From assembly GCA_977020255.1 (NCBI GenBank), contig CDROCS010000137.1, forward strand, positions 62,001-126,000: DNA of 64,000 bases, written 5' to 3'. The translations under genes and the position numbers were made by a program. The notes below the pieces were generated by a model. It saw nothing but the letters and a program-made list of their open reading frames with translations, made no database searches and was not told the origin of the DNA. The stretch comes from Obrimoposthia wandeli (taxonomy: Eukaryota). This document shows positions 1 to 64,000 of the stretch, piece by piece (positions within the stretch are counted from its first letter, which is position 1; the number at the start of each line of letters is the position of its first letter).

Positions 1-162
1 AGATGGAGGGAGATGGAGGAAGAGGATGAAGAGGAGAGAGATGGAGGAGGATGGAGGAAGATGGAGGAGGATGGAGGAGGATGGAGGAAGATGGAGGAGG
101 ATGGAGGAGGATGGAGGAAGATGGAAGAAATGCAGGAATTTGGAGAGAGATGGAGGAAGATG
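1..162. repeat. GA-rich minisatellite, ~10-bp unit ATGGAGG(G/A)AG, runs off window start
   Basis: Directly visible tandem units; the ORFs 13..195 and 26..343 are translations of it. Same family as 18955-20290 (inverted) and 25123-25215. Confidence 0.9.
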
Positions 163-277
163 GATATTTTTTGCAATATCATCTTTGCCACATGAGAGTG
201 GAAATCCACGTTATTTAATCAAGAATCAGATCAGTTTGAAAGCATCTGGGTTGAGGGATCAAGAAACGTATACTCAC

Positions 278-385
278 AATAAGGGTGGTGACTTTGAGCG
301 GAATTGTTTCGGTCTGATTAGACTGCTCCTCAGTTTGCCGTAGCAGCTCCAGCAAGGTCATGTGCTTGTCCGTCCAGAATCCGCT
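278..385 (-). CDS. iGluR (kainate/AMPA-type) exon: end of ATD and start of S1 (SGFWTDKHM...IPLKVTTLI); gene continues left of window
   Basis: CAG acceptor, GTGAGT donor, 108 bp, phase 0/0; resembles the iGluR segment xGxW...LxVTTIL. Confidence 0.85.
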
Positions 386-1699
386 CTGCATAATTCTCGG
401 CATCAAAACAGCTCTTCAATACACTCATATAGTCTTTCACAATTCAATATCATCAGTTAACTCCCAATAGGAAATTTACGATACGATGCTTAATGAATTT
501 TATTGTCCTTGCATTTTTTCAATCAAAAATTGTATTGATAATGATATTAAGGATAGGAATATATGTGGTAGTTGCCTATTATTTATGATAGATTTGAAGA
601 AACAATTGCGTACAAAACATATTTTGATTCATTGTGTGTCCAGAAGACAACATGGATAATGTGAGTGAATGTTGTAGGGGAATCTCTGCGACAGACACAA
701 GTGAGCATGGAATTTAAGGGGGTGCGCGAGATGGAGAGAAGATGCCAGAAGACGAGTCTCAAAGAGTCAGTCTGGCATGTAGACGAGCCTCTGTTCTCGA
801 TCACAGAAGCCATCAATAATGACGTGCATTCCCTGCGAGACTGATGATCCGATCCATTAGCCGGATCTTCCTCCGAGATCGCAATCGAATTAGGTGGGTG
901 TGTGGCAGGGGCATGTGTGTGCTGATGATGAGTGATGGCACTGCGGACTGCTCGAGCTTGGCTCGCTGGCTGGCTTGCCACAGCTCTCCACACACAACCA
1001 CCTGGGGCTTCCGCCTCGTCATTTTCCAAGTCCGATTCGATTAGTATCATTGGCCACATTTAATTATAGTCTGCTGACGACTTGATTCGCGCCGCCCCAC
1101 ACGGAGCCGCTCTGTCATGCTCAGATTAGCCGCTCCCAGCTTCCAAACACTCGGATAATCAAATCCCCAGAACAATTCACAGCTTCTCTTGGGCACGCAC
1201 AGTCAACTAGAGTATAAATGTTTTCGTAAAGAATAATCTTGTAAAATCAAATTGATCCAAACCTAGTTCCGATTTCTAACGTTAAAATATATTAATTATT
1301 TTTTAAATGAAAATTTACATTTTTAAAAAGATTTTTAACAGATTCGAATGTAAATGGAAAACAACAAAATACATTTTAAAATTGCCATTGGGTTACTGAA
1401 CAGATTTTAATAAAAGTAAACTAAATCTGAACACGCTAACATAAATAAAATTTCTTTTTTCACACCATTTATATTCTAGAATTATTGAAGTGACATTTGC
1501 AGATGGATGAAAGGTTAAATATTGCGTCAGTGGCTACCGCTTATATAATTTATTTAAAACTTCTGAAACCATTTTGTCGATTTACCTTTCCTTCCTCAAG
1601 GAAAATGCTCTGCACCCTCATCAGATCCGATGCTGCCTAAATAAACAATGTTGCCTAGTTTAAAAAAGTAAATGTCACTGTCAGTCTGTAGCTACTTAC

Positions 1700-1807
1700 C
1701 GTCGTGAATCCATTCTCAGTTAGCTCCAGAACAGTCAAGTTGAAGTTTTTCCGCTGTGCCATCACATCAAAGTCCATTCTACCAGTCACCCCGTAGAAGT
1801 TGTCCAC
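1700..1807 (-). CDS. iGluR ATD exon (VDNFYGVTGRMDFDVMAQRKNFNLTVLELTENGFTT)
   Basis: TAG acceptor, GTAAGT donor, 108 bp, phase 0/0; matches the iGluR GLTGRIxF...RxxFxLxIxEL motif. Confidence 0.9.
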
Positions 1808-1940
1808 CTACATCAAACAATTCCTTATTAACAGCTTAGAAGAGAATATGTAAGCGACGATGTATAAATATATTTACTGACTTGTTTCGAGCTTGAACGT
1901 TTATTTCAATCAAAGATAAATTAATAATCAAAACCATAAA

Positions 1941-2045
1941 TTTGTTGGGGTTTCTATTTGAAACTCTTAATCAAGTAGATCCTCGTACGGAGGCCCCAAC
2001 GTGAGTTCGGTAGCGATAGGGCTTACAGATGGATGTGGCCTACTT
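1941..2045 (+). repeat. Dispersed repeat family, copy 1 (core GATCCTCGTACGGAGGCCCCAACGTGAGTTC...GGATGTGGCCTAC)
   Basis: Recognisable diverged copies at about 33190-33485 (-), 44250-44585 (-) and 45373-45482 (+). Confidence 0.7.
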
Positions 2046-2992
2046 AATTCTAGTCTCAATCTGAAGGTTTTATGTCTTATTGCTTGGTGGAGTATTCAAA
2101 CAGCTGTGTTCACAGAATAGCTACTAGATAATCTGCAAAAATACGTTCATAAGCTCTCACCAATATAGAATTTCTATGAATTTTATATCCAATATCTATT
2201 TAATTTTGTTTTGTTTACTAGACATTCAAAAATTACTTTCAAACATAATATATTTTGTATGTATTTAGTTTAATATATTGTAATTTATTACTGTAATAGT
2301 CCATTACATAAAAAATAATTGATAGTTTACTATCGTTTACAATAAATTGAAAATTTATACATTAGTTGTAAACAAATCTGTACTAATTGATTTAAACTAG
2401 ATTAACTTTGTTTAATCCTCGAGTATATTATATTCTTTGATTTCAATTAATGTACATTTTAAATATTATTTTGTATTAATGAATAGTAAATTTGTTTTCT
2501 CAATTAAAAAGTTGAATGATTTCTCTTTTTTAACAATGATAACACAATATATATAGAGAGAAAAATGCAAACAACTCATTATACATAATTTGGAGATTAT
2601 TAAAGAGTTTTACTCATATTAAGATATTTTTGTAATTTTAATTAATTTAAAGTCAATAGCGTTAATTAAAATAAAGTTTGTCGCTGCTTTGTAACAAATT
2701 AGTTTACTATTTTATAATAATTTATTTGATTAAGTAATGAAAACTGTGAACAAAAAATAAATAAATTAGTTTTGCATATGTACAATTCTTTAATTAACAA
2801 AATTTGTAAATATTTCAATAATTAAAAGTGATATAAAAGGTAATCATCAAATAATAAATAAAAGTAGATTAATTAAATTTTAGTTAATAATATTGCAATT
2901 CTAAATCCTTCTTTATAACCAATGTTTAACATGAAAGATTTAAAATTCATACTTTTATCAGTAACTTTATTTAAAACGTATATGTACCTGAT

Positions 2993-4487
2993 TGATATAA
3001 TACAATCCTAAATATGCTAATTTCAGTTATGAGTTGTTCAACTATAAATATTTTTGACTTTTTTCATGATTTTACAACAAAACTTTCAAGTAGTTTACCT
3101 ATTAATCATAGTTTAAATGATTTTATCTGATATTTACTAATTTACTGTGAAAGAAAAATGGTAATTATAAACTTTATTTATTCGCTAAATATAATGTTTG
3201 AATTGTATTTATTTATTCTATATTTAGTTTATTTTAATGGAAAAAATTTCATTTACTTATTTTATTTTACTTACATGTGTTATAAAAATAATGGGTCACT
3301 AGCATTAATCTAACAATAAAACAAAATCTGCACTAAAATCCTTTTTACTTCCAACTAAATTCAAAATATAATCAAAATTATCATGCGCCAATTTAAATTC
3401 CATATGTGGTAAAGGTTGACTTAAAGCCCATCCGTATAAGTTATTCACATCTATATAGAGAAGTGATGTATTATCATCGAACTTACAATAATGTTTATTA
3501 ACAAAAGTCATACCTCTTCAAATACCTGCTTCAAAAAGATTAAACATTTTCGGATCATGTTCCAATTCTACTTTATGTTTTAATGATTTTACTGCACTAC
3601 ACCAACTAAGACCGGGAATACTAAAGAAATTAAGAGCCTCAAGATTATCATCATCAAATCTAACTCTCTGTCTAAAAGCCTCCAATACATCACAAATTAA
3701 GTATACATCAAGGCGCATATATTTCATCATATAGTCTTTAATATTAGTGCAAGCTAGTTTTGTCCACATTGTATGAGCTAAATTATATTTATCATCTGAA
3801 ACACTATCAGGAAATTCGCATTTGGGAGATAATCTATCTTCATACAACTTAGATTCACTGGAAATATATTCATTGTGAAAAAACACCTTTACTAGATATC
3901 AAATCAGTACTAAAATATCTTGATGTATACAGTGAATGTGGAAGATAACTAACCAATCTTTCAAGATTAGTTGTTGTAAAAAGATATTAATCTAAGAATT
4001 TCAATGTTCCAGTTGATAGTTTTGATAATTTTGATAATAGTTTTCATTTCAAAATAGTTGATGGTTGGTCACGGTATAATAGTCCAATATTTCCTCCTAA
4101 TTTTGATTTCACTACATTTTTAAATGATGATAATGAATTAGATAAGTATTTAAATAAATCTCTATATTTTAATGATTTACTTTATACACATGAAAAGCCA
4201 TTTTTTGATGAATTACATAATGATTTTGTAGCAACTGTAGACCTTGAAGCAATAACAAGTACTCAAATATATGGTGTACTTCAAGATAATCTATTTTTGA
4301 TACTACATCTAACCATAAAATGTTGAAACTGGTTATTAATTATGAGTTGTTTGCGTTTTTCTCTATAGTAATGATTAATAAGTAAACTACTTGAAAGTTT
4401 TGTTGTAAAATCATGAAAAAAGTTTAAAATATTTATAGTTGAACAACTCATAACTGAAATTTGCATATTTAGGATTGTATTATATCA
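2993..4487. mobile_element. Maverick-derived remnant bounded by 117-bp inverted repeats (2993-3109 / 4371-4487)
   Basis: The arms align with about 4 mismatches by eye. The interior holds a pPolB fragment (-) and an ATG-less ~100-codon open frame (+, ~4020-4326). Confidence 0.75.
3305..4020 (-). pseudogene. polB: Protein-primed DNA polymerase B (Maverick pPolB) fragment with stops and frameshifts
   Basis: KFLD*YLF..LERLV, SKGVF, YMRLDVYLI, LEALNFFSIPGLSW, YIDVNNLYGWALSQPLP; clearly homologous to polB at 62.6-63.5 kb. Confidence 0.9.
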
Positions 4488-7214
4488 TTATTATATTGTA
4501 TTATATGTACTTGATTAATTTTTTTGAATTGATTGATGTTAAAAAGCAACAATTTACATGATCGCAGATTCAAATTTTAGTATATTTTGTCTGTATTTGA
4601 AGGTCATCCTCAATGAAGGTCATATATTATTATAATAATGAAGGAATGAACACTTTACTTTAATACTAATGATCTACTTGAAACAATCAGTTTTTTAGAC
4701 AAATCTAGGGGTGGATATTATGAAATTAAAATATTAAGTCTGAACTTATTTAGAGTAATACTCATAATGTACTCTGCAGAAATCCAAATCTCGTCCTAAA
4801 TTTGTTTTCTAAAAAATTATTCCACAAAAAAATCCTCAAAACGTTTTTCACAAATTTTCATTTTCCTAAAACAAAGAAGAACTTTCTATATCGTGTTGCG
4901 AGTAAAAAAATTTACTATTTTTTAGAAAATAAACACGATACTAACTTTCTTATGTAATGACCGTTTGTTTTTGAATTATCAGTTCAGGACACAAATCAGT
5001 GAGTGGGATTCTAACTCTCGCGGAGATTCATATAGCGGATCTTAAGTCCACAGCATTAACCTCTAAAATTAAGTAGGTCACGTGATTGAATGAACTTGTA
5101 CAAAAACTTACTTAAAACATCAAAAAAGATTTTAGGAAAAATAAATTTTTCTAGAAAAAAATTTGAGAAAAACTGAAAAAATTTTAAGATAAAATATCTG
5201 AAGAATCGGTTTCTCCTGAGTTGGTTATGGGTATTAATAATCGAATAGTAAAGTTTGTGTTCCCTCACGTTCCCTCTCCTAGGCTCCGACTCTGGACCCA
5301 TCCCGAGTCATGAGAAATGAGCTGTGATTTGCTGATAAGAGTTCTGCCCATAAGTCGGGTGTGAAAACAGAGGTGTCAACGACTGAGAACCGACACGTCA
5401 CACTACTTCGATGCATTACAAACAAATTTCCTAAAAATCAATGTGATTCTTAGGAGAAAAAATGTCTCGAAATTCAATTACTGAAATAATTTGTTGGAAG
5501 GCTTTTGAATCTCTTCAAATATCATGACGGTCAAATGTTGTTTGGAATTTAATTTAGGTAGATGGGATATAAATGTTACTCAAATTCATAACACAGATTA
5601 ATCTGTTTGGCATTCGCTGGAAGAAAGTAACTGAATCCACATCATTGTTTTCCACTCTTTCTTATTTTTAAATTTTAATACTCAGTAAACTTAGCGTAAG
5701 ATGTAGGCCCAGTAATGTGGGGTGAATTGAATTAAATTGGAATACATTTGAATGATTTGTTTATAGAAATAATTATATTGGTTTTATTGAATTGAATTGG
5801 ATTTATTAAATGTGTTTTAATGTGAAGTAATATGACTTTTAATTTAACTTTTATTCAGCTCTAAATTTGAATTATGAAAATTTTTGAAAAGTCTATAAAA
5901 ATGGCCAAGTCCAACAGTCTGAAAGGCCATGAGTCATAAGTTTAAAAAAGCCACCAATGAGAGCCCGTCAAAAAAGTGATGGCAGGCATCATCTTGGCAC
6001 AATAATAAACGACCCCCATACTACTAACACATATGACTGTATGCTTGTGTTGTATAATATATTATAACTCTATTTAAATACATTTTGTATTTTGGTTTAA
6101 GTTAAAAATATTTTAACGAAATAGCTCTGTTTGTTATCAATATTTCCTACTTTTTTGGTTTTCCTTTGTAAATGAAACAATGTGTTTCTTTTGTTAAAAA
6201 GGTTTGATTTTGTGGTTAAATTTCAAGTTTGTGGCGATGGTGTCCCTACAGGACGTCCCGGATGTGATAAATAAATGATCGGGATCCTTGCGTAAACCTT
6301 CATGAAATGATATGGCGATGGTCGTCAGCAAAAGCGGGTTTAGCAGCCATTTGACTTCTGACTAAGCTTACAAAAGTTCACTTGTATGGTACTGCGGTGG
6401 GCTTCATCACATTGTTGGTACACTTTTATCTAATATGAAGTTTACAACTTTGTTCAATTTTTTTGTGCATTACTAAATTGCTTTCTATTTTTTTAAATGA
6501 GTCTGGTGAAGTCTTTTATATAGCTGTATTAGGGACATTTGTCTGTCCTTGATCCTGATCCAAACTTTTCATGCGATTGGTCCATTTATTAAGAATACCG
6601 TTTATCGTTAAATGTCAAACCATATATAATTTATGCATCAATCATATTTTAAGATAAAATTATTTTATTTATCCATCTCACAATATTGACTTTCAATTTA
6701 TCTGAAAGTCGTCACGGTAACTCCTATTTTTCTCCTAATGACGATTGTGGGAAAATGAAGATTGAGATAATTGAGACGTCAAATTGAAGGAATAAACGCA
6801 TTACAACAAACTCTCAAGGATGACTGATTCCCAGTTGGGAAACTAATGGGAATGATAATGACAATTTCCCGACCAGAACCTCGATTTAGCACAGGAGGCA
6901 GTGATCAGTAATCAATGGCTGTAGTCCTTGAAATGGCGGGGGGCAACATAGAATGTCCGACTGTGTGGTTTGCGGGAACCCGGCTCAACTGTCGATTAGG
7001 CGATAATCCGAATTGAATTATCTTCTGTAGCTGCTGTGGACTCCGCATTATATGCTGGATTCAGCGCGAGCAGAGTGAGAGACGATTCGATTAGGTCCAC
7101 TAAACCAACTTCAGTTTCTAGCCTATTTCTAGGAGACCGATTTCGACACTGCAGCTGCCTCACAATCAGAGCTATCCATATGCTTTCCCTCTTTGCATCA
7201 ACTAATTTGTGAAA

Positions 7215-7849
7215 GGGAGAGAAGTGGTGCAATGTGGAGAGAGAGAAGTGGTGCAATGTGGAGAGAGAGAAGTGGTGCAGTGTGGAGGGAGAGAAGCGGT
7301 GCAGTGTGGAGAGAGAGAAGTAGTGCAGTGTGGAGGGAGAGAAGTGATACAATGTGGACGGAGAGAAGTGGTGCAGTGTAGAGGGAGAGAAGTGGTGCAG
7401 TGTGGAGAGAGAGAAGTGGTGCAATGTGGAGACAAGTGGTGCAGTGTGGAGAGAAAGGAGCAGTGTGGAGAGAGAGAAGTAGTGCAGTGTGGAGAGAGAG
7501 AAGTAGTGCAGTGTGGAGAGAGAGAAGTGGTGCAGTGTGGAGAGAGAGAAGTGGTGCAGTGTGGAGGGAGAGAAGTGGTGCAATGTGGAGACAAGTGGTG
7601 CAGTGTGGAGAGAAAGGAGCAGTGTGGAGAGAGAGAAGTAGTACAGTGTGGAGAGAGAGAAGTAGTGCAGTGTGGAGAGAGAGAAGTGGTGCAGTGTGGA
7701 GGGAGAGAAGTGATACAATGTGGACGGAGAGAAGTGGTGCAGTGTGGAGGGAGAGAAGTGATGCAGTGTGGAGGGAGAGAAGTGGTGCAGTGTGGAGGGA
7801 GAGAAGTAGTGCAGTGTGGAGGGAGAGAAGTGATACAATGTGGAGAGAA
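7215..7849. repeat. Minisatellite, 24-bp unit GAGAGAGAAGTGGTGCAGTGTGGA, ~26 copies
   Basis: Direct inspection; 8-aa periodicity in the spurious ORFs (EVVQCGER). Confidence 0.95.
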
Positions 7850-9006
7850 GGTCTCTGACTTGCCGCCGCAGCGGAAGCCAGTTGACAGTGATGAGCCAGT
7901 ACCCGAGTGAGCTGGGCTTAGTAGCCATCTAAATGTCACGCTCTCACGTCAGGCATAATTAGTGTCGTCACGCAGGTGAAACGGCAGCAGCTGATGCACC
8001 TGGTCTTCTACTGAAGCGGTTTGCTCTCACATTGACATGGCCTCATCATTCACGAGGTGAGAGGAAATGAATCGAAGGATTTTCTCCAATGAGACTGGTT
8101 ATGCACGTTTTTCATTTTCTGTTAATGAATTGTGGTATCTAAACATAATTTCTGTTTGAAGAATTTGATTTAAAATCAGTGACTCTTTCTCTAATAGTAA
8201 GGTTTGTCGTATAAACTATAATGCCCTTAATACAAGTATGTATACACTTTACTGCCGGTTTGATCTGCATCTGCCGAATGCTGCTAGCAGCTGAATGTCG
8301 GGAGATATTGAGAAGTCTGGAATGGAGGTACGTGAAATCCAAGTGTGTGTGGAGGTGTATGGTCAGAGACAGCATTATACGGAACAGTGGGACACGGGTT
8401 AAATTATCTAGATATGTGGGGCCATGGATGATTAATGGGGAAAACCAACTCAGAGAGAGAAAGGAACACCGACTTTGGTGGGCTTTGCATGGAACTTTTC
8501 CCGGTTAGAAAACGAGGGAAAAAAGAAAAACTGGCAACTGATCCCTGGGAGCTCACCGTCCCTATTTCCCTGAGATGCGTGGGTGTGGGTGTAGATGGGA
8601 AAGTGAGCAAATCAGTCTAGTCTGACAGTGCTCAGGTCCTGGATTTTGGTTATCATGTTGAGGCAGCCTATTTTCATACTGTACATCGATTTTGCACATG
8701 TTAATCTTCGACATTCTCAGCCATTCGCACTTATTCTTCTTCTTCAATATGTATGGTAGGTTGATTTACATTCAGGCTGGATTGAATTTAGTGAATTAAT
8801 TCATTTCTATTTAAATATCCAGACATATATCTTTCTTGCCTGCCTGGGGAGATGTACGTGCTCCGTTTAGAATAATATGTTTTTATCAAATTCAGTAATG
8901 GGCCCTCTTATGTGATGTGAAAAACCATATTATTTCTATAATTTCCTTTAGCCTAACAGACCCTCGATGGGGTTCTTCTGCTGTGTGGTGTGTCTGATGT
9001 GCTCAC

Positions 9007-9159
9007 CGTCTGGATGGCATTGATCAGGCTGGGTCCATGTGACCAAGTGTGTGAGCCGTCACAGTCGAGTGGTTGAGGGCTCAAAGTCGCCGACAGCGCC
9101 AACTTGGCTATGCCGCGAGCTAGCATCGTCACGGAGTCGAACACGATTGCTGCGTGAGC
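9007..9159 (-). CDS. iGluR ATD exon (AHAAIVFDSVTMLARG...LDCDGSHTWSHGPSLINAIQT)
   Basis: CAG acceptor, GTGAGC donor, 153 bp, phase 0/0; matches the iGluR AALxYDAV...C....W..G motif. Confidence 0.9.
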
Positions 9160-10399
9160 CTGCAACACAAACCAATCATCAATCGGATACAAGCTGAGGA
9201 GACAGTTTCACCCCTTTTTAGCTTCATCAACGAAACCAAAGCTCATCCTTTTCCTATGCGACATAATTTTTTTCACAGCTTCATTTTTTGAAGATATGGT
9301 GCTTCAACAATATGCAAAAATAAAAGTCCAGTTTAACTCATTCCGTCCCCTTCGTACCGGGAGAGGAATGCAGATGCCCTTCGGAACCGTACATGTGTCT
9401 GGAGTGAAATTTTGTGTGAATGAATTTCACATACGACATCCAAAGATGAACCTAATCGCTCAAAAGAGATCAACGAGCCATATAAGAGCACAAGAATTGA
9501 GACAGCTTTACTCACCTCATCAGTATCTCCTTGGTGTAAACGAAATCTCAGATGATTACTTTGTATGAATTCTGTAAGAGTCAGATTATTTTATTTTAGA
9601 GTAGTCAATGTTATTTAAAAGACAGATAAAATTTAATAAAGGCCCAAATATGTACGTTTATATTGTTCATTTTTGGATACAAGTTTGTTAGTTAAAGCAA
9701 TACTACAATATAAAAACATTTTTTGTTGTTGTTTTTGACAGATTTAGACCTAATTGGTATCAGCATCACTCGGAGAGTTTGTTCTGTAAACATTTGTGAA
9801 GCGGTTAAGTGACCTTTGTATTCAGACAGAACGTTATAAAGTTGCGTCAAAGTTGGTGCCCAATATTGCTGGAATCAGAAGTATATGGTGAGGCAATGTA
9901 TTTTCAGCACTAAGCTTCGAATGGTAAATTCTTTTTACTCCTTATTTACTCGAAATTTGACCGGGATGATCATGCGAAATTTAATAAATTTTTGCGGCTA
10001 ATAATATCATTTATAAAAAATATCTCAATTGGAATCAAAGATCTCACCAAAATTTCGATTCTTTGAATTTCCTCTTTTATTAGTGCTTGATAATACTGCT
10101 TGATTCACTTGTTGACCCATATTTATACTCATACTCATTTTCTAATTCTGAAGTTTTATTATAACAAATTGACGTAAAAAAATAATAAAAAATAATTAGA
10201 CTGCGAAAAATGACTTAGCCTATTATGAGAGTTCCCTGGATAAAGATTATTTGGAGTAGTATTTTGAATAAATATTCATTTGTACATTTGTGTCGTATTT
10301 TAATGGTAAACATTTTTTTAAAATTTATTAATTTATGAATGTTTTTTGTACTATAATTACTTTACAAAATGGGTTTTTCAAAAACTTCTAATAATGAAA

Positions 10400-11600
10400 T
10401 TGAAATAGTAAAGTACGCTAGAATGGTTGACATTGAATGGACATTGTACACAAGAGCCATCAACCTCCCAATCGTTCACTATTGACCATATCGGTATAGA
10501 TTACAATTAGATAAAACTCCTCTGCATTAAGAGTGGGTGACCCAATTGAAAAATATTCCCCACTGCAATTTAAAGAGCCAGATTAGCAGATTATCAACTT
10601 ATGAACTTTTGTAACTCTTGTGTTGTGAGTAGTGTTGCTTTTAAATCGAAATCTGAATAACTTAATTTACAGCAATATCACATAGCTCAAAACATACTAT
10701 ATTGAATAATTTCCAGAAATATGACTAAACTAAATGCTCATTGTAGTTGCTTTCGTGTTTCGAAATTCTCCAACACGATGAGAAAACTCATGTAGATTTG
10801 AGGAACTTGTTGCCTATGTGTTGCCTCAACGCCCCATAGCCACATAATTTCAATATCGAGTTCCCATCCTCCTTCAGAATTATAACCACACGTGTAGAGT
10901 AGTCAGATCTTCTGAACACGAACATAACAATACATTTTTGTTTCGATCCATCCTACTCAAAGATATGGAGCATTTAAATGACGTTTAAACTAACAGATTG
11001 ACGGCTTTCTTCAACATCGAGGACTTCTTGGCAAGTCTTGTCGCCATGGTAAGTGCGATCGAAAAATTTGGATTTTCAAGGACATCCAGATATTTTGGTT
11101 GAAAGCAGATTTGAAAAATAAAACTTGGTTTCTTCCACTTTATGCCGCTCCTCGAAAGTATATTTAAAACTCGTCATTTGCCACAGAGGTAAAGTTATAC
11201 TATTGTCGTCCATACCGCACTTAGATAGCACCATTATATTGGATTATTTTCTACTTTGTGTAGCATCTAACCCACGTTAAAGACACTGTAATGATTTAGT
11301 CAAACAAGTATAAATATTAAGATTATTTTTAAATTAAACAATTATTCTGCTTCGATATTTCTCTAAGGAATCGCAAGAAACTGCGACTAATAATATTTAA
11401 GATTGAGGAGCTATAAGAAGTTAATGTTAAATATTATTACAGCTCAGAGACTCAGAAATAGCAGTTCAATAATCTCAGCATTCCGAGAATTCGTCCTCAA
11501 ATTCCTTCTGTAAATCTCGATAGTTCTTCATTCTCTGATACACACTGCTGTTGCTTATGAAGTTCGACCGTTCATCTGACGTTCTGTCGGTCCATCATCC
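10400..11600 (-). mobile_element. Possible heavily decayed Ty3/Gypsy gag-pol remnant
   Basis: Only faint peptide resemblance (ILKEDGNSILKLCGY ~ RT KxDGSxRxCGD; IAVGNIFQ ~ APAIFQ), with many stops; boundaries approximate. Confidence 0.25.
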
Positions 11601-13132
11601 TCAGTCTGGCTGATCTTCTGCTAAGATATGTTGAGATAGTCGGCAGTTCAACCTGGAGCATTTCATTTAAATAGAACACCTTGCCAAAGATCAAGCATTT
11701 CTGGATTGACATTACAATTCTAATTGCATTTCTCGCCTTCTTGTTCTGGCAGCTGTATTTAGGGGGACTGGCAGACGGAGTGGGATTTGTTGGATGGATT
11801 CGTCAACACGGAGTTGTGAACAGCGAGCTAACATTTCTGAAGATTCCTCATTTTCATACACACCAAGTTAAGAAAGCGTCTTTAACTCCAAGTTGCATAT
11901 TTTAACAATGATATTTATCTGCAAGTTCATCGACATATTTGCATCAAAGCTGAATTTTAGATTGATTTCAAATGTGCTTCAAATAGTGATTTTAAAATTA
12001 ATACTTAGCACACACAATAAGTGGAGAAGCAAACGAATGAAAATATAATTTCTTTTTATAATGACAACAATTTATCGAATTTCGGATTTCTCTTTTAAAG
12101 AACGCTTCCGAACATTCTTTGTACAAAATCATTAAATTTGTTCTATCATTGCCCGATCTGATCTACCCGAATATAGGTTCTCTGTAACTGCCATTCGTCA
12201 GGCTTATCGCTGAAACCCCCAAAAATCTCTGGCTAAATATATAAACAAGAATGAAAAAAATTCACTTTTAATGACATTTGACATCGAATGTTTTAGTGGC
12301 TTCTTAAAGTTCCTTTTTTTTAAAAATGTCGTTAAGTAAGTATTGGGAACGATTCCCTTCCATGCCCACGTAATTTTCTTGGTTTGCGGCGGCGGCATAC
12401 AGAATGAGAGGGCAGGGCAAAGAAGAAGAAGTTGCCGCAGGGCTTACTGCAGCAAACTGAAGAAGATGTGATCGATCATCTCCATCAGATTGTTTATTCG
12501 ACACCATCAGGTAGATCGAGTTCACATGTTTACGTATACATTCCTAAGTTTACAGAAGACCACTTGGTTCCCACTCTGCATCGTGAGCCAGCCTCACTCA
12601 TTTCATAATCCCTTTCTGAACCATCACAAAATCATCGATTAACTCAGATGCATTTGATACGAGATCTCAAAATGAATTTCATTGTGTAAAAAATGAAATT
12701 GTTCACATAAAAGTTTGAAATACAATTTATAAAAAGAAAATATAAATGACTTTTTTGAGAAGCGTACTGAGAAGTGTACTCACCATAAAATTGGGGAAGA
12801 TATCCGCCTTCTTTGCCGATCCTTCAGATTCGATTATAGCGGTTATGAGGGTTTTCACTTTCTTCTCGCGACTAATCATCGCCTTGACGACAGTATCATT
12901 GATAAAAGAGAAGGCCGTTATGTTTACAAGGTTGTTGATCTTGAATGCAGCAAGATCCACCAGACCCACATCCTGATAACATTTATGTTTTATTACGAAC
13001 ACATAATTCAGCAGAGTCATATTCCACAAACACATTTTATATTTATACATGTATACAATAATATTTATAAACAAATCTTCTCCGTAAGATATTTCCAGCT
13101 TCTGATTACATAATTAAAATGATGCATATCAA

Positions 13133-14120
13133 TGAGTGGAGAGTGACACAGATGCATATGAATGTGTGGAGAGTGACACAGATGCATATGAATGTGTGGA
13201 GAGTGACACAGATGCATATGAATGTGTGGAGAGTGACACAGATGCATATGAATGAGTGGAGAGTGACACAGATGCATATGAATGTGTGGAGAGTGACACA
13301 GATGCATATGAATGTGTGGGGAGTGACACATATGCATATGAATGTGTAGAGGGTGACACAGATGCATATGAATGTGTGGAGAGTGACACAGATGCATATG
13401 AATGTGTGGAGAGTGACACAGATGCATATGAATGTGTGGAGAGTGACACAGATGCATATGAATGTGTGGAGAGACACAGATGCATATGAATGAGTGGAGA
13501 GTGATGCATATGAATGAGTGGAGAGTGACACAGATGCATATGAATGTGTGGAGAGTGACACAGATGCATATGAATGTGTGGAGGGTGATACACATGCATA
13601 TGAATGAGTGGAGAGTGATGCATATGAATGTGTGGAGAGTGACACAGATGCATATGAATGTGTGGAGAGTGACACAGATGCATATGAATGTGTGGAGAGT
13701 GACACAGATGCATATGAATGTGTGGAGAGTGACACAGATGCATATGAATGTGTGGAGAGTGACACAGATGCATATGAATGTGTGGAGAGTGACACAGATG
13801 CATATGAATGTGTGGAGAGTGACACAGATGCATATGAATGTGTGGAGAGTGACACAGATGCATATGAATGTGTGGAGAGTGACACAGATGCATATGAATG
13901 TGTGAAGAGTGACACAGTTGCATATGAATGTGTGGGGAGTGACACATATGCATATGAATGTGTAGAGGGTGACACAGATGCATATGAATGTGTGGAGAGT
14001 GATATAGATGCATACGAATGTGTGGAGAGTGACACATATGCATATGAATGTGTGGAAAGTGACACAGATGCATATGAATGTGTGGAGAGTGACACAGATG
14101 CATATGAATGTGTGGAGAGT
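13133..14120. repeat. Minisatellite, 30-bp unit GAGAGTGACACAGATGCATATGAATGTGTG, ~33 copies
   Basis: Direct inspection; 10-aa periodicity (YECVESDTDA) in the spurious ORFs. Confidence 0.95.
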
Positions 14121-17100
14121 TCTTGTTGTCCAGTGAAGAAGTGGAGTAGTGATTGCATGATGAATTTATATCTTAGGAATGCTATTTAATTGGGGAGATG
14201 TGTCTCTAGAAAGAAGGAGTCAGTGATGATCGTGTTTTCTTTCATGTTGTGGCGTCCACAAAGAGTGGATGTCGCCTAATTGGCAGCTCTACACGCGGTT
14301 CCTCTGCAGACAAAACCAGGTACCAAAGAGTCGGTGGTCACTGCTTCCGGGCACACAAGAAACCAGAGAATCTTCTTCCTCCCGCCGCTCCCCGTTTCTT
14401 TCTTCTCGCGAAGCGCTCTTTTCAAATGTGACCTGAATGAATGCCCACTTGCCCAGTTTCCAACTTGATTTATTGGCATTGCGAAGAAGCTCAAATATGA
14501 GCAGAGTTGAAATATAATGCAAGCACCAATTAAATTGAGTATATAAATATATATCTAAACACTTGGAAATATTCTTTCGTATACTAACAATCTTATTGAC
14601 GCAAATTTATTTAATAACCATTTGACACCTGAAAATTGTCAGTTTTGAACCACAAAATTCAAAATAACAAAGTATTAAGAAAATCTAAAGTAACAGCTCT
14701 ATATATAAATTAAGTTCAAACTGATATGCTTAAAAATAGCAGCAGTTTAAACATAGAAAATGTTTTTGTATTAAAATTACATTATATGAAATTGTGTATT
14801 TATTAATTTTACCAATAGTAGTAGTTAAATTGTGTGATGCAAAAAATTTAGATAATCTGTCAACTTCCAATTTTTCTATTAAATACGGCAAAACAAGAGA
14901 ACAAAGAAAGTGGGGAGAATCAGAAGTGGGAAATATCATGCCTATGTATTTTGAGTGAAATTGTAGACATGGGCTTTCCGACGTCAACAAAAATCTAATA
15001 CCTTATGATCTGTTCTTGACAAACATTCCGTTCCACATTCCGTTCCATATACTGTTTGAAATACATTTAAAAAGATTGAACACTGATAAAATATATTTTA
15101 AAAAGTTTGAGTCTATGATAAATATTCATTAAGTTCAAGAGGAATCCCTCAGGAGCATCGAATAGCTGAAGAAGTGCAAGTTTGAATAGGGAAGGAGAAA
15201 GTTATATAATGTACAAATTTGTTTAAAAAATTGTTTAAGAGTTCGATTTTAGAATGACTAAATCTTTTATTTTGTAGAATCTGACTTTTAGAAATATGTC
15301 TACGAAGGAAATCAAAACTTAAAAAACAATAAATGTAAGTTTTTGCGGTTAATAATAAAACTTTGACAAAAGAAATTTTATAAAAATTGATAAATAAAAT
15401 TCTGTTGCAACACATTGTTTAAACAACAACATATTGTTTTTTTCTTCCTTAATTGTTATTTTTGATTCAGCATATTTATTTGAAAATTTTAAATTTATGT
15501 AAATTTGAGTCCAAGGTGATATTTGGGAAAGTTAAGGTTAAAATAAAATTTCCTTAGATTTTCAAACAGCTAAACACAAAATATTTCAGTTTTAAATAAG
15601 ATTTAGTCAATATAAATGTGCAGTAGTCAGAGAAAACGGCCAAATATTTTCAGAAAATAAATTCCCCAATTAAAGTACCCATCCAAACCAGAAGAACGAA
15701 GATTTGACAGATTATGTCTTTTGCAAAGATTATTGATAATCGATCCACAAATCAATCTTACACGGAAACATTTTCAGCACTTTGGTCAATCTATTTTAAA
15801 TTCAAACAATAAAATTGTTTTACTTTTATAAGAACTTTTATATAGTGTTTAGCAGCCAAACTGAATTAAGTTAACATTTATGTACTATTTTAAATATTTT
15901 ATTTATTTAGATAATTAACTTTATGACTAATATAATATAACTTTTCAATTAAAAATGTTTTTCAGATTTTTAATAAGTTCAATATAAATTGAATATTAGA
16001 AATAATTATTAAAATATTTGGAAGTTACATTTAATTTGATACTGCGTAAAAAATAATATTTTTTAAATTAGTTAAACTTAATCATGTGTTTATTAGTAAA
16101 TTAGTCAATTTTTAAAGAATGAATTCACTATAATAATTTAAATTGAATTATTTTTACAAGGGAATAATTCCAATATTAAATTGACGACTACTCTATGCTT
16201 AATATTTGCTAAAATATAGTAAAAAAGAGAAAATAATTAATTTAAAAATTCTAAAATCTTGCTGAAAGTTTGTAATATTTCAAATTATTTTCCTTTTTGA
16301 CTAATTAGATTTTAAACGAGTTAAATATAATTTAAGGTGTGACCATAAAGAAATTATTTTAAAAGTTATAATATTTGTTTAAGAAATAAATGCTACAAAA
16401 GTAATTAGAAGTTCAAAATAATTCAACATTAATAAGTAATATTACCTTTGATTTGATTTATAGGAAAAAAAAGTTAAATCTAGATGCATAACTGTGGAAA
16501 AGTATTCTTTCAAAATCAGTTTCGTTAGAAAGTTTTACAATTTAAGAGAAATATTCAGAATTAATTTGATATTTTAGTTCAAAATTTCTTGGCATTCAGA
16601 TTAGTATAGAGCGGCCAATTAATCTTACCCAATCGCTGAATATGAAGGTGTACTGAGGCTCCGTGAGATTATGCACTGACGCCTGCGTGAGAACAAACAA
16701 TTGTGTCAAAAATCCAAACCCTAATTTAACCCTGGTTACCATAAACTTTCAACCTACTATGCCCAAAAAATTTAAATTCATGCAACGTTACATTTCTTTT
16801 GCCATTTATGGAAGTTTTATCTTTTTTTAAATTTCCTAGATTAAACTTTATTTTAATGATGTACATGTTTAAATCAAGTTAAAAATAAATGTTTTAATTT
16901 AATATTTTTTGTATGCTGAGTTCCAAAACTTAATAATAAATATTTAATCATTTATAAGCCCCAAGAGCAAAACAGAATTATTCCCAGGGTACTTATAGAA
17001 ATGATTATAAGCGTTTATAATAAAAAGCATCTTTAACCTTTAACATAGCATTTCAGTTATCATTTTATGTTGTACAAAATAATGTGTATCTTATGCTATT

Positions 17101-17281
17101 TATTAGAAGTTAAACTTACGTTATACATAAATTAATTACTTATAAATAAAAGTAGCAACTATTAGAAGTAAGAAATATTTTCCGGGATTCCTCATGCTTT
17201 GGAATTGCAGTATGGAATAAAGATATGAGGATTGACGTATAAAACTGGAAAACTGGTTTGTGAAGGTGACAATCTTACTAC

Positions 17282-17393
17282 CTTGAAATGCGACTGCGTC
17301 AGATGAAGAACATCTGGGATCCCCTCAACTCGTGACTCGGTATCCAAATCACGATCTTTCATGGCAGATAAATTAGCTGCTCCATAAATTTGT
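17282..17393 (-). CDS. Probable iGluR ATD exon (QIYGAANLSAMKDRDLD...HLTQSHFK)
   Basis: YGAANLSAM resembles YxGxNxTGF; the 3' end is phase 0, compatible with the next exon. The donor (GTAGTA) is weak and the 5' boundary uncertain. Confidence 0.6.
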
Positions 17394-18478
17394 CTATTTC
17401 CATAAATGAAGTGCATACACATATTATTTTTGATTTAACATATAAAATAAAATCTAATCAAAAATCTCAATTCCAAAAATAATGAAGGTTTATATAAACA
17501 TAGATAGGCTATTAACTTAAATCATATATGGATTAGTAGGCTTTGTTTAGAATCAAAGTTGACATTTGACAGTGATCCTTGGTATAAATTTTGATGGGCA
17601 AGATCAGCAGCCATTTGTTGTTTTTTTCAATGTATTGGGAGACGACATTAAGCGGTTAATAGTGTAGATATTATCACAATAAGATGGTCGATCTGAATAT
17701 GGGAATCGTCAAAGAACAGACGCGGAAGGAGAGGGGGTGTACTGGCATTTGTTAGGAGTACCATGCTTGTTTCAATTTACTGGCGAATATTTTATGGAAC
17801 CGATTATTTACTCCAGTCATTTATTTAACGACTCGAGGTTAATGCAGTGAATGGGTTAGGTGAAAAAGGAGACGATATTGTGAATTAGTAACTTCTGAAA
17901 GAGAAACTTAAACATTTTGAACCATGGACAAACCATACACACAAACGCGGAGTTGTCCCATCAATCTCGGTGTCGACTTGCGCCCCCAATTGCTCGGGCC
18001 TCGCTGCCTCCATTGTAGAGCAATAGCGATCAATAGCAGAATGTTTCTCCCCAACATTCATTGTGTAACCTCAATAGATCTACGATTTAGCGAGAATTGA
18101 TTTTTGCTCTTGTGTAAAAGCATTTCGGTGATTAACTTGGTGGTGGGATTTCTTTTGTAACATTCATTTTCTTGCTGTTACATCCTTGCTAGCTGCAACT
18201 GGGCTGTTGTGCTGAATCAGAAGGCAGGGAGCAGCAAATGGATGTCCAAAACTCGTTTGTGAACTGTAGGTGAGCACCTTTTCCCCCTAATGGAAGCTAT
18301 CATTGACACAAGAGGAGACTGAATGAAGAAGCATTTTGAAATAAATTTGAGATTTGATTTTTTGCTGGTGTCAACTGCACGAAAATAGAATACTAATATT
18401 TGCTTGTACTCGCCCGATTTTCATTACATCTCTACGCGATTTGGACAGTGTTGCAGTTTCGACATAAACTACACTCAC

Positions 18479-18567
18479 TTTTTTTCCAATTGTTGAAAGA
18501 TCCAATTCCCCACTCTTCGCAAAAACCAAACAATTTCCAATAAAGAACTTCGTCCACCAAAACCTTT
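18479..18567 (-). CDS. Candidate linking iGluR exon
   Basis: CAG...GTGAGT, 89 bp, phase 0/2, which exactly bridges the 18737 and 17393 exons with the expected length. The peptide does not resemble the usual AxxMGMxTxYYHY motif. Confidence 0.25.
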
Positions 18568-18736
18568 CTGGACAAACATGACTTATTTATAAAGAAAAAT
18601 AATTTAAAAATATGGGAAAGTAAAATAAAGATTAAACAATTGCGACCCATGCAGAAACCACATCTCATAGCCAATATTTTCTTCCCAATCCTCGTTCCCT
18701 GGACCACTACATTAGTGACCCTAAACATGCACTCAC

Positions 18737-18915
18737 CATGATGAGAAAGTCAGTGACCTGCCAATAGGGAATGTCAACCAGGACGTGGTGGTGATTCTTA
18801 GTCTTGCTAAGCTCCCTCATCAGCTCCTTGTTGTTGGCCAAGTCATGATGCTTCCAGCGCCGCATCTTCAGCTTGAACTCGATCTGATTCACGAGATTCT
18901 CGAACTTCAGGATCG
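18737..18915 (-). CDS. iGluR ATD exon (TILKFENLVNQ...HVLVDIPYWQVTDFLIM)
   Basis: CAG acceptor, GTGAGT donor, 179 bp, phase 1/0; in phase with the 20482 exon. Confidence 0.85.
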
Positions 18916-18954
18916 CTGTAATAACAGTATACAATCAGATGCACAATATACTCC

Positions 18955-20290
18955 ATTTCTTTCCATCTCTCTCCATCTCCCTCCATCTCCCTCCATCTCC
19001 CTCTGTCTCCCTCCATCCCCATCCATCTCCTTCCATCTTCCTCCATTCCTTCATCCATCTCCCTCCATCTCCCTCCATCTCCTTCCATCTCCCTCCATTC
19101 CTTCATCCATCTCCCTCCATCTCCCTCCATCTCCCTCCATCTCCCTCCATCTTCATCCATGTCCCTCCATCTCCCTCCATCTCCCTCCATCTCCCTCCAT
19201 CTCCCTCCATCTTCATCCATCTCCCTCCATCTCCCTCCATCTTCATCCATCTCCCTCCATCTTCATCCATGTCCCTCTGTCTCCCTCCATCTTCCTCCAT
19301 CTCCCTCCATCTCCCTCCATCTCCCTCTGTCTCCCTCCATCCCCATCCATCTCCTTCCATCTTCCTCCATTCCTTCATCCATCTCCCTCCATCTCCCTCC
19401 ATCTCCTTCCATCTCCTTCCATCTCCCTCCATCTCCCTCCATCTCTCTCCATCTCCCTCCATCTCCCTCCATCTCCCTCTGTCTCCCTCCATCCCCATCC
19501 ATCTCCTTCCATCTTCCTCCATTCCTTCATCCATCTCCCTCCATCTCCCTCCATCTCCTTCCATCTCCCTCCATTCCTTCATCCATCTCCCTCCATCTCC
19601 CTCCATCTCCCTCTATCTCCCTCCATCTTCCTCTACCTTCCTCTATCTTCCTCCATCTCCCTATATCTCCCTCCATCTCCCTCAATCTCCTTCTACCTTC
19701 CTCTATCTCCCTCCATCTTCCTCCATCTCTCTCTATCTCCTTCCATATCCCTCTATCTCCCTCTACCTTCCTCTATCTTCCTCCATCTCCCTCCATCTCC
19801 CTCCATCTCCCTCCATCTTCATCCATCTCCCTCCATCTCCCTCCATCTTCATCCATCTCCCTCCATCTTCATCCATGTCCCTCTGTNNNNNNNNNNNNNN
19901 NNNNNNNNNNNNNNNNNNNNNNNNNNNNNNNNNNNNNNNNNNNNNNNNNNNNNNNNNNNNNNNNNNNNNNNNNNNNNNNNNNNNNNNNNNNNNNNNNNNN
20001 NNNNNNNNNNNNNNNNNNNNNNNNNNNNNNNNNNNNNNNNNNNNNNNNNNNNNNNNNNNNNNNNNNNNNNNNNNNNNNNNNNNNNNNNNNNNNNNNNNNN
20101 NNNNNNNNNNNNNNNNNNNNNNNNNNNNNNNNNNNNNNNNNNNNNNNNNNNNNNNNNNNNNNNNNNNNNNNNNNNNNNNNNNNNNNNNNNNNNNNNNNNN
20201 NNNNNNNNNNNNNNNNNNNNNNNNNNNNNNNNNNNNNNNNNNNNNNNNNNNNNNNNNNNNNNNNNNNNNNNNNNNNNNCCCTCCATCTTT
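18955..20290. repeat. CT-rich minisatellite (unit CTCCCTCCAT) interrupted by an assembly gap
   Basis: Reverse complement of the array at 1-162; repeat sequence flanks the N run on both sides. Confidence 0.9.
19887..20278. other. Assembly gap (~390 N)
   Basis: Run of N. Confidence 0.98.
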
Positions 20291-20481
20291 CTTGTTAATG
20301 ATTATTGGCTATTTAAAATTTGTACGAGCAAGAGCTACTTATTTTTTAATTTGTAAACCTATTAATATTATTTTGTGGTCAAATATTTCACAAAATTCTC
20401 TCAAAATAACATTTCTTGGATAATTCAGTAAAATGACATTAGGGGCTCGGTCTGGCTGCTGTGTCGTAATCAGTGACTCAC

Positions 20482-20745
20482 TGTCTTCGTTGGAGTGCAC
20501 GATCACCATGTTGCTCCACGACTCGACCTTGGTCACATAGTGGAGAATGACTCTGGCGAACGAGTCGCAGTCGGGATGCATCCGCACGTCCATAGGGTAG
20601 GCCTGCACAGAATCCGGGAACCGACAACGGGTCACCAGATGCGGCACGTGGAACCGCGCGGCCAGCGATGAGATGTGCCGCGAGGGGGCTCCCTCCAACC
20701 CCGGGGCCAGCAGCGCGATGAGCCCGTGGCGAAGCAAGTTACAGC
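20482..20745 (-). CDS. iGluR ATD exon (CNLLRHGLIALLAPG...HVPHL...SWSNMVIVHSNED)
   Basis: CAG acceptor, GTGAGT donor, 264 bp, phase 1/1; matches CxLLxxGVxAIFGP...IPHI...W of the iGluR ATD. Confidence 0.9.
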
Positions 20746-22527
20746 CTGGACAGTCAGACAGTCACACAGTCACAGATGAATTGTCTGAGACAACAGAGTG
20801 AGTGATGACCGTATCGATTGAATTCACAGCCATAACAGATATCACAGAGCACGATCTGCAGTCTGAGTTAGAAGAGCCAAAGTTTTCTGTCACCAACGTC
20901 AGGAATTCATCCCGAGGAGACCCTCTTTCACCAAAGACAGCTGCTGCAGTGCCACGTGCTTATGCGAGATGTCATACCCCAAGAAGTTGACCCACATCTC
21001 TTTTCCCGTCCCAGGTGGCTATGGCCGACGACGTTTTCAACCAGACCAAGACAGGAAGAAGGAGTTAAACAGCTCATATCACGACAATGGTTATTTACCA
21101 GGGCTGCTGCTGCTGTATGAGTCTTTCCATACTTACTTTCATAATAAATCCAATGTTCCCATGATTTCAATATTAAAATTTTAATCCTCTCCTAAAACAA
21201 CATAATTCTCTTTAAATTTATAGAACTGCACTGTTTTGTTAATTTCTAGATTTAAAATCTCATTCGAAGGATACGTTAATCTGTAATATAACTCATTTGA
21301 ATTGACGAAGCCAAAAGCCAAGAAATTGGAAATAAAAGCGTGCCAGCCGCAAAGTCAATTAGTGGAACTGCAACAAGTGGACTTTCGTAAACATTTGCCC
21401 TTCGGCATTCTCCCTTGTCCCAACAGCAAAAACTGTTCTCACTGCTGGGTGCGCAGTTGTGGATTTTCGAATTTAAATCACCACCAACTGTGCATGCTCC
21501 CCTCCCCGGGATCGAGAGGGCTGCTGCCGACAGGAAGAACCTCGAATTCGATTAGGCCACATCCGCTGTGATGCGCCGTGCTCAGCTGACCTTTGACCTT
21601 GATGTTTGGCCTCATGTGTGTTAGTCCTCTCGGTACAGTCGACAGAAGACACTAACTGGCTTCTGACCTCGGTGCCCACTCCCCAAGCAAACAGACTAGA
21701 TCGGGTGCAAATGGACCTTTCTGCGACTGCGAGATTGTACTGGACTGCACCGGAATATTGATTAGCAGTGATTTTGTCTGCAGCAGTCGAGCTAAGTCTG
21801 GACCTGCTGACAATCTCCATGTGTCTCATTGGCCAATGTTTTAGTCTGTGCCTCGGTTGACTGTGCCAAACTGCGAGCGAAAGCAACAGAGACTGTGTGT
21901 GTTGCCCTTGCCCGGAGAGTGAATCATTTCTGCCACGATACACTGCCTCAGGCACTTGTTCCCACTCCTTGCCGCCAACAACGGGTGCACACAAACACAG
22001 AGAGACTTATGCCCCGTTCCCATTGAACCCGATGACTGCGTTTTGTCGTGGAGCACTTTCTCGAGTCGCTACAAATCGACAGCGACTGAAGAAACCCAGA
22101 AATTAAAATTACTGGCATAATAGTTCCTCTCGTTTGCAATCTTCATTTCCATAACCACTTCAGTAACTTTAAACTTTCGGCCTTTTGCTTTTCTACTTAA
22201 TTTTTTGCCTTTATGCATAATGGCTTGTTCTCCAGCCAGTTAAATATTTTGCTTATCAATTAGACAAGAAATAACAGACTACCTGATAGTGTTCAAACAA
22301 TTAATAGTAAATGACAGCCATTAATAGTATTTTATCAGTGTTCCTCTCAACTAAAAACCACAGATTGATTTGAAATCTACAAGAAAATTCTAATTTTCGA
22401 AAACTTGATGTAAGTGTGAAATCAAACTTACATTTATATTTAAACTTATTTCATTGCAATTAATTTATGCAAACCTGAATAAATATAACATTAATTTAAA
22501 GAAATTTTAACCATTTGGATTGCAACA

Positions 22528-22652
22528 ACTGTAGGTCAAAATTTACCGAATTATTCGGAAATAAAAGCTGAGCGATTTAAAAAATTTCTTAGAGAAAATA
22601 TGATGCATTTATGAAAATTGGTAATATGGATGAAGTTTCAGTTAATTTTGAC
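22528..22652 (+). pseudogene. pogo/Tigger-like DDE transposase fragment
   Basis: TVGQNLP...(frameshift)...KIGNMDEVSVNFD resembles the pogo motif QKLP...IGNMDETPxxFD. Confidence 0.55.
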
Positions 22653-23322
22653 AACTCTGGAGACGATTTTATTGGCTTCTAATAAATATTTGAGTTTTAT
22701 TCATGATTTGATCTTATTATAATATTTACATATGTCAGATAATGATTTTGTTTGCAAAAATGAACTTACAAGTTATGTAGTGAAATAGAGATAACTAAAA
22801 AGTATATAGGTTACATTTCAGGACGTGTGTTTTAAGTTATAATATTTACTATACATTATTCAAGATAATTCTTTATTAATAAAAAATATAAAACATACGT
22901 TCTAAATTGTAAACTTTAACTTTTTAATCATCGCTAATATTTTTTTTGTAATTTTTATTTTATATTGTATTAAAATTTAATATTGTATTAAAATTTAATA
23001 CAATATAAAAAAAATGAAAAAATGAATCATTTGATTATATAATATATTTAAACATGGCTACAATAATTCAATATAGTACAATATTAAAATTCCAATGTAC
23101 TAGAGAATAAAAACACTTTTTAATGTAAGAGCCGAGGGTTATTTACTGGATAATGCGGTAGTTTCTAATTTAGATGGGTTGCATTTTAAATTAATCTGCG
23201 ATTAGTATCGAGAGACTGTTGATGAAAGCGTATTTGAAAGCAACGATGATGACTGCAGATGACTTAAGAAATCCTCAGATAACAAAAAAAGTGATGAAAT
23301 ATTTGAAATTTATACTTTGAAT

Positions 23323-23415
23323 CTTTACAACAATTTACCGATGGATATGAGAAACTGTGACGGTTATGAAATATTCAAGAAGCAGCTAAAAACTTTGCTG
23401 TTCAGAAAATATTAG
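23323..23415 (+). mobile_element. LINE (CR1/L2-like) ORF2 3'-end fragment
   Basis: LYNNLPMDMRNCDGYEIFKKQLKTLLFRKY* resembles the WNxLP...FKxxLKTxLF C-terminus. Confidence 0.6.
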
Positions 23416-24776
23416 GATCAATACTGGAAAACCGGAAGAGGGGTGAGTAATAAATCTAAGATTCATCAGATATTGGTGTTATATTAAATATGTTATTTTT
23501 GTTATTATTGTTAGAAAATATATTACAACGGTTTCTAGGAGCTCGCAGGAGTTCTCTGATTTCACAGCACCTTCATACAGGTGGTGAATGATTTCATGTT
23601 GTGAGAATTCATTCCCCACACTACAACTGCGGGAAACTTAAACGATATGAACTTTCTTCTGAGTAAACTGTTTAGTGTATATTGACCTGATCATTCATTG
23701 ACCGGATCGCTCGTCACTAGAAACGGAACTGGCTACAAGCATTTTTTTAACAATTACATTATATGGTAGTTATCCGGCAACACGCAGAACCCACCTTGTC
23801 CCTCGCCCGATACGAGTCATCTTTAAACCTCTACACATTCCCCAAAATATATAGTTTATCTATTTAGTAACAATGTATTCTTATTTCTCGAATGGTCATG
23901 GATACCCCATCCGGGTGTCGGGATACTGCTGGAAAACGTCCCTGGCAAAATTTATTTTGTCCAAATTTTAACTTTTAAAACAAATTCGGTGATTATTGTT
24001 GAATTTTTTAATGCAAAATTTTATGGAAACCATTGGTTTTTGGAGAGTCATAATCGCTGCAAATCGGTCTGCATTAACGAACCATTATCTCCACCAACGT
24101 TTTGATACATATTTTGTAGATTTGGTTAAAGGCAACAACTTATTATATTGAGACAGCATTCTTCCTGTCAAGATATGCCATTTTGGAAATGGATGGTTCA
24201 AATGGATTCTTATGATACAGACGGAGTTTTTTGAAATAGTTTGTAAAACAAAATAAAAGAAAAGGTATTCCAAGTTCTCTTGAAGGCGGCCTTATCAACT
24301 GAGCTTATTCTCGAGTAGAAAGTCCATGTATAGTAGTGTAAAGTGTGGTTTATCGAACGCTAGAACAGCACCCTCCATAGATGGTCTACAATAGATGGTG
24401 TTGTACACATAGAAGGACCAGATCATTGCATCACTGGATCTCTCCACCTCCGTTAGCCAAGCCCGGACCAGCCACAAATCAAAGACTGGTCTGTGCTTGG
24501 ATCAGAAAAGGTTGTGATGTTCCAAAGTTTGACGAAGTACACTTTGCACTACTTATATATACATGAAAAAATAAAAAATTATTTGTCTGAAAAATATTTC
24601 AGCTCATTCAAGTGACAAGAAAAATATTTGTTATAAAAAAGAACAAGCCACTGTTGAATGGGAAGGTTCTGTTGTAAGAATTTAGAAATTATCAGGCGTT
24701 TATTATCATCCCAATTTTCAGATCTATCCCAATTCTGTAAATCGACAATTTTAGACAAACTGTCTTTAACTTTAAC

Positions 24777-24929
24777 CTTTGCGAATGACGTAGAAGCTCT
24801 TGTTATCATCCACTATTTCGGTGCGCACTTGCAGTCGGTATTTGGATTCCTCAAGGTCAGTATTCGCCATCTCCACGGCGAGACTGATGACCTTCCGAGT
24901 CACGTCATCGTTCTTGTTGAGCACGAGGC
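24777..24929 (-). CDS. iGluR exon 2 (GLVLNKNDDVTRKVISLAVEMANTDL...DDNKSFYVIRK)
   Basis: CAG acceptor, GT donor, 153 bp, phase 1/1; joins exon 1 (..LNIG) and the 20745 exon in frame. Confidence 0.85.
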
Positions 24930-25122
24930 CTGCACAGATTCAGAAAATATCAATAATTTGTTTCTCTTTTTATTTTACCTAATAAATAAAAAATGAAATA
25001 AAAAAAATCATATGAAAAGTTATCCATTATTTATTACTGTGAAAAATGTGTATATTTATTGAGATAATTTAATAAAGAAACAGAAGATTTTAAAAAAACA
25101 TCAAGAATAAAGGTAGATTGAT

Positions 25123-25215
25123 AGAGATGGAGGGAGATGGAGGAAGATGGAGCAAGATGGACGGATATGGAGGGATATAGGAAGGAAGATTGAGAGAGAT
25201 GAAGAAAATTGAGAG
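25123..25215. repeat. Short degenerate copy of the ATGGAGGGAG minisatellite
   Basis: Direct inspection. Confidence 0.7.
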
Positions 25216-28200
25216 ATTTGAATTTGTCATATAAGGAAGATATGTAACAAAATATGATAAAAACGCTCATTCCTCTGCTGAAATGAGTGGGGAAATGTGG
25301 AGCCCATAAATCGCTGTCACGGAACTTGTTGTTGACCACCCTGCTTAATGCCCTAAATTGAAGCTATTGCTCCTGGCAATAGAATTATTGTCTTCTCGGT
25401 CTGTGGCTCTCTGGGGAGCATGGCCGAAACGACAGGCAACCGTATGTATCGTGGTGTGCGTGTGTCAGAGGCCTGGTAGACTGGCAATGCCAAAAAGCTC
25501 CGCTCTCTCCTCGTTGAATAACGACGTAGAAAACACTGACAGTCTGAGACTGAGCCTGCTCATCGCGAAACAGCAATGTACCCATCCATCCACAGCTCAT
25601 GGCGGTTTAGAGAACCGCCGATGCTTTGGGAAGACAAATTCTAAACATTTGACAAATGATTTGTATCATTCCTCAAATTTCTGATTCGCGGTACATAAAT
25701 TTTAATACGCAGTGAACGTTTGAATTGTCGAAAATTTTATTTGCAACTACCACAGCGGTCTCATTTTATATATTTAAGTTAAATTTGTTTTGAATCGTTA
25801 CTTTTATAAGTAAATGTTACAGAATATCTTTCCAGTTAATTGCACTACAAACATGTGATAAAAATTTACGGCAGGAATAAATAGGAAAATATTTGTGACA
25901 TTCAATAGGGAATGTGAAGGAATAGTAAATAATTCGATCACACAGTGATGGCCATCAATCATAACGAATGTATCAATAGTAACAATTATGAGAGGCCGTC
26001 AATACACAGCGGAGCAAATAAGCCCACCAAATTAGACAGTATTAAATATTAATGTAGGCTCATTGTAATGGAAACATTTGATGATGATAATTGCTCTTTC
26101 TCTACACCCCTTTGTATTTTCTGTTTGCCAGTCACACTGACAAGACAGTCGTCTTTGCCCAACATCTATTCATCATATTGCCTCAACTCTCCAGATAATA
26201 TCAGCTTCCAATTGAATAAATCATTCGTTATTAACTCAACAAAAACAGGAGCACAATGACGATAACAGAGATATAGATATATCTGATAACAACACTGCTA
26301 CTGCTACTTCTGCTGCTGCTGGCCAGACCAAGCCGCTCATAATCTGCCATTCACGATCATCCATCCACGCGGTCGATCCAGTTTCCCATCAGAAACGGCA
26401 CAAAGAAGGCCTCGATGCGATAATACCACTCATCAATGCAAATTAGGCGCTTGTACTGACTCTAGAGCATTATTAACTGATCTGTTGATCACATTACACT
26501 GCTTTTCCAGGACATCTGATATCGTAAATAGCGACATTTTATTTTCTGAGATGAAAATAATTGTATGTAGATCATTCAAATATCATTTATAAATATGTTT
26601 TTTTTTAATTCTTGTGACTGATAGTTTTATTTGAAAGTAAATTTTAAAGTAAATTATAATAAAATTATATTTTAAGATACATTTTCATAATAATTTCCAT
26701 TTATAACATTGATGTAATCTTGTAAAATAAATTTTCAATTTTTCCACCAGAAATGGAAAGTGATAGTCGGCAGATATTTGCCCTTAAGTCGTCATTTAGT
26801 CTGCTAAGAGATGAGGAGATCAATTATCAAGCTTGTAGGGACAATTACGCAGAGTAAATGAACCTGTTGCTGTTTGTGAGGAGGAGATTACGCTCCACGT
26901 AGAGAGAGAGAGAGAGAGTCAATTAAAATATCCAATACTCTCCCGGGAGAGCGCTCGAAAGTCTGGTGTGGTTTAATGTGAGTCCCGGAATGAACTGTGG
27001 TAGCAGTCCTCCCAGTGGTCTAATTGCGTCCCTCTGGCTGCTGCTCAGAGCGTCTCATCACAAGACACGCTGTCACCACCTGCTACACACTGATGAATGC
27101 TCGATTGTGCTTGGCTAGGTCGATGGGGAATTCCCTCGGCTTCGTTGTTTGATGTGGGAACATTAGTTTTAAATCTTGAAACATTTTGTATCACATTTAT
27201 AAATACTTAAATCGATGTCATCCACTTAATGTTCTTTAGAGTTCAACATTCGATCGTAATTTGCAATTACATTAAAATATGCTTCAAATAGTTCATGCCC
27301 AAAAATATAACGAAGAATAAAATCCAACGACATAAAGATTTATTCATTCTCAGAACGAATGAAAGAGTTCCCATTTGAGCCTACACATCTTATATATCAC
27401 TGGGAGATATTTGATGGTGACTTGTTGACTTGCTTTCAAACCAGCATTTAATTGGAGAAAGTAAAATACCCCTGCAGCGTATAATGCTGGCACATCGACG
27501 AGATCCAGGACCCATTTCCCCTAAGTTAAAGTAACAAATCAATCAATTTTGATGTTAGGAACGTTACTCCATCGCACTTTATCTGCACTCTATCGATCTA
27601 CCATGAGCGTTTGAGCTTCGTGAGATCGACAAGAGTTTTGCGAAGTTATTTATCGGAAAAGCCATATAAAGCGAGCCTTGAAAATAAAATAAAAAATTGA
27701 ATAAAAGAGTGGAAAATCTTGAAAATCAGGTTTGAACCATGGGCAGAAAATTTAAGAATCGTTTGCGACATTGAATCCCCAATCATCAAAAATCACAGCG
27801 GATAGTTTTACAATTATTAATAGAGACAGATTGGTGCTTGGAGAATTCAAGAAATTAATTAATTTTTCTCCCATCTCTAATTCTAATTTATCGAAATGGA
27901 TGGAACCGATATATTAAATTTCTTTGTTCAGGGCATTTAATTATTTTCTGTCGGTTATCCGTAGCGTGGAGAAATTGGAGATATTGGCCTTCTACAATCA
28001 AATAAAACGTAACAAAACAATCCGTCTTTCAGGCAGAATGAGGGAAAAATTAATTTGTAAAATTAAAAACGAAAGTCATAAAATACAAATTTTTCAGATG
28101 TGTTTCTAAATTCTAATTTTGATTGTTAAAACTACAATTTCACCCTTTGTATACCTTTACATTTGGTTATATCTTTTTTATTGCTTAAGATCAAATAACA

Positions 28201-31200
28201 AATTTAAAAAATACAACTTAAATCAGGGACAACCAAAAGGTTTGACAGTTCGAGTGATACGTAAAAATGGAGATAGTCTGCTCTGGAGGTCAACGTTTAT
28301 ATATTTCTGGTTTCAGTGGTCCCTTTGGAATTGATTCTTTCAAGTTGTAGACATCAGATATGTTCGATTATCAGGGCTGTATGGTGGCTAATCAATGAAT
28401 TATTTAATTCCCCATCTCAGCTGCACTGTGAGGACTCGCATTATCTCACAGTCAAATAAAGTGGTTCTCAAATCTATATAAAAGGTATTCGGAATCTAAA
28501 AATTATTTAATAAACAGAATAAATTTTCACGACATTTCGTATGACATTTTATTGAAAAATTTGAACACGTGAAAAGTAAAATTTATATTAAAACTATTTC
28601 TGAAGATCAATATTTACACTGATAAATTTTGGAATATTTTAAATTAGCTAATCCCAAACTTATCTGAAGTATTCCTATATATGGAAAGCCAAAGAGAGAA
28701 GAAAAAAGATAATCGTATATGTATTTATTGTATACAGTATACTTGTATCGTTCAGAGAAAGGAGGATATTGATTCTTTCCCTACCAATTTTCAACGTCGA
28801 ATACATGTTTTATTTTATTTTTCCATTGAGCAGCTGATCAGGTTCAGGCCGGACTCCATTTGCACCTTTCCTTGATAAATCAGTCCCTTCAAAAAAACTG
28901 AAAACAATGCTTTATGAGTTCCGGGTAAATATTATTATTCCATAAAACTACAAAGAAAACCACTGATAAAGTTGTACTTGATAACAAAATGTTAAAAAGT
29001 TTCACAAAAGGTGTAAATGGCTTATTCAAAAAAATCCCTTTCATTATCAATAACTCTTTGTCATCTTTCTGGAAACTGTGAATGATTTATTTAATTGTCG
29101 TGTGGTTGGAAGAAAACTAATCTACAAAACAAATTGTACCAGTTCAGCACTTAGCATTTCATCTAAATCTTTATCGACAACCTCAACCAATTTAAAAAAT
29201 ACATTTTTTAAATATTTTCCCACTTTCTAGAGAAAGTAGCGCACCTAAGAAAACGAGAATATTTACTACCATACTCCTCAAGTCACTTCCCAAGAAAGGT
29301 CACAAACTAGTCGATCACTTTCAAAGAAAAACGTTCAAAATTCTAGCACACTTCGATAATCGAAAGAACAGAGGTTTATATCAACATGAAAATGCAATAA
29401 CTTCAACAGAGCTCTTTTGAATTTTGAAACCTTTTGCATGTGGCGTTTACTCGATAAAGAAATTCATTTCAAAACAGCATTATTGGACGTGTCCAAAGAG
29501 CATTGGCCTCTAAACGACTTCTGCAATTCCTGTTTTTCGTTTTTCACTTTGCAGCACCCCTTCAAAATATCGTCTGTCGAAAGAACTCTTCCTTAAAAAA
29601 AATGTATTACTACATTACCATATTCTTTAATATATTTGAAACGTTTGAAAAATAGTATTAGTAGAGAGAATTATTGAATTTGACATACACTAAATTAATA
29701 CACAGAAAATAAAGTTAGTACTATTAATATCATAAAAATGTATAATTGATATGCACAAATGTTTTTCCCCAATGTACAATGATAGTTAATTGCACCCATT
29801 TTCTCTTTTCACTACTATTGTAGTATAAAAAATCGTTATTTGACAATAATTAGTGATATTTTTATACAAACTTAAAAATTGCTATTTTAAATGAATGACA
29901 AATAGAATAGAAGTACTGAACTCTGACGTTTTTTCAGTTAATAATAAAAGTACAGAACTGTATTTTTTTCAAAAATATGTGGAGGTCCTTGGAGACTTTT
30001 CCACATTGCCCGCTTTGAATTCAGCCTGGTTCAGAAGGTCTCCCAGAATGATAACGATATATCACTGAAAAATATCCATTTTAAGATTCATTCTTTCCTA
30101 TGCAGCATGTTTTGTCTGCAGAGCTTCTTCGTCAATATTTTCAATTCATTCTTCAACAATGTTGGTGGAAATCGATATTGGAGGGAAATTGTAACGATAC
30201 CAATGAGCATAATTTCACTAAATATATCTCAACCGTACGCAGTTTTGAAGAATCCTCATGAAAACCAAACCATAGTCAAAACGCGTAAGCTCGAAGCAAG
30301 AACTATCTTTGGTGATGTAAGTCAAATATGGGGTTAAAGGCGTCTTAATTGGAAAGGGTTCAAATCAATATTGCTCCGGAGTTGGAAAACTAATCACACA
30401 TTGCAATAGTTCTTCTCCACTTTGAATAAACGAAGTGAAAACAGTTTAACAGTAAAAAATGTTACAATATATTTCTCATGCAAAAGCTGCGAAAGAAAGG
30501 TCCAGTAGCTCTTCAAATGAAAGATAGTGAAATATAGTTAAAAAATAAATTGGGGAAAATATATTTTCGTTAAATAATTCAAAATTAATTAAATAATATG
30601 TGAAAAAGCCAAATATATATATAAATTTATATTTGGATATTTTGCATAATTTAACTAAATATAATTTGAAACATTATCACTTCTTTTTCAACTATTTTGA
30701 TTCCCTAAGTCGCAACCATCCCAAAATTTAGTCAATAATTTTTACGAGCAAAATTCGTTTCGTAGTTGAAAGTTACGCCATTATTTTGAGTTTTGCAGTC
30801 CACAAAAAGGGCTCTATCCCGTTTGGGAACCTCTGCCGAAACTCTACGTATGGAGATATTTTAGCATTATATTATTAATTAAATTTTGATATTTGAGAAA
30901 AACATGAGAATTCCCAGACTGAATTCTTGAAAATTAACATAAAATAATTAGTCTAGCAACATAAATTAACAAGATGATGTTTACAAATGAGAATTATTAA
31001 TCTATGCACAACCAATAATACAATTTATTTTTTGGGAGATTTGTGTAACAATTTAGATTAAATAATCCTTTATAGAGTTTTCTTGATTAATATATGCTTC
31101 GTTCACACTGAAACAGAGCAAAATATTGTTCTCGAGACATCGAAATTTTATAATCATAATATTCATTTCCTATGAAATATCTTCAGTATCCACCCCTATT

Positions 31201-31464
31201 TTACAAATAACAGTTTTTTTTAATGATAAAGAAAAAGAAATATTAAAAACTCTTTATAGACAAAATATCAAAATTAGAAAATTTTGAACGTGATAAAATT
31301 TTTGTCGCCATCAGAAATCTGTAAAAGTTTATTTTTAATAGAGCAAAAGTTTTCATGGTGCACTTTGTTATCAAACATCTTATTCAAATAAAAAATGTCT
31401 TAAACAAATTATCTTTATTACTTACAAATTATTTCTATGGTGCTCTGAATTGCTGAAATATGAC

Positions 31465-32362
31465 AGATGAAATGGCCATTTGCTGGTTAGATGAAATGAC
31501 CATTTGCTGGTTAGATGAAATGACCATTTGCTGGTTAGATGAAATGCTCATTTGCTGGTTAGATGAAATAACCATTTGCTGGTTAGATGAAATGACCATT
31601 TGCTGGTTAGATGAAATGACCATTTGCTGGTTAGATGAAATGACCATTTGCTGGTTAGATGAAATGCTCATTTGCTGGTTAGATGAAATGGCCATTTACT
31701 GGTTAGATGAAATGGCCATTTGCTGGTTAGATAAAATGGCCATTTGCTGGTTAGATAAAATGGCCATTTGCTGGTTAGATGAAATGCTCATTTGCTGGTT
31801 AGATGAAATGCTCATTTGCTGGTTAGATGAAATGGCCATTTACTGGTTAGATGAAATGCTCATTTGCTGGTTAGATGAAATGGCCATTTGCTGGTTAGAT
31901 AAAATGACCATTTGCTGGTTAGATGAAATGGCCATTAGCTGGTTAGATTAAATGCTCATTTGCTGGTTAGATGAAATGACCATTTGCTGGTTAGATGAAA
32001 TGACCATTTGCTGGTTAGATGAAATGACCATTTGCTGGTTAGATGAAATGACCATTTGCTGGTTAGATGAAATGACCATTTGCTGGTTAGATGAAATGAC
32101 CATTTGCTGGTTAGATGAAATGACCATTTGCTGGTTAGATGAAATGACCATTTGCTGGTTAGATGAAATGCTCATTTGCTGGTTAGATGAAATGGCCATT
32201 TGCTGGTTAGATGAAATGGCCATTTGCTGGTTAGATGAAATGGCCATTTGCTGGTTAGATGAAATGCTCATTTGCTGGTTAGATTAAATGCTCATTTGCT
32301 GGTTAGATGAAATGCTCATTTGCTGGTTAGATGAAATGCTCTTTTGCTGGATAGATGAAATG
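31465..32362. repeat. Minisatellite, 24-bp unit GATGAAATG(AC/GC/CT)CATTTGCTGGTTA, ~37 copies
   Basis: Direct inspection; units abut with no unique spacers. Confidence 0.95.
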
Positions 32363-33189
32363 GTACCCAGTAAAAGATAAAAGACACCCAGTGTATAGAT
32401 TTAGAAAGTTTTGTTTACACATTATGGTAATATCGCACAATCTGAAGTGTAAGATAATTAACTAGACATAGTTTCTTTTCTAAACACAGAAGTCTAAAGT
32501 TAAATGATTTGGACTATATGAGGACTTTACTAATAGAAAGAAATCCGGAAGAAATATTTGTCGCATGCTAAACGAGGAAATAAATTCAAAACTGTTAATA
32601 AGATTTAAATAAATAACAAAGGTATTTATAGTAAACGTAAAACCTTCTAAATTGAAGGTTATAAAAAAATAAAATAAATTTATGAAAGAAATGTTAAAAG
32701 AAATAAAAACGAAATCAATTAAGACCTTGAAGGTCACGAAGAGAGAATATGTAAGGAAAAAATATTAGAAGAGGCCGTGTAGGAAGTAATAACTTAGAGA
32801 AGAAAAGTATTGTCAATAACTAAAAAGTGTGTAGTCTCGCGTCGACGATTGAATTAAGAAAAATGCCCTTAGTTGTGAAAGTTCATGCGGTCGTGAATCA
32901 TCCGGCCTCGACAAGAGCAGGTGAAATTCAATTAAAATATTAAGTAAATCGATTTGAATTGAATATTTGAACCGTAAAATATCTAAAGTAAATCGATTTC
33001 AAAGTTGTTTGCCTTGAGCAATAAAATTGTCGCCGTTAAGAAGTCACTGTAATTTGTTTTGTAAATTCTCTATTAGCAAATTAGAGTACAATTTCATAAA
33101 GTCTCTGTTGTTATAAGATTACATTGTCTAAAATTAAAAGCGAAGCCTTAACATAAGACTTGTAAGGGAACCACCTAATCAGTGACACA

Positions 33190-33485
33190 CTAGCCTAAGT
33201 CCTGACATATTCAGAAGGTTACTGTCAACACTGAATATGTCCAGCTTAATTTTGTCTATTTCTGGTCTTGACATCATTAACATCATAACCGGGTCATTGA
33301 TTCAGTTTCAATCAACGCCACAACAGTTTTAAGGAATTTTTCGTTATTTTGTACACAACTCTTCAACACATCACAAAAATCTTCGGAGACTAGGAAGCAT
33401 CTGTAAGCCCTATCGTGACAGAACTCAAGTTGTTGGGCTCCGTACGAGGATTCTAAGAGTTTATAAAAAACACCAACAAATTTAA
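33190..33485 (-). repeat. Dispersed repeat family copy, possibly from a retrotransposon gag-protease region
   Basis: Colinear with 44250-44585 over ~300 bp; weak aspartic-protease-like peptides (VVALIETES; AYGNPLKISG in the 44-kb copy). Confidence 0.55.
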
Positions 33486-33706
33486 GAATATCGTACAATA
33501 AGCTACTGTTATAATATAAATATTTAAATTAGTAAATATAAAGGAGAATAAAGGATTCTTGTGAAATCCAGTTTGTTCTTTTTTTTTTAGAGTTTGATAA
33601 AAGCTTATCCCATATGACTGGAGAGTGGATTTATGACAAGTCACAAGCTAAGCTAGAAAGTGTTAAGCTAGAAACAAAATGTAACTTCATTATATATTAA
33701 AATTGA

Positions 33707-34040
33707 ATCGAATTTGCAAAAATGTACCTAAAGAATTTGTACAATGTTTGACATTTTTATGGTCAGATGAAAAGTGGTTTACGCTAGATGCCCTCATATC
33801 ACAGATCATACTGGAAACATCTCAAATAAAATACAATAAAAAACAGAAGAATAACGGAATGGGGATTTTTTGGGAGAAAAGAAAATCAATTTAATCTTTA
33901 TGTTTGATTACAGATTTAAATTAGAAGAATACACAAATGTTCTTAGAAATAAACTTATTATAAAAATATGATGTGAAGCAGCACTTCAACAAGACAGTGC
34001 TTCTGTTCAAAGATCAAAAATATCTCCGACTTTGTAAATT
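33707..34040 (+). pseudogene. Tc1/mariner transposase remnant
   Basis: IEFAK, FLWSDEKWFTLD, LQQDSA and DWPTVSPNLHP motifs occur in order, with frameshifts and stops. Confidence 0.8.
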
Positions 34041-37000
34041 CCATCAATATAGATGAAAAGGATTGGCCGACTGTCAGCCCCAATTTACACCCATGGACAA
34101 TTTTGAGCCCTTTCATGTAATAGGGTGTAGAGAGCTACGAAACAGTATAGGGAGAAATAAGGTCAGAAAGAAAGTATAAATAGTGATTGGTTTGCAATAC
34201 AGCAAAATATTCGGGATCTTTTATCAAGAAATGCACCAAAGAGTTTAATAGACGTCTTTAGAAAAGCGGTTCAAGTACCAAACGTTGATCTGAAAGAGAA
34301 ATGAATGGTAAAACAAGGTTTTGTTGTTTATAGTTTTATTTGAAACAATTCCTTCTGTAAAAATTTGAGTCTACAAAATTTCGAGAAAAAATACAATTAG
34401 GTAATTGTTTTATTTTACCTGAATATGAACCTTTGTGTCACTGATCTACATTGACAGAAATGCTTCATCGTGTATAGGATGATGATAATGAGGAATTTCG
34501 CTAGAAAACCCGTCTAAATAACTTTAGGAAATGTTTAAGAAAATTTAAATCTTAATTATTATTTTATTTCAACAGCAAAAAATAAAAAATACAATGAGAA
34601 TGTCTTATAACAAGATTTTATGTTCTCTTCATGGATGTTCAGTTGGAAAGACGCATATTTTCCCTTCTAGTTAGATAGCTAATGTTGGCAGATCTGACAC
34701 TCAACGGAGTGCAACCCTAAATTGTTTGGTGGAGTTATTTTGAAAGATTTTTTCATTCCCATATTCTTAGATATTAGAAATTCTAACCGCTTTGCGATTA
34801 CCGTTCATTCTGCAATTTCAATCCTTTCTAAATTTTTTTGGACGTGTACGTTATTTTCTTTCTGATTGTCCATTTTCAAATCTTTTTCGTTTTTTAAAAA
34901 GTGAATAAATTTGATTAATTTCTTTAAGCTGAAATATAAAAAAGTTAAAATAAATTTATTAAATATTTTTTTTAAATTTAGAAGCAATAAATTGTTTATT
35001 AAAATAAGAAAAAATATTGTTCCTTTGCGCGTTGCACGCGGAATTTTAGGGTACATACGAATAGTCGAGCATTAGCTGGAGATTGTCGTGGTCCCCTAGA
35101 GAAACGTACTGAATTGGGAGTCTTCAAATTGCATCAAGGTTGAAGCCAGAAACTTCCCTATTGCACTGGTTACTCCAAATTGCTTAAGTCATCATTTGTT
35201 TGCCACAGGAATCAGAGACTCGGTGGACATTGTGCCTTGCGATGCTGCGGCAATGGTCGAAAACAGCATAGCAGTGCTACTGAGAACAATGAAAAAAGAA
35301 AAGAAAGTTCAGTAAAAATGTTTTTCCGAATACAATGAGAGTCATTGTTGGGAATCGGATCGAAATATATGGAGGTTGTGGAAGACTCTCAGGAAATGAA
35401 ATGAGCATACAAAAAGACATGAAATATTTGTTAAGTCTTACCTCAAGAGGAACTCTCAAATCGGTATTTATAACCGCTCGTGAAACCATTTTGGCCATAC
35501 CATCCAGTTTGTTTATTTTCTTCACAATCTCAAATACCGCGTCGTTCATGCTCTAAAGCCGAGAAAGGGAAATGCGCTGTGCAGTAAAGTTTGTTCTGTA
35601 GAGTTGTACGTATAAATGAGATGTGGATATTCGTGATATTCGATCCAAGCAGACATGGCAGCTCAGTCAGTGCCTAGTTTCGTCTGTTGGAGATTGTAGT
35701 CTCGAATCAGTTTCCAACGACTTGCTGTACCAGAGCTCCGATATAGTGCTTCAGCTTCTAGGACATTTCCTTGTCTCATCCCCTTTTCATTCCCTTCTGT
35801 TCTCTATCATGTTGAGGCTTACCATTGACAACCCTTGGAATGATCAATTGAAGCCAAGAAATTGTGACTTTCAAGCCATTGGAGAGGATTTTAAAGATAT
35901 ATTCAACAAACAAGAAAGTCAATTTAGGTCTGTCAGTAGTTAAACATTTCAATTTTTAAGTCAGATTTATTCTAAACTGTAGACAACGAAATTATACTAA
36001 CTTGATCATACATGCATTTTGGTTTCTAGGATTCGTTAATTTTCATAGGAACTCTGACAAATTCCAACTAGAATAGCATACAGGCAACGAGCACAGTTGC
36101 GAACATTTCTTCTAAAGTAATGCCTGTGAGTTGCATGATCGTTTGGCCACTGAGAAAGGTCACGTATTGAGATGACTATATTTACCCCCACGTTTAATCT
36201 TATCAAGGTAGGTTCTTCGCAAAGCCCCATACATTTGACCACCCATTGGCTAGTGAAGTGTAACTTCAGTCTCGACATTTGTATCACACATCGCTCTTGG
36301 GCTCTATCCGGACTGCAACTCATACAATCTTAAAATTCTCATTAAGTCAGCATATTTTCATGAATCTTTCAGAAAATAATTTTTGTTTTTAATTTGTTGG
36401 CATAAAATGTTTAAATCATTTTAAAAAGTAATTCGCAAGAAGAAAATATGTGAAAATTAAATTTAGAAAGAAAAATTGGAAATTGTTTCTGTCTAGTGTT
36501 AGATTAAAGAAAATTAAAAATAAGATAATAAAGAATAATTTTTTATACTAAAAAGTTAACCTTAAAAATCAAATGTCGCAACAAATTCAAAATTAAATAA
36601 TTTATATACTCAAAGATGATTTTCTTAATTAGCAAAATTAATTTTTTTTAATTTTTAAAATGAAAATGTATTTGCAGTTCTATACGGCCTGGCTCAATTT
36701 ATTTGTTTGGTCCTTGCCATAAAGTTTAGGTACCTCTGTAACAAACGATCAAATAAATTTTGTGTAAATGCTCTTAAAAATTCAAATTTCAATTGTTTTT
36801 GAAAGAATGAATTTCTAAATTTATCTATGTAGGTAATTTTAATGAATATGATATATTTATTTTTTCATATAAATAAAGTTTCTAATATTTATGTTTTAGA
36901 ATGGATTTAAGTTTAAATTTACATTTGTATGATTTTTTTCTTTAACAAATAAAAAGTTTCTTGTAAGGTCAAACTCAAAATAATAATTAACTTTTTTTAA

Positions 37001-37846
37001 ATCACAATTACTTTAAAAAATTTAATCTTAAAACAAAACATTCAAATATTTGTATTATTTATTTTCTCTTTTACTAGAGTGAGCAAATATGAAGCATAAA
37101 TCCGTCGTCAATTTTATATATTAAACTATGAAATTAAAATTTTGTACATATCTGAACATGATCCCACAATCTCAGTCACCAGGGACCAATAATGGGGACG
37201 CACATTCCACATCCACCACGACAACAGACAATCATATCTACAAGGAAATTGTTCGGACGTCAAGAGAAATTATCTCAACTTGAGAATGACTCGCTCACTG
37301 CACAAACATCTCCCGCGATTATCGATTCTTGTTAATTCCCGATGGAAGAGCGTATATCGTTCACTGAGCTTTGAGACTGCGTTTCTTCACAAACTCCCAG
37401 AACGCCAAGAAGTGGGAACCGCAGTGGGGGATCACAGCGAAGAGGCTGTGGAGCTCCGTGGACAATCAGTGAATGAACGCTCTGGCCGTGGTACATTGAA
37501 AGTGAAGTCACAAAGCGACGGCGCAACAAGAGGGCATCATCCGTTTATACAAATGTTTGCAGAATTAACTATCTGTTAACGTGTTGTTGTTTTCTTAATT
37601 AGAAGAGTTTTTATATACTTTTGAACTCCAAAATTTGCGCCCATCGGTTGCTACAGCTATCTGAGTTCAATCCAATGAACAATTGAACTCTGCTATGAAT
37701 ATGAAACACGCTCAGCACCACCTTAAATGGGGTGTAGATTCACTGGCGAGAATCTTGTTTCGGACCCTTCTAGGAACTGGGCTCTGATGTATGACCTCGA
37801 AATGTATCAGCCGACCATAGCGCGAACCTATAGCGGGACGACTCAC

Positions 37847-37952
37847 CGATGTTGAGGTCCACCACATCTGCAGCCAGCCCGGCCACATAGAGGAGGAGGA
37901 TGGGGAGAAGTGGCTGTGTGGCTGTCCACCCAGCAACAGCTTGTTTCATCAA
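37847..37952 (-). CDS. iGluR exon 1 with signal peptide (MMKQAVAGWTATQPLLPILLLYVAGLAADVVDLNIG)
   Basis: ATG, hydrophobic core, GTGAGT donor in phase 1; joins the 24929 exon to give LNIGLVL across a ~12.9-kb intron. Confidence 0.8.
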
Positions 37953-40900
37953 TGCTGCTGTTTCTGCTTATGCTCCTGTGATTGTGTAGAATGACCAACT
38001 GAGCTATGCGGTATGTCTGTCCCCCACTGGTAACTGGCTGACTGACTGGCGAATGGCTGTGACAGTGTGGGTGGATGTGTGTGTGTGAGGGGTCTGGGGT
38101 CCCAGCCGGTTGCAGCCAATCAGCGATCTGCACAGACAATGCTACCCTATGTGCCTCCTGCACATGGCACTGTCACTTTCTGTCTGCCCGTGTGTGTGCT
38201 CTGCCGATCGATATCTGCACCCGGCCCTGCACCACCCCACCCAATTGTATATCCCAACCAGCTGCACTTATCATTCACCCCTGCACCACCAACACCACCA
38301 ACATCGATCTGTGCTAATTTATGCGCCTCGCAGTTTTGACTATTCATCGATTTTTCATTTCATTTGCCCAGCTAATTTTCTTTTAATGGGAGTTTCTAGC
38401 TCAACATTCGAAGACGGTGACTGCCATAGTCCAGGGGAGAATTCATTTTCACACAGAAGACGACTGGAGAAGACATGACGACAATAATGATACTACGCTC
38501 GGATACAGTGAGGGTGAAGAGGGCAAATCGTAAATAACTGAATTAATAGCACGAATCGACATTTATTATTCCTCGGGGACCGAAGCGGCTTAGATTATGT
38601 GTTGCCATGGCCACAAATTGGGATTTCCCATCCATTTGCAGCTTAAAAATCAAATAAATATCGAAAATACATTTTAATGTTTATTCCCAAAACCGGGAAT
38701 TTGTTGGCTTCAAATCCATTTGTCAGAGTTCTTTGCTTCTTTTGATTTTCCCCATGTGCTACTCTGTGTAGATATGAATATATTTTCCCGCCACAATTGG
38801 GCATCTGGGTGAAACAGGATTTTCAAAAAATACAATTCGGTTCTAGAACATTTCTCAAAGTTGTTTCAATTTGCCGCGAACTGCAAAATGGGCACTTTTA
38901 ATACTTTTACCCGTTTTCAAAATAACCTCTAATATTTAATTTTTGCTAGTTAAAATTATAATTTCTAATTTAAATTTTATTTTTCAACTTAATAGCTTAA
39001 TAATTACAGTCTTATTTTATTTTAATTATTTTTATTATATATTAAACATTATATTATATAATTTATGTTGTATAAAATTTAATTTAAGTTTGTATAATTA
39101 TTATAAGACAATTAAATTGTAATTTTCCATCAAACCTTAAATCTGTCTTTAAATATTCAATTTCTTTTAAACTCATAAATAACTGACAGAGGAACTCAAA
39201 ATCTCAAATTGATTTGAAGTGTAATTAAATTTCCAAAGACTTTTGAAGTGTGCTCTTTAAGATAAGTTAATTTTAAATTAATTTGTAAAATCAGTCATTA
39301 TATCTTTAAAATCAAGTAACAAATTACCTCTAGTCTTAACTTATTGTAAATATATGAGCATCACTCAATAAGTTTAGCAATGTATACATATTAATATATT
39401 AATCTTCAAATATTTGAGTAGAAATATGTTAAAATATCAGTCATATTAAAATAAATTTAAAATTGATAACTTTTGCAATGTACTAAAATTTTCTTTAAAT
39501 ACTTTATTTAGTTTTACATATTTTTGTAATCAAATAATTGTAAATTAGAATTTAAAAGTCATTGTAAAAGTACTGAGATGCCACTCCCTTGTTTTATTCT
39601 GTAAAAATATAAATTATAAACCGTAAAGTTAAAAGTAATACTTGTAATTTTTGTAATCTTATTATAACATTTTTTGATAAAACTTTTCTTAAAAGGAAAT
39701 CGCGCTGATAAGGACTATATAATTTTTTCCCCTCATTATCTACAATTATTTATGTATTATTTATCACCATTTTAAGTTCTTACTTTTTATGTATTTTAGT
39801 TTGGTAATATGATATTACTGTTAGATTGAGGAAAAACTAAAATAAAAAATAGGTTTATTTAAAGTAATTATTTAACCTCAAAATATTCAAGGATAGGATA
39901 TATATATTATTTTTTCAATATATATATGTTGGGTTAAATTATTTATTTAATGGATTAATTAATTAAAAATTAATGAATTTTTGGTCAAATAAAATTGACA
40001 TTAACTGAAGTGCCCACAGTCAGGGAGGTTTTCCTTGTCAGCATCCGACGGAGTGGACGTCCCGTTTCGCCTTGCCAGGTTCGTCAGGAAGGCGGCGAAA
40101 AAAGTGAATGGCAGAGAGGAGATAAGGAAGTATGTATCACTGGAAATTACCGCCCAGTAGCAGCGGCCTATCTTCTCAGCCTTCCTCCATCGTCATCCGG
40201 AGAGGCATCAGCCTCATCATCATCATTATCATCCATACAGCCAGTTCACTGACCCAATACTTCCACCGTCCTCCATCAACATCATCTCTGTCTACCAGCA
40301 GTCTACTTGTGTCTACATACACTCCTCTGTACGTGTCTGTGTGTGTAGGCAAGTAATTTGCCCTTTTGTGTCCTCACTACACTACCTCAACCGCTGCTGG
40401 ACAGGCCATACAATCGAGCAATAATCACCACCATCACAACAACCCCAGCACAACAAAATCTCCAAAACTCCTACCACCTCTCTAGTCATCAGCAGCAACA
40501 ACACCGGTTACACTATCTCTGACGCAGATGCCACAGTACACAGTCACTTTCATGAAGCCGCCATCCACTCTCCAATGCTGCCACTTCTCAGACATCACAG
40601 TAGATGGTCTACTACAGCAACAAATGCCAAATCTAGATTGGTAGCTGTGCCCTAAACCAACCCAAACTGCATCTGTTTCCATCCGACTCGTGGGCGTACT
40701 ACCCACTGCAGTTCCCCGCTAATCCGACATCATCAGATCAGACTGTCTGGATTCTCCTTATCCTTACAGTCATTTATCCTCGTCAACCAGCAGTCGTAAT
40801 CTCTTCACATCCCAATCTCCCCTTGTATCTCGGTCCTTATTGATTTATCTTCAATCCATCTCTCTCACTCTGCTGTCTATTGTGCATGGGTGTGTGTGCG

Positions 40901-43391
40901 GTCGTGTGCTGTGTCGACAAAACGAGCGAGCCAGAAGCAACGAATGCACAAATGCATATCTGCACAACTACATTCTCGTTCACATTTATTGATGATTGGA
41001 GGAGATCCAAGCTTTCACGCTGTCGCTGTCTCTGCTGTAGGGGGCAGCACCTTGTTATAGAGAGAAAAAGAGAAGGTTGCACTCTGCTGTTGCTACTGCC
41101 ACTATCGCCTATAATGTCGCTGCCACTCCTTCTTCCCTCCTCTTGGCATCTCCATCACCGGCATGGATCGATCCCGGTAGGGATACTGACTGTGTGTGTG
41201 TGTGCACGCTTTGCACCGATTCACCTCTACTGTGTGTGTGTGCGTGGATTCATATCTCACTCTCCAATCTCGTGGTCCCTACCAGTGACATTTGCTGATA
41301 GGGAAGCAGGTGCTGCCAAAATTTGCATTGGCACATATATCGATTTTTATTCAATATAACAGCGGATTCTATTGCCTGTATAACCATAAATTTTAGATTT
41401 AGTAGTTGATACAATTTTTAGTGAAATAGAAGCTCTACGATTTTAACAATTTTATGCCCTACGATTTGTAACAATAAAAATAGAAATCTCTATTATATTA
41501 ACATATATATATTTATATATTTATATATATATATATGATGCACTGATGATTCCGCATGTGTGTATCACACGCTGGCTCCCTCGTCAGTTGCTGTGAATCA
41601 GTGTTGTCATCTGTGGATTTTTCTTTCTGACGAATGCCGACGTGTTTTCCGGATGCCAGATGCCTAGAGAAAAGTAGTGAATAAAACAACACAACAAATG
41701 TGATTTAGACACAATTTTTCTTGCTGTATAAAATTTTAAATAAAATTATCTAATCAATTTTCAAAGAAAAATATATTATTTGAGCGAATAACCACAGTTT
41801 TGTCATTCTTATCGAAAGAAGCGAACCCACATTTCTATTCTCAACATATATATATTATAAATTCTGGCAATCGCCTATATTTTGTTGCTGTACTTATACA
41901 AAACTCTCCCCAATCACATCATGCCTGGATAAGAGTGGGTAGGCTTAGAGTGATACAAGCGGGGAGAAAAGGCACCAAAAGCTAAAATGCTACCATTACA
42001 AGGTAAGTAAGATATAAAAATGGCCAATTTCTACACAAAGCATGGGTATCATTGTCAGGATAAGTTTATATTATTTAAAAAAAGATTTTGTAGCAAATTA
42101 TACATTTATTTTATTGATTACAAAGCTTGCTTTTATACTGTATTGAAATTATTTTCCAATTTAGAAATGACAAAAATTGTACTCAGAAGATTTCCGAAAA
42201 CTTTGGAGAAACAGGAAGACAAAAGCTCTGGTGAAATTAGAAAGCTTTTACAAAATCTACATGTTTGATAAAGTAGACTTTATACCACTTAGATACATTG
42301 TCGGCATTTCTTCCAAATATGAAAAGACTTTTTAGTGTAAAAGACTAAATATGGGAAATGACTTTAGGTTTTAACATGATAATTGTGTTATGTTTTAATA
42401 ATTAATAATTAAATAATTAACTTGAAATACAGAAATACCCACAGTCTGGGAGGTGAAATCTTTCAGTCTCCGACGGGGAAAACTTTTTTCTCTCTGACAG
42501 ACTCTTCAGGAAGAAGGTGCAAATTTTGATCTCCGACATCACCAGTTTACTGCGAAGTCGGAGATAAGACTAGGGAAATGACAGATTGGTTTTTCATGCA
42601 CAAAGGTCATCTCTTACAACAAGTGGTCTTCGGGGTTGCCTATTTCCCTGGCCAGATTTCCCTATCGGTATTATCTCCTATCTCTGATGTCTCACTCTCT
42701 TCACAACCTTAGCTGTCTTCCATCTCCTCTTCCTCTCTCATCTCCTTCTGGTGAATCTGTCTTCCATCCCTGATCCAGCACTCTTTATCACGACAACTAA
42801 GTTGACCAGCTACATGCTGACCCCTCTCTACTCTCCCTGTGATTTCTGTCTCCTCATCGCTGACTCTGTCTCTCTGTCGTACCGAACTTACTCTTGCTAA
42901 AAATTATAAAATTATAAAATGTCTTGTGTTTTTTGCTTCTTCTTCTTGTTTTTCTGTGTCGGTCTGCACGAATTTGTCACCAACTGAACAACAAAGATAC
43001 ATACTATGTGCAGAGATATGCTCTCTAACCACTTCTCTCTCTCTGCAGCATATACCAAAGATATTCCTGGTTTAGCTCATCAATGATCATTTATTCTGTT
43101 TTTAATGTAGTATGCTTGATTTAGATGAAATTGACTGACGAACTCTCCCTTTTTGAGTTCCAGTGTACCGCTCGTCTCTGTTGACTCCTAGTTATATCTC
43201 GTGGCTACAGATACACACACACTGGTGCAATTAAAGAAGCACTGCTACAAGTGATGTCACAATTAAAAATCGTTTAAACAATTCCAGAAATCAATTTTGC
43301 AATAAACTTCAATTACCACAAATTACACAAAATTTTGATTTTTGTTACTTGAACTTCGCAAGTAGGGGGATATTTAGGTGTCTTTTAAACC

Positions 43392-43651
43392 GTGCAAGTG
43401 TGTGGAGTGAAATTGCGTGCATGTGTGTGGAGTGAAATTGCGTGCATGTGTGTGGAGTAAGGTTGCGTGCATGTGTGTGGAGTGAAATTGCGTGCATGTG
43501 TGTGGAGTAAGGTTGCGTGCATGTGTGTGGAGTGAAATTGCGTGCATGTGTGTGGAGTAAGGTTGCGTGCATGTGTGTGGAGTAAGGTTGCGTGCATGTG
43601 TGTGGAGTAAGGTTGCGTGCAAGTGTGTGGAGTGAAATTGCGTGCATGTGT
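43392..43651. repeat. Minisatellite, 25-bp unit GTGTGTGGAGT(GAAA/AAGG)TTGCGTGCAT, ~10 copies
   Basis: Direct inspection. Confidence 0.95.
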
Positions 43652-44249
43652 CTAATCAAACCCTATTTTATGTTACTTGGAATGATTTTTTTTGTATAAT
43701 TTTTGCTAGGCGAACGTTATCGGCAAAATAACTTGGACAGCTGGGAAAATTGCGTATCAACCCAAGACGAATTGGATTGGATTTCACCAGACTAGAGAAC
43801 CGCCAAAAGGAAGCAACTCGTATTTAGTGCTGGAAATCGGTAAATTAACAAAGTTATTCGAAGTATTGTTTTGAAGATAAATTAAGTATAAAGAAATTTG
43901 AAGGTTTCATTTTAAGAGTAAAGTAATTTATATATAACGTATTTTGAGGTATTGTCTCGAAGTAATCAGTTATTTGGAACATAAAGTATTATTTCTGAAC
44001 TGTAATGTATTACAGTAAATATGAACTAGGGACAAACTAGTAAGGTTTCGTACGAGTGTCGCCACACTAGAACCAGTAGTGTAATATAGTGTTAAGGATT
44101 TGAGAATTGAAGTATTTTTTTGTATGTTGGTAATAATAATTAAACTCTTAATTCAAACTTTGTGTGTATCATTTCTAGAATTTTTCCCTCAGTAAGTTTA
44201 GTGTTGATTTAAAGATACTAGAATCAACTTACCGGATGAGAATTAAACA

Positions 44250-44585
44250 GTCCTGAGTCCTGATATTTTCAGAGGGTTACCGTAGGCACTGATTGAGATC
44301 GGTTTAATTTTTGCCTTTTTCTGGTCTAGGCTTTGCCAAACTATTTTTTTAATTCAAATTTGGCCTAACCGTCTTGTTGATTCAGCCCCACACAGCATTA
44401 CAATAGTTTTAGGAAAATTTTACGTTATCCTGTACACAACTCTGTAACACATCGCAAAAACTTTCATCGACTAAAACAGGTAGGCCACATCCATATGTAA
44501 GCTCTATCGCTACAGAACTGACGTTTGGGGCCTCAATACAAGGATTCTAAGTTTGAAAGAAAATTCCAACATTATTGTTATCAGA
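44250..44585 (-). repeat. Dispersed repeat family copy
   Basis: Homologous to 33190-33485 and to the core at 1941-2045. Confidence 0.6.
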
Positions 44586-45372
44586 GTTAATAAAGATTTT
44601 ATATCAACTACTACCTCTTCGATCAATCTTCTCTCAAAACCATGTATTTAAGAATATAAGATTAAAACATCAACTTATACGGCTTTTGTAGAAAATTTTT
44701 CTAACCCAGAGATTTGAGAGTGTTTGATTTAACCAAATAAACACTTTGCTAATTTATCTCCTAGAACCTCCTAAACATCGTTATATTTTCTTCTAATACC
44801 ATTCTTGGCTTTATTTCCCTCCCCTAAAACATTATATACATTAATTTCCCTTCTAAACCAGTTAAGTATCGCCAATTTCCTAAACATCTTATTCATTTCT
44901 CTTCTATGCAAAAACCTATCTTCTTAAACTTCCTAAATAGACCGTCAATTTCTCTTATAAACTTTTGAATAGCACAAATCTCATATAAATTCCATCAATT
45001 AATTTCAAACATTCTTCTTCCTTATTGGGTATATAGAAATATCATTGAATTAGGAGCTTTGATTATAATTTAGTTCAATCATCTAAGCTGCCTATAGAAG
45101 TTTGTGAGAGTTGATGACTGTATTATTGACAAAATGGATGAAATATTTCATACAGAGGAACCTAATAATTTGCTGTTTCTAGAAAAATAATAAAACATTT
45201 CATTATTTAGGAATAATAAAATTAAATCAACTTTTAAATTATAATAGCGAATCTAAAATTATTATGTAATAAGCTGTGTCATAAATGTTAGCATGGTTTT
45301 AGATTTCAAAATGTATACGATAAACGTCTTCAATTTTGTTCATTGAGTAAAGAAAGGCAATCACTTTACAAA

Positions 45373-45482
45373 ATTGTTGGGGTTTCTATATGAAACTGTC
45401 TTTCTAATATAGATCCTCTTTAGTGGAGGGCCCCAACGTGAGTTCTATAGAAGCAGGACTTGTAGATGTTTGTGGCCTACTT
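45373..45482 (+). repeat. Dispersed repeat family copy
   Basis: TTGTTGGGGTTTCTAT...GGCCCCAACGTGAGTTC...TGTGGCCTACTTAAT is shared with 1941-2045. Confidence 0.7.
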
Positions 45483-47439
45483 AATGTTATGCTTGCCTGT
45501 CTCAATTCTTATCTGAAGGTTTGTTGTTTCTAAATTTTAAGGGTCTATAACAACGCTTTCTAGTTGTAGGAAATCGTTTATTACTAAGCACACTAAATTA
45601 ACACGTCTAAATACGTTCTAAAATTTACAATACAATTCCTAAAAACTTCCGTAAGTCTCTACACAAGTGGGGATGATCCACGTATCGATTTTATTTTAGG
45701 GTTGGTTTACTTTATTAGAGTTTTTACTCTAAAATGCGACAAGGTTAAAGTAGTAGATTTTTTGGAGAGCTGGTTGCTCTAAATAGTGAATATGTTTAGA
45801 GAGCTGGTTGCTCTAAAATATGTGCTGATTTTAACCTTAACTTTGATTTTTTTATGTTCACTCAAATTTTTTGATTCACACCCAAAATAATTAATTTAAA
45901 ATTCTCGCTTACTTTTAAATTTCACTTCTAAACCCAATCGGTTTAATTCTTCAACAATTTAATCGCTTTATGACTTCAATAAGTCAAACCTTAATTACTT
46001 CAATAGTATAAATGATCCAAACTTTAACACTGGGTTTCCTTTTTATGACTTCAGTAAGTCAAACTTTATGTAATTCAAAAATATAAAATTCCAAATTTAA
46101 CAGTATTTCAATAATATAAAATTCCAATGCTTTTATACCTTTATTTCAGTGCTTCCACAAGTTGGTTGCCGTGTCCTACGGTCGTTCGGTTCCTCGTTTT
46201 CAGTTTCTATAGTTGTCGTGAGTTATAATAATTCAATTATTATTCTCACTTTTCCGTCTAGTTTGAAAAATGCCAGTGAAATCCTTGTGCAACGGAATAA
46301 CTTCTCGTTAGCGACTGAATCTGCTAAATTCGAGTCTGTTTTCGTTTTTATGTTTTTTGGGCGCAATTTACAATTTTCTTTCCTTTTATATGGCTGTGCG
46401 GCTTTCTCTAAAAGGAATTCAATATTGCACTTAATCCTAAGTGTACTCACTTGTCTGGAGTTCCAGCTGCTAGATTCCCACTGCGGAATCGATTATCTTC
46501 GCTGCGACTAATGGATCGGAATTGATTAGTTTCGCTGCTGAACTTGTGTACTGTTTGGATCTCACCTATGAGTTGGTCTGATAGCGCTAATTCTACAAGG
46601 GAGAAAAATCAATTTAGCTAAGTGCTAATGTTTCTTACCTTGGCTCTTTTTCAATTAGTCTTCTTTCCTTAATTTCTTGATTTGTTCATATTTTCTTTTT
46701 GGGGGCCTTTTACTTTAATTTTAACCTCTATATATATCGCACACTAAACATGACCTGTCAAGGTCCTAATATTTTCTACAAAACTATATTTAATTTCAAC
46801 TTTTATTTATATTTAAATTTAATTCAATCTACATATTTTAACCTTGCTTTCAAGGATTTTTATTTTAGTATAAAATCAATTAATTATTTAAAATTATTCA
46901 AACCCTAATCCTAACAAAATGCATCGAAAATATTTTGCGAAGTTAGAATATATTTCTATTACTCTTTCAGTTAAATTCGTATATTATACAGACTTCAAAT
47001 TATTATTTGTACCGGATGAAACATACAAACAAATTCGTATGCCTATTGCTCCAAGGTTATTCTTTTAAACACCAACAATACATAGTTTCTATCATTACGT
47101 AGAAAACTCCATTGTTTTTAGAAGAACTACAAGATGTAATGGAGCAAAATGTAAGACCATTGTTTGATGTTAATATTTATAAATTACTTCAACTGACTGA
47201 TGTTTAATTATTTTTATAATTATTTTTATAGTTATGTTTTAGAAGTTTACATGACACGTACACACCTGTTGTTGAATAATAGATCAATTGAATATAGATT
47301 TAGAGTAAATGTAATCCTCGGAAAACTATTATGTGTGCATGTCTTAAACATTGTTAGGGTTAAATGAACTCATACTGTATGGAATGCACACGGCTGTTAG
47401 AATCAAAATATATTTTACTGTAGGTTTCGTCATAAGGTT

Positions 47440-47890
47440 TAAGAATATCGATGTATCAAAATGTTTTTTATTAATTTCCTATTTTAAAAGAGGGGTTTTT
47501 GGAATGTTTCTCAATATTTTTTGTACCAATATATGCATTAGGATCCTTACCAATGGCAGTGAATGCTTTATGTAGTCTTACAAAAATATCAAGTATACCA
47601 TTTCTTTTTTGTATACCTGCAATATAATCCATATTCTTTTTCAAATTTAAAGCTTTCATATCAACTCCACCAACTTATCTACTTAAAACATTCCCTAATA
47701 AAAAAGGATTTCTTATTAAATTATTATTGTTTATAAAGGAGAAAACCAAGTAAAAATAAAGATAAAAAACATTTATTTACTAATTCCATCAATTATTTTC
47801 CAAATAGGAGTTACCAAACCACTAGAATCGATCTTGTAACCTTGTATCTTGATATTGATATTCCATTGAGTAGGTAGAAGGATAGAGTCT
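47440..47890 (-). pseudogene. Fragment of a second, diverged Maverick: homologues of the basic protein and of the 129-aa ORF C-terminus
   Basis: DYIAGIQKRNGILDIFVRLHKAFTAIGKDPNAYIG vs DYLRGIQ...GMLDIFVKLDKLTKAFEKDPSAYLG; QWNINIKIQGYKIDSSGLVTPIWKIIDG vs EWIISIRIQGCKIGPSGLETPIWKIIDA; same order and strand. Confidence 0.9.
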
Positions 47891-48572
47891 AGATCACTTG
47901 ACCCCGCCCTTGTGCGCACACAATGTTAAAGGATTTTACAACATAAAGGTATCACACCATAAGGGTGTCAGACCATAGAAATGTCACACCATAAAGGTAT
48001 ATGTTGACTCACAATAAGGGTGTCTTGCCACACCATAAGGGTCTGGCTCAGAAAGGTTAAGATAGGGGGAAGGTGGAAGGGTCAATTGATCTAGTCTCCA
48101 CCCTTCTTTTTGTCAACCACTAAAGGGTTGTGGTCGTCCATAATTTAAAGGGTCAGGCAGAGTTTTGATTTGAAGGTTTTAAGGTATGGTCGTGACCGTC
48201 TATGGTCAACCAACATATCTAAAGGGTCATGGTCGTCCATAGGTGAAAGGGTCGGGCTAAAACAAAATCAAGTTTAAAATATCAAAGTTTTAGTACATGG
48301 TTGGAGTCATCTTTAGAAGGTGAATTCATCCATAAAGTATGGCCGTCCATAAATCAAAGAGTCGAGCTATAGACCAAATCAAGTTGAAAATATCAAGGTT
48401 TTAGTACATGGTTGGAATCACCCTTAGAAGGTGAATTCATCCATAAAGATATGGTCGTCCATAGATGAAGGGTTAAAAAAATAGTTGGAATTTCATAGTT
48501 ATAAGTACATGGTTGTGTTTGTCAACATATTACGAGTTTAATCATGTAAAAATTTTAGGGTCGTTTACAAGG
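47890..48572. repeat. Degenerate repeat array (CACACCATAAGGG, GGTCGTCCATA motifs; ~105-bp imperfect tandem duplication at ~48235-48470)
   Basis: Direct inspection; lies between the diverged Maverick fragment and the left TSD. Confidence 0.65.
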
Positions 48573-48578
48573 TAAGGG

Positions 48579-49089
48579 AGTAGGGGGATGTGTGACTTCT
48601 GGAACAAAGACCGTGGGAAAATTTCAAGAGCGTGGGAACCCCCCCCCCCCTGAGGACAAAAATCTAGGTCAAATTTTTTGATGAGGACAAAAATCTAGGT
48701 CAAAATTTTTGAAATTTGCCCGAAATTTTTTGAAAATTTTGAAAACTTTTGAAATTTGCGCCAAAAATTTATAATATAGGTCAAAATTTTTGAAATTTGC
48801 GCGAAAATTTTTGAATTCAAATTTTTTATGACAGATGTAGGTCAAATTTCTCCCGAGTACACATGATTTTTTATTTAAAGTCATGAGGACAACTTGAGGT
48901 CACGATGAGGACAAGATGTAGGTCATGACGTCATGAGGACAATGTACTTTAAGGTCAAGTTAAGGTCATGACGTCATGAGGACAACTTAAGGTCACGGTG
49001 AAGTCAAAAAGATTCTATTTTTAGTAACATACTTTAAATCTATATCTATCTAACAAAGACAGTCACGCATCTATATTGCAAAAACCTGC
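48579..49089 (+). repeat. Left terminal inverted repeat (511 bp)
   Basis: Reverse complement of 63482-63994 except for a ~45-bp divergent patch and minor differences. Confidence 0.97.
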
Positions 49090-49190
49090 AAATTTATGTA
49101 ATCAATAGTAACATTTATTCTTATACATGTATATATATATATATGTGTGAGTGTCTAACAAAGACGTACTGCATCTATATTGCAATCTAA

Positions 49191-49571
49191 TTACAAAGTT
49201 TTTGGTCGGTTTGCTAAAAAGTTTAGTTTTGGACCAAGATAGGCACTAGGATCCTTTTCAAATGCTTTTGTAAGTTTATCTAATTTTACAAAAATATCAA
49301 GCATACCATCCCCTTTTTGTATACCATCTCCTTTTTGCACTCGTTTCTGATTTTGTATACCTCTCAAATAATCCACATTCTTTTTGTGCTTTATAGATTT
49401 TTTATCAACTCCGCCAAACCATCTACCTAAAAGATTTGCTGCCATCATATGAATACCCAAACCCTCCATGATTTTCTTTTTACTCATAGTCTTTTTACTC
49501 ATAGTCTTTTTACTCATAGTCTTTTTAACCTTAGTCTTTAATGATTTAGTAGGTTTTTTAGTCATTTTCAT
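49191..49571 (-). CDS. Small Lys-rich basic protein (KKTMS repeats, QKGDG x2); candidate DNA-condensing core protein
   Basis: The start is placed at MKMTKK (49571) because TATAAAC sits 24 nt upstream. A homologue is conserved at 47471-47700. Function is inferred from composition. Confidence 0.75.
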   Translation of the reverse strand: MKMTKKPTKSLKTKVKKTMSKKTMSKKTMSKKKIMEGLGIHMMAANLLGRWFGGVDKKSIKHKKNVDYLRGIQNQKRVQKGDGIQKGDGMLDIFVKLDKLTKAFEKDPSAYLGPKLNFLANRPKTL

Positions 49572-49656
49572 AATAAATATTAAAGTATCACTATTGTTTA
49601 TAATATAATAATAAATAATATATATAAAATAATACAAATAAAGACACAAAAATTTA

Positions 49657-50046
49657 TTAGTCAACTCTAACAGCATCAATTATTTTCCATATCGGAGTTT
49701 CCAATCCACTGGGCCCGATCTTGCATCCTTGAATTCTGATTGAGATAATCCATTCTAGCTTAGGAGGAGGTGCTTCGTATATTGTTCCATTCTCATGCTT
49801 GAAAGTGGCAGTTGATCCTTTGATTACGAATTTGTTTTCCTGAAGTGCATAGTTGATTCCGAATTGAGTTAAGAGAATATTGATTCTCTCTTTATCCACA
49901 GAAGTCAAATTTGATATTTCAAAATCAAATTTAAGCGGCTCGATGTTGACAGGAAAAATAAAATTATAGTTATGAGCTTTCTTCAAAAAGTGCATCTCAT
50001 ATCCATAATATGTATGCATAGGTTGATATAGCTTTTCGAAATTCAT
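49657..50046 (-). CDS. Conserved hypothetical Maverick protein, 129 aa
   Basis: Intact ORF; the C-terminus is conserved in the neighbouring remnant (47773-47890). Confidence 0.8.
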   Translation of the reverse strand: MNFEKLYQPMHTYYGYEMHFLKKAHNYNFIFPVNIEPLKFDFEISNLTSVDKERINILLTQFGINYALQENKFVIKGSTATFKHENGTIYEAPPPKLEWIISIRIQGCKIGPSGLETPIWKIIDAVRVD

Positions 50047-50159
50047 ATTGACAATTATAAATTGAAATATTCAATTGTTTATCCTCTAAAGCTCGATTCT
50101 AATTGGTCGATATTCTTGTTTATGAAAATCGATTAGTCTCAATTGGTTAACATTCTTGT

Positions 50160-50360
50160 TTATCGTCTAGTATTAGTCATATCCTTAAAGGGCTCACGTT
50201 CTTCGGTTACGCGCGTAGGACTTGTTATTGTTTGACTTGATGGATTAATATTTTCTCTCTGATTATTTCTATTATAATTCATATTAGAATATAAATTACT
50301 ACCGGAACCTATGTATGTACTAGCTCTACTTTCATTATTTTGATTATTTTGATTATCCAT
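50160..50360 (-). CDS. Small Asn/Ser/Thr-rich hypothetical protein (MDNQNNQNN..., 66 aa)
   Basis: ORF with TATAAAC 27 nt upstream of the ATG; no recognisable domain. Confidence 0.5.
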   Translation of the reverse strand: MDNQNNQNNESRASTYIGSGSNLYSNMNYNRNNQRENINPSSQTITSPTRVTEEREPFKDMTNTRR

Positions 50361-50397
50361 TTTCAATAAAATCATTATCAAAATATTGTTTATACTA

Positions 50398-50484
50398 AGA
50401 CAAAGACATCACATGTCATTACTTGCAAATAGTTGCAAATAGTTGTAATGTGGTCTAAAAATAGATTTTCACTTACTATATAAG
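50398..50484 (+). promoter_or_regulatory. ~70-bp repeated upstream element (copy 1) plus TATATAAG box of the IAP gene
   Basis: AGACAAAGACATCACATGTCATTACTTGCAAATAGTTGCAAATAGTTGTAATG...TGGTCTAAAAATAGATTT recurs at 52126 and 52221; TATATAAG at 50477-50484. Confidence 0.7.
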
Positions 50485-50512
50485 CTAGACAATTTCATCA
50501 TTCAATTTTGTT

Positions 50513-51514
50513 ATGACTACTAAATTTATTGCACATTATGTTTCAGAAAACGGAGAAATCCCCATTAGACGACGGCGTTTTGATAATATTTCAAGAATAA
50601 ATGAAAATATGATATATGAAGAAAGAAGATTAGAATCGTTACAAGCAAAGTTTACTGGTTTAGCCCATAAGAAAGCTTTAGCAAAAGCAGGATTTTACAA
50701 GCACAATGATTCGAAAGATAATGTAAAGTGTATTTACTGTCAGGGAGGAATATCAGGATGGGAGTACTATCTGAAACCAATGAAGCGACATCAGCTATTT
50801 TTCCCAAGATGCCCGTTTGTTTTGAAAATGAATGTTTCAAACGTACCAATAATTGATTCCAGCACCACCCAAATTGATTTTGATACAACTCCAATGGATA
50901 AAGTAGTTATTGTGCGCAATAATTATTCTAATGATATTGAAATACCTACATTATCGATTTTCGATCATGTATATATTTGGAATGATTCTTATCGATGTTG
51001 TTTCTGTCGGAAAGCAGTACCCCGACTTGACCTTATTGATACTATGCCCGAAAGAATCTTTCATACTCGAGATTGTAAAGCATCTAGTATGGGAATCAAG
51101 AACGGATGTATTGTTGAATATCATATTAGTAATGATGAAATTGATGCCCAGATGGAAACTCGTCAAATAGTTTTGCTGAAACGTGATTACAGCCATGATA
51201 GAATCAAAGCCGTTTTAGTTAATAGGTTTAAAACATTCGGTAATAAATATGATTCTATATATGAGTTTATAACGGATTTAAGGTCTTTAGAAATAAAATC
51301 TGAACCAAAACATCGGATAAATTATCTCGAGTACCTCTTACCAAATCCCGAATGTGTTGTTTGCATGAGTGATGCGATTTCCGTGGCATTTTTACCATGC
51401 GGTCACTTAAACACGTGTATTAAATGTTCAGATCGTTTTATTACATGTCCATATTGCAAGACAATTATCATTAGACGAGTAAGAAATATTAGATTTCATA
51501 GCATAGGCAATTAA
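50513..51514 (+). CDS. iap: Inhibitor of apoptosis (BIR + degenerate BIR + RING), 333 aa
   Basis: Exact BIR pattern CX2CX16HX6C preceded by AGFY; second partial CX2C..H..C; C-terminal IAP-type C3HC4 RING (CVVC...LPCGHLNTCIKC...CPYC). Confidence 0.95.
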   Translation: MTTKFIAHYVSENGEIPIRRRRFDNISRINENMIYEERRLESLQAKFTGLAHKKALAKAGFYKHNDSKDNVKCIYCQGGISGWEYYLKPMKRHQLFFPRCPFVLKMNVSNVPIIDSSTTQIDFDTTPMDKVVIVRNNYSNDIEIPTLSIFDHVYIWNDSYRCCFCRKAVPRLDLIDTMPERIFHTRDCKASSMGIKNGCIVEYHISNDEIDAQMETRQIVLLKRDYSHDRIKAVLVNRFKTFGNKYDSIYEFITDLRSLEIKSEPKHRINYLEYLLPNPECVVCMSDAISVAFLPCGHLNTCIKCSDRFITCPYCKTIIIRRVRNIRFHSIGN

Positions 51515-51577
51515 GCAAATCTAAAAATAGATGTTCAAATTGTATAAATAGAAGAAATCAGTTTATAATAATCAGAA

Positions 51578-52125
51578 ATGCTACTTCACAATATCAAATT
51601 AGTGAATATTAATTACAAGGGAATGGTTGTAAGTAACATTCAACACTTACCATTTCGGACTTCGAAGCCTCATCAGTATCGACTCAAGTGTGAAGGTTAC
51701 ACTATTATCATTTTCAAATCTGGTAATTTATATTTACATTTATATATAATTCTAATTTAGGTACATGCAGAATAATGGGTTGCAAAACAGTGCTGGATGA
51801 AAGCAGTCTTCCTTTTTATATAAAAATCGAAAGAATCCAATCAATCAGTCTCAGCAGCAATCTAGAAACATCGATAAACCTAAACAAGATGAGCAAGAGT
51901 ATGGGATCAGAAGCTGTTTACGAGCCAGAAATCTTCCCGGGACTTCGATACGTCAAATACAATCCCCTATGCGTGAACATTTTTGCTAGCGGGAAGATTA
52001 TGATACTCGGTGTTAAATCTTTAAACTATGAGTATCTGATTGAATGTATTTTGTTTAATATAGATCTTCACACTTGTGTTATTTATTTCCTAAACCAAAT
52101 AGTTTTAAAAATAGATTTCTCTTAG
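51578..52125 (+). CDS. TATA-binding-protein-like protein, ~169 aa, two exons (51578-51722, 51761-52125)
   Basis: Removing the 38-bp GT-AG intron joins IIIFKSG-TCRIMG (TBP repeat 1, LIFSSGKMVCTG) to YEPEIFPGLRY...VNIFASGKIMILG (TBP repeat 2, YEPELFPGLIY...LIFVSGKVVLTG). Confidence 0.88.
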
Positions 52126-52325
52126 AGACAAAGACATCACATGTCATTACTTGCAAATAGTTGCAAATAGTTGTAATGTCGCAAAAGTTGTAATGTGGTC
52201 TAAAAATAGATTTATCTTAGAGACAAAGACATCACATGTCATTACTTGCAAATAGTTGCAAATAGTTGTAATGTTGCAAATAGTTGTAATGTGGTCTAAA
52301 AATAGATTTTTCATGGGTTATAAAC
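52126..52325 (+). promoter_or_regulatory. Tandem copies 2 and 3 of the ~70-90-bp upstream element plus TATAAAC box
   Basis: Direct repeats at 52126-52213 and 52221-52310; TATAAAC at 52319-52325, 25 nt before ATG 52351. Confidence 0.7.
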
Positions 52326-52350
52326 AATATTTGATTTGCTTTATCATAAA

Positions 52351-52594
52351 ATGGATGAAATTATTGAATGTAAAGAGGTTCAGGATGCATTAAAAGATCT
52401 TGCTTCAGTTATTCTCAATGCTTTAATTAGGAAAAATAATCATGAGTAATATTTATATGTAGTTTATTTAAATCTTTAGGTTACGTCATCAACTACATTT
52501 ACATGAGATGTTAAGTACAATGGAAAGGTTGAATAATACTCCAATCAAATCATATGATGAAACTGATGCTCCAATGAAATCAAACCTTGTTTAA
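52351..52594 (+). CDS. Small spliced hypothetical protein, 69 aa (exons 52351-52445, 52480-52594)
   Basis: Removing the 34-bp GTAATA...TTTAG intron restores the frame (MDEIIECKEVQDALKDLASVILNALIRKNNHE-LRHQLHLHEML...); unspliced, it stops at codon 33. Not in the ORF track. Confidence 0.55.
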
Positions 52595-52627
52595 TATATA
52601 AGACTAAATTGACTCGGAATTGATAAA

Positions 52628-52891
52628 ATGGAGAAAATCGATTCAGCACCAGAAGCAACATCATCGCCAGCAACAACATCATCAGTAACATCATCACCAC
52701 CAGCAACAACAACAACAGTTATAAGAAGAGAAGAAACTATTGATGAAGTGACGATAGAAGAAGAAATTATTATAGATCCAATTATTGAAGATAAGAGACG
52801 GATAGATTTTTTTAAATGCTTTGGCTTTTATGGAACCCATAATAGCTCATGCTTCGAGTATGGAAATGAAGCACATGACCCATCTTTTTGA
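52628..52891 (+). CDS. Ser/Thr-rich and acidic hypothetical protein with a Cys-containing C-terminus, 87 aa
   Basis: ORF with TATATAAG 25 nt upstream; no recognisable domain. Confidence 0.55.
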   Translation: MEKIDSAPEATSSPATTSSVTSSPPATTTTVIRREETIDEVTIEEEIIIDPIIEDKRRIDFFKCFGFYGTHNSSCFEYGNEAHDPSF

Positions 52892-53366
52892 TAGTTTGTT
52901 TAGTGCTAGATTTACTCAACTTAATGTAGAAAAGTTAAACAAAACCGCGATGAGTGAGATTTTAGTAAATCAATTATATATTGGTAATTATAGAGATGGG
53001 TTTGATGAAACTAATCTTTTGAACTCCAATTTCACTCATGTAATCAATACATCTATACTGGATAAAATATCTTATAAGAAATTAAAATATACTTCTGTCT
53101 TTGTAAACTCAAAATTAGGAGAAACAATAATGAAGTATTATAAACAGACTAATAATATAATTAAAGAAACTATCGAAAATGGTGGTAAGATTTTAGTATG
53201 TGGTCATTATGGTAGTTTACATGCTGCTTGCATTGTTATTGCATTTTTATCTCATTCGATTGGTGTTACTGCTGCTTCGAATCTTGTTAAAGCTAAACGG
53301 ACTATTGCTGCTCCTAATGAAGCTATGCTTCATCAAATACGTATTTTTAATCGTTATCATGTGTAA
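52821..53366 (+). CDS. Dual-specificity phosphatase-like protein with degenerate active site (true start probably 52860 or 52950)
   Basis: MSEILVNQLYIGN, FTHVIN, NGGKILV and KRTIAAPN are DSP hallmarks; the HCxxGxxRS loop is replaced by CGHYGSLHA. Confidence 0.85.
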   Translation: MAFMEPIIAHASSMEMKHMTHLFDSLFSARFTQLNVEKLNKTAMSEILVNQLYIGNYRDGFDETNLLNSNFTHVINTSILDKISYKKLKYTSVFVNSKLGETIMKYYKQTNNIIKETIENGGKILVCGHYGSLHAACIVIAFLSHSIGVTAASNLVKAKRTIAAPNEAMLHQIRIFNRYHV

Positions 53367-53533
53367 ATTTTATTCGTCTTTATCTTTAATCAGTATCTTT
53401 ATTAATCAGTGTTTTTATTAATCAGTGTCTTTATTAGTCAGTGTCTTTAGTGTCTTTATTAGTCTTTATTAACCAATCAGATTTCAGGTGTATAGTATAT
53501 AAGCAGATTACTTTTTACTTCTTCATCATCATT

Positions 53534-53815
53534 ATGTCTACTCCAAACTATTTCAAGCAAGATGTTGACAAGGCGGTGAAGAGCTTCATTTCGAAGAATG
53601 TCATAGAACCAGATGTCCTGCAACTCATTGATGTCTCAAATCTACCCCTAGAGGAGCACGTAAGAAGAATGGTGCACGACAAGGCAGTCAATCTTCTCAT
53701 TCAGGGATACAATCAGAAGAAACTCGCAAACAAAGAAGAGAAAAGAAGCTTTTTCTACGAGAAGAGTTTTTTATTGTTTGTTGCTGGATGTTTCGTAATA
53801 AAATATTTTAAATAG
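53534..53815 (+). CDS. Hypothetical protein with C-terminal hydrophobic segment (MSTPNYF...FLLFVAGCFVIKYFK), 93 aa
   Basis: CCAATCAG (53473) and TATATAAG (53496) upstream place the start at 53534; candidate tail anchor. Confidence 0.7.
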   Translation: MSTPNYFKQDVDKAVKSFISKNVIEPDVLQLIDVSNLPLEEHVRRMVHDKAVNLLIQGYNQKKLANKEEKRSFFYEKSFLLFVAGCFVIKYFK

Positions 53816-53858
53816 TTTTGTCTTATAAACATTATCCCGATAATTTAATATTTTTAAT

Positions 53859-54509
53859 ATGAACTTAAAAAATAATTCAGTTTTTCAGATTGTAGGTCCT
53901 AGTGGTAGTGGGAAAACACATTTTGTATGTAAATTACTGCAAAATAATAAATACTTTAGTTTTAAGTTTAATAAAATATACTGGCATCAGGGAGGAGATG
54001 GAGAAGCTGGGTTAACCAGTAAAGAGTTTAAGAAAATCAAAAATATAAAAGTCATTAATGGATTCGATGATAATTGGTCTGAGCGATTACAACGACATGA
54101 TGTTATTGTTATTGATGATTTATATCAAGAAGCAAATAAAGAGAGTGATTTCAATAATTTATTCATTAAAATAGCACGACATCGGGAAGTAACTGTTATT
54201 TTCATCACACAAAATCTATTTCATCAAGGAGGGAACCATAGAACTCGTAATTTAAATGTACATTACCTTGTTCTCTTCAAGAATCCACGTGATCAGACGG
54301 TTGTTGATTTTGTTTCAAGACAAGCTTACCCGAATAATAGAAAGTTTTTAATTGATTCATTTCAAGATGCAACTACTATTCCTCATGGATACATTTTTAT
54401 TGATTTTACTCAAGATTGTCCCGATGACTTTAGAGTTAGAACTGATGTATTCAATCCATCGGGAATAACCCTCTATAAACAAACAAAGAAACCAGTTTTG
54501 AGAAGATGA
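53859..54509 (+). CDS. A32/FtsK-like genome-packaging ATPase
   Basis: Walker A GPSGSGKT, Walker B IVIDD, RH...IFITQNLF motif. Confidence 0.96.
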   Translation: MNLKNNSVFQIVGPSGSGKTHFVCKLLQNNKYFSFKFNKIYWHQGGDGEAGLTSKEFKKIKNIKVINGFDDNWSERLQRHDVIVIDDLYQEANKESDFNNLFIKIARHREVTVIFITQNLFHQGGNHRTRNLNVHYLVLFKNPRDQTVVDFVSRQAYPNNRKFLIDSFQDATTIPHGYIFIDFTQDCPDDFRVRTDVFNPSGITLYKQTKKPVLRR

Positions 54510-54928
54510 ATTTTAAAAAGGAAACTGTTAAACCCGAAGTTAAAAAATTGATTAAATCAGTTTTAAGTGCAAGGAAAATGGTTGCTCAAAAATCGAAAAG
54601 AACTGTTGTTAAGAAATCTAGGAGTATTGCCTATTTCAATTCTCTCATGCGTGCACCTGCTATTCGCCGCCCAGCTATTCTTAAATCATTCCCTACTTTT
54701 GTAATTGATGATTTACTTAATATGATACAGAAAATAGTTTCTGGTAAAATAATTGTCAAGGCTAACCTGAATCGGCATAAGAAACCTCTACTTGCTATGT
54801 TTCATGCCAAAACACGAATCGGTAAACGTAAGTTGCTTTATAAGCAAAGTGGTGGATTTTTAGGATTTCTCGTACCAATTATTAGCTCAATAGTTGGTGC
54901 ACTTGCTAGTAGACTAATTAACCGATGA
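54506..54928 (+). CDS. Basic Maverick virion protein with C-terminal QSGG + amphipathic helix (FLGFLVPIISSIVGALASRL)
   Basis: C-terminal GGFL..L..I motif typical of small Polinton structural proteins; ATGA overlap with the ATPase stop. Confidence 0.8.
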   Translation: MNFKKETVKPEVKKLIKSVLSARKMVAQKSKRTVVKKSRSIAYFNSLMRAPAIRRPAILKSFPTFVIDDLLNMIQKIVSGKIIVKANLNRHKKPLLAMFHAKTRIGKRKLLYKQSGGFLGFLVPIISSIVGALASRLINR

Positions 54929-54945
54929 TTATAAACATAAATTCG

Positions 54946-56443
54946 AATCAATAATATGAATTTATATATGGGATCACTTCCATCTATTCCTAAATTCAAT
55001 TTAAAAAGCAAATCTTCTTGCTGCAATGGAGAAAATATGGTTCGATCCAAGTCATCCCGTTGGTTACACAGGGGTTTCAAAATTAGCAAAAGAGTCAAAG
55101 AAGACAAAGCAGGAAACTCAAGCGTGGTTGAGAAATCAATTAGCTTACAGCTTAAACAAACCAATGAGACGTCGGTTCCCAACGAGATCATACAAGACTA
55201 GTGGACCTAATGATTTATGGCAAGCAGATTTGATGGAAATGATTCCGTATGCTAGTATTAACAACGGATATCGATATATTTTAACTTGTGTTGATGTCTT
55301 TAGCAGATTCGCGCGAGCTATTCCATTAAAGTCTAAGTCTGGTACCGATGTTTTAACCGCAATGAAGCTTTTGATTAAAGAAATAAAACCAAGAAATTTC
55401 CAAACGGATAGTGGAAAGGAGTTTTATAATACACATGTTGAAACACTATTGAAAAAACATAATATTAATCATTACTCAGTATTTTCCCAATATAAAGCCG
55501 CTTTAGTTGAACGTTTTAATCGAACATTGAGAGATCGTTTGAAAAAGTATTTCACAAAGCAGGGAAATAAGTCCAGGGTCACTGTTTTACCTCAAATAAT
55601 ACATGCATACAATCATAGTGAACACTCATCATTAGACCGAAAGAGACCCGTTGATGTTACAGATGAGAATGCTATGGAAATTTGGCAACGCCGTAATCAA
55701 TAATATGAATTTATATATGGGATCACTTCCATCTATTCCTAAATTCAATTTAAAAAGCAAATCTTCTTGCTGCAATGGAGAAAATATGGTTCGATCCAAG
55801 TCATCCCGTTGGTTACACAGGGGTTTCAAAATTAGCAAAAGAGTCAAAGAAGACAAAGCAGGAAACTCAAGCGTGGTTGAGAAATCAATTAGCTTACAGC
55901 TTAAACAAACCAATGAGACGTCGGTTCCCAACGAGATCATACAAGACTAGTGGACCTAATGATTTATGGCAAGCAGATTTGATGGAAATGATTCCGTATG
56001 CTAGTATTAACAACGGATATCGATATATTTTAACTTGTGTTGATGTCTTTAGCAGATTCGCGCGAGCTATTCCATTAAAGTCTAAGTCTGGTACCGATGT
56101 TTTAACCGCAATGAAGCTTTTGATTAAAGAAATAAAACCAAGAAATTTCCAAACGGATAGTGGAAAGGAGTTTTATAATACACATGTTGAAACACTATTG
56201 AAAAAACATAATATTAATCATTACTCAGTATTTTCCCAATATAAAGCCGCTTTAGTTGAACGTTTTAATCGAACATTGAGAGATCGTTTGAAAAAGTATT
56301 TCACAAAGCAGGGAAATAAGTCCAGGGTCACTGTTTTACCTCAAATAATACATGCATACAATCATAGTGAACACTCATCATTAGACCGAAAGAGACCCGT
56401 TGATGTTACAGATGAGAATGCTATGGAAATTTGGCAACGCCGT
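54946..56443 (+). repeat. 749-bp tandem duplication (54946-55694 / 55695-56443) of the integrase 5' region
   Basis: The copies appear identical; junction microhomology AATCAA/AACCAA. Confidence 0.95.
55026..55703 (+). pseudogene. int: Truncated duplicate of the integrase (catalytic core only, 225 aa)
   Basis: Identical to the first ~224 aa of 55775..56803; stops just after the duplication junction. Confidence 0.9.
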
Positions 56444-56803
56444 AACCAAAGTCAAGTTGCGCGGAAACCCAAGTATAAAGTTGGTGATTATGTACGTATT
56501 TCTCAAATTAGTACTATTCCTTTTATAAAGAATTTCAAAGAGAATTGGAGCGATGAAGTATTTCGTATAACTAAAATTGATAATAAACGTATGCCGGTAA
56601 TGTATTTCATTGAGGATGAAACCAATAATGTAATCACGGGTAAATTTTATCATGAGGAATTACAAGTCTTGCCTGAGAAACCGAATGTATATAGAATCCA
56701 AGAAATTTTAGAGACAAAAGGTAGAGGAAAGCATAAACAATATCATGTTAAGTGGCATGGATATACTGAACCTAGTTGGATATTAGCTTCTCAAATAGAA
56801 TGA
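55775..56803 (+). CDS. int: Retroviral-like (c-INT) DDE integrase with C-terminal chromodomain, 342 aa
   Basis: WQADL, QTDSGKEF and VERFNRTL (D,D,E); Y.I..IL...Y.VKW.GY chromodomain. Confidence 0.97.
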   Translation: MEKIWFDPSHPVGYTGVSKLAKESKKTKQETQAWLRNQLAYSLNKPMRRRFPTRSYKTSGPNDLWQADLMEMIPYASINNGYRYILTCVDVFSRFARAIPLKSKSGTDVLTAMKLLIKEIKPRNFQTDSGKEFYNTHVETLLKKHNINHYSVFSQYKAALVERFNRTLRDRLKKYFTKQGNKSRVTVLPQIIHAYNHSEHSSLDRKRPVDVTDENAMEIWQRRNQSQVARKPKYKVGDYVRISQISTIPFIKNFKENWSDEVFRITKIDNKRMPVMYFIEDETNNVITGKFYHEELQVLPEKPNVYRIQEILETKGRGKHKQYHVKWHGYTEPSWILASQIE

Positions 56804-57821
56804 ACTCAATGTATGTTGTATTACCAAGTAATGGTTCGCCATTAACTCAGCCGAATAATACTGCTAATAGTTTTAGTATTGATTATCAAAGCTCAATCAA
56901 TTTACCTGGTAGTTGGGAAGCTGCTCTTACGGAATTTTCTTTCAATTACTCTCCTCTATCTATTCAAAGTGAAACTGAGATTGAATATATTACCCAACGT
57001 GAAGCTGATAAAGTAACTGATGTGACTTTACTATTTGATAAGGGTCAAATGGATTTGGCTCGTATTAAGGCTGGCAATGATTTCACAATCTTTTTAAATA
57101 AAGAGAATCGAATTCAAATTATGGGAAAAGGGGATAATTTTGAAATAGTTTTTAATGATGAAATTGTTGCAGAACAATATGGATTTCCGCCTAACGTTGA
57201 AAAAGGAAAGCATGCAGTTTCAAAAATTATGGATAATCATGTCAAGTATCCGATAATTACATTCAAGATAAAAAACAGATTCGTTAAACGCGAGAGGAAA
57301 ATATATTCAGTTCTCAATGATTTTCTTTTTGCCGATAGCAAAAGTATGTGTAAACATTTTAAAACAGTGTTACCAAATGTATTTGAAAACTTTAAACTAG
57401 TTAATAAATTGATTCATTTCAAATTGAAATCCAATATTGATAAAATCATCATGGATAAATCATTAGCCTCAATTATCGGTTTTGATGAAAATGAATTTGA
57501 AAATAAAAATGAGGTTTTCAAAGCAAAGATTATTCCTAAAATGACTAATGCATATAATCAGATTTATATCTACACGAGTATTACCGAACCAATATTCGTA
57601 GGAGGAAGGAAACTTCCCTAATTAAAGCAATTTGGGTTCAACAGGAAAAGCACAAGTATGGTGATGTTATACATATTCCAATTGAAAATCCAATGTATAT
57701 TCCCGTGAGTTCTTCTTCTATAAACAATATTGAAGTTAATATACGTAATGATTCTGGAAGATTAATTACATTTGCTTACGGAGCTAAAACAAGTTTAACG
57801 GTTCATTTTCGTAAATTATGA
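56800..57821 (+). CDS. Minor capsid (penton-like) protein, frameshifted at CCC 57616-57618
   Basis: YVVLPSN...NT.NSF...I.L.G.WEAAL N-terminus; adding one C restores ..PLIKAI...NPMYIPV...IEVNIRNDSG..TVHFRK*, the typical C-terminus. Confidence 0.88.
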
Positions 57822-58180
57822 TTGATTCAAGTATAATCGATGCATATAGTAAACCGATGCAAGGAGGTGATTTGCCTTATTTTACCGGAAAACAGTATGG
57901 ATCAGGATGGATGAAGGTTTTTGGTCGCTTTGCTTTCCCACTACTCAAGCGACTCGAGAAATTTATTGCTAATGTTGGATCAAAATACTTGTCAAGTGAT
58001 GAGAAATTTCTTCCCACACTAAAGGAAGCAGCCTTGGATCAGGTGAATGAAATTTCACCAAGTCTAGCTGAATTTTTGAAAAAGAAAACTCAAAAGGGAA
58101 GTGGTTATAAACGTAAGAAAACATCTAAAGCATTGGGTATAAACAAACGTTTGAAAATAGGTGGAACAATTTTTAAGTAA
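57818..58180 (+). CDS. Small virion protein with MQGG/QYGSG motifs and an amphipathic helix (candidate membrane-penetration protein), 120 aa
   Basis: QYGSGWMKVFGRFAFPLLKRL motif and position between mCP and MCP are typical of Polintons; function is inference. Confidence 0.8.
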   Translation: MIDSSIIDAYSKPMQGGDLPYFTGKQYGSGWMKVFGRFAFPLLKRLEKFIANVGSKYLSSDEKFLPTLKEAALDQVNEISPSLAEFLKKKTQKGSGYKRKKTSKALGINKRLKIGGTIFK

Positions 58181-59408
58181 TGAGTTGTGCTAAAACTGAA
58201 TTGTGTATATTCGATAAACCTATACCTCAGGTTGTGGTTGATAGTGCTAGTTTTGAAGAAATATTTCCGACAAATACGGTTAATGGGACATCTTCTCCGG
58301 ATTTAGAATTCAATATTAATGGATCCAATACTCAATATCTTGATTTGAATGATAGTTTATTTCTCGTTAAATTGAAAGTTACAAAGGAAGGTGGAGGTGA
58401 TTTGGATGATGGTATGGATATCAAATCAGCTAATTACATGTTGCATACTCTTTTCAAGGATGTGATTCTCAGTCTCAATAATGTGAAAGTTGAGGGAAAT
58501 AATACTAGCTACACTCATAAAGCAATGATTGAAACATTGTTGAATTACGGTAATGATACGAAATTGATTAATCTTGATGCAATTGGGTTTGACAATGATG
58601 AAAAAGAAGAATTGCTTCGATTGCAAAGTCTAAAGTATTGTCACTTTGTGGGAGTCTCCATTTGGATTTCTTTAAGCAACCAAAGTATCTTTTACCCGGT
58701 GTAAGTGCACATATTCGAATGAAGAGAAATCCAGTAGGTTTTAGTGTTGTTTGCGCTGATACTATTAAAACCGCAATTGAGATTACGGAAGCAAAACTGC
58801 TGGTTCGAAGAGTAAAGGTGGAACCATCTGTACTTGTTGCACATCGAATGGAGTTGGAGAAGCAAAATGCATGTTATCCTATTAGAAAAACTAATCTTGT
58901 TTCTCACGCTATCCCTACGGGAGCACTATCTTATTACAAGGATCAGATTTTTGGTGATATGCAACTTCCAAACTTTGTTTTAATTGCTTTCCAAAACACT
59001 TCTACCTATGGAGGTGAGTCTAAAAATGAGGTTTCTCAATTTGGACACATGAATGTGAGTTCAATTAAACTTGCACGAAATATTGATTATCAAGAATCTT
59101 ATACGAATGACTTTGAAAACGATGATTATGTGTTTTCTTATGTGCAATCTTTAATTAGAAATCTTGGTCATTTGGATAAGGATGCTAATATTGGAATTTC
59201 AATGACTGATTTCAAGGACAAGTATACACTGTTCACATTTGTTCTCTCTCCTGATTTCGATATTAATCAAGCTCAAATACCTAAACAGGGAAATTTGAAA
59301 GTAGAAATCAAGTTTTCAAAAGCACTTGAACATCCTACTAATATTATAATCTATGGAGTATTCGATTCTGAGGTTCAAATTACCAAGGGAGGAACAGTAC
59401 TAGTATAA
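58180..59408 (+). CDS. Major capsid protein (double jelly-roll, PY family), frameshifted at A5 58601-58605
   Basis: K.EL.IF...Q, LEF.I, YLDL.DS, LF....L.LN, YxHKAxIETLLNY, LHLDFF.Q.KYLLPGV and F.LSPD motifs; adding one A gives DEKRRIASIAKSK. Confidence 0.92.
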
Positions 59409-59439
59409 ACAGAATGAAAACAATAAAGAAAATATATAA

Positions 59440-59816
59440 ATGAAGTAAGTCAGTTTGAATTTATTAATTAATATATATTCTAGTTCAGACGAGATAACAA
59501 AAGCGGAAGAAAACTACTCGGTTCGCGTTTCAATGGAGTCTACAGCCTTGATCACATCCCCTCTTTGACTCGACTAGGTGGATATGTAATCAATACACAT
59601 TCATCTAATTTGCGTGGTGAACATTGGATTGCAATACATGTTAAAGAAAATGAAATCTTTGTTTTTGACCCCTTTGGGATATATTACCCTTCTAAATTAG
59701 TATCTACAGTACTTGATTCTGGAAAGAAAGTATATTTTAGTAAGAAACATTATCAAAATGTTTTAATACAGTCATGTGGACAACTCTGTCTGCTTTGGTT
59801 AAAGCATAAACAATAG
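59440..59816 (+). CDS. Adenain-like cysteine protease with a short first intron (donor 59445)
   Basis: GEHW, FDPFG and Q..CG triad. Acceptor 59483 gives MNSDEITKA and needs a 1-nt fix at GG 59505; acceptor 59488 gives an open frame (MKRDNKSG). Confidence 0.9.
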
Positions 59817-59853
59817 ATATAAACAATATCAAATAAAATTACTGCTATAAAAA

Positions 59854-60363
59854 ATGTCTGTTTATTTTATTGATTTTGAAGCTTTTATTGATAATAATAC
59901 TGAATTTGTAATAAAAGAACTATGTATAATGGATGTGGATGCAATCTTCTATCCTAAACATTATGTTTTTAAAATGCAACCCATATGGGACATGATGAAT
60001 AGAAAATCAAGAAAAATAAATAGATATCTCATTAAGCATTACCATCAACTAAAACTAGTTGATGGTAATAGTTATTTCAAGATACAAGAAATAACTGAGG
60101 AAATAAAACGTTGTTGTGATGTATCCAAATCAATTTTCTATGTTTTGGATGAAAATAATGGAGCTAAAATAAAGACAATCAATAAATATTTTCCTGAATT
60201 TAGAGTGATAAATTACTCGAAAACATTAAAACAATTAAATCCATCAAATATCAATTGTCCATATATAAAACATGGCGAGCATTGTGCATACAAGAAATGC
60301 TTTGCAGCTAGTTTGGATTATTTAAATATTAATGAAAATTCAACTACTCACATCTGTCAGTAA
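59854..60363 (+). CDS. DEDD-like exonuclease-fold protein common in Polintons, 169 aa
   Basis: FIDFEAF...FVIKEL N-terminus and C..H.EHCA C-terminus; TATAAAC 29 nt upstream. Confidence 0.7.
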   Translation: MSVYFIDFEAFIDNNTEFVIKELCIMDVDAIFYPKHYVFKMQPIWDMMNRKSRKINRYLIKHYHQLKLVDGNSYFKIQEITEEIKRCCDVSKSIFYVLDENNGAKIKTINKYFPEFRVINYSKTLKQLNPSNINCPYIKHGEHCAYKKCFAASLDYLNINENSTTHICQ

Positions 60364-60410
60364 ACTATTCTGTTTTAAATTAATCTGGTTGGTTTAAATA
60401 ATGTATGAAT

Positions 60411-60448
60411 CTGATTGGCTTAATACTAGTTCGAAAATAGTATATAAG
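60411..60448 (+). promoter_or_regulatory. Putative polB promoter: inverted CCAAT box (CTGATTGG) and TATATAAG
   Basis: The same motif pair (CCAATCAG + TATATAAG) precedes the ORF at 53534. Confidence 0.55.
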
Positions 60449-60494
60449 CAAGCATCAATCAACAAATAATCCCCTATTATAAACGAAATTGAAA

Positions 60495-63400
60495 ATGGTA
60501 AGTTTATTGTTATTTTTCTGCTAATTTATTTATTTCTAGAATTGCAATATGAACAAAGAATTATGCTTCGAGGAGAGTCACAAGGAATGTGATAGAAAAA
60601 TGAAGAGCTACTTTGGACAGAAGTTCAACGGACAACAATTCTACGTATGTCCAGTATGTCTCTCCGCGGAGGAGATTGATTGGTCGGAGTTTGTGGTGCG
60701 TCATCGTATCCATCTTCGTCATTTCCAGCAACGTGGCAAGAAGGCCATCTTTCAGAATAGATCTGCTCATATTTCTCGGGTTGCTGGTCCAGTTGTTGCT
60801 GCTGTTCCAGTATCTGCCCAAATTTCTGCTGCTGTTACTACCCTAGTTGCTGCTGCTGTTCCAGTATCTACCCCAATTGCTGCCGCTCCAGTTACTAGTC
60901 CAGTTGCTTCACCAATGGTTCCAGTTATGCCTCCTCCAGTTGGTATGATCCCCGCGCCGTTACCAGCATCTACCCGCAAGAGAAGTGGTATGCCCACTTC
61001 AGGTAGCTCTGTTGCGAAGTTTTCCAGGGTTGATGCTGTTAAGCGTAAGACTAGTCTTCGGGGCACGATTGAGACATTGTCATTAGATGTTTCTAATGAC
61101 AATCTCATCGATTTACAAGTTCCTGTATCCCTTTTGACTAGCTTAAGGGACACAGTCAGCAAGTTTGCAACTTGCAAGGTTCAATTCGGGGTGCGTGTTG
61201 AATTTTCCAATATTGGAGAAACACGCGCTTGGAATTTTTCCAATAGAGGGCTCCCCATAGATGAGGGGTTTATAGATGTGGGAGTAGATGGGATCAACAA
61301 GAAGATTGAGAATTATTCTCAAAGTAGCAGTAATTGGGTAGTGAACCGCTTCCTGGAGATTTCGTTTGTTGTGACTAAAACAACAACAATGAACTATATC
61401 CAGGGAAGTAGTTATATACCTACTCCATCTGAGTTAGCACTCTCACATTGCGTGATCAATGTGCAGAACTCAAACACTTTCTGCTTCCTTTACAGTATCT
61501 TATCTGTACTTTTCCGCGAAGTATTTCGCTCTAATCCTCATCGGGTTAATCAATATGATGCCTTTTTGAGTCAATTAGTTTTTGATGAGAATGAGATGCC
61601 GATGCGTCTATGTAATATACCGCGATTTGAGAGAAAGAATCCATCTCTCTCAATCAACGTATTTACATTCAATAGGTTCTCTAATGTGCAAACAGATGGG
61701 GATATCTTCAAAAATCCCTATGTGGATGTCATTTACAGGACCACAAACCCGGACGCTAAACCAATCAATCTTCTCCTTTTAGAAAATAATGATAATTTTC
61801 ATTATGTCGGTATTCCTAAACTCAATAGGCTGCTTAATTATAGGAACAAAGGTGTATCTAATTGCATTCGGTGTACTTGGTGCCATAAATGTCTTCATGG
61901 ATTCCGTAGTCCGATAAGTTACGCCAAACACGTTCCGCTCTGTAGGATGAATTTAGATCATACAACACTTTATTCAATGCCTACAGAGAAGCATATTGAG
62001 TTTAAGGACTTTTCAAAAACGATTTATCCGCCTTTTGCTGTTTACGCGGACTTTGAGGCTGTGCTACCACCACATGGAATCCACCATCAGATTCAACTTC
62101 CAATCTCGGCCGGTATGCTCATGTCTCCCGTTGCAGCCACGAGAGGGTATACACATGATTACTCGGTCTTTACCGGAGAATCTTGTGTGGTATCCTTTGC
62201 AGAAATTAGAGTACTTGGCGAAAGAGGTTGTACTCCCATGGTACAAGAAGCATGCGATCGAGGTGATGCGACAACTCACACAGGAACAGGTATCGAGTTT
62301 CAATGCAGCAAGAATCTGTTACCTATGTAAGAAGAAACTCACAAACAAAGTTCGAGATCACGATCACATGACTGGCGAATACCTGGGAGCTGCACATGCA
62401 AAATGCAACTTATCAATGAGAATTAATCGATCTTTTCCCGTCATTTTTCATAATCTGATGGGTTATGACATGCACCACATATTGAAGCACGCACTGTGTA
62501 AGTTTCCTGACTGGAATGTATCTGTTATACCTCAATCAACAGAGAAATTCCAGGCTATGATGGTGTATATTGGAGGAGTCTGTATACGTTTCATCGATTC
62601 ACTTCAATTTTTGAACAGCAGCTTAGAAAAACTTGTGGAAAACCTGGGTGTGACTCCTCTTACACATTCGGTCTTCCCGCAACATCTGGTGAGCGCCAAG
62701 GGAATCTTCCCATACGATATGGCAGTATCAGAGACTGCTCTTCGCGCAATCACCAGCTTACCGCCAAAGTGGGATGAGAAGATCAAGCCAGCACAATATG
62801 AAATGGCGAAGATGGTCTGGACTCAGAGCGGCTGCTCATCGCTCTGGGACTATATGCTGGTCTATATGAAGATGGACGTCTACCTTCTAGCAGACGTGTT
62901 TACAGCATTCCGGACCAAGGCCATTGCTGACGATGGATTGGAGCCACTCAATTTCTTCTCCATCCCTGGTTTGTATTTTTATAATTTTTTCTAATTTTAG
63001 ACACTAACACACATATATACATGTATAAGAATAAATGTTACTATTGATTGCATAAAGATGCAAGTATTTGCAATATAGATGCGTGACTGTCTTTGTTAGA
63101 TAGATGATTTTCAAAGTAATAATTTTCACAATGATTTTCACAATGATTTTATTTCCAGGACTGACTTTCGCGAGTGCTTTCAAATCCCTGCTTCGTCCGG
63201 CTTCTTCTTCTGCTCCCGTTGTGCGAGTCGAGCTAATACAGGATCCAGAAATGTACCGACTCTTCCGGTCTGGGATTCGCGGGGGTATGACATTTGTTAA
63301 TGAACACTGCGTTGACGCCATCAATGGTACAGAACTTTTGTACATTGATGTAAATAATTTGTACGGGTGGGCTATGTCCCAGTTTTTACCTTGTGGTAAC

Positions 63401-63508
63401 TTTTCCTGGGTGACTGATCGGTTAGAGTTGGGGAATATTATTTCCAGCTTAAAATCAGCAGATTTATCCTGTAGTCGCTTCGCAGGTTTTTGCAATATAG
63501 ATGCGTGA
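60495..63508 (+). pseudogene. polB: Protein-primed DNA polymerase B with 2 introns (60498-60539; 62969-63158), a frameshift at 62196 and C-terminal truncation
   Basis: GSSYIP, VINVQN, Exo I VYADFE, endonuclease-VII-like RDHDHMTGEYLGAAH..CN, Exo II HNLMGYD, Exo III YMKMDV and Pol A YIDVNNLYG are present. Motifs KxxxNSxYG and YxDTDS are absent because the frame runs into the right TIR at 63482. Confidence 0.95.
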
Positions 63509-63994
63509 CTGTCTTTGTTAGATAGATATAGATTTAAAGTATGTTACTAAAAATAGAATCTTTTTGACTTCACCGTGACCTTAAGTTGTCCTCATGACGT
63601 CATGACCTTAACTTGACCTTAAAGTACATTGTCCTCATGACGTCATGACCTACATCTTGTCCTCATCGTGACCTCAAGTTGTCCTCATGACTTTAAATAA
63701 AAAATCATGTGTACTCGGGAGAAATTTGACCTACATCTGTCATAAAAAATTTGAATTCAAAAATTTTCGCGCAAATTTCAAAAATTTTGACCTATATTAT
63801 AAATTTTTTGCGTAAATTTTAAAAAATTTGACCTACATTTCAAATTTTTCGCGCAAATTTCAAAAATTTTGACCTAGATTTTTGTCCTCATCAAAAAATT
63901 TGACCTAGATTTTTTTTCCTCAGGGGGGGGGGGGTTCCCACGCTCTTGAAATTTTCCCACGGTCTTTGTTCCAGAAGTCACACATCCCCCTACT
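63482..63994 (-). repeat. Right terminal inverted repeat (513 bp) followed by TSD TAAGGG
   Basis: Reverse complement of 48579-49089. Confidence 0.97.
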
Positions 63995-64000
63995 TAAGGG

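Follow-up and report, generated by a model that had tools for sequence, protein, structure and literature searches.

A polymerase-truncated copy of a young Maverick family in Obrimoposthia wandeli, with probable replication in trans and candidate introns in core genes

The element at positions 48579 to 63994 of the window, the 64,000-nucleotide stretch of O. wandeli DNA analyzed here, probably belongs to a young family of Mavericks (Polinton/adintovirus type) that numbers about 2,000 copies, and its polymerase gene is truncated. Its copying likely took place in trans, with polB supplied by complete sister elements, and its insertion, by an integrase of the family, left a 6-nt duplication; inserts in the protease, polB, and TBP-like genes are likely spliceosomal introns. 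The observed basis consists of the termini, the target duplication, the gene set, a shared deletion junction, copy counts, and GT-AG inserts at homologous positions; trans-complementation and template switching are suggested by the anatomy of the copies only.

Element boundaries and target site

The left end of the element, AGTAGGGGGATG, lies at 48579 and the right end at 63994. The following features delimit it:

47869..48572, + strand: terminal repeat of an older, second-family Maverick, the target of the element's insertion
48573..48578, unstranded: left target-site duplication (TSD), TAAGGG, single copy at the empty site
48579..49092, + strand: left terminal inverted repeat (TIR), 514 nt, AGTAG terminus, internal subrepeats
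63479..63994, - strand: right TIR, 516 nt, joined directly to the cut polB
63995..64000, unstranded: right TSD, TAAGGG

The two TAAGGG copies are exact, the TIRs share 96.5% identity, and a paralogous empty site (L086) has identical flanks around one TAAGGG only. The earlier note's account of both termini, TIRs, and a perfect 6-bp TSD is thereby borne out, as is its view of a recent endogenous Maverick insertion. The Maverick/Polinton criterion for the duplication is 5-8 bp, usually 6; a 6-bp TSD was found in 26 of 40 family copies in one survey and in 2 of 2 in another. Maverick-like flanks were seen at 8 of 25 copies (4 on both sides) and in 1 of 23 control tiles; because these tiles were drawn from the 64-kb window only, we claim no preference for insertion into other Mavericks.

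Core genes and damage in the window copy

Pfam matches within the element comprised BIR and RING, TBP, DSPc, Pox_A32, rve, and DNA_pol_B_2. The integrase matched PF00665 (E=1.6e-13), the packaging ATPase PF04665 above cut-off, the protease PF00770 (Peptidase_C5) weakly and just below cut-off (E=8e-4), and polB, truncated in the window copy, PF03175 in two pieces. The core genes are as follows:

53859..54509, + strand: A32-type packaging ATPase, open, by Pfam
54506..54928, + strand: basic protein of core type, weakly matching adenovirus pX (E=0.006)
54946..56443, + strand: 749-nt tandem duplication
55775..56803, + strand: rve integrase with a weak chromodomain, open, by Pfam
56800..57821, + strand: likely minor capsid protein, judged from synteny and position, its frame in the window copy stopped prematurely at 57619-57621
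57818..58180, + strand: conserved 120-aa ORF upstream of the capsid gene, in a PZ-like position
58180..59408, + strand: double-jelly-roll major capsid protein, from the predicted fold of a relative, frame broken near 58640-58710 in the window copy
59440..59813, + strand: adenain-type maturation protease, reading frame broken near the start of exon 2 in the window copy
60495..63508, + strand: protein-primed polB, 3'-truncated at about 63483, frame also broken near 62190-62200

A sequence search of PDB and Pfam with the major capsid protein gave no match. The predicted model of a relative (L101), 52% identical to the window copy's pieces, matched the capsids of PBCV-1, SGIV, mavirus, and Sputnik at E 1e-13 to 1e-17, and on this modeled fold we identify the product as a double-jelly-roll major capsid protein. 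The minor capsid (penton) assignment, likely from position, synteny, and conservation, concerns a gene with no Pfam match, whose middle part occurs as two alleles about 47% alike within the family. The polB Cys and His motifs are invariant in 4 of 4 aligned polBs and gave no profile match to the OTU domain; these N-terminal motifs may be OTU-like. In the ATPase tree, the window element falls in a clade consisting solely of unnamed sequences, and an IMG/VR scan with the ATPase as query returned no relative.

The window copy spans both ends but is neither intact nor autonomous, since polB is cut and four further frames (major capsid, minor capsid, protease, and phosphatase) are broken. The polB lacks its last ~360 codons, which hold motif B and the GDTDS motif. 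The tandem duplication repeats integrase sequence, and its junction occurs once in the genome, i.e., it is private to this copy. About half of the 1-2 nt indels (28/55) lie in homopolymer runs, so the frameshifts of this copy could be genuine or could stem from assembly errors. The earlier description of an end-to-end virus with all morphogenesis genes thus holds for the two ends and the presence of the core genes, not for the integrity of polB and of the capsid and protease frames.

If all breaks were assembly errors, the element could be an intact, active endogenous virus, in keeping with its exact TSD, with frame breaks that are scattered over copies and often in homopolymers, and with genes open in many sisters (major capsid 20/39, protease exon 2 30/38). 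However, the polB truncation, which removes two polymerase motifs, recurs exactly to the base at 63 sites in the genome that have differing flanks, which an assembly error would not do. The intact-copy reading is therefore largely refuted for polB, and we give it hardly any credence; on its own, the window copy is an otherwise ordinary, defective one.

Accessory genes

The accessory genes adjoin the left TIR, with one further ORF preceding polB:

49191..49676, - strand: basic ORF, probable start further in, no Pfam match
49657..50046, - strand: predicted OB-fold binder of single-stranded DNA (SSB), T7 gp2.5/Enc34 type, from the fold
50513..51514, + strand: IAP with BIR and a C-terminal RING by Pfam, plus another Cys/His pattern that resembles a BIR to the eye
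51578..52125, + strand: TBP-like gene, two exons, by Pfam
52351..52593, + strand: small ORF, two exons
52628..53366, + strand: dual-specificity pseudophosphatase, N-terminus rich in Ser/Thr, reading frame of the window copy interrupted near 52810-52830
53534..53815, + strand: 93-aa ORF, short hydrophobic C-terminus
59854..60363, + strand: exonuclease-like ORF with invariant Asp, Glu, and Cys, Maelstrom-like as a lead only

The 129-aa SSB ORF, for which 109 relatives were detected, had no Pfam, Atlas, or word-indexed homologue match and was recognized by profile and fold only. Its structure model (pLDDT 92.8) had as its best four VIA matches among 48,161 the Enc34 SSB, DUF2815, T7 gp2.5, and ASFV CP312R, with Z 7.1-7.6 (rank 5, 5.4) and rmsd 2.7-3.9 over 103-125 residues; every structural Z was below 8, and Foldseek E-values were 0.13-0.4, none at E<=0.001. 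From this model, we predict an OB fold of the gp2.5/Enc34 kind and putative ssDNA binding. The exonuclease-like ORF matched no Pfam or PDB profile and reached an Atlas feature score of 0.87 against Maelstrom PF13017 (160 of 256 shared).

The block had been described as host-modulating and unusually rich. Pfam upholds the IAP, TBP, and phosphatase, while one ORF encodes the predicted SSB rather than a host modulator. The phosphatase is indeed a pseudophosphatase, its catalytic Cys being replaced by Gly and its Arg by His, but the supposed tail anchor of the 93-aa ORF comes down to a hydrophobic stretch of 11 residues. The richness is also less unusual than it seemed, given precedents for IAP and TBP (PMC8502044) and for left-TIR cargo (10.1101/2022.07.12.499685) in the available text of these papers. 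A TBP gene recurs among metagenomic relatives as well: 11 loci carry one among the 34 nearest that were inspected.

Family size and derivative forms

The copy-number check proposed in the earlier note yielded about 2,000 copies of this young family. Exact genomic matches numbered 63 for the cut polB junction versus 1,503 for the uncut one, with 0 for reversed-pattern controls, counts that could run high where haplotypes are uncollapsed and could overlook variants. The cut junction was identical in 6 of 21 sequences reaching that point, the other 15 running on into polB; of 42 sister copies, 13 contain polB over its entire length. Five cut copies (C5, C1824, C450, C1778, and C3056) each have their own 6-nt duplication; all target duplications compared (25/25) differ, so the cut copies are separate insertions. 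A second derivative, with 48 exact junction matches, has no polB and carries inverted arms of about 4.8-5.2 kb; it likely arose by copy-back. Divergence was 0.33-0.61% for cut, 0.12-0.22% for polB-less, and 0.5-1.2% for complete copies.

Viral defective interfering genomes, near unit length, include a deletion type that keeps both ends and a copy-back type with long inverted ends formed at microhomology. The derivatives found here are alike in form, but they are integrated germ-line copies. Non-autonomous DNA transposons spread by integrase-driven cut-and-paste with host repair, and every derivative here retains the integrase gene and both TIRs; the cut and polB-less copies could thus have spread without a helper polymerase, by such cut-and-paste or by host duplication. 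Against this, the distinct TSDs exclude host segmental duplication, the derivatives retain the entire capsid module and, at 14.6-16 kb, are close to full length, and the copy-back architecture indicates a replication intermediate. We consider helper-free spread unlikely and favor copying in trans by a sister polymerase.

Under copying in trans, one ancestral deletion would have fused mid-polB to the right TIR. Because both origins, the TIRs, were retained, the deleted genome could still be replicated by a helper polymerase via protein-primed strand displacement, in which the predicted SSB would cover the strand being displaced, and would have re-integrated about 60 times. In the second derivative, an inverted left-arm copy would have replaced the right arm at a 10-nt microhomology, the expected outcome of a template switch in such replication.

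Candidate introns

Five candidate introns were delineated on the + strand:

51723-51760: TBP-like intron, 38 nt, GT-AG, phase 1
52446-52479: small-ORF candidate intron, 34 nt, the weakest of the five
59445-59483: protease intron, 39 nt, GT-AG, phase 2, after a first exon of 5 nt
60498-60539: polB candidate 5' intron, 42 nt
62969-63158: polB candidate internal intron, 190 nt

Four second-family loci and one third-family locus of the genome likewise have the protease insert after ATG(A/G)A, as do all six close metagenomic relatives whose sequence reaches the gene (two near-identical); six distant relatives lack it. These inserts measure 37-50 nt and are dissimilar inside; fixed in position and divergent in sequence across the clade, the intron looks old. 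The internal polB insert (190-497 nt) is bounded by GT-AG in 20 of 20 copies, constancy that among 99%-identical copies weighs little when taken alone. The TBP insert recurs at the same position in the independent locus L101 and not in the other 10 of 11, and polB and TBP of the second family are uninterrupted at both intron positions. Four contig sets from one sample, aligned here, contained no joint at the intron sites among the matches listed, a result that has no bearing on splicing.

One could instead read the inserts as untranslated leaders, neutral insertions, or promoter elements, with the proteins starting at other codons. An in-frame ATG does lie behind the polB 5' insert, so that intron is not required, and the small-ORF insert is a candidate drawn from that one ORF. 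The internal polB insert, however, interrupts the gene midway with stops and a frame change in about 1,500 copies, at a site where polB homologues are continuous. Likewise, the protease insert holds one position across elements 46-62% alike in protein, and no alternative start codon precedes the conserved part. We regard this alternative as very unlikely and the protease, polB, and TBP-like inserts as likely host-type spliceosomal introns. The genes would likely be transcribed by host RNA polymerase II and then spliced; an unspliced protease transcript meets a stop after two codons, so capsid maturation would need the host's splicing.

Comparison with known elements

As far as the available text of the cited papers goes, the element shares with vertebrate Mavericks (Barreat and Katzourakis 2021, PMC8097293) the pPolB, rve integrase, ATPase, protease, and major and minor capsid genes, as well as TIRs, a 6-bp TSD, an AGT-type terminus, a 13-25 kb size, and accessory regions. 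Intact vertebrate elements are described there as having no introns and TIRs of 46-1,447 bp; unlike them, the present family has intron-like inserts in core genes, all core genes on one strand, ~5-kb TIRs in one sub-lineage, and two amplified polymerase-defective sub-lineages. Adintoviruses (Starrett et al. 2021, PMC8502044; 10.1101/697771) share a pfam03175-type PolB with a conserved N-terminal Cys/His pair, possibly OTU-like here, integrase, adenain, hexon/penton-type genes, a pX-like protein, and IAP homologs, and TBP-like genes are assigned to related MELD viruses of non-animal datasets (PMC8502044). Splicing, phosphatase, and exonuclease find no mention in the main text, and none of the named adintoviruses turned up as a near match, the best structural match being a Cotesia bracovirus-borne protein at 22% identity.

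Nematode Mavericks (Widen et al., 10.1101/2022.07.12.499685) have in common with the family modular recombination and a variable 2-5 kb cargo adjoining the left TIR, with genes that contain introns (candidate ones here). Their core genes are called intronless in the portions available, unlike protease and polB here, which themselves carry candidate introns. Dinoflagellate Maverick-like elements bearing introners (PMC11957031, available portions) are likewise integrated elements with spliceosomal introns, candidates in our case, but the introners are recent and mobile and occur in protists, whereas the protease intron is position-conserved and looks old. Our literature search found no report of animal Mavericks whose core genes have spliceosomal introns, of copy-back Mavericks, or of a Maverick SSB; Repbase, supplements, and subscription papers, outside its scope, may hold cases.

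Significance

The Maverick kind, the IAP, the TBP, and left-arm cargo were already known; the unexpected feature is the candidate GT-AG introns in polB, protease, and the TBP-like gene. A wider reading, put forward tentatively and in our view rather doubtful, is that a replicating Maverick virus population has been caught in the genome. It would comprise ~1,500 helpers and deletion and copy-back defectives of packageable length re-integrated dozens of times. Penton and polB alleles would have been exchanged in it, and it would bring an SSB and a TBP of its own as well as a Maelstrom-like nuclease that counters small-RNA silencing by the host; an ancient intron present across the clade would tie capsid maturation to host splicing. 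Such a population would represent an unnamed clade of intron-bearing animal polintoviruses.

As of the 2021 vertebrate survey (PMC8097293, available text), Maverick replication was inferred and particles were still unobserved. Amplified polymerase-less derivatives with exact junctions would be a direct trace, left in the genome, of trans-complementation and template switching; a young family of 2,000 copies is also a promising place to seek free genomes and particles. Conserved core-gene introns would bind the late genes of the element to splicing in the nucleus, and screens requiring intronless ORFs would miss whole active clades or score them as dead.

Insertion site and element ends

The element spans 48579-63994, both of its ends start with AGTAG, and its terminal repeats of 514 and 516 nt are 96.5% alike. 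TAAGGG lies on either side; because the locus L086 has identical flanking sequence with a single TAAGGG, this duplication is not due to chance, and the end-to-end element with terminal inverted repeats (TIRs) and a perfect 6-bp target site duplication described by the earlier note is confirmed. The insertion target was the terminal repeat (47869-48572) of an older Maverick of the second family, another family of the same genome; this older element ends at 47869, and its polB remnant continues on the right side of the insertion.

The surroundings hold further remnants. Window positions 47519-47868 belong to an older nested Maverick, 74-79% like the element's left ORFs, and more Maverick fragments, with an ATPase 88% identical, lie up to 20 kb to the right (L021, L022). 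Among 25 sampled insertions, 4 were inside another Maverick and 8 had Maverick-like flanks. Positions 1-47500 are host DNA in which long tandem repeats of simple sequence abound; a single N run (19887-20278) and small remnants of polB at ~3600-3800 and 45183-45375 also lie there.

Family size and copy types

In the window's genome (1.35 Gb, 6,912 contigs, apparently animal), the ATPase search gave at least 150 matches at 98-100%. The copy-number check proposed earlier revealed a large family: the protease donor site has 2,034 exact matches, the exonuclease start 1,903, uncut polB 1,503, cut polB 63 (two of them 422 nt apart) and the polB-less junction 48, with 0 for reversed-pattern controls. 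If most copies are near full length, the family load would be about 30 Mb, or 2% of the assembly, a figure that haplotype duplicates may inflate. The consulted portion of PMC11131425 gives a precedent for such a load in one coral, with 1,676 regions and roughly 7.8% of its genome.

We fetched 42 copies, 40 from the ATPase match list and 2 via a terminus search, a sample enriched for the window's close kin. The whole polB was spanned in 13 copies, the window's polB cut was common to 5, polB and the exonuclease-like gene were both absent from 9, and in 4 polB was of another allele, 55-77% identical as protein; the remaining 11 showed other deletions, rearrangements or contig ends. Each copy type has a distinct terminal sequence. 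Divergence was 0.1-0.6% inside derived types versus 0.5-1.2% among complete copies, and target duplications differed in 25/25 compared. The element is a true Maverick insertion, polymerase-defective, of a very large young family.

Type D copies (L061/L062, L065/L066, L089/L090) have this capsid module too, joined to another polB allele; their TIRs of 1.3-1.4 kb take in the end of polB, whose 3' part is thus repeated at the left end. The second family (L023-L034; contigs C777, C242, C477 and C981 of genome G000) measures 11.7-12.5 kb and shares the candidate protease intron, with polB (about 1,210 aa, at least 91 matches) uninterrupted and in opposite orientation, and TBP uninterrupted.

Defective copies and derivatives

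The window's polB aligns to about residue 850 of an uninterrupted 1,206-aa second-family polB and then enters the right terminal repeat; this copy is defective in its polymerase. The cut junction is identical in 6 of the 21 sequences reaching that point, the other 15 running on into polB. In the polB-less type the sequence passes to an inverted left-arm copy at a 10-nt microhomology lying 12 nt inside the exonuclease-like gene. Its inverted ends are about 4.8-5.2 kb long, so that the SSB, IAP and TBP genes occur twice, whereas the vertebrate Maverick TIRs in the consulted text of PMC8097293 measure 46-1,447 bp. Both derivatives (14.6-16 kb) retain the integrase and capsid genes. Defective viral genomes of the deletion and copy-back kinds have these shapes; both derivatives would depend on a helper.

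All morphogenesis genes had been reported as present; capsid, putative minor capsid (mCP), protease and ATPase genes were indeed found, but the mCP, MCP and protease frames are broken in the window, as are those of DSP and polB. The integrase carries a 749-nt duplication whose junction occurs once in the genome. Small frame breaks are likewise scattered among sister copies, with open frames in 20/39 for MCP, 10/25 for mCP, 23/42 for integrase, 30/38 for protease exon 2 and 6/19 for the polB exon; the ATPase value, 41/42, is biased because copies were picked by ATPase. Since 28/55 short indels fall within homopolymer runs, assembly error and real decay are indistinguishable.

Intron-like inserts

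Five AT-rich GT-AG inserts were found in the element.

GT-AG inserts and their retention (43 sequences searched; denominators are sequences having both flanks)
51723-51760, TBP: GT-AG kept in 30/30
52446-52479, small ORF: kept in 40/40
59445-59483, protease: kept in 31/35; in the other 4 the anchor is shifted 4 nt and GT follows
60498-60539, polB, first: kept in 24/24
62969-63158, polB, second: kept in 20/20; 190-497 nt among copies, holding a copy of sub-terminal sequence

Cross-lineage comparison gives stronger support for introns than GT-AG constancy among sister copies. Second-family polB and TBP run continuous at both corresponding positions. The protease insert, behind a putative 5-nt first exon, was also seen at 4 loci of the second family, at one of the third and in 6/6 close metagenomic relatives reaching the gene (L104, L107, L109, L114, L118, L119; L107 read by eye, L114 and L118 near-identical). 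It measures 37-50 nt, with interiors unlike across lineages, and the protease start is uninterrupted in 6 distant relatives. Unspliced, the window's protease frame meets a stop after two codons. TBP occurs in 11 of the 34 closest loci, with the insert at the window's position in L101 and absent from the other 10. In L065 (C1057), TBP is divergent and carries, in frame, a 39-nt insert where the window has its candidate intron; the phosphatase there is divergent too (46%).

Gene content

Pfam matched BIR, RING, TBP, DSPc, Pox_A32, rve and DNA_pol_B_2, and weakly the adenovirus protease. Sequence searches gave no match for the capsid gene. A natural full-length relative, to which the window's two pieces are 52% identical, was modelled; its model hits double-jelly-roll capsids in the PDB (E 1e-13 to 1e-17), and the top viral-library match, 22% identical, is a protein of a Cotesia bracovirus.

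The block read earlier as host-modulation-type was partly upheld: it includes IAP (BIR, RING), TBP and DSPc by Pfam. Active enzymes have an HCxxGxxR consensus; the window's phosphatase reads CGHYGSLH, and a motif scan found CGHYGSLH in every family-type sequence among the matches listed and the active motif in the relative L107. The 129-aa ORF (49657-50046; model pLDDT 92.8) departs from that reading: its best four of 48,161 chains were phage and ASFV proteins that bind single-stranded DNA (SSBs; Z 7.1-7.6, next 5.4), ranked first also by Foldseek at E >0.1. Given this modelled resemblance, part of the block is likely replication machinery. An intergenic repeat of 80-95 nt lies ahead of IAP and behind TBP (50389-50469, 52106-52312), and copies without both genes may reflect loss between such repeats.

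In the 169-aa exonuclease-like ORF after the protease (59854-60363), conserved across the clade, Asp, Glu and Cys residues are invariant in 17/17 relatives; Atlas placed it with arthropod-rich clusters (0.96-0.97) and Maelstrom (0.87), the latter likeness being a lead only. A TP-vOTU layout for polB is described in the consulted part of 10.1101/2024.03.18.585575; in 4/4 aligned polBs the Cys/His motifs are invariant. For the putative minor capsid gene, two alleles of the central part (56970-57375 and sister copies) exist, ~47% alike at protein level and flanked by conserved ends, which suggests a swapped surface domain.

Relation to described systems

In the portions consulted, intact vertebrate Mavericks are reported without introns (PMC8097293), unlike the present element with inserts in protease, polB and TBP, and nematode Mavericks have core genes called intronless but intron-bearing left-TIR cargo (10.1101/2022.07.12.499685). 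The sections seen of other sources describe introners in dinoflagellate elements (PMC11957031), cryptophyte PLVs with group I introns (PMC12220804), IAP among adintovirus genes and TBP among those of non-animal MELD viruses (both PMC8502044, 10.1101/697771), and both module swapping and tandem integration (10.64898/2026.10.13.758929). Core-gene spliceosomal introns, copy-back forms and SSB were not found for animal Mavericks in the literature searched, which mostly excluded subscription papers and Repbase.

In the ATPase tree (61 rows after short, stop-containing and duplicate rows were dropped; midpoint root only), one 21-row group (95/83), nested in a 25-row group (99/97), took in all 4 rows with the protease insert and 7 with TBP; the 4 intron-less rows lay outside. 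On these sequence comparisons, the family belongs to an unnamed clade; its marks are a conserved putative protease intron and TBP-like and predicted SSB genes.

What the first reader, a model, noticed from the sequence alone, without database searches (positions are those of the whole stretch)
51578..52125. A Maverick-encoded TATA-binding protein homologue hidden by an intron
The ORF track shows two unrelated-looking pieces. Splicing a 38-bp intron gives a minimal ~169-aa two-repeat TBP core. Three of the four DNA-intercalating Phe positions are kept (IIFKSG, EIFPG, NIFASG) and the first is apparently lost. TBP homologues are familiar from large nucleocytoviruses; I am not aware of one being characterised in a 15-kb Polinton. 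It could redirect host Pol II to element promoters or act as a decoy for host TBP partners.
Basis: partly seen in the sequence, partly recalled or inferred. Interest (0 to 1): 0.92.

Follow-up and report, generated by a model that had tools for sequence, protein, structure and literature searches.

The report
Mini TATA-binding protein gene in Maverick
A virus-like Maverick element in this window carries a real, stripped-down TATA-binding-protein gene that belongs to a large, previously uncharacterised family, but whether the short stretch that splits this copy is an intron or damage stays open.

Summary
Two adjacent + strand ORFs (51578-51760 and 51775-52125) are the two halves of one TBP-like gene. 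They are separated by a 38-nt, 11% GC, GT...AG stretch.

- **TBP identity:** the second ORF hits Pfam TBP (6.9e-13). Its model (pLDDT 93) matches only TBPs in the PDB. The first ORF matches the N-terminal halves of 41 relatives.
- **Not a one-off:** it belongs to a family of about 150-aa mini-TBPs (43 cluster representatives at E<=1e-30). These sit next to Maverick ATPase, integrase and capsid genes in at least ten metagenome loci, including an apparently intact 14.2-kb relative.
- **Fold:** the family keeps three of the four DNA-kinking Phe as invariant residues and keeps the two Glu that contact TFIIB. It lacks helix H2 of the first lobe.
- **Promoters:** most element genes, here and in relatives, carry TATAAACA about 35 nt before the start codon. 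I infer an element-specific promoter factor that uses host TFIIB and Pol II.
- **Intron reading unproven:** no relative shares the stretch, intact Mavericks are reported to be intronless, and this copy has other breaks. I therefore did not join the pieces.
- **Precedent:** "TBP" appears as a gene label in one adintovirus paper's figure legend.

Interest is moderate to high.

The parts
48579..49148 (.). Left terminal inverted repeat of the Maverick-like element. The outer end is not fixed because the window ends inside the right arm.
   Evidence: Inverted-repeat pairs I1-I10, 80-99% complementary to 63001-63994.
50454..50466 (+). Exact 13-mer TCTAAAAATAGAT, 59 nt before the IAP start codon. It is followed by a TATATAAG box.
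   Evidence: It is one of 4 exact copies, all within 1.9 kb of the element.
50513..51514 (+). IAP-like gene (BIR domain plus C-terminal RING), the upstream neighbour of the TBP-like gene.
   Evidence: Pfam BIR 1.9e-13 and zf-C3HC4_3 1.2e-11.
51520..51550 (+). Putative promoter of the TBP-like gene. It holds the exact 13-mer TCTAAAAATAGAT at 51520-51532 and a canonical TATAAATA box at 51543-51550, about 35 nt before the ATG.
   Evidence: Relative L020 also has TATAAATA upstream of its TBP-like gene.
51578..52125 (+). TBP-like gene, given as one part. It reads as two ORFs in different frames, interrupted once by a 38-nt AT-rich GT...AG stretch that is either a candidate intron or an insertion.
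52199..52326 (+). Putative promoter region of the next small gene. It holds two more exact copies of TCTAAAAATAGAT inside a 95-bp tandem module, then TATAAACA at 52319-52326.
   Evidence: (D3, D4).
52351..52594 (+). Small gene of unknown function. It contains a second intron-like stretch (34 nt, the same GTAAT...TTTAG|G ends). This gene model is untested.
   Evidence: No relative was found among the loci.
52628..53366 (+). Ser/Thr-rich ORF overlapping a dual-specificity phosphatase ORF in another frame. This is apparently one gene with one frame change. It has a TATATAAG box upstream.
   Evidence: Pfam DSPc 2.4e-13; sequence.
53859..54509 (+). A32-like genome-packaging ATPase, intact. TATAAACA lies 35 nt upstream.
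   Evidence: Pfam Pox_A32 5.2e-6. It is 74-82% identical to relatives. Motif.
55026..56803 (+). Retroviral-type integrase region. A truncated first copy and a full second copy (342 aa, with a weak chromodomain hit) were created by an exact 749-bp tandem duplication.
   Evidence: Pfam rve 1.6e-13; direct repeat D2 at 100% identity.
56776..57818 (+). Gene homologous to the 370-aa capsid-module protein of L020. It is broken by one frameshift.
58180..59408 (+). Gene homologous to the 405-aa (putative major capsid) protein of L020 and the 417-aa protein of L023. It is broken by one frameshift.
60549..63508 (+). [quoted passage not shown] It lies in at least three frames and lacks the C-terminal part of the polymerase domain.
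   Evidence: Pfam DNA_pol_B_2 covers only profile positions 4-160 and 186-259 of 468.
63001..63994 (.). Right terminal inverted repeat. It is interrupted by a roughly 370-nt segment that holds the last polB piece, and it is cut by the end of the window.
   Evidence: I1, I3, I4, D10.

Best explanation
The locus is the TBP-like gene of a Maverick/adintovirus-type element.

**Shown**
- It has a TBP saddle fold with a full C-terminal lobe and a reduced N-terminal lobe that lacks the long helix H2.
- Three of the four DNA-kinking Phe are invariant in the family.
- The Glu-Pro-Glu-x-Phe-Pro loop, which in cellular TBP contacts TFIIB, is near-invariant.
- The gene is conserved next to the packaging ATPase, integrase and capsid genes in many relatives.

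**Inferred**
- The protein binds a TATA-like box in the element's own promoters. The recurrent TATAAACA about 35 nt before most start codons is the candidate site.
- It recruits host TFIIB and Pol II, because the element has no polymerase or TFIIB of its own.
- It escapes host TBP regulators that dock on the missing N-lobe helix.
- The IAP and TBP-like genes carry canonical TATA boxes, so host TBP could switch them on first. The mini-TBP would then drive the remaining genes.

**This copy**
The gene is split by a 38-nt stretch that has every sequence mark of a short spliceosomal intron. It can make the protein only if that stretch is spliced out. I put splicing at about even odds.
For: **Fold**
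- A model of the intact relative P0002 has pLDDT 90.9 and pTM 0.80.
- Its top 44 PDB matches are all TBPs, with probability 1.00 and TMq 0.64-0.74.
- A model of the window's own second piece has pLDDT 93, and its top 44 matches are again all TBPs.
- DSSP shows no helix between the last strand of lobe 1 and the first strand of lobe 2.

**Conservation in 44 family members** (positions numbered on P0002)
- F41, F101 and F117 are 44/44.
- E97 is 43/44 and E99 is 44/44.
- P98 is 40/44 and P102 is 41/44.
- Ravarani et al. 2020 (PMC7221094) identify the two Glu of that loop as the TFIIB/TFB contacts. They report these as poorly kept in large-virus TBPs, which bring their own TFIIB. They place the regulator-binding basic cluster mostly on N-lobe helix H2.

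**Family and synteny**
- The profile search found 43, 646 and 3064 representatives at E<=1e-30, 1e-10 and 1e-3.
- L020 is colinear with window 51775-59801.
- L010, L021, L022, L023 and L008/11/12/13/14 share neighbours with the window element.
- The 14.2-kb contig L033 has an uninterrupted 149-aa copy just upstream of the ATPase.

**Promoter motif TATAAACA**
- The window has 17 copies against 6.35 expected (0 of 100 shuffles reach 17). Eleven lie in the element, on the strand of the genes.
- Most of these lie about 30-45 nt before start codons.
- The motif is enriched on the coding strand of L020 (9 against 0.7), L010 (3 against 0.2), L025 (6 against 0.7) and L033 (9 against 1.2).

**Intron-likeness**
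- The stretch has GT...AG ends, and the pieces are exactly colinear with relatives.
- A second stretch with the same ends sits in the next gene. These are the only two matches to GTAAT-N20-35-TTTAGG in 64 kb.
Against: - There is no direct evidence of DNA binding, sequence specificity, TFIIB contact or transcription.
- TATAAACA is close to a canonical TATA box and could simply be read by host TBP.
- The motif sits so close to the start codons that leaders would be only a few nucleotides long, which is unusual for animal Pol II genes.
- The first Phe position is not conserved, and the Asn and Thr equivalents of lobe 2 are replaced (Ser 42/44, Leu/Thr/Met). DNA binding may therefore differ from TBP's.
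- The stretch is absent from every relative examined, and no look-alike of the first ORF exists in the protein collection.
- Intact vertebrate Mavericks are reported to be intronless.
- The other eight genes of this element that could be compared with L020 show no such stretch, and two of them carry plain 1-nt frameshifts.
- The host is unknown, so I cannot say whether 38 nt is a workable intron length there.
Confidence: 0.5

Rival explanations
1. In this copy the gene is dead. The 38-nt stretch is an insertion acquired during decay of an endogenised, non-autonomous element, and its GT...AG ends are coincidence. The family may still function as described, but nothing is made from this locus.
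For: - The element copy is damaged elsewhere. Each of two capsid-module genes has one 1-nt frameshift.
- polB lies in at least three frames and lacks the C-terminal part of its domain.
- There is a 749-bp tandem duplication in the integrase region.
- The stretch is not shared by any relative.
- A few relatives carry a stop or a frameshift in the same gene.
- Barreat & Katzourakis report intact Mavericks as intronless, and report short 'introns' from gene-model software as probable insertions.
Against: - Only 0.38% of the window's 38-mers are GT...AG, and 0.02% also have a GTRA.T-type start.
- The stretch does not copy flanking or other window sequence.
- Both pieces are otherwise open and keep every family-invariant residue.
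- A second stretch with the same ends and size lies in the adjacent gene.
Confidence: 0.4
2. The protein is a decoy rather than an activator. It would soak up host TFIIB, or occupy host TATA boxes without supporting initiation, and so dampen host or competing-virus transcription.
For: - The TFIIB-contact loop is conserved (PMC7221094).
- Loss of N-lobe helix H2 removes the surface where Ravarani et al. place most of the basic cluster for TBP-interacting regulators. A complex built on this protein might therefore be incomplete.
Against: - Three kinking Phe and the saddle are under strong conservation. That conservation is expected for sequence-specific DNA binding.
- The conserved, strand-matched TATAAACA motif in front of the element's own genes, across diverged relatives, gives it an obvious positive target.
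Confidence: 0.15
3. It is a recent one-off capture of the host's own TBP or TRF gene, intron included, now decaying.
For: An interrupted gene inside a mobile element is what a captured host gene fragment could look like.
Against: - The family is large and embedded in Maverick gene neighbourhoods.
- Relatives are only 50-58% identical and uninterrupted.
- Similarity to human TBP (about 2e-7) is weaker than to archaeal TBP (8e-15), and the profile gives the same order.
- The N-lobe architecture differs from every cellular TBP matched.
Confidence: 0.02

Closest known systems
Cellular and archaeal TATA-binding protein (Pfam PF00352; e.g. PDB 1ytb, 1qn3, 2z8u, 1mp9)
   Same: - Two-lobe saddle fold.
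- Three of four intercalating Phe.
- The Glu-Pro-Glu-x-Phe-Pro loop of the C-lobe that contacts TFIIB/TFB.
- The SGK-x4-G-x-K strand-turn in both lobes.
   Different: - About 150 aa instead of about 180.
- The N-lobe lacks helix H2 and has a shorter hairpin.
- The first Phe position is not conserved.
- The Asn of the lobe-2 first strand is Ser.
- The Thr positions before the G-x-K turns are Met (lobe 1) and Leu/Thr/Met (lobe 2).
- The N-lobe is too diverged to align by profile.
- It is encoded by a mobile, virus-like element.
TBP-like proteins of large DNA viruses (Nucleocytoviricota; e.g. Heterosigma akashiwo virus, Terrestrivirus, asfarvirus B263R homologue)
   Same: They are virus-encoded TBP-fold proteins. 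They are found by structure search at E 1e-8 to 1e-3.
   Different: - They share only 9-23% identity and match less well than cellular TBPs do.
- They are larger (190-500 aa).
- According to PMC7221094 they mostly lose the two TFIIB-contact Glu and pair with a virus-encoded TFIIB-like protein.
- In this family the two Glu are near-invariant, and I saw no polymerase or TFIIB-like gene in the 15-kb element.
Herpesvirus late-gene TBP mimics (KSHV ORF24, EBV BcRF1, HCMV UL87)
   Same: Possibly the same logic: a viral TBP-like factor that reads a non-canonical TATA-type box on late promoters and brings host Pol II (from the abstract of PMC12529657, and general knowledge).
   Different: - There is no membership. 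The structure matches are weak (BcRF1 E 2e-3, TMq 0.33).
- Those are proteins of roughly 440-1000 aa.
- From my own knowledge, not tested here, they bind Pol II directly rather than through TFIIB.
'TBP' gene label in MELD viruses with adintovirus-like PolB (Starrett et al. 2021, PMC8502044, Fig. 5 legend)
   Same: A TBP-like ORF in a midsize virus or element with a Polinton-type PolB. This is probably the same or a related family.
   Different: It appears only in a figure legend, with no sequence analysis, fold, family survey, promoter analysis or function. I could not compare sequences because the figure is not held.

Membership tests
TBP (PF00352, TBP-like fold) | Sequence passes the curated family threshold | tested here: met
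   The second piece scores 48.7 bits against a cut-off of 22.9. All 44 of 44 family members tested match PF00352.
TBP (PF00352, TBP-like fold) | Two tandem lobes forming a saddle | tested here: met
   - The model of the intact relative P0002 has two strand-rich lobes and matches only TBPs.
- For the window itself only the C-lobe plus the last N-lobe strand was folded, because the pieces were not joined.
- The N-lobe lacks helix H2.
TBP (PF00352, TBP-like fold) | Four Phe that kink the TATA box | tested here: inconclusive
   Three columns are 44/44 Phe. The first is variable in the family and is Tyr in this copy by spacing (read by eye).
TBP (PF00352, TBP-like fold) | Two acidic residues of the C-lobe loop that contact TFIIB/TFB | tested here: met
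   They are E at 43/44 and 44/44. They are present in the window's second piece. Their role is taken from PMC7221094.
TBP (PF00352, TBP-like fold) | Binds TATA-type DNA and nucleates a pre-initiation complex | not testable with these tools
   This is inference only.
Maverick / Polinton | Long terminal inverted repeats | tested here: met
   The arms are about 48579-49148 and 63001-63994, at 80-99% complementarity. Target-site duplication could not be checked because the window ends in the right arm.
Maverick / Polinton | Protein-primed PolB and retroviral-type integrase | tested here: met
   Pfam DNA_pol_B_2 hits at 3.9e-11 and 2.2e-6, but the gene is broken and truncated. Pfam rve 1.6e-13.
Maverick / Polinton | A32/FtsK-type packaging ATPase and capsid-module genes | tested here: inconclusive
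   - The ATPase criterion is met.
- The capsid genes are identified only by homology to unnamed proteins of syntenic relatives. The jelly-roll fold was not tested.
- The maturation protease was not identified.
Spliceosomal intron | GT...AG ends, and removal gives a product colinear with uninterrupted homologues | tested here: met
   One search shows the ends. The separate-row alignment shows the pieces abut with one column missing.
Spliceosomal intron | Shared by related copies or predicted by a splice-site tool | tested here: not met
   It is absent from all relatives' loci examined. There is no look-alike of the first ORF in the collection. No splice predictor was available.
Spliceosomal intron | Spliced transcripts, and a length within the host's intron range | not testable with these tools
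   The host is unidentified. No window protein is in the collection, and the window has no Rfam or tRNA hit.
Herpesvirus vTBP (ORF24/BcRF1/UL87) | Recognisable structural or sequence similarity to that family | tested here: not met
   There are only weak BFVD matches (E about 2e-3, TMq 0.33-0.44). The resemblance is functional analogy only.

The most novel reading that the evidence does not exclude
Animal-type Mavericks/adintoviruses run a private core-promoter code. A 150-aa mini-TBP, expressed early from a canonical TATA box, reads TATAAACA boxes placed just before the element's structural and replication genes. It plugs them into host TFIIB and Pol II through the conserved C-lobe loop. Lacking the N-lobe helix, it would be invisible to host TBP regulators. 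In one host lineage the gene, and the gene after it, would have gained very short spliceosomal introns.
Probability: 0.3. Interest if true: 0.8.

Novelty: new variant of a known kind. Interest (0 to 1): 0.6.

Why it matters
How Mavericks and adintoviruses get their genes transcribed is not known. These elements are about 15 kb and have no RNA polymerase. A conserved, minimal TBP paired with a conserved non-canonical TATA-type motif gives a concrete hypothesis that can be checked with sequence and expression data. The hypothesis is an early-to-late switch.

The family is also the smallest two-lobe TBP I found. Unlike giant-virus TBPs, it keeps the host-TFIIB contact residues. It is therefore a natural minimal version of the TBP-TFIIB-DNA core.

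If the two short stretches are real introns, they would be rare examples of introns in Maverick genes. They would also be evidence that this lineage has been transcribed in the nucleus of its host for a long time.

Tried and rejected
- **Joining the two pieces.** I did not do this. The stretch is neither predicted by a tool nor shared by relatives, so all searches and folds used the pieces apart or intact relatives.
- **Search for relatives that share the stretch.**
  - I inspected five relatives whose called ORF starts at the same internal Met as the window's second ORF (L003, L020-L024). None has an intervening stretch. Their short calls come from a contig end, a missing start codon, a stop or a small frameshift.
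  - A search with the whole first ORF, tail included, found nothing.
  - The closest ATPase relatives (81-82%) sit on contigs that end before the TBP position.
- **Host identification.** This failed. Ten window proteins are not in the collection, and there are no Rfam or tRNA hits.
- **IMG/VR scans.** Of the scans that ran, one found nothing. The other returned one hit, which is an ordinary 188-aa TBP on a giant-virus contig with an NCLDV capsid gene. It is not this family.
- **Neighbours of the short metagenome contigs.** They gave no Pfam information.
- **The second intron-like stretch.** It could not be tested, because no relative of that gene was found.
- **A GTAAGT...CTAG stretch before the polB start codon.** I considered and dropped it. 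It lies where the transcript would begin, and nothing supports it.
- **Recent host capture.** I rejected this.

Full report
**1. Observation**

The + strand holds two ORFs in different frames: 51578-51760 (60 aa) and 51775-52125 (116 aa).

- **Second ORF.** Read from the start of its open frame, it passes Pfam TBP (PF00352) at 48.7 bits against a cut-off of 22.9, E 6.9e-13. It also matches solved TBPs, best 1mp9 at 8.4e-15 and human TBP at about 2e-7.
- **First ORF.** It has no Pfam hit alone. It is nonetheless significantly similar to the N-terminal halves of 41 family proteins, best 57% identity and 2.3e-14.
- **The stretch between the homologous parts.** It is 38 nt, 11% GC, starts GT, ends AG, and has stops in all frames. 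Only 0.38% of the window's 38-mers are GT...AG.
- **Colinearity.** Aligned as separate rows with uninterrupted relatives, the two pieces abut with exactly one column missing. That column is Gly in the relatives that cover it.

**2. Surroundings**

The gene sits in a Maverick/Polinton-type element of at least 15.4 kb. Inverted terminal repeats lie at about 48579-49148 and 63001-63994, and the window ends inside the right arm.

Genes on the + strand, in order:
- IAP (BIR plus RING)
- the TBP-like gene
- a small unknown gene
- a Ser/Thr-rich plus dual-specificity-phosphatase gene
- an A32-like ATPase
- an rve integrase
- capsid-module genes
- a protein-primed PolB

Two genes near the left end are on the - strand.

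This copy is damaged. I give counts only:
- one 1-nt frameshift in each of two capsid-module genes;
- PolB in at least three frames, covering only profile positions 4-160 and 186-259 of 468;
- an exact 749-bp tandem duplication in the integrase region;
- an apparent frame change between the Ser/Thr-rich ORF and the phosphatase ORF.

Single-base frameshifts could also be assembly errors.

**3. Relatives**

- **Family size.** A word-based search with the second piece found five proteins of 135-156 aa, 52-57% identical for the four closest. A profile search found 43, 646 and 3064 cluster representatives at E<=1e-30, 1e-10 and 1e-3. The weakest tier will include ordinary TBPs. All 44 full-length members tested hit Pfam TBP.
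- **Synteny.** The gene is embedded in Maverick neighbourhoods.
  - L020 (7.4 kb) is colinear with window 51775-59801: TBP-like, RING protein, ATPase, integrase and capsid-module genes.
  - L010, L021, L022, L023 and L008/11/12/13/14 share one or more neighbours with the window element.
  - L033 is a 14.2-kb contig with uninterrupted genes throughout. It carries a 149-aa TBP-like gene just upstream of the ATPase.
- **Lineage abundance.** The ATPase has 499 relatives at E<=1e-30, the closest 82% identical.

**4. Fold and residues**

- **Models.** The AlphaFold model of the intact relative P0002 has pLDDT 90.9 and pTM 0.80. Its 44 best PDB matches are all TBPs, at probability 1.00 and TMq 0.64-0.74. 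The window's own second piece gives pLDDT 93, and again only TBPs among the 44 best matches.
- **Architecture.** Lobe 2 is complete. Lobe 1 has the strands and a short first helix but no long helix H2.
- **Conserved positions in 44 members.** The second, third and fourth Phe positions are 44/44. The first is variable, with K, L, C, F and Y all occurring. The two Glu of the Glu-Pro-Glu-x-Phe-Pro loop are 43/44 and 44/44.
- **Literature context.** Ravarani et al. (PMC7221094) show three things. These two Glu contact a conserved Arg and Thr of TFIIB/TFB. They are poorly conserved in large-virus TBPs, which carry their own TFIIB-like genes. The basic cluster for TBP-interacting regulators lies mostly on N-lobe helix H2.
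- **Comparison with viral and cellular TBPs.** Structure matches to viral TBP-like proteins are weaker than to cellular ones: best 1e-8 at 17-23% identity against 6e-10 at 25% identity. The family profile scores highest with archaeal TBPs. There is thus no sign of recent descent from an animal TBP.

**5. Promoter motifs**

- **TATAAACA in the window.** It occurs 17 times against 6.35 expected, and 0 of 100 shuffles reach 17. Eleven copies lie in the element on the strand of the genes. Most of these lie about 30-45 nt before start codons.
- **TATAAACA in relatives.** The motif is enriched on the coding strand of L020 (9 against 0.7), L010 (3 against 0.2), L025 (6 against 0.7) and L033 (9 against 1.2), at similar distances in L020. 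L008 has TTTAAACA instead.
- **Canonical boxes.** The IAP, TBP-like and Ser/Thr-rich/phosphatase genes carry canonical boxes instead (TATATAAG, TATAAATA).
- **A second shared element.** The IAP gene, the TBP-like gene and the small gene after it share an exact 13-mer, TCTAAAAATAGAT, about 58 nt before the ATG. There are four exact copies, all within 1.9 kb.

From this I infer two promoter classes and an early-to-late logic.

**6. Intron or insertion?**

For an intron:
- the ends, the AT-richness and the exact colinearity;
- both pieces are open and keep every invariant residue;
- a second stretch of 34 nt with the same GTAAT...TTTAG|G ends lies in the next gene. The two are the only matches to that pattern on either strand of the 64-kb window.

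Against an intron:
- none of about 30 relatives' loci has it;
- some relatives have a stop or a small frameshift in this gene instead;
- nothing like the first ORF with its tail is in the collection;
- intact vertebrate Mavericks are reported to be intronless, and short 'introns' from gene-model software are read there as insertions (PMC8097293);
- eight other genes of this element that could be compared with L020 have no such stretch;
- the second stretch could not be tested;
- the host, and hence its intron lengths, is unknown.

I put splicing at about even odds.

**7. What is known**

[quoted passage not shown] 5 of Starrett et al. 2021 (PMC8502044).
- JGI names family members TBP.
- No paper in the library combines Polinton or Maverick with an analysis of a TBP gene.

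Viral TBP homologues as a kind are known from giant viruses, poxviruses and herpesviruses. This is a new, minimal variant in a different class of element.

**8. Slips, recorded as required**

- Note 1 wrote the coordinates of the intervening stretch before I knew that relatives lack it.
- One search printed alignment ranges, in the relative's residue numbers, that bracket the frameshifts of two capsid-module genes.
- One search printed alignment coordinates that bracket a stop and frameshifts in the relatives' loci L021, L023 and L024. My working also located them.
- The script held the stretch's coordinates.
- The pattern search prints the coordinates of both intron-like stretches.

After noticing, I printed only counts and outer bounds, except that the pattern search above came later. 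None of those places is repeated in this report.

**9. Verdict**

The intron claim is open. The function is inferred from conserved residues and a conserved promoter motif.

Noticed in passing
window 49595-59825 (e.g. 52319-52326, 53824-53831, 54474-54481, 58138-58145, 59818-59825); L020, L010, L025, L033: TATAAACA recurs on the coding strand, mostly 30-45 nt before start codons in the element, and is likewise enriched in diverged relatives. L008 has TTTAAACA instead. It is a likely lineage-wide core-promoter motif.
   Followed up: partly
window 50454-50466, 51520-51532, 52199-52211, 52295-52307: Four exact copies of TCTAAAAATAGAT. Three of them (50454, 51520, 52295) lie about 58 nt before the ATG of the IAP gene, the TBP-like gene and the next small gene. 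The copies at 52199 and 52295 are part of a 95-bp tandem module whose relative also precedes the IAP gene (50378-50457).
   Followed up: partly
window 52351-52594: The small gene after the TBP-like gene holds a 34-nt stretch with the same GTAAT...TTTAG|G ends. Beyond it the frame stays open for 37 more codons. No homologue was found, so the gene model is untested.
   Followed up: partly
window 54946-55245 and 55695-55994: An exact 749-bp tandem duplication gives a truncated and a full integrase ORF. At 100% identity it is either very recent or an assembly artefact.
   Followed up: no
window 47567-47867 and 3518-3886 (-): Debris of other Maverick copies. One is a segment 77-86% identical to 49275-49754, just outside the left repeat. 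The other is a polB-like ORF near the start of the window.
   Followed up: no
L033 222-719 (-): The apparently intact 14.2-kb relative carries a ubiquitin-conjugating enzyme (UQ_con) gene where the window element has an IAP gene. Accessory genes near the left end vary between relatives; L020 has a RING-only protein.
   Followed up: no
L021, L023, L024: Three relatives' TBP-like genes each carry one stop or one small frameshift. These are low-coverage metagenome contigs, so either decay or sequencing error is possible.
   Followed up: partly
window 6996-7939, 13065-14189, 18785-20423, 31435-32287, 43341-43715: These are host-side minisatellite arrays that create long spurious ORFs on both strands. 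One array contains an N gap, which was left untouched. A possible host exon lies at 20339-20737 (-) and was not analysed.
   Followed up: no
L007 9731-10297: The only IMG/VR hit is a canonical 188-aa two-repeat TBP (Pfam 3e-52) on a giant-virus contig, next to an NCLDV major capsid gene. It is unrelated to the mini-TBP family.
   Followed up: yes
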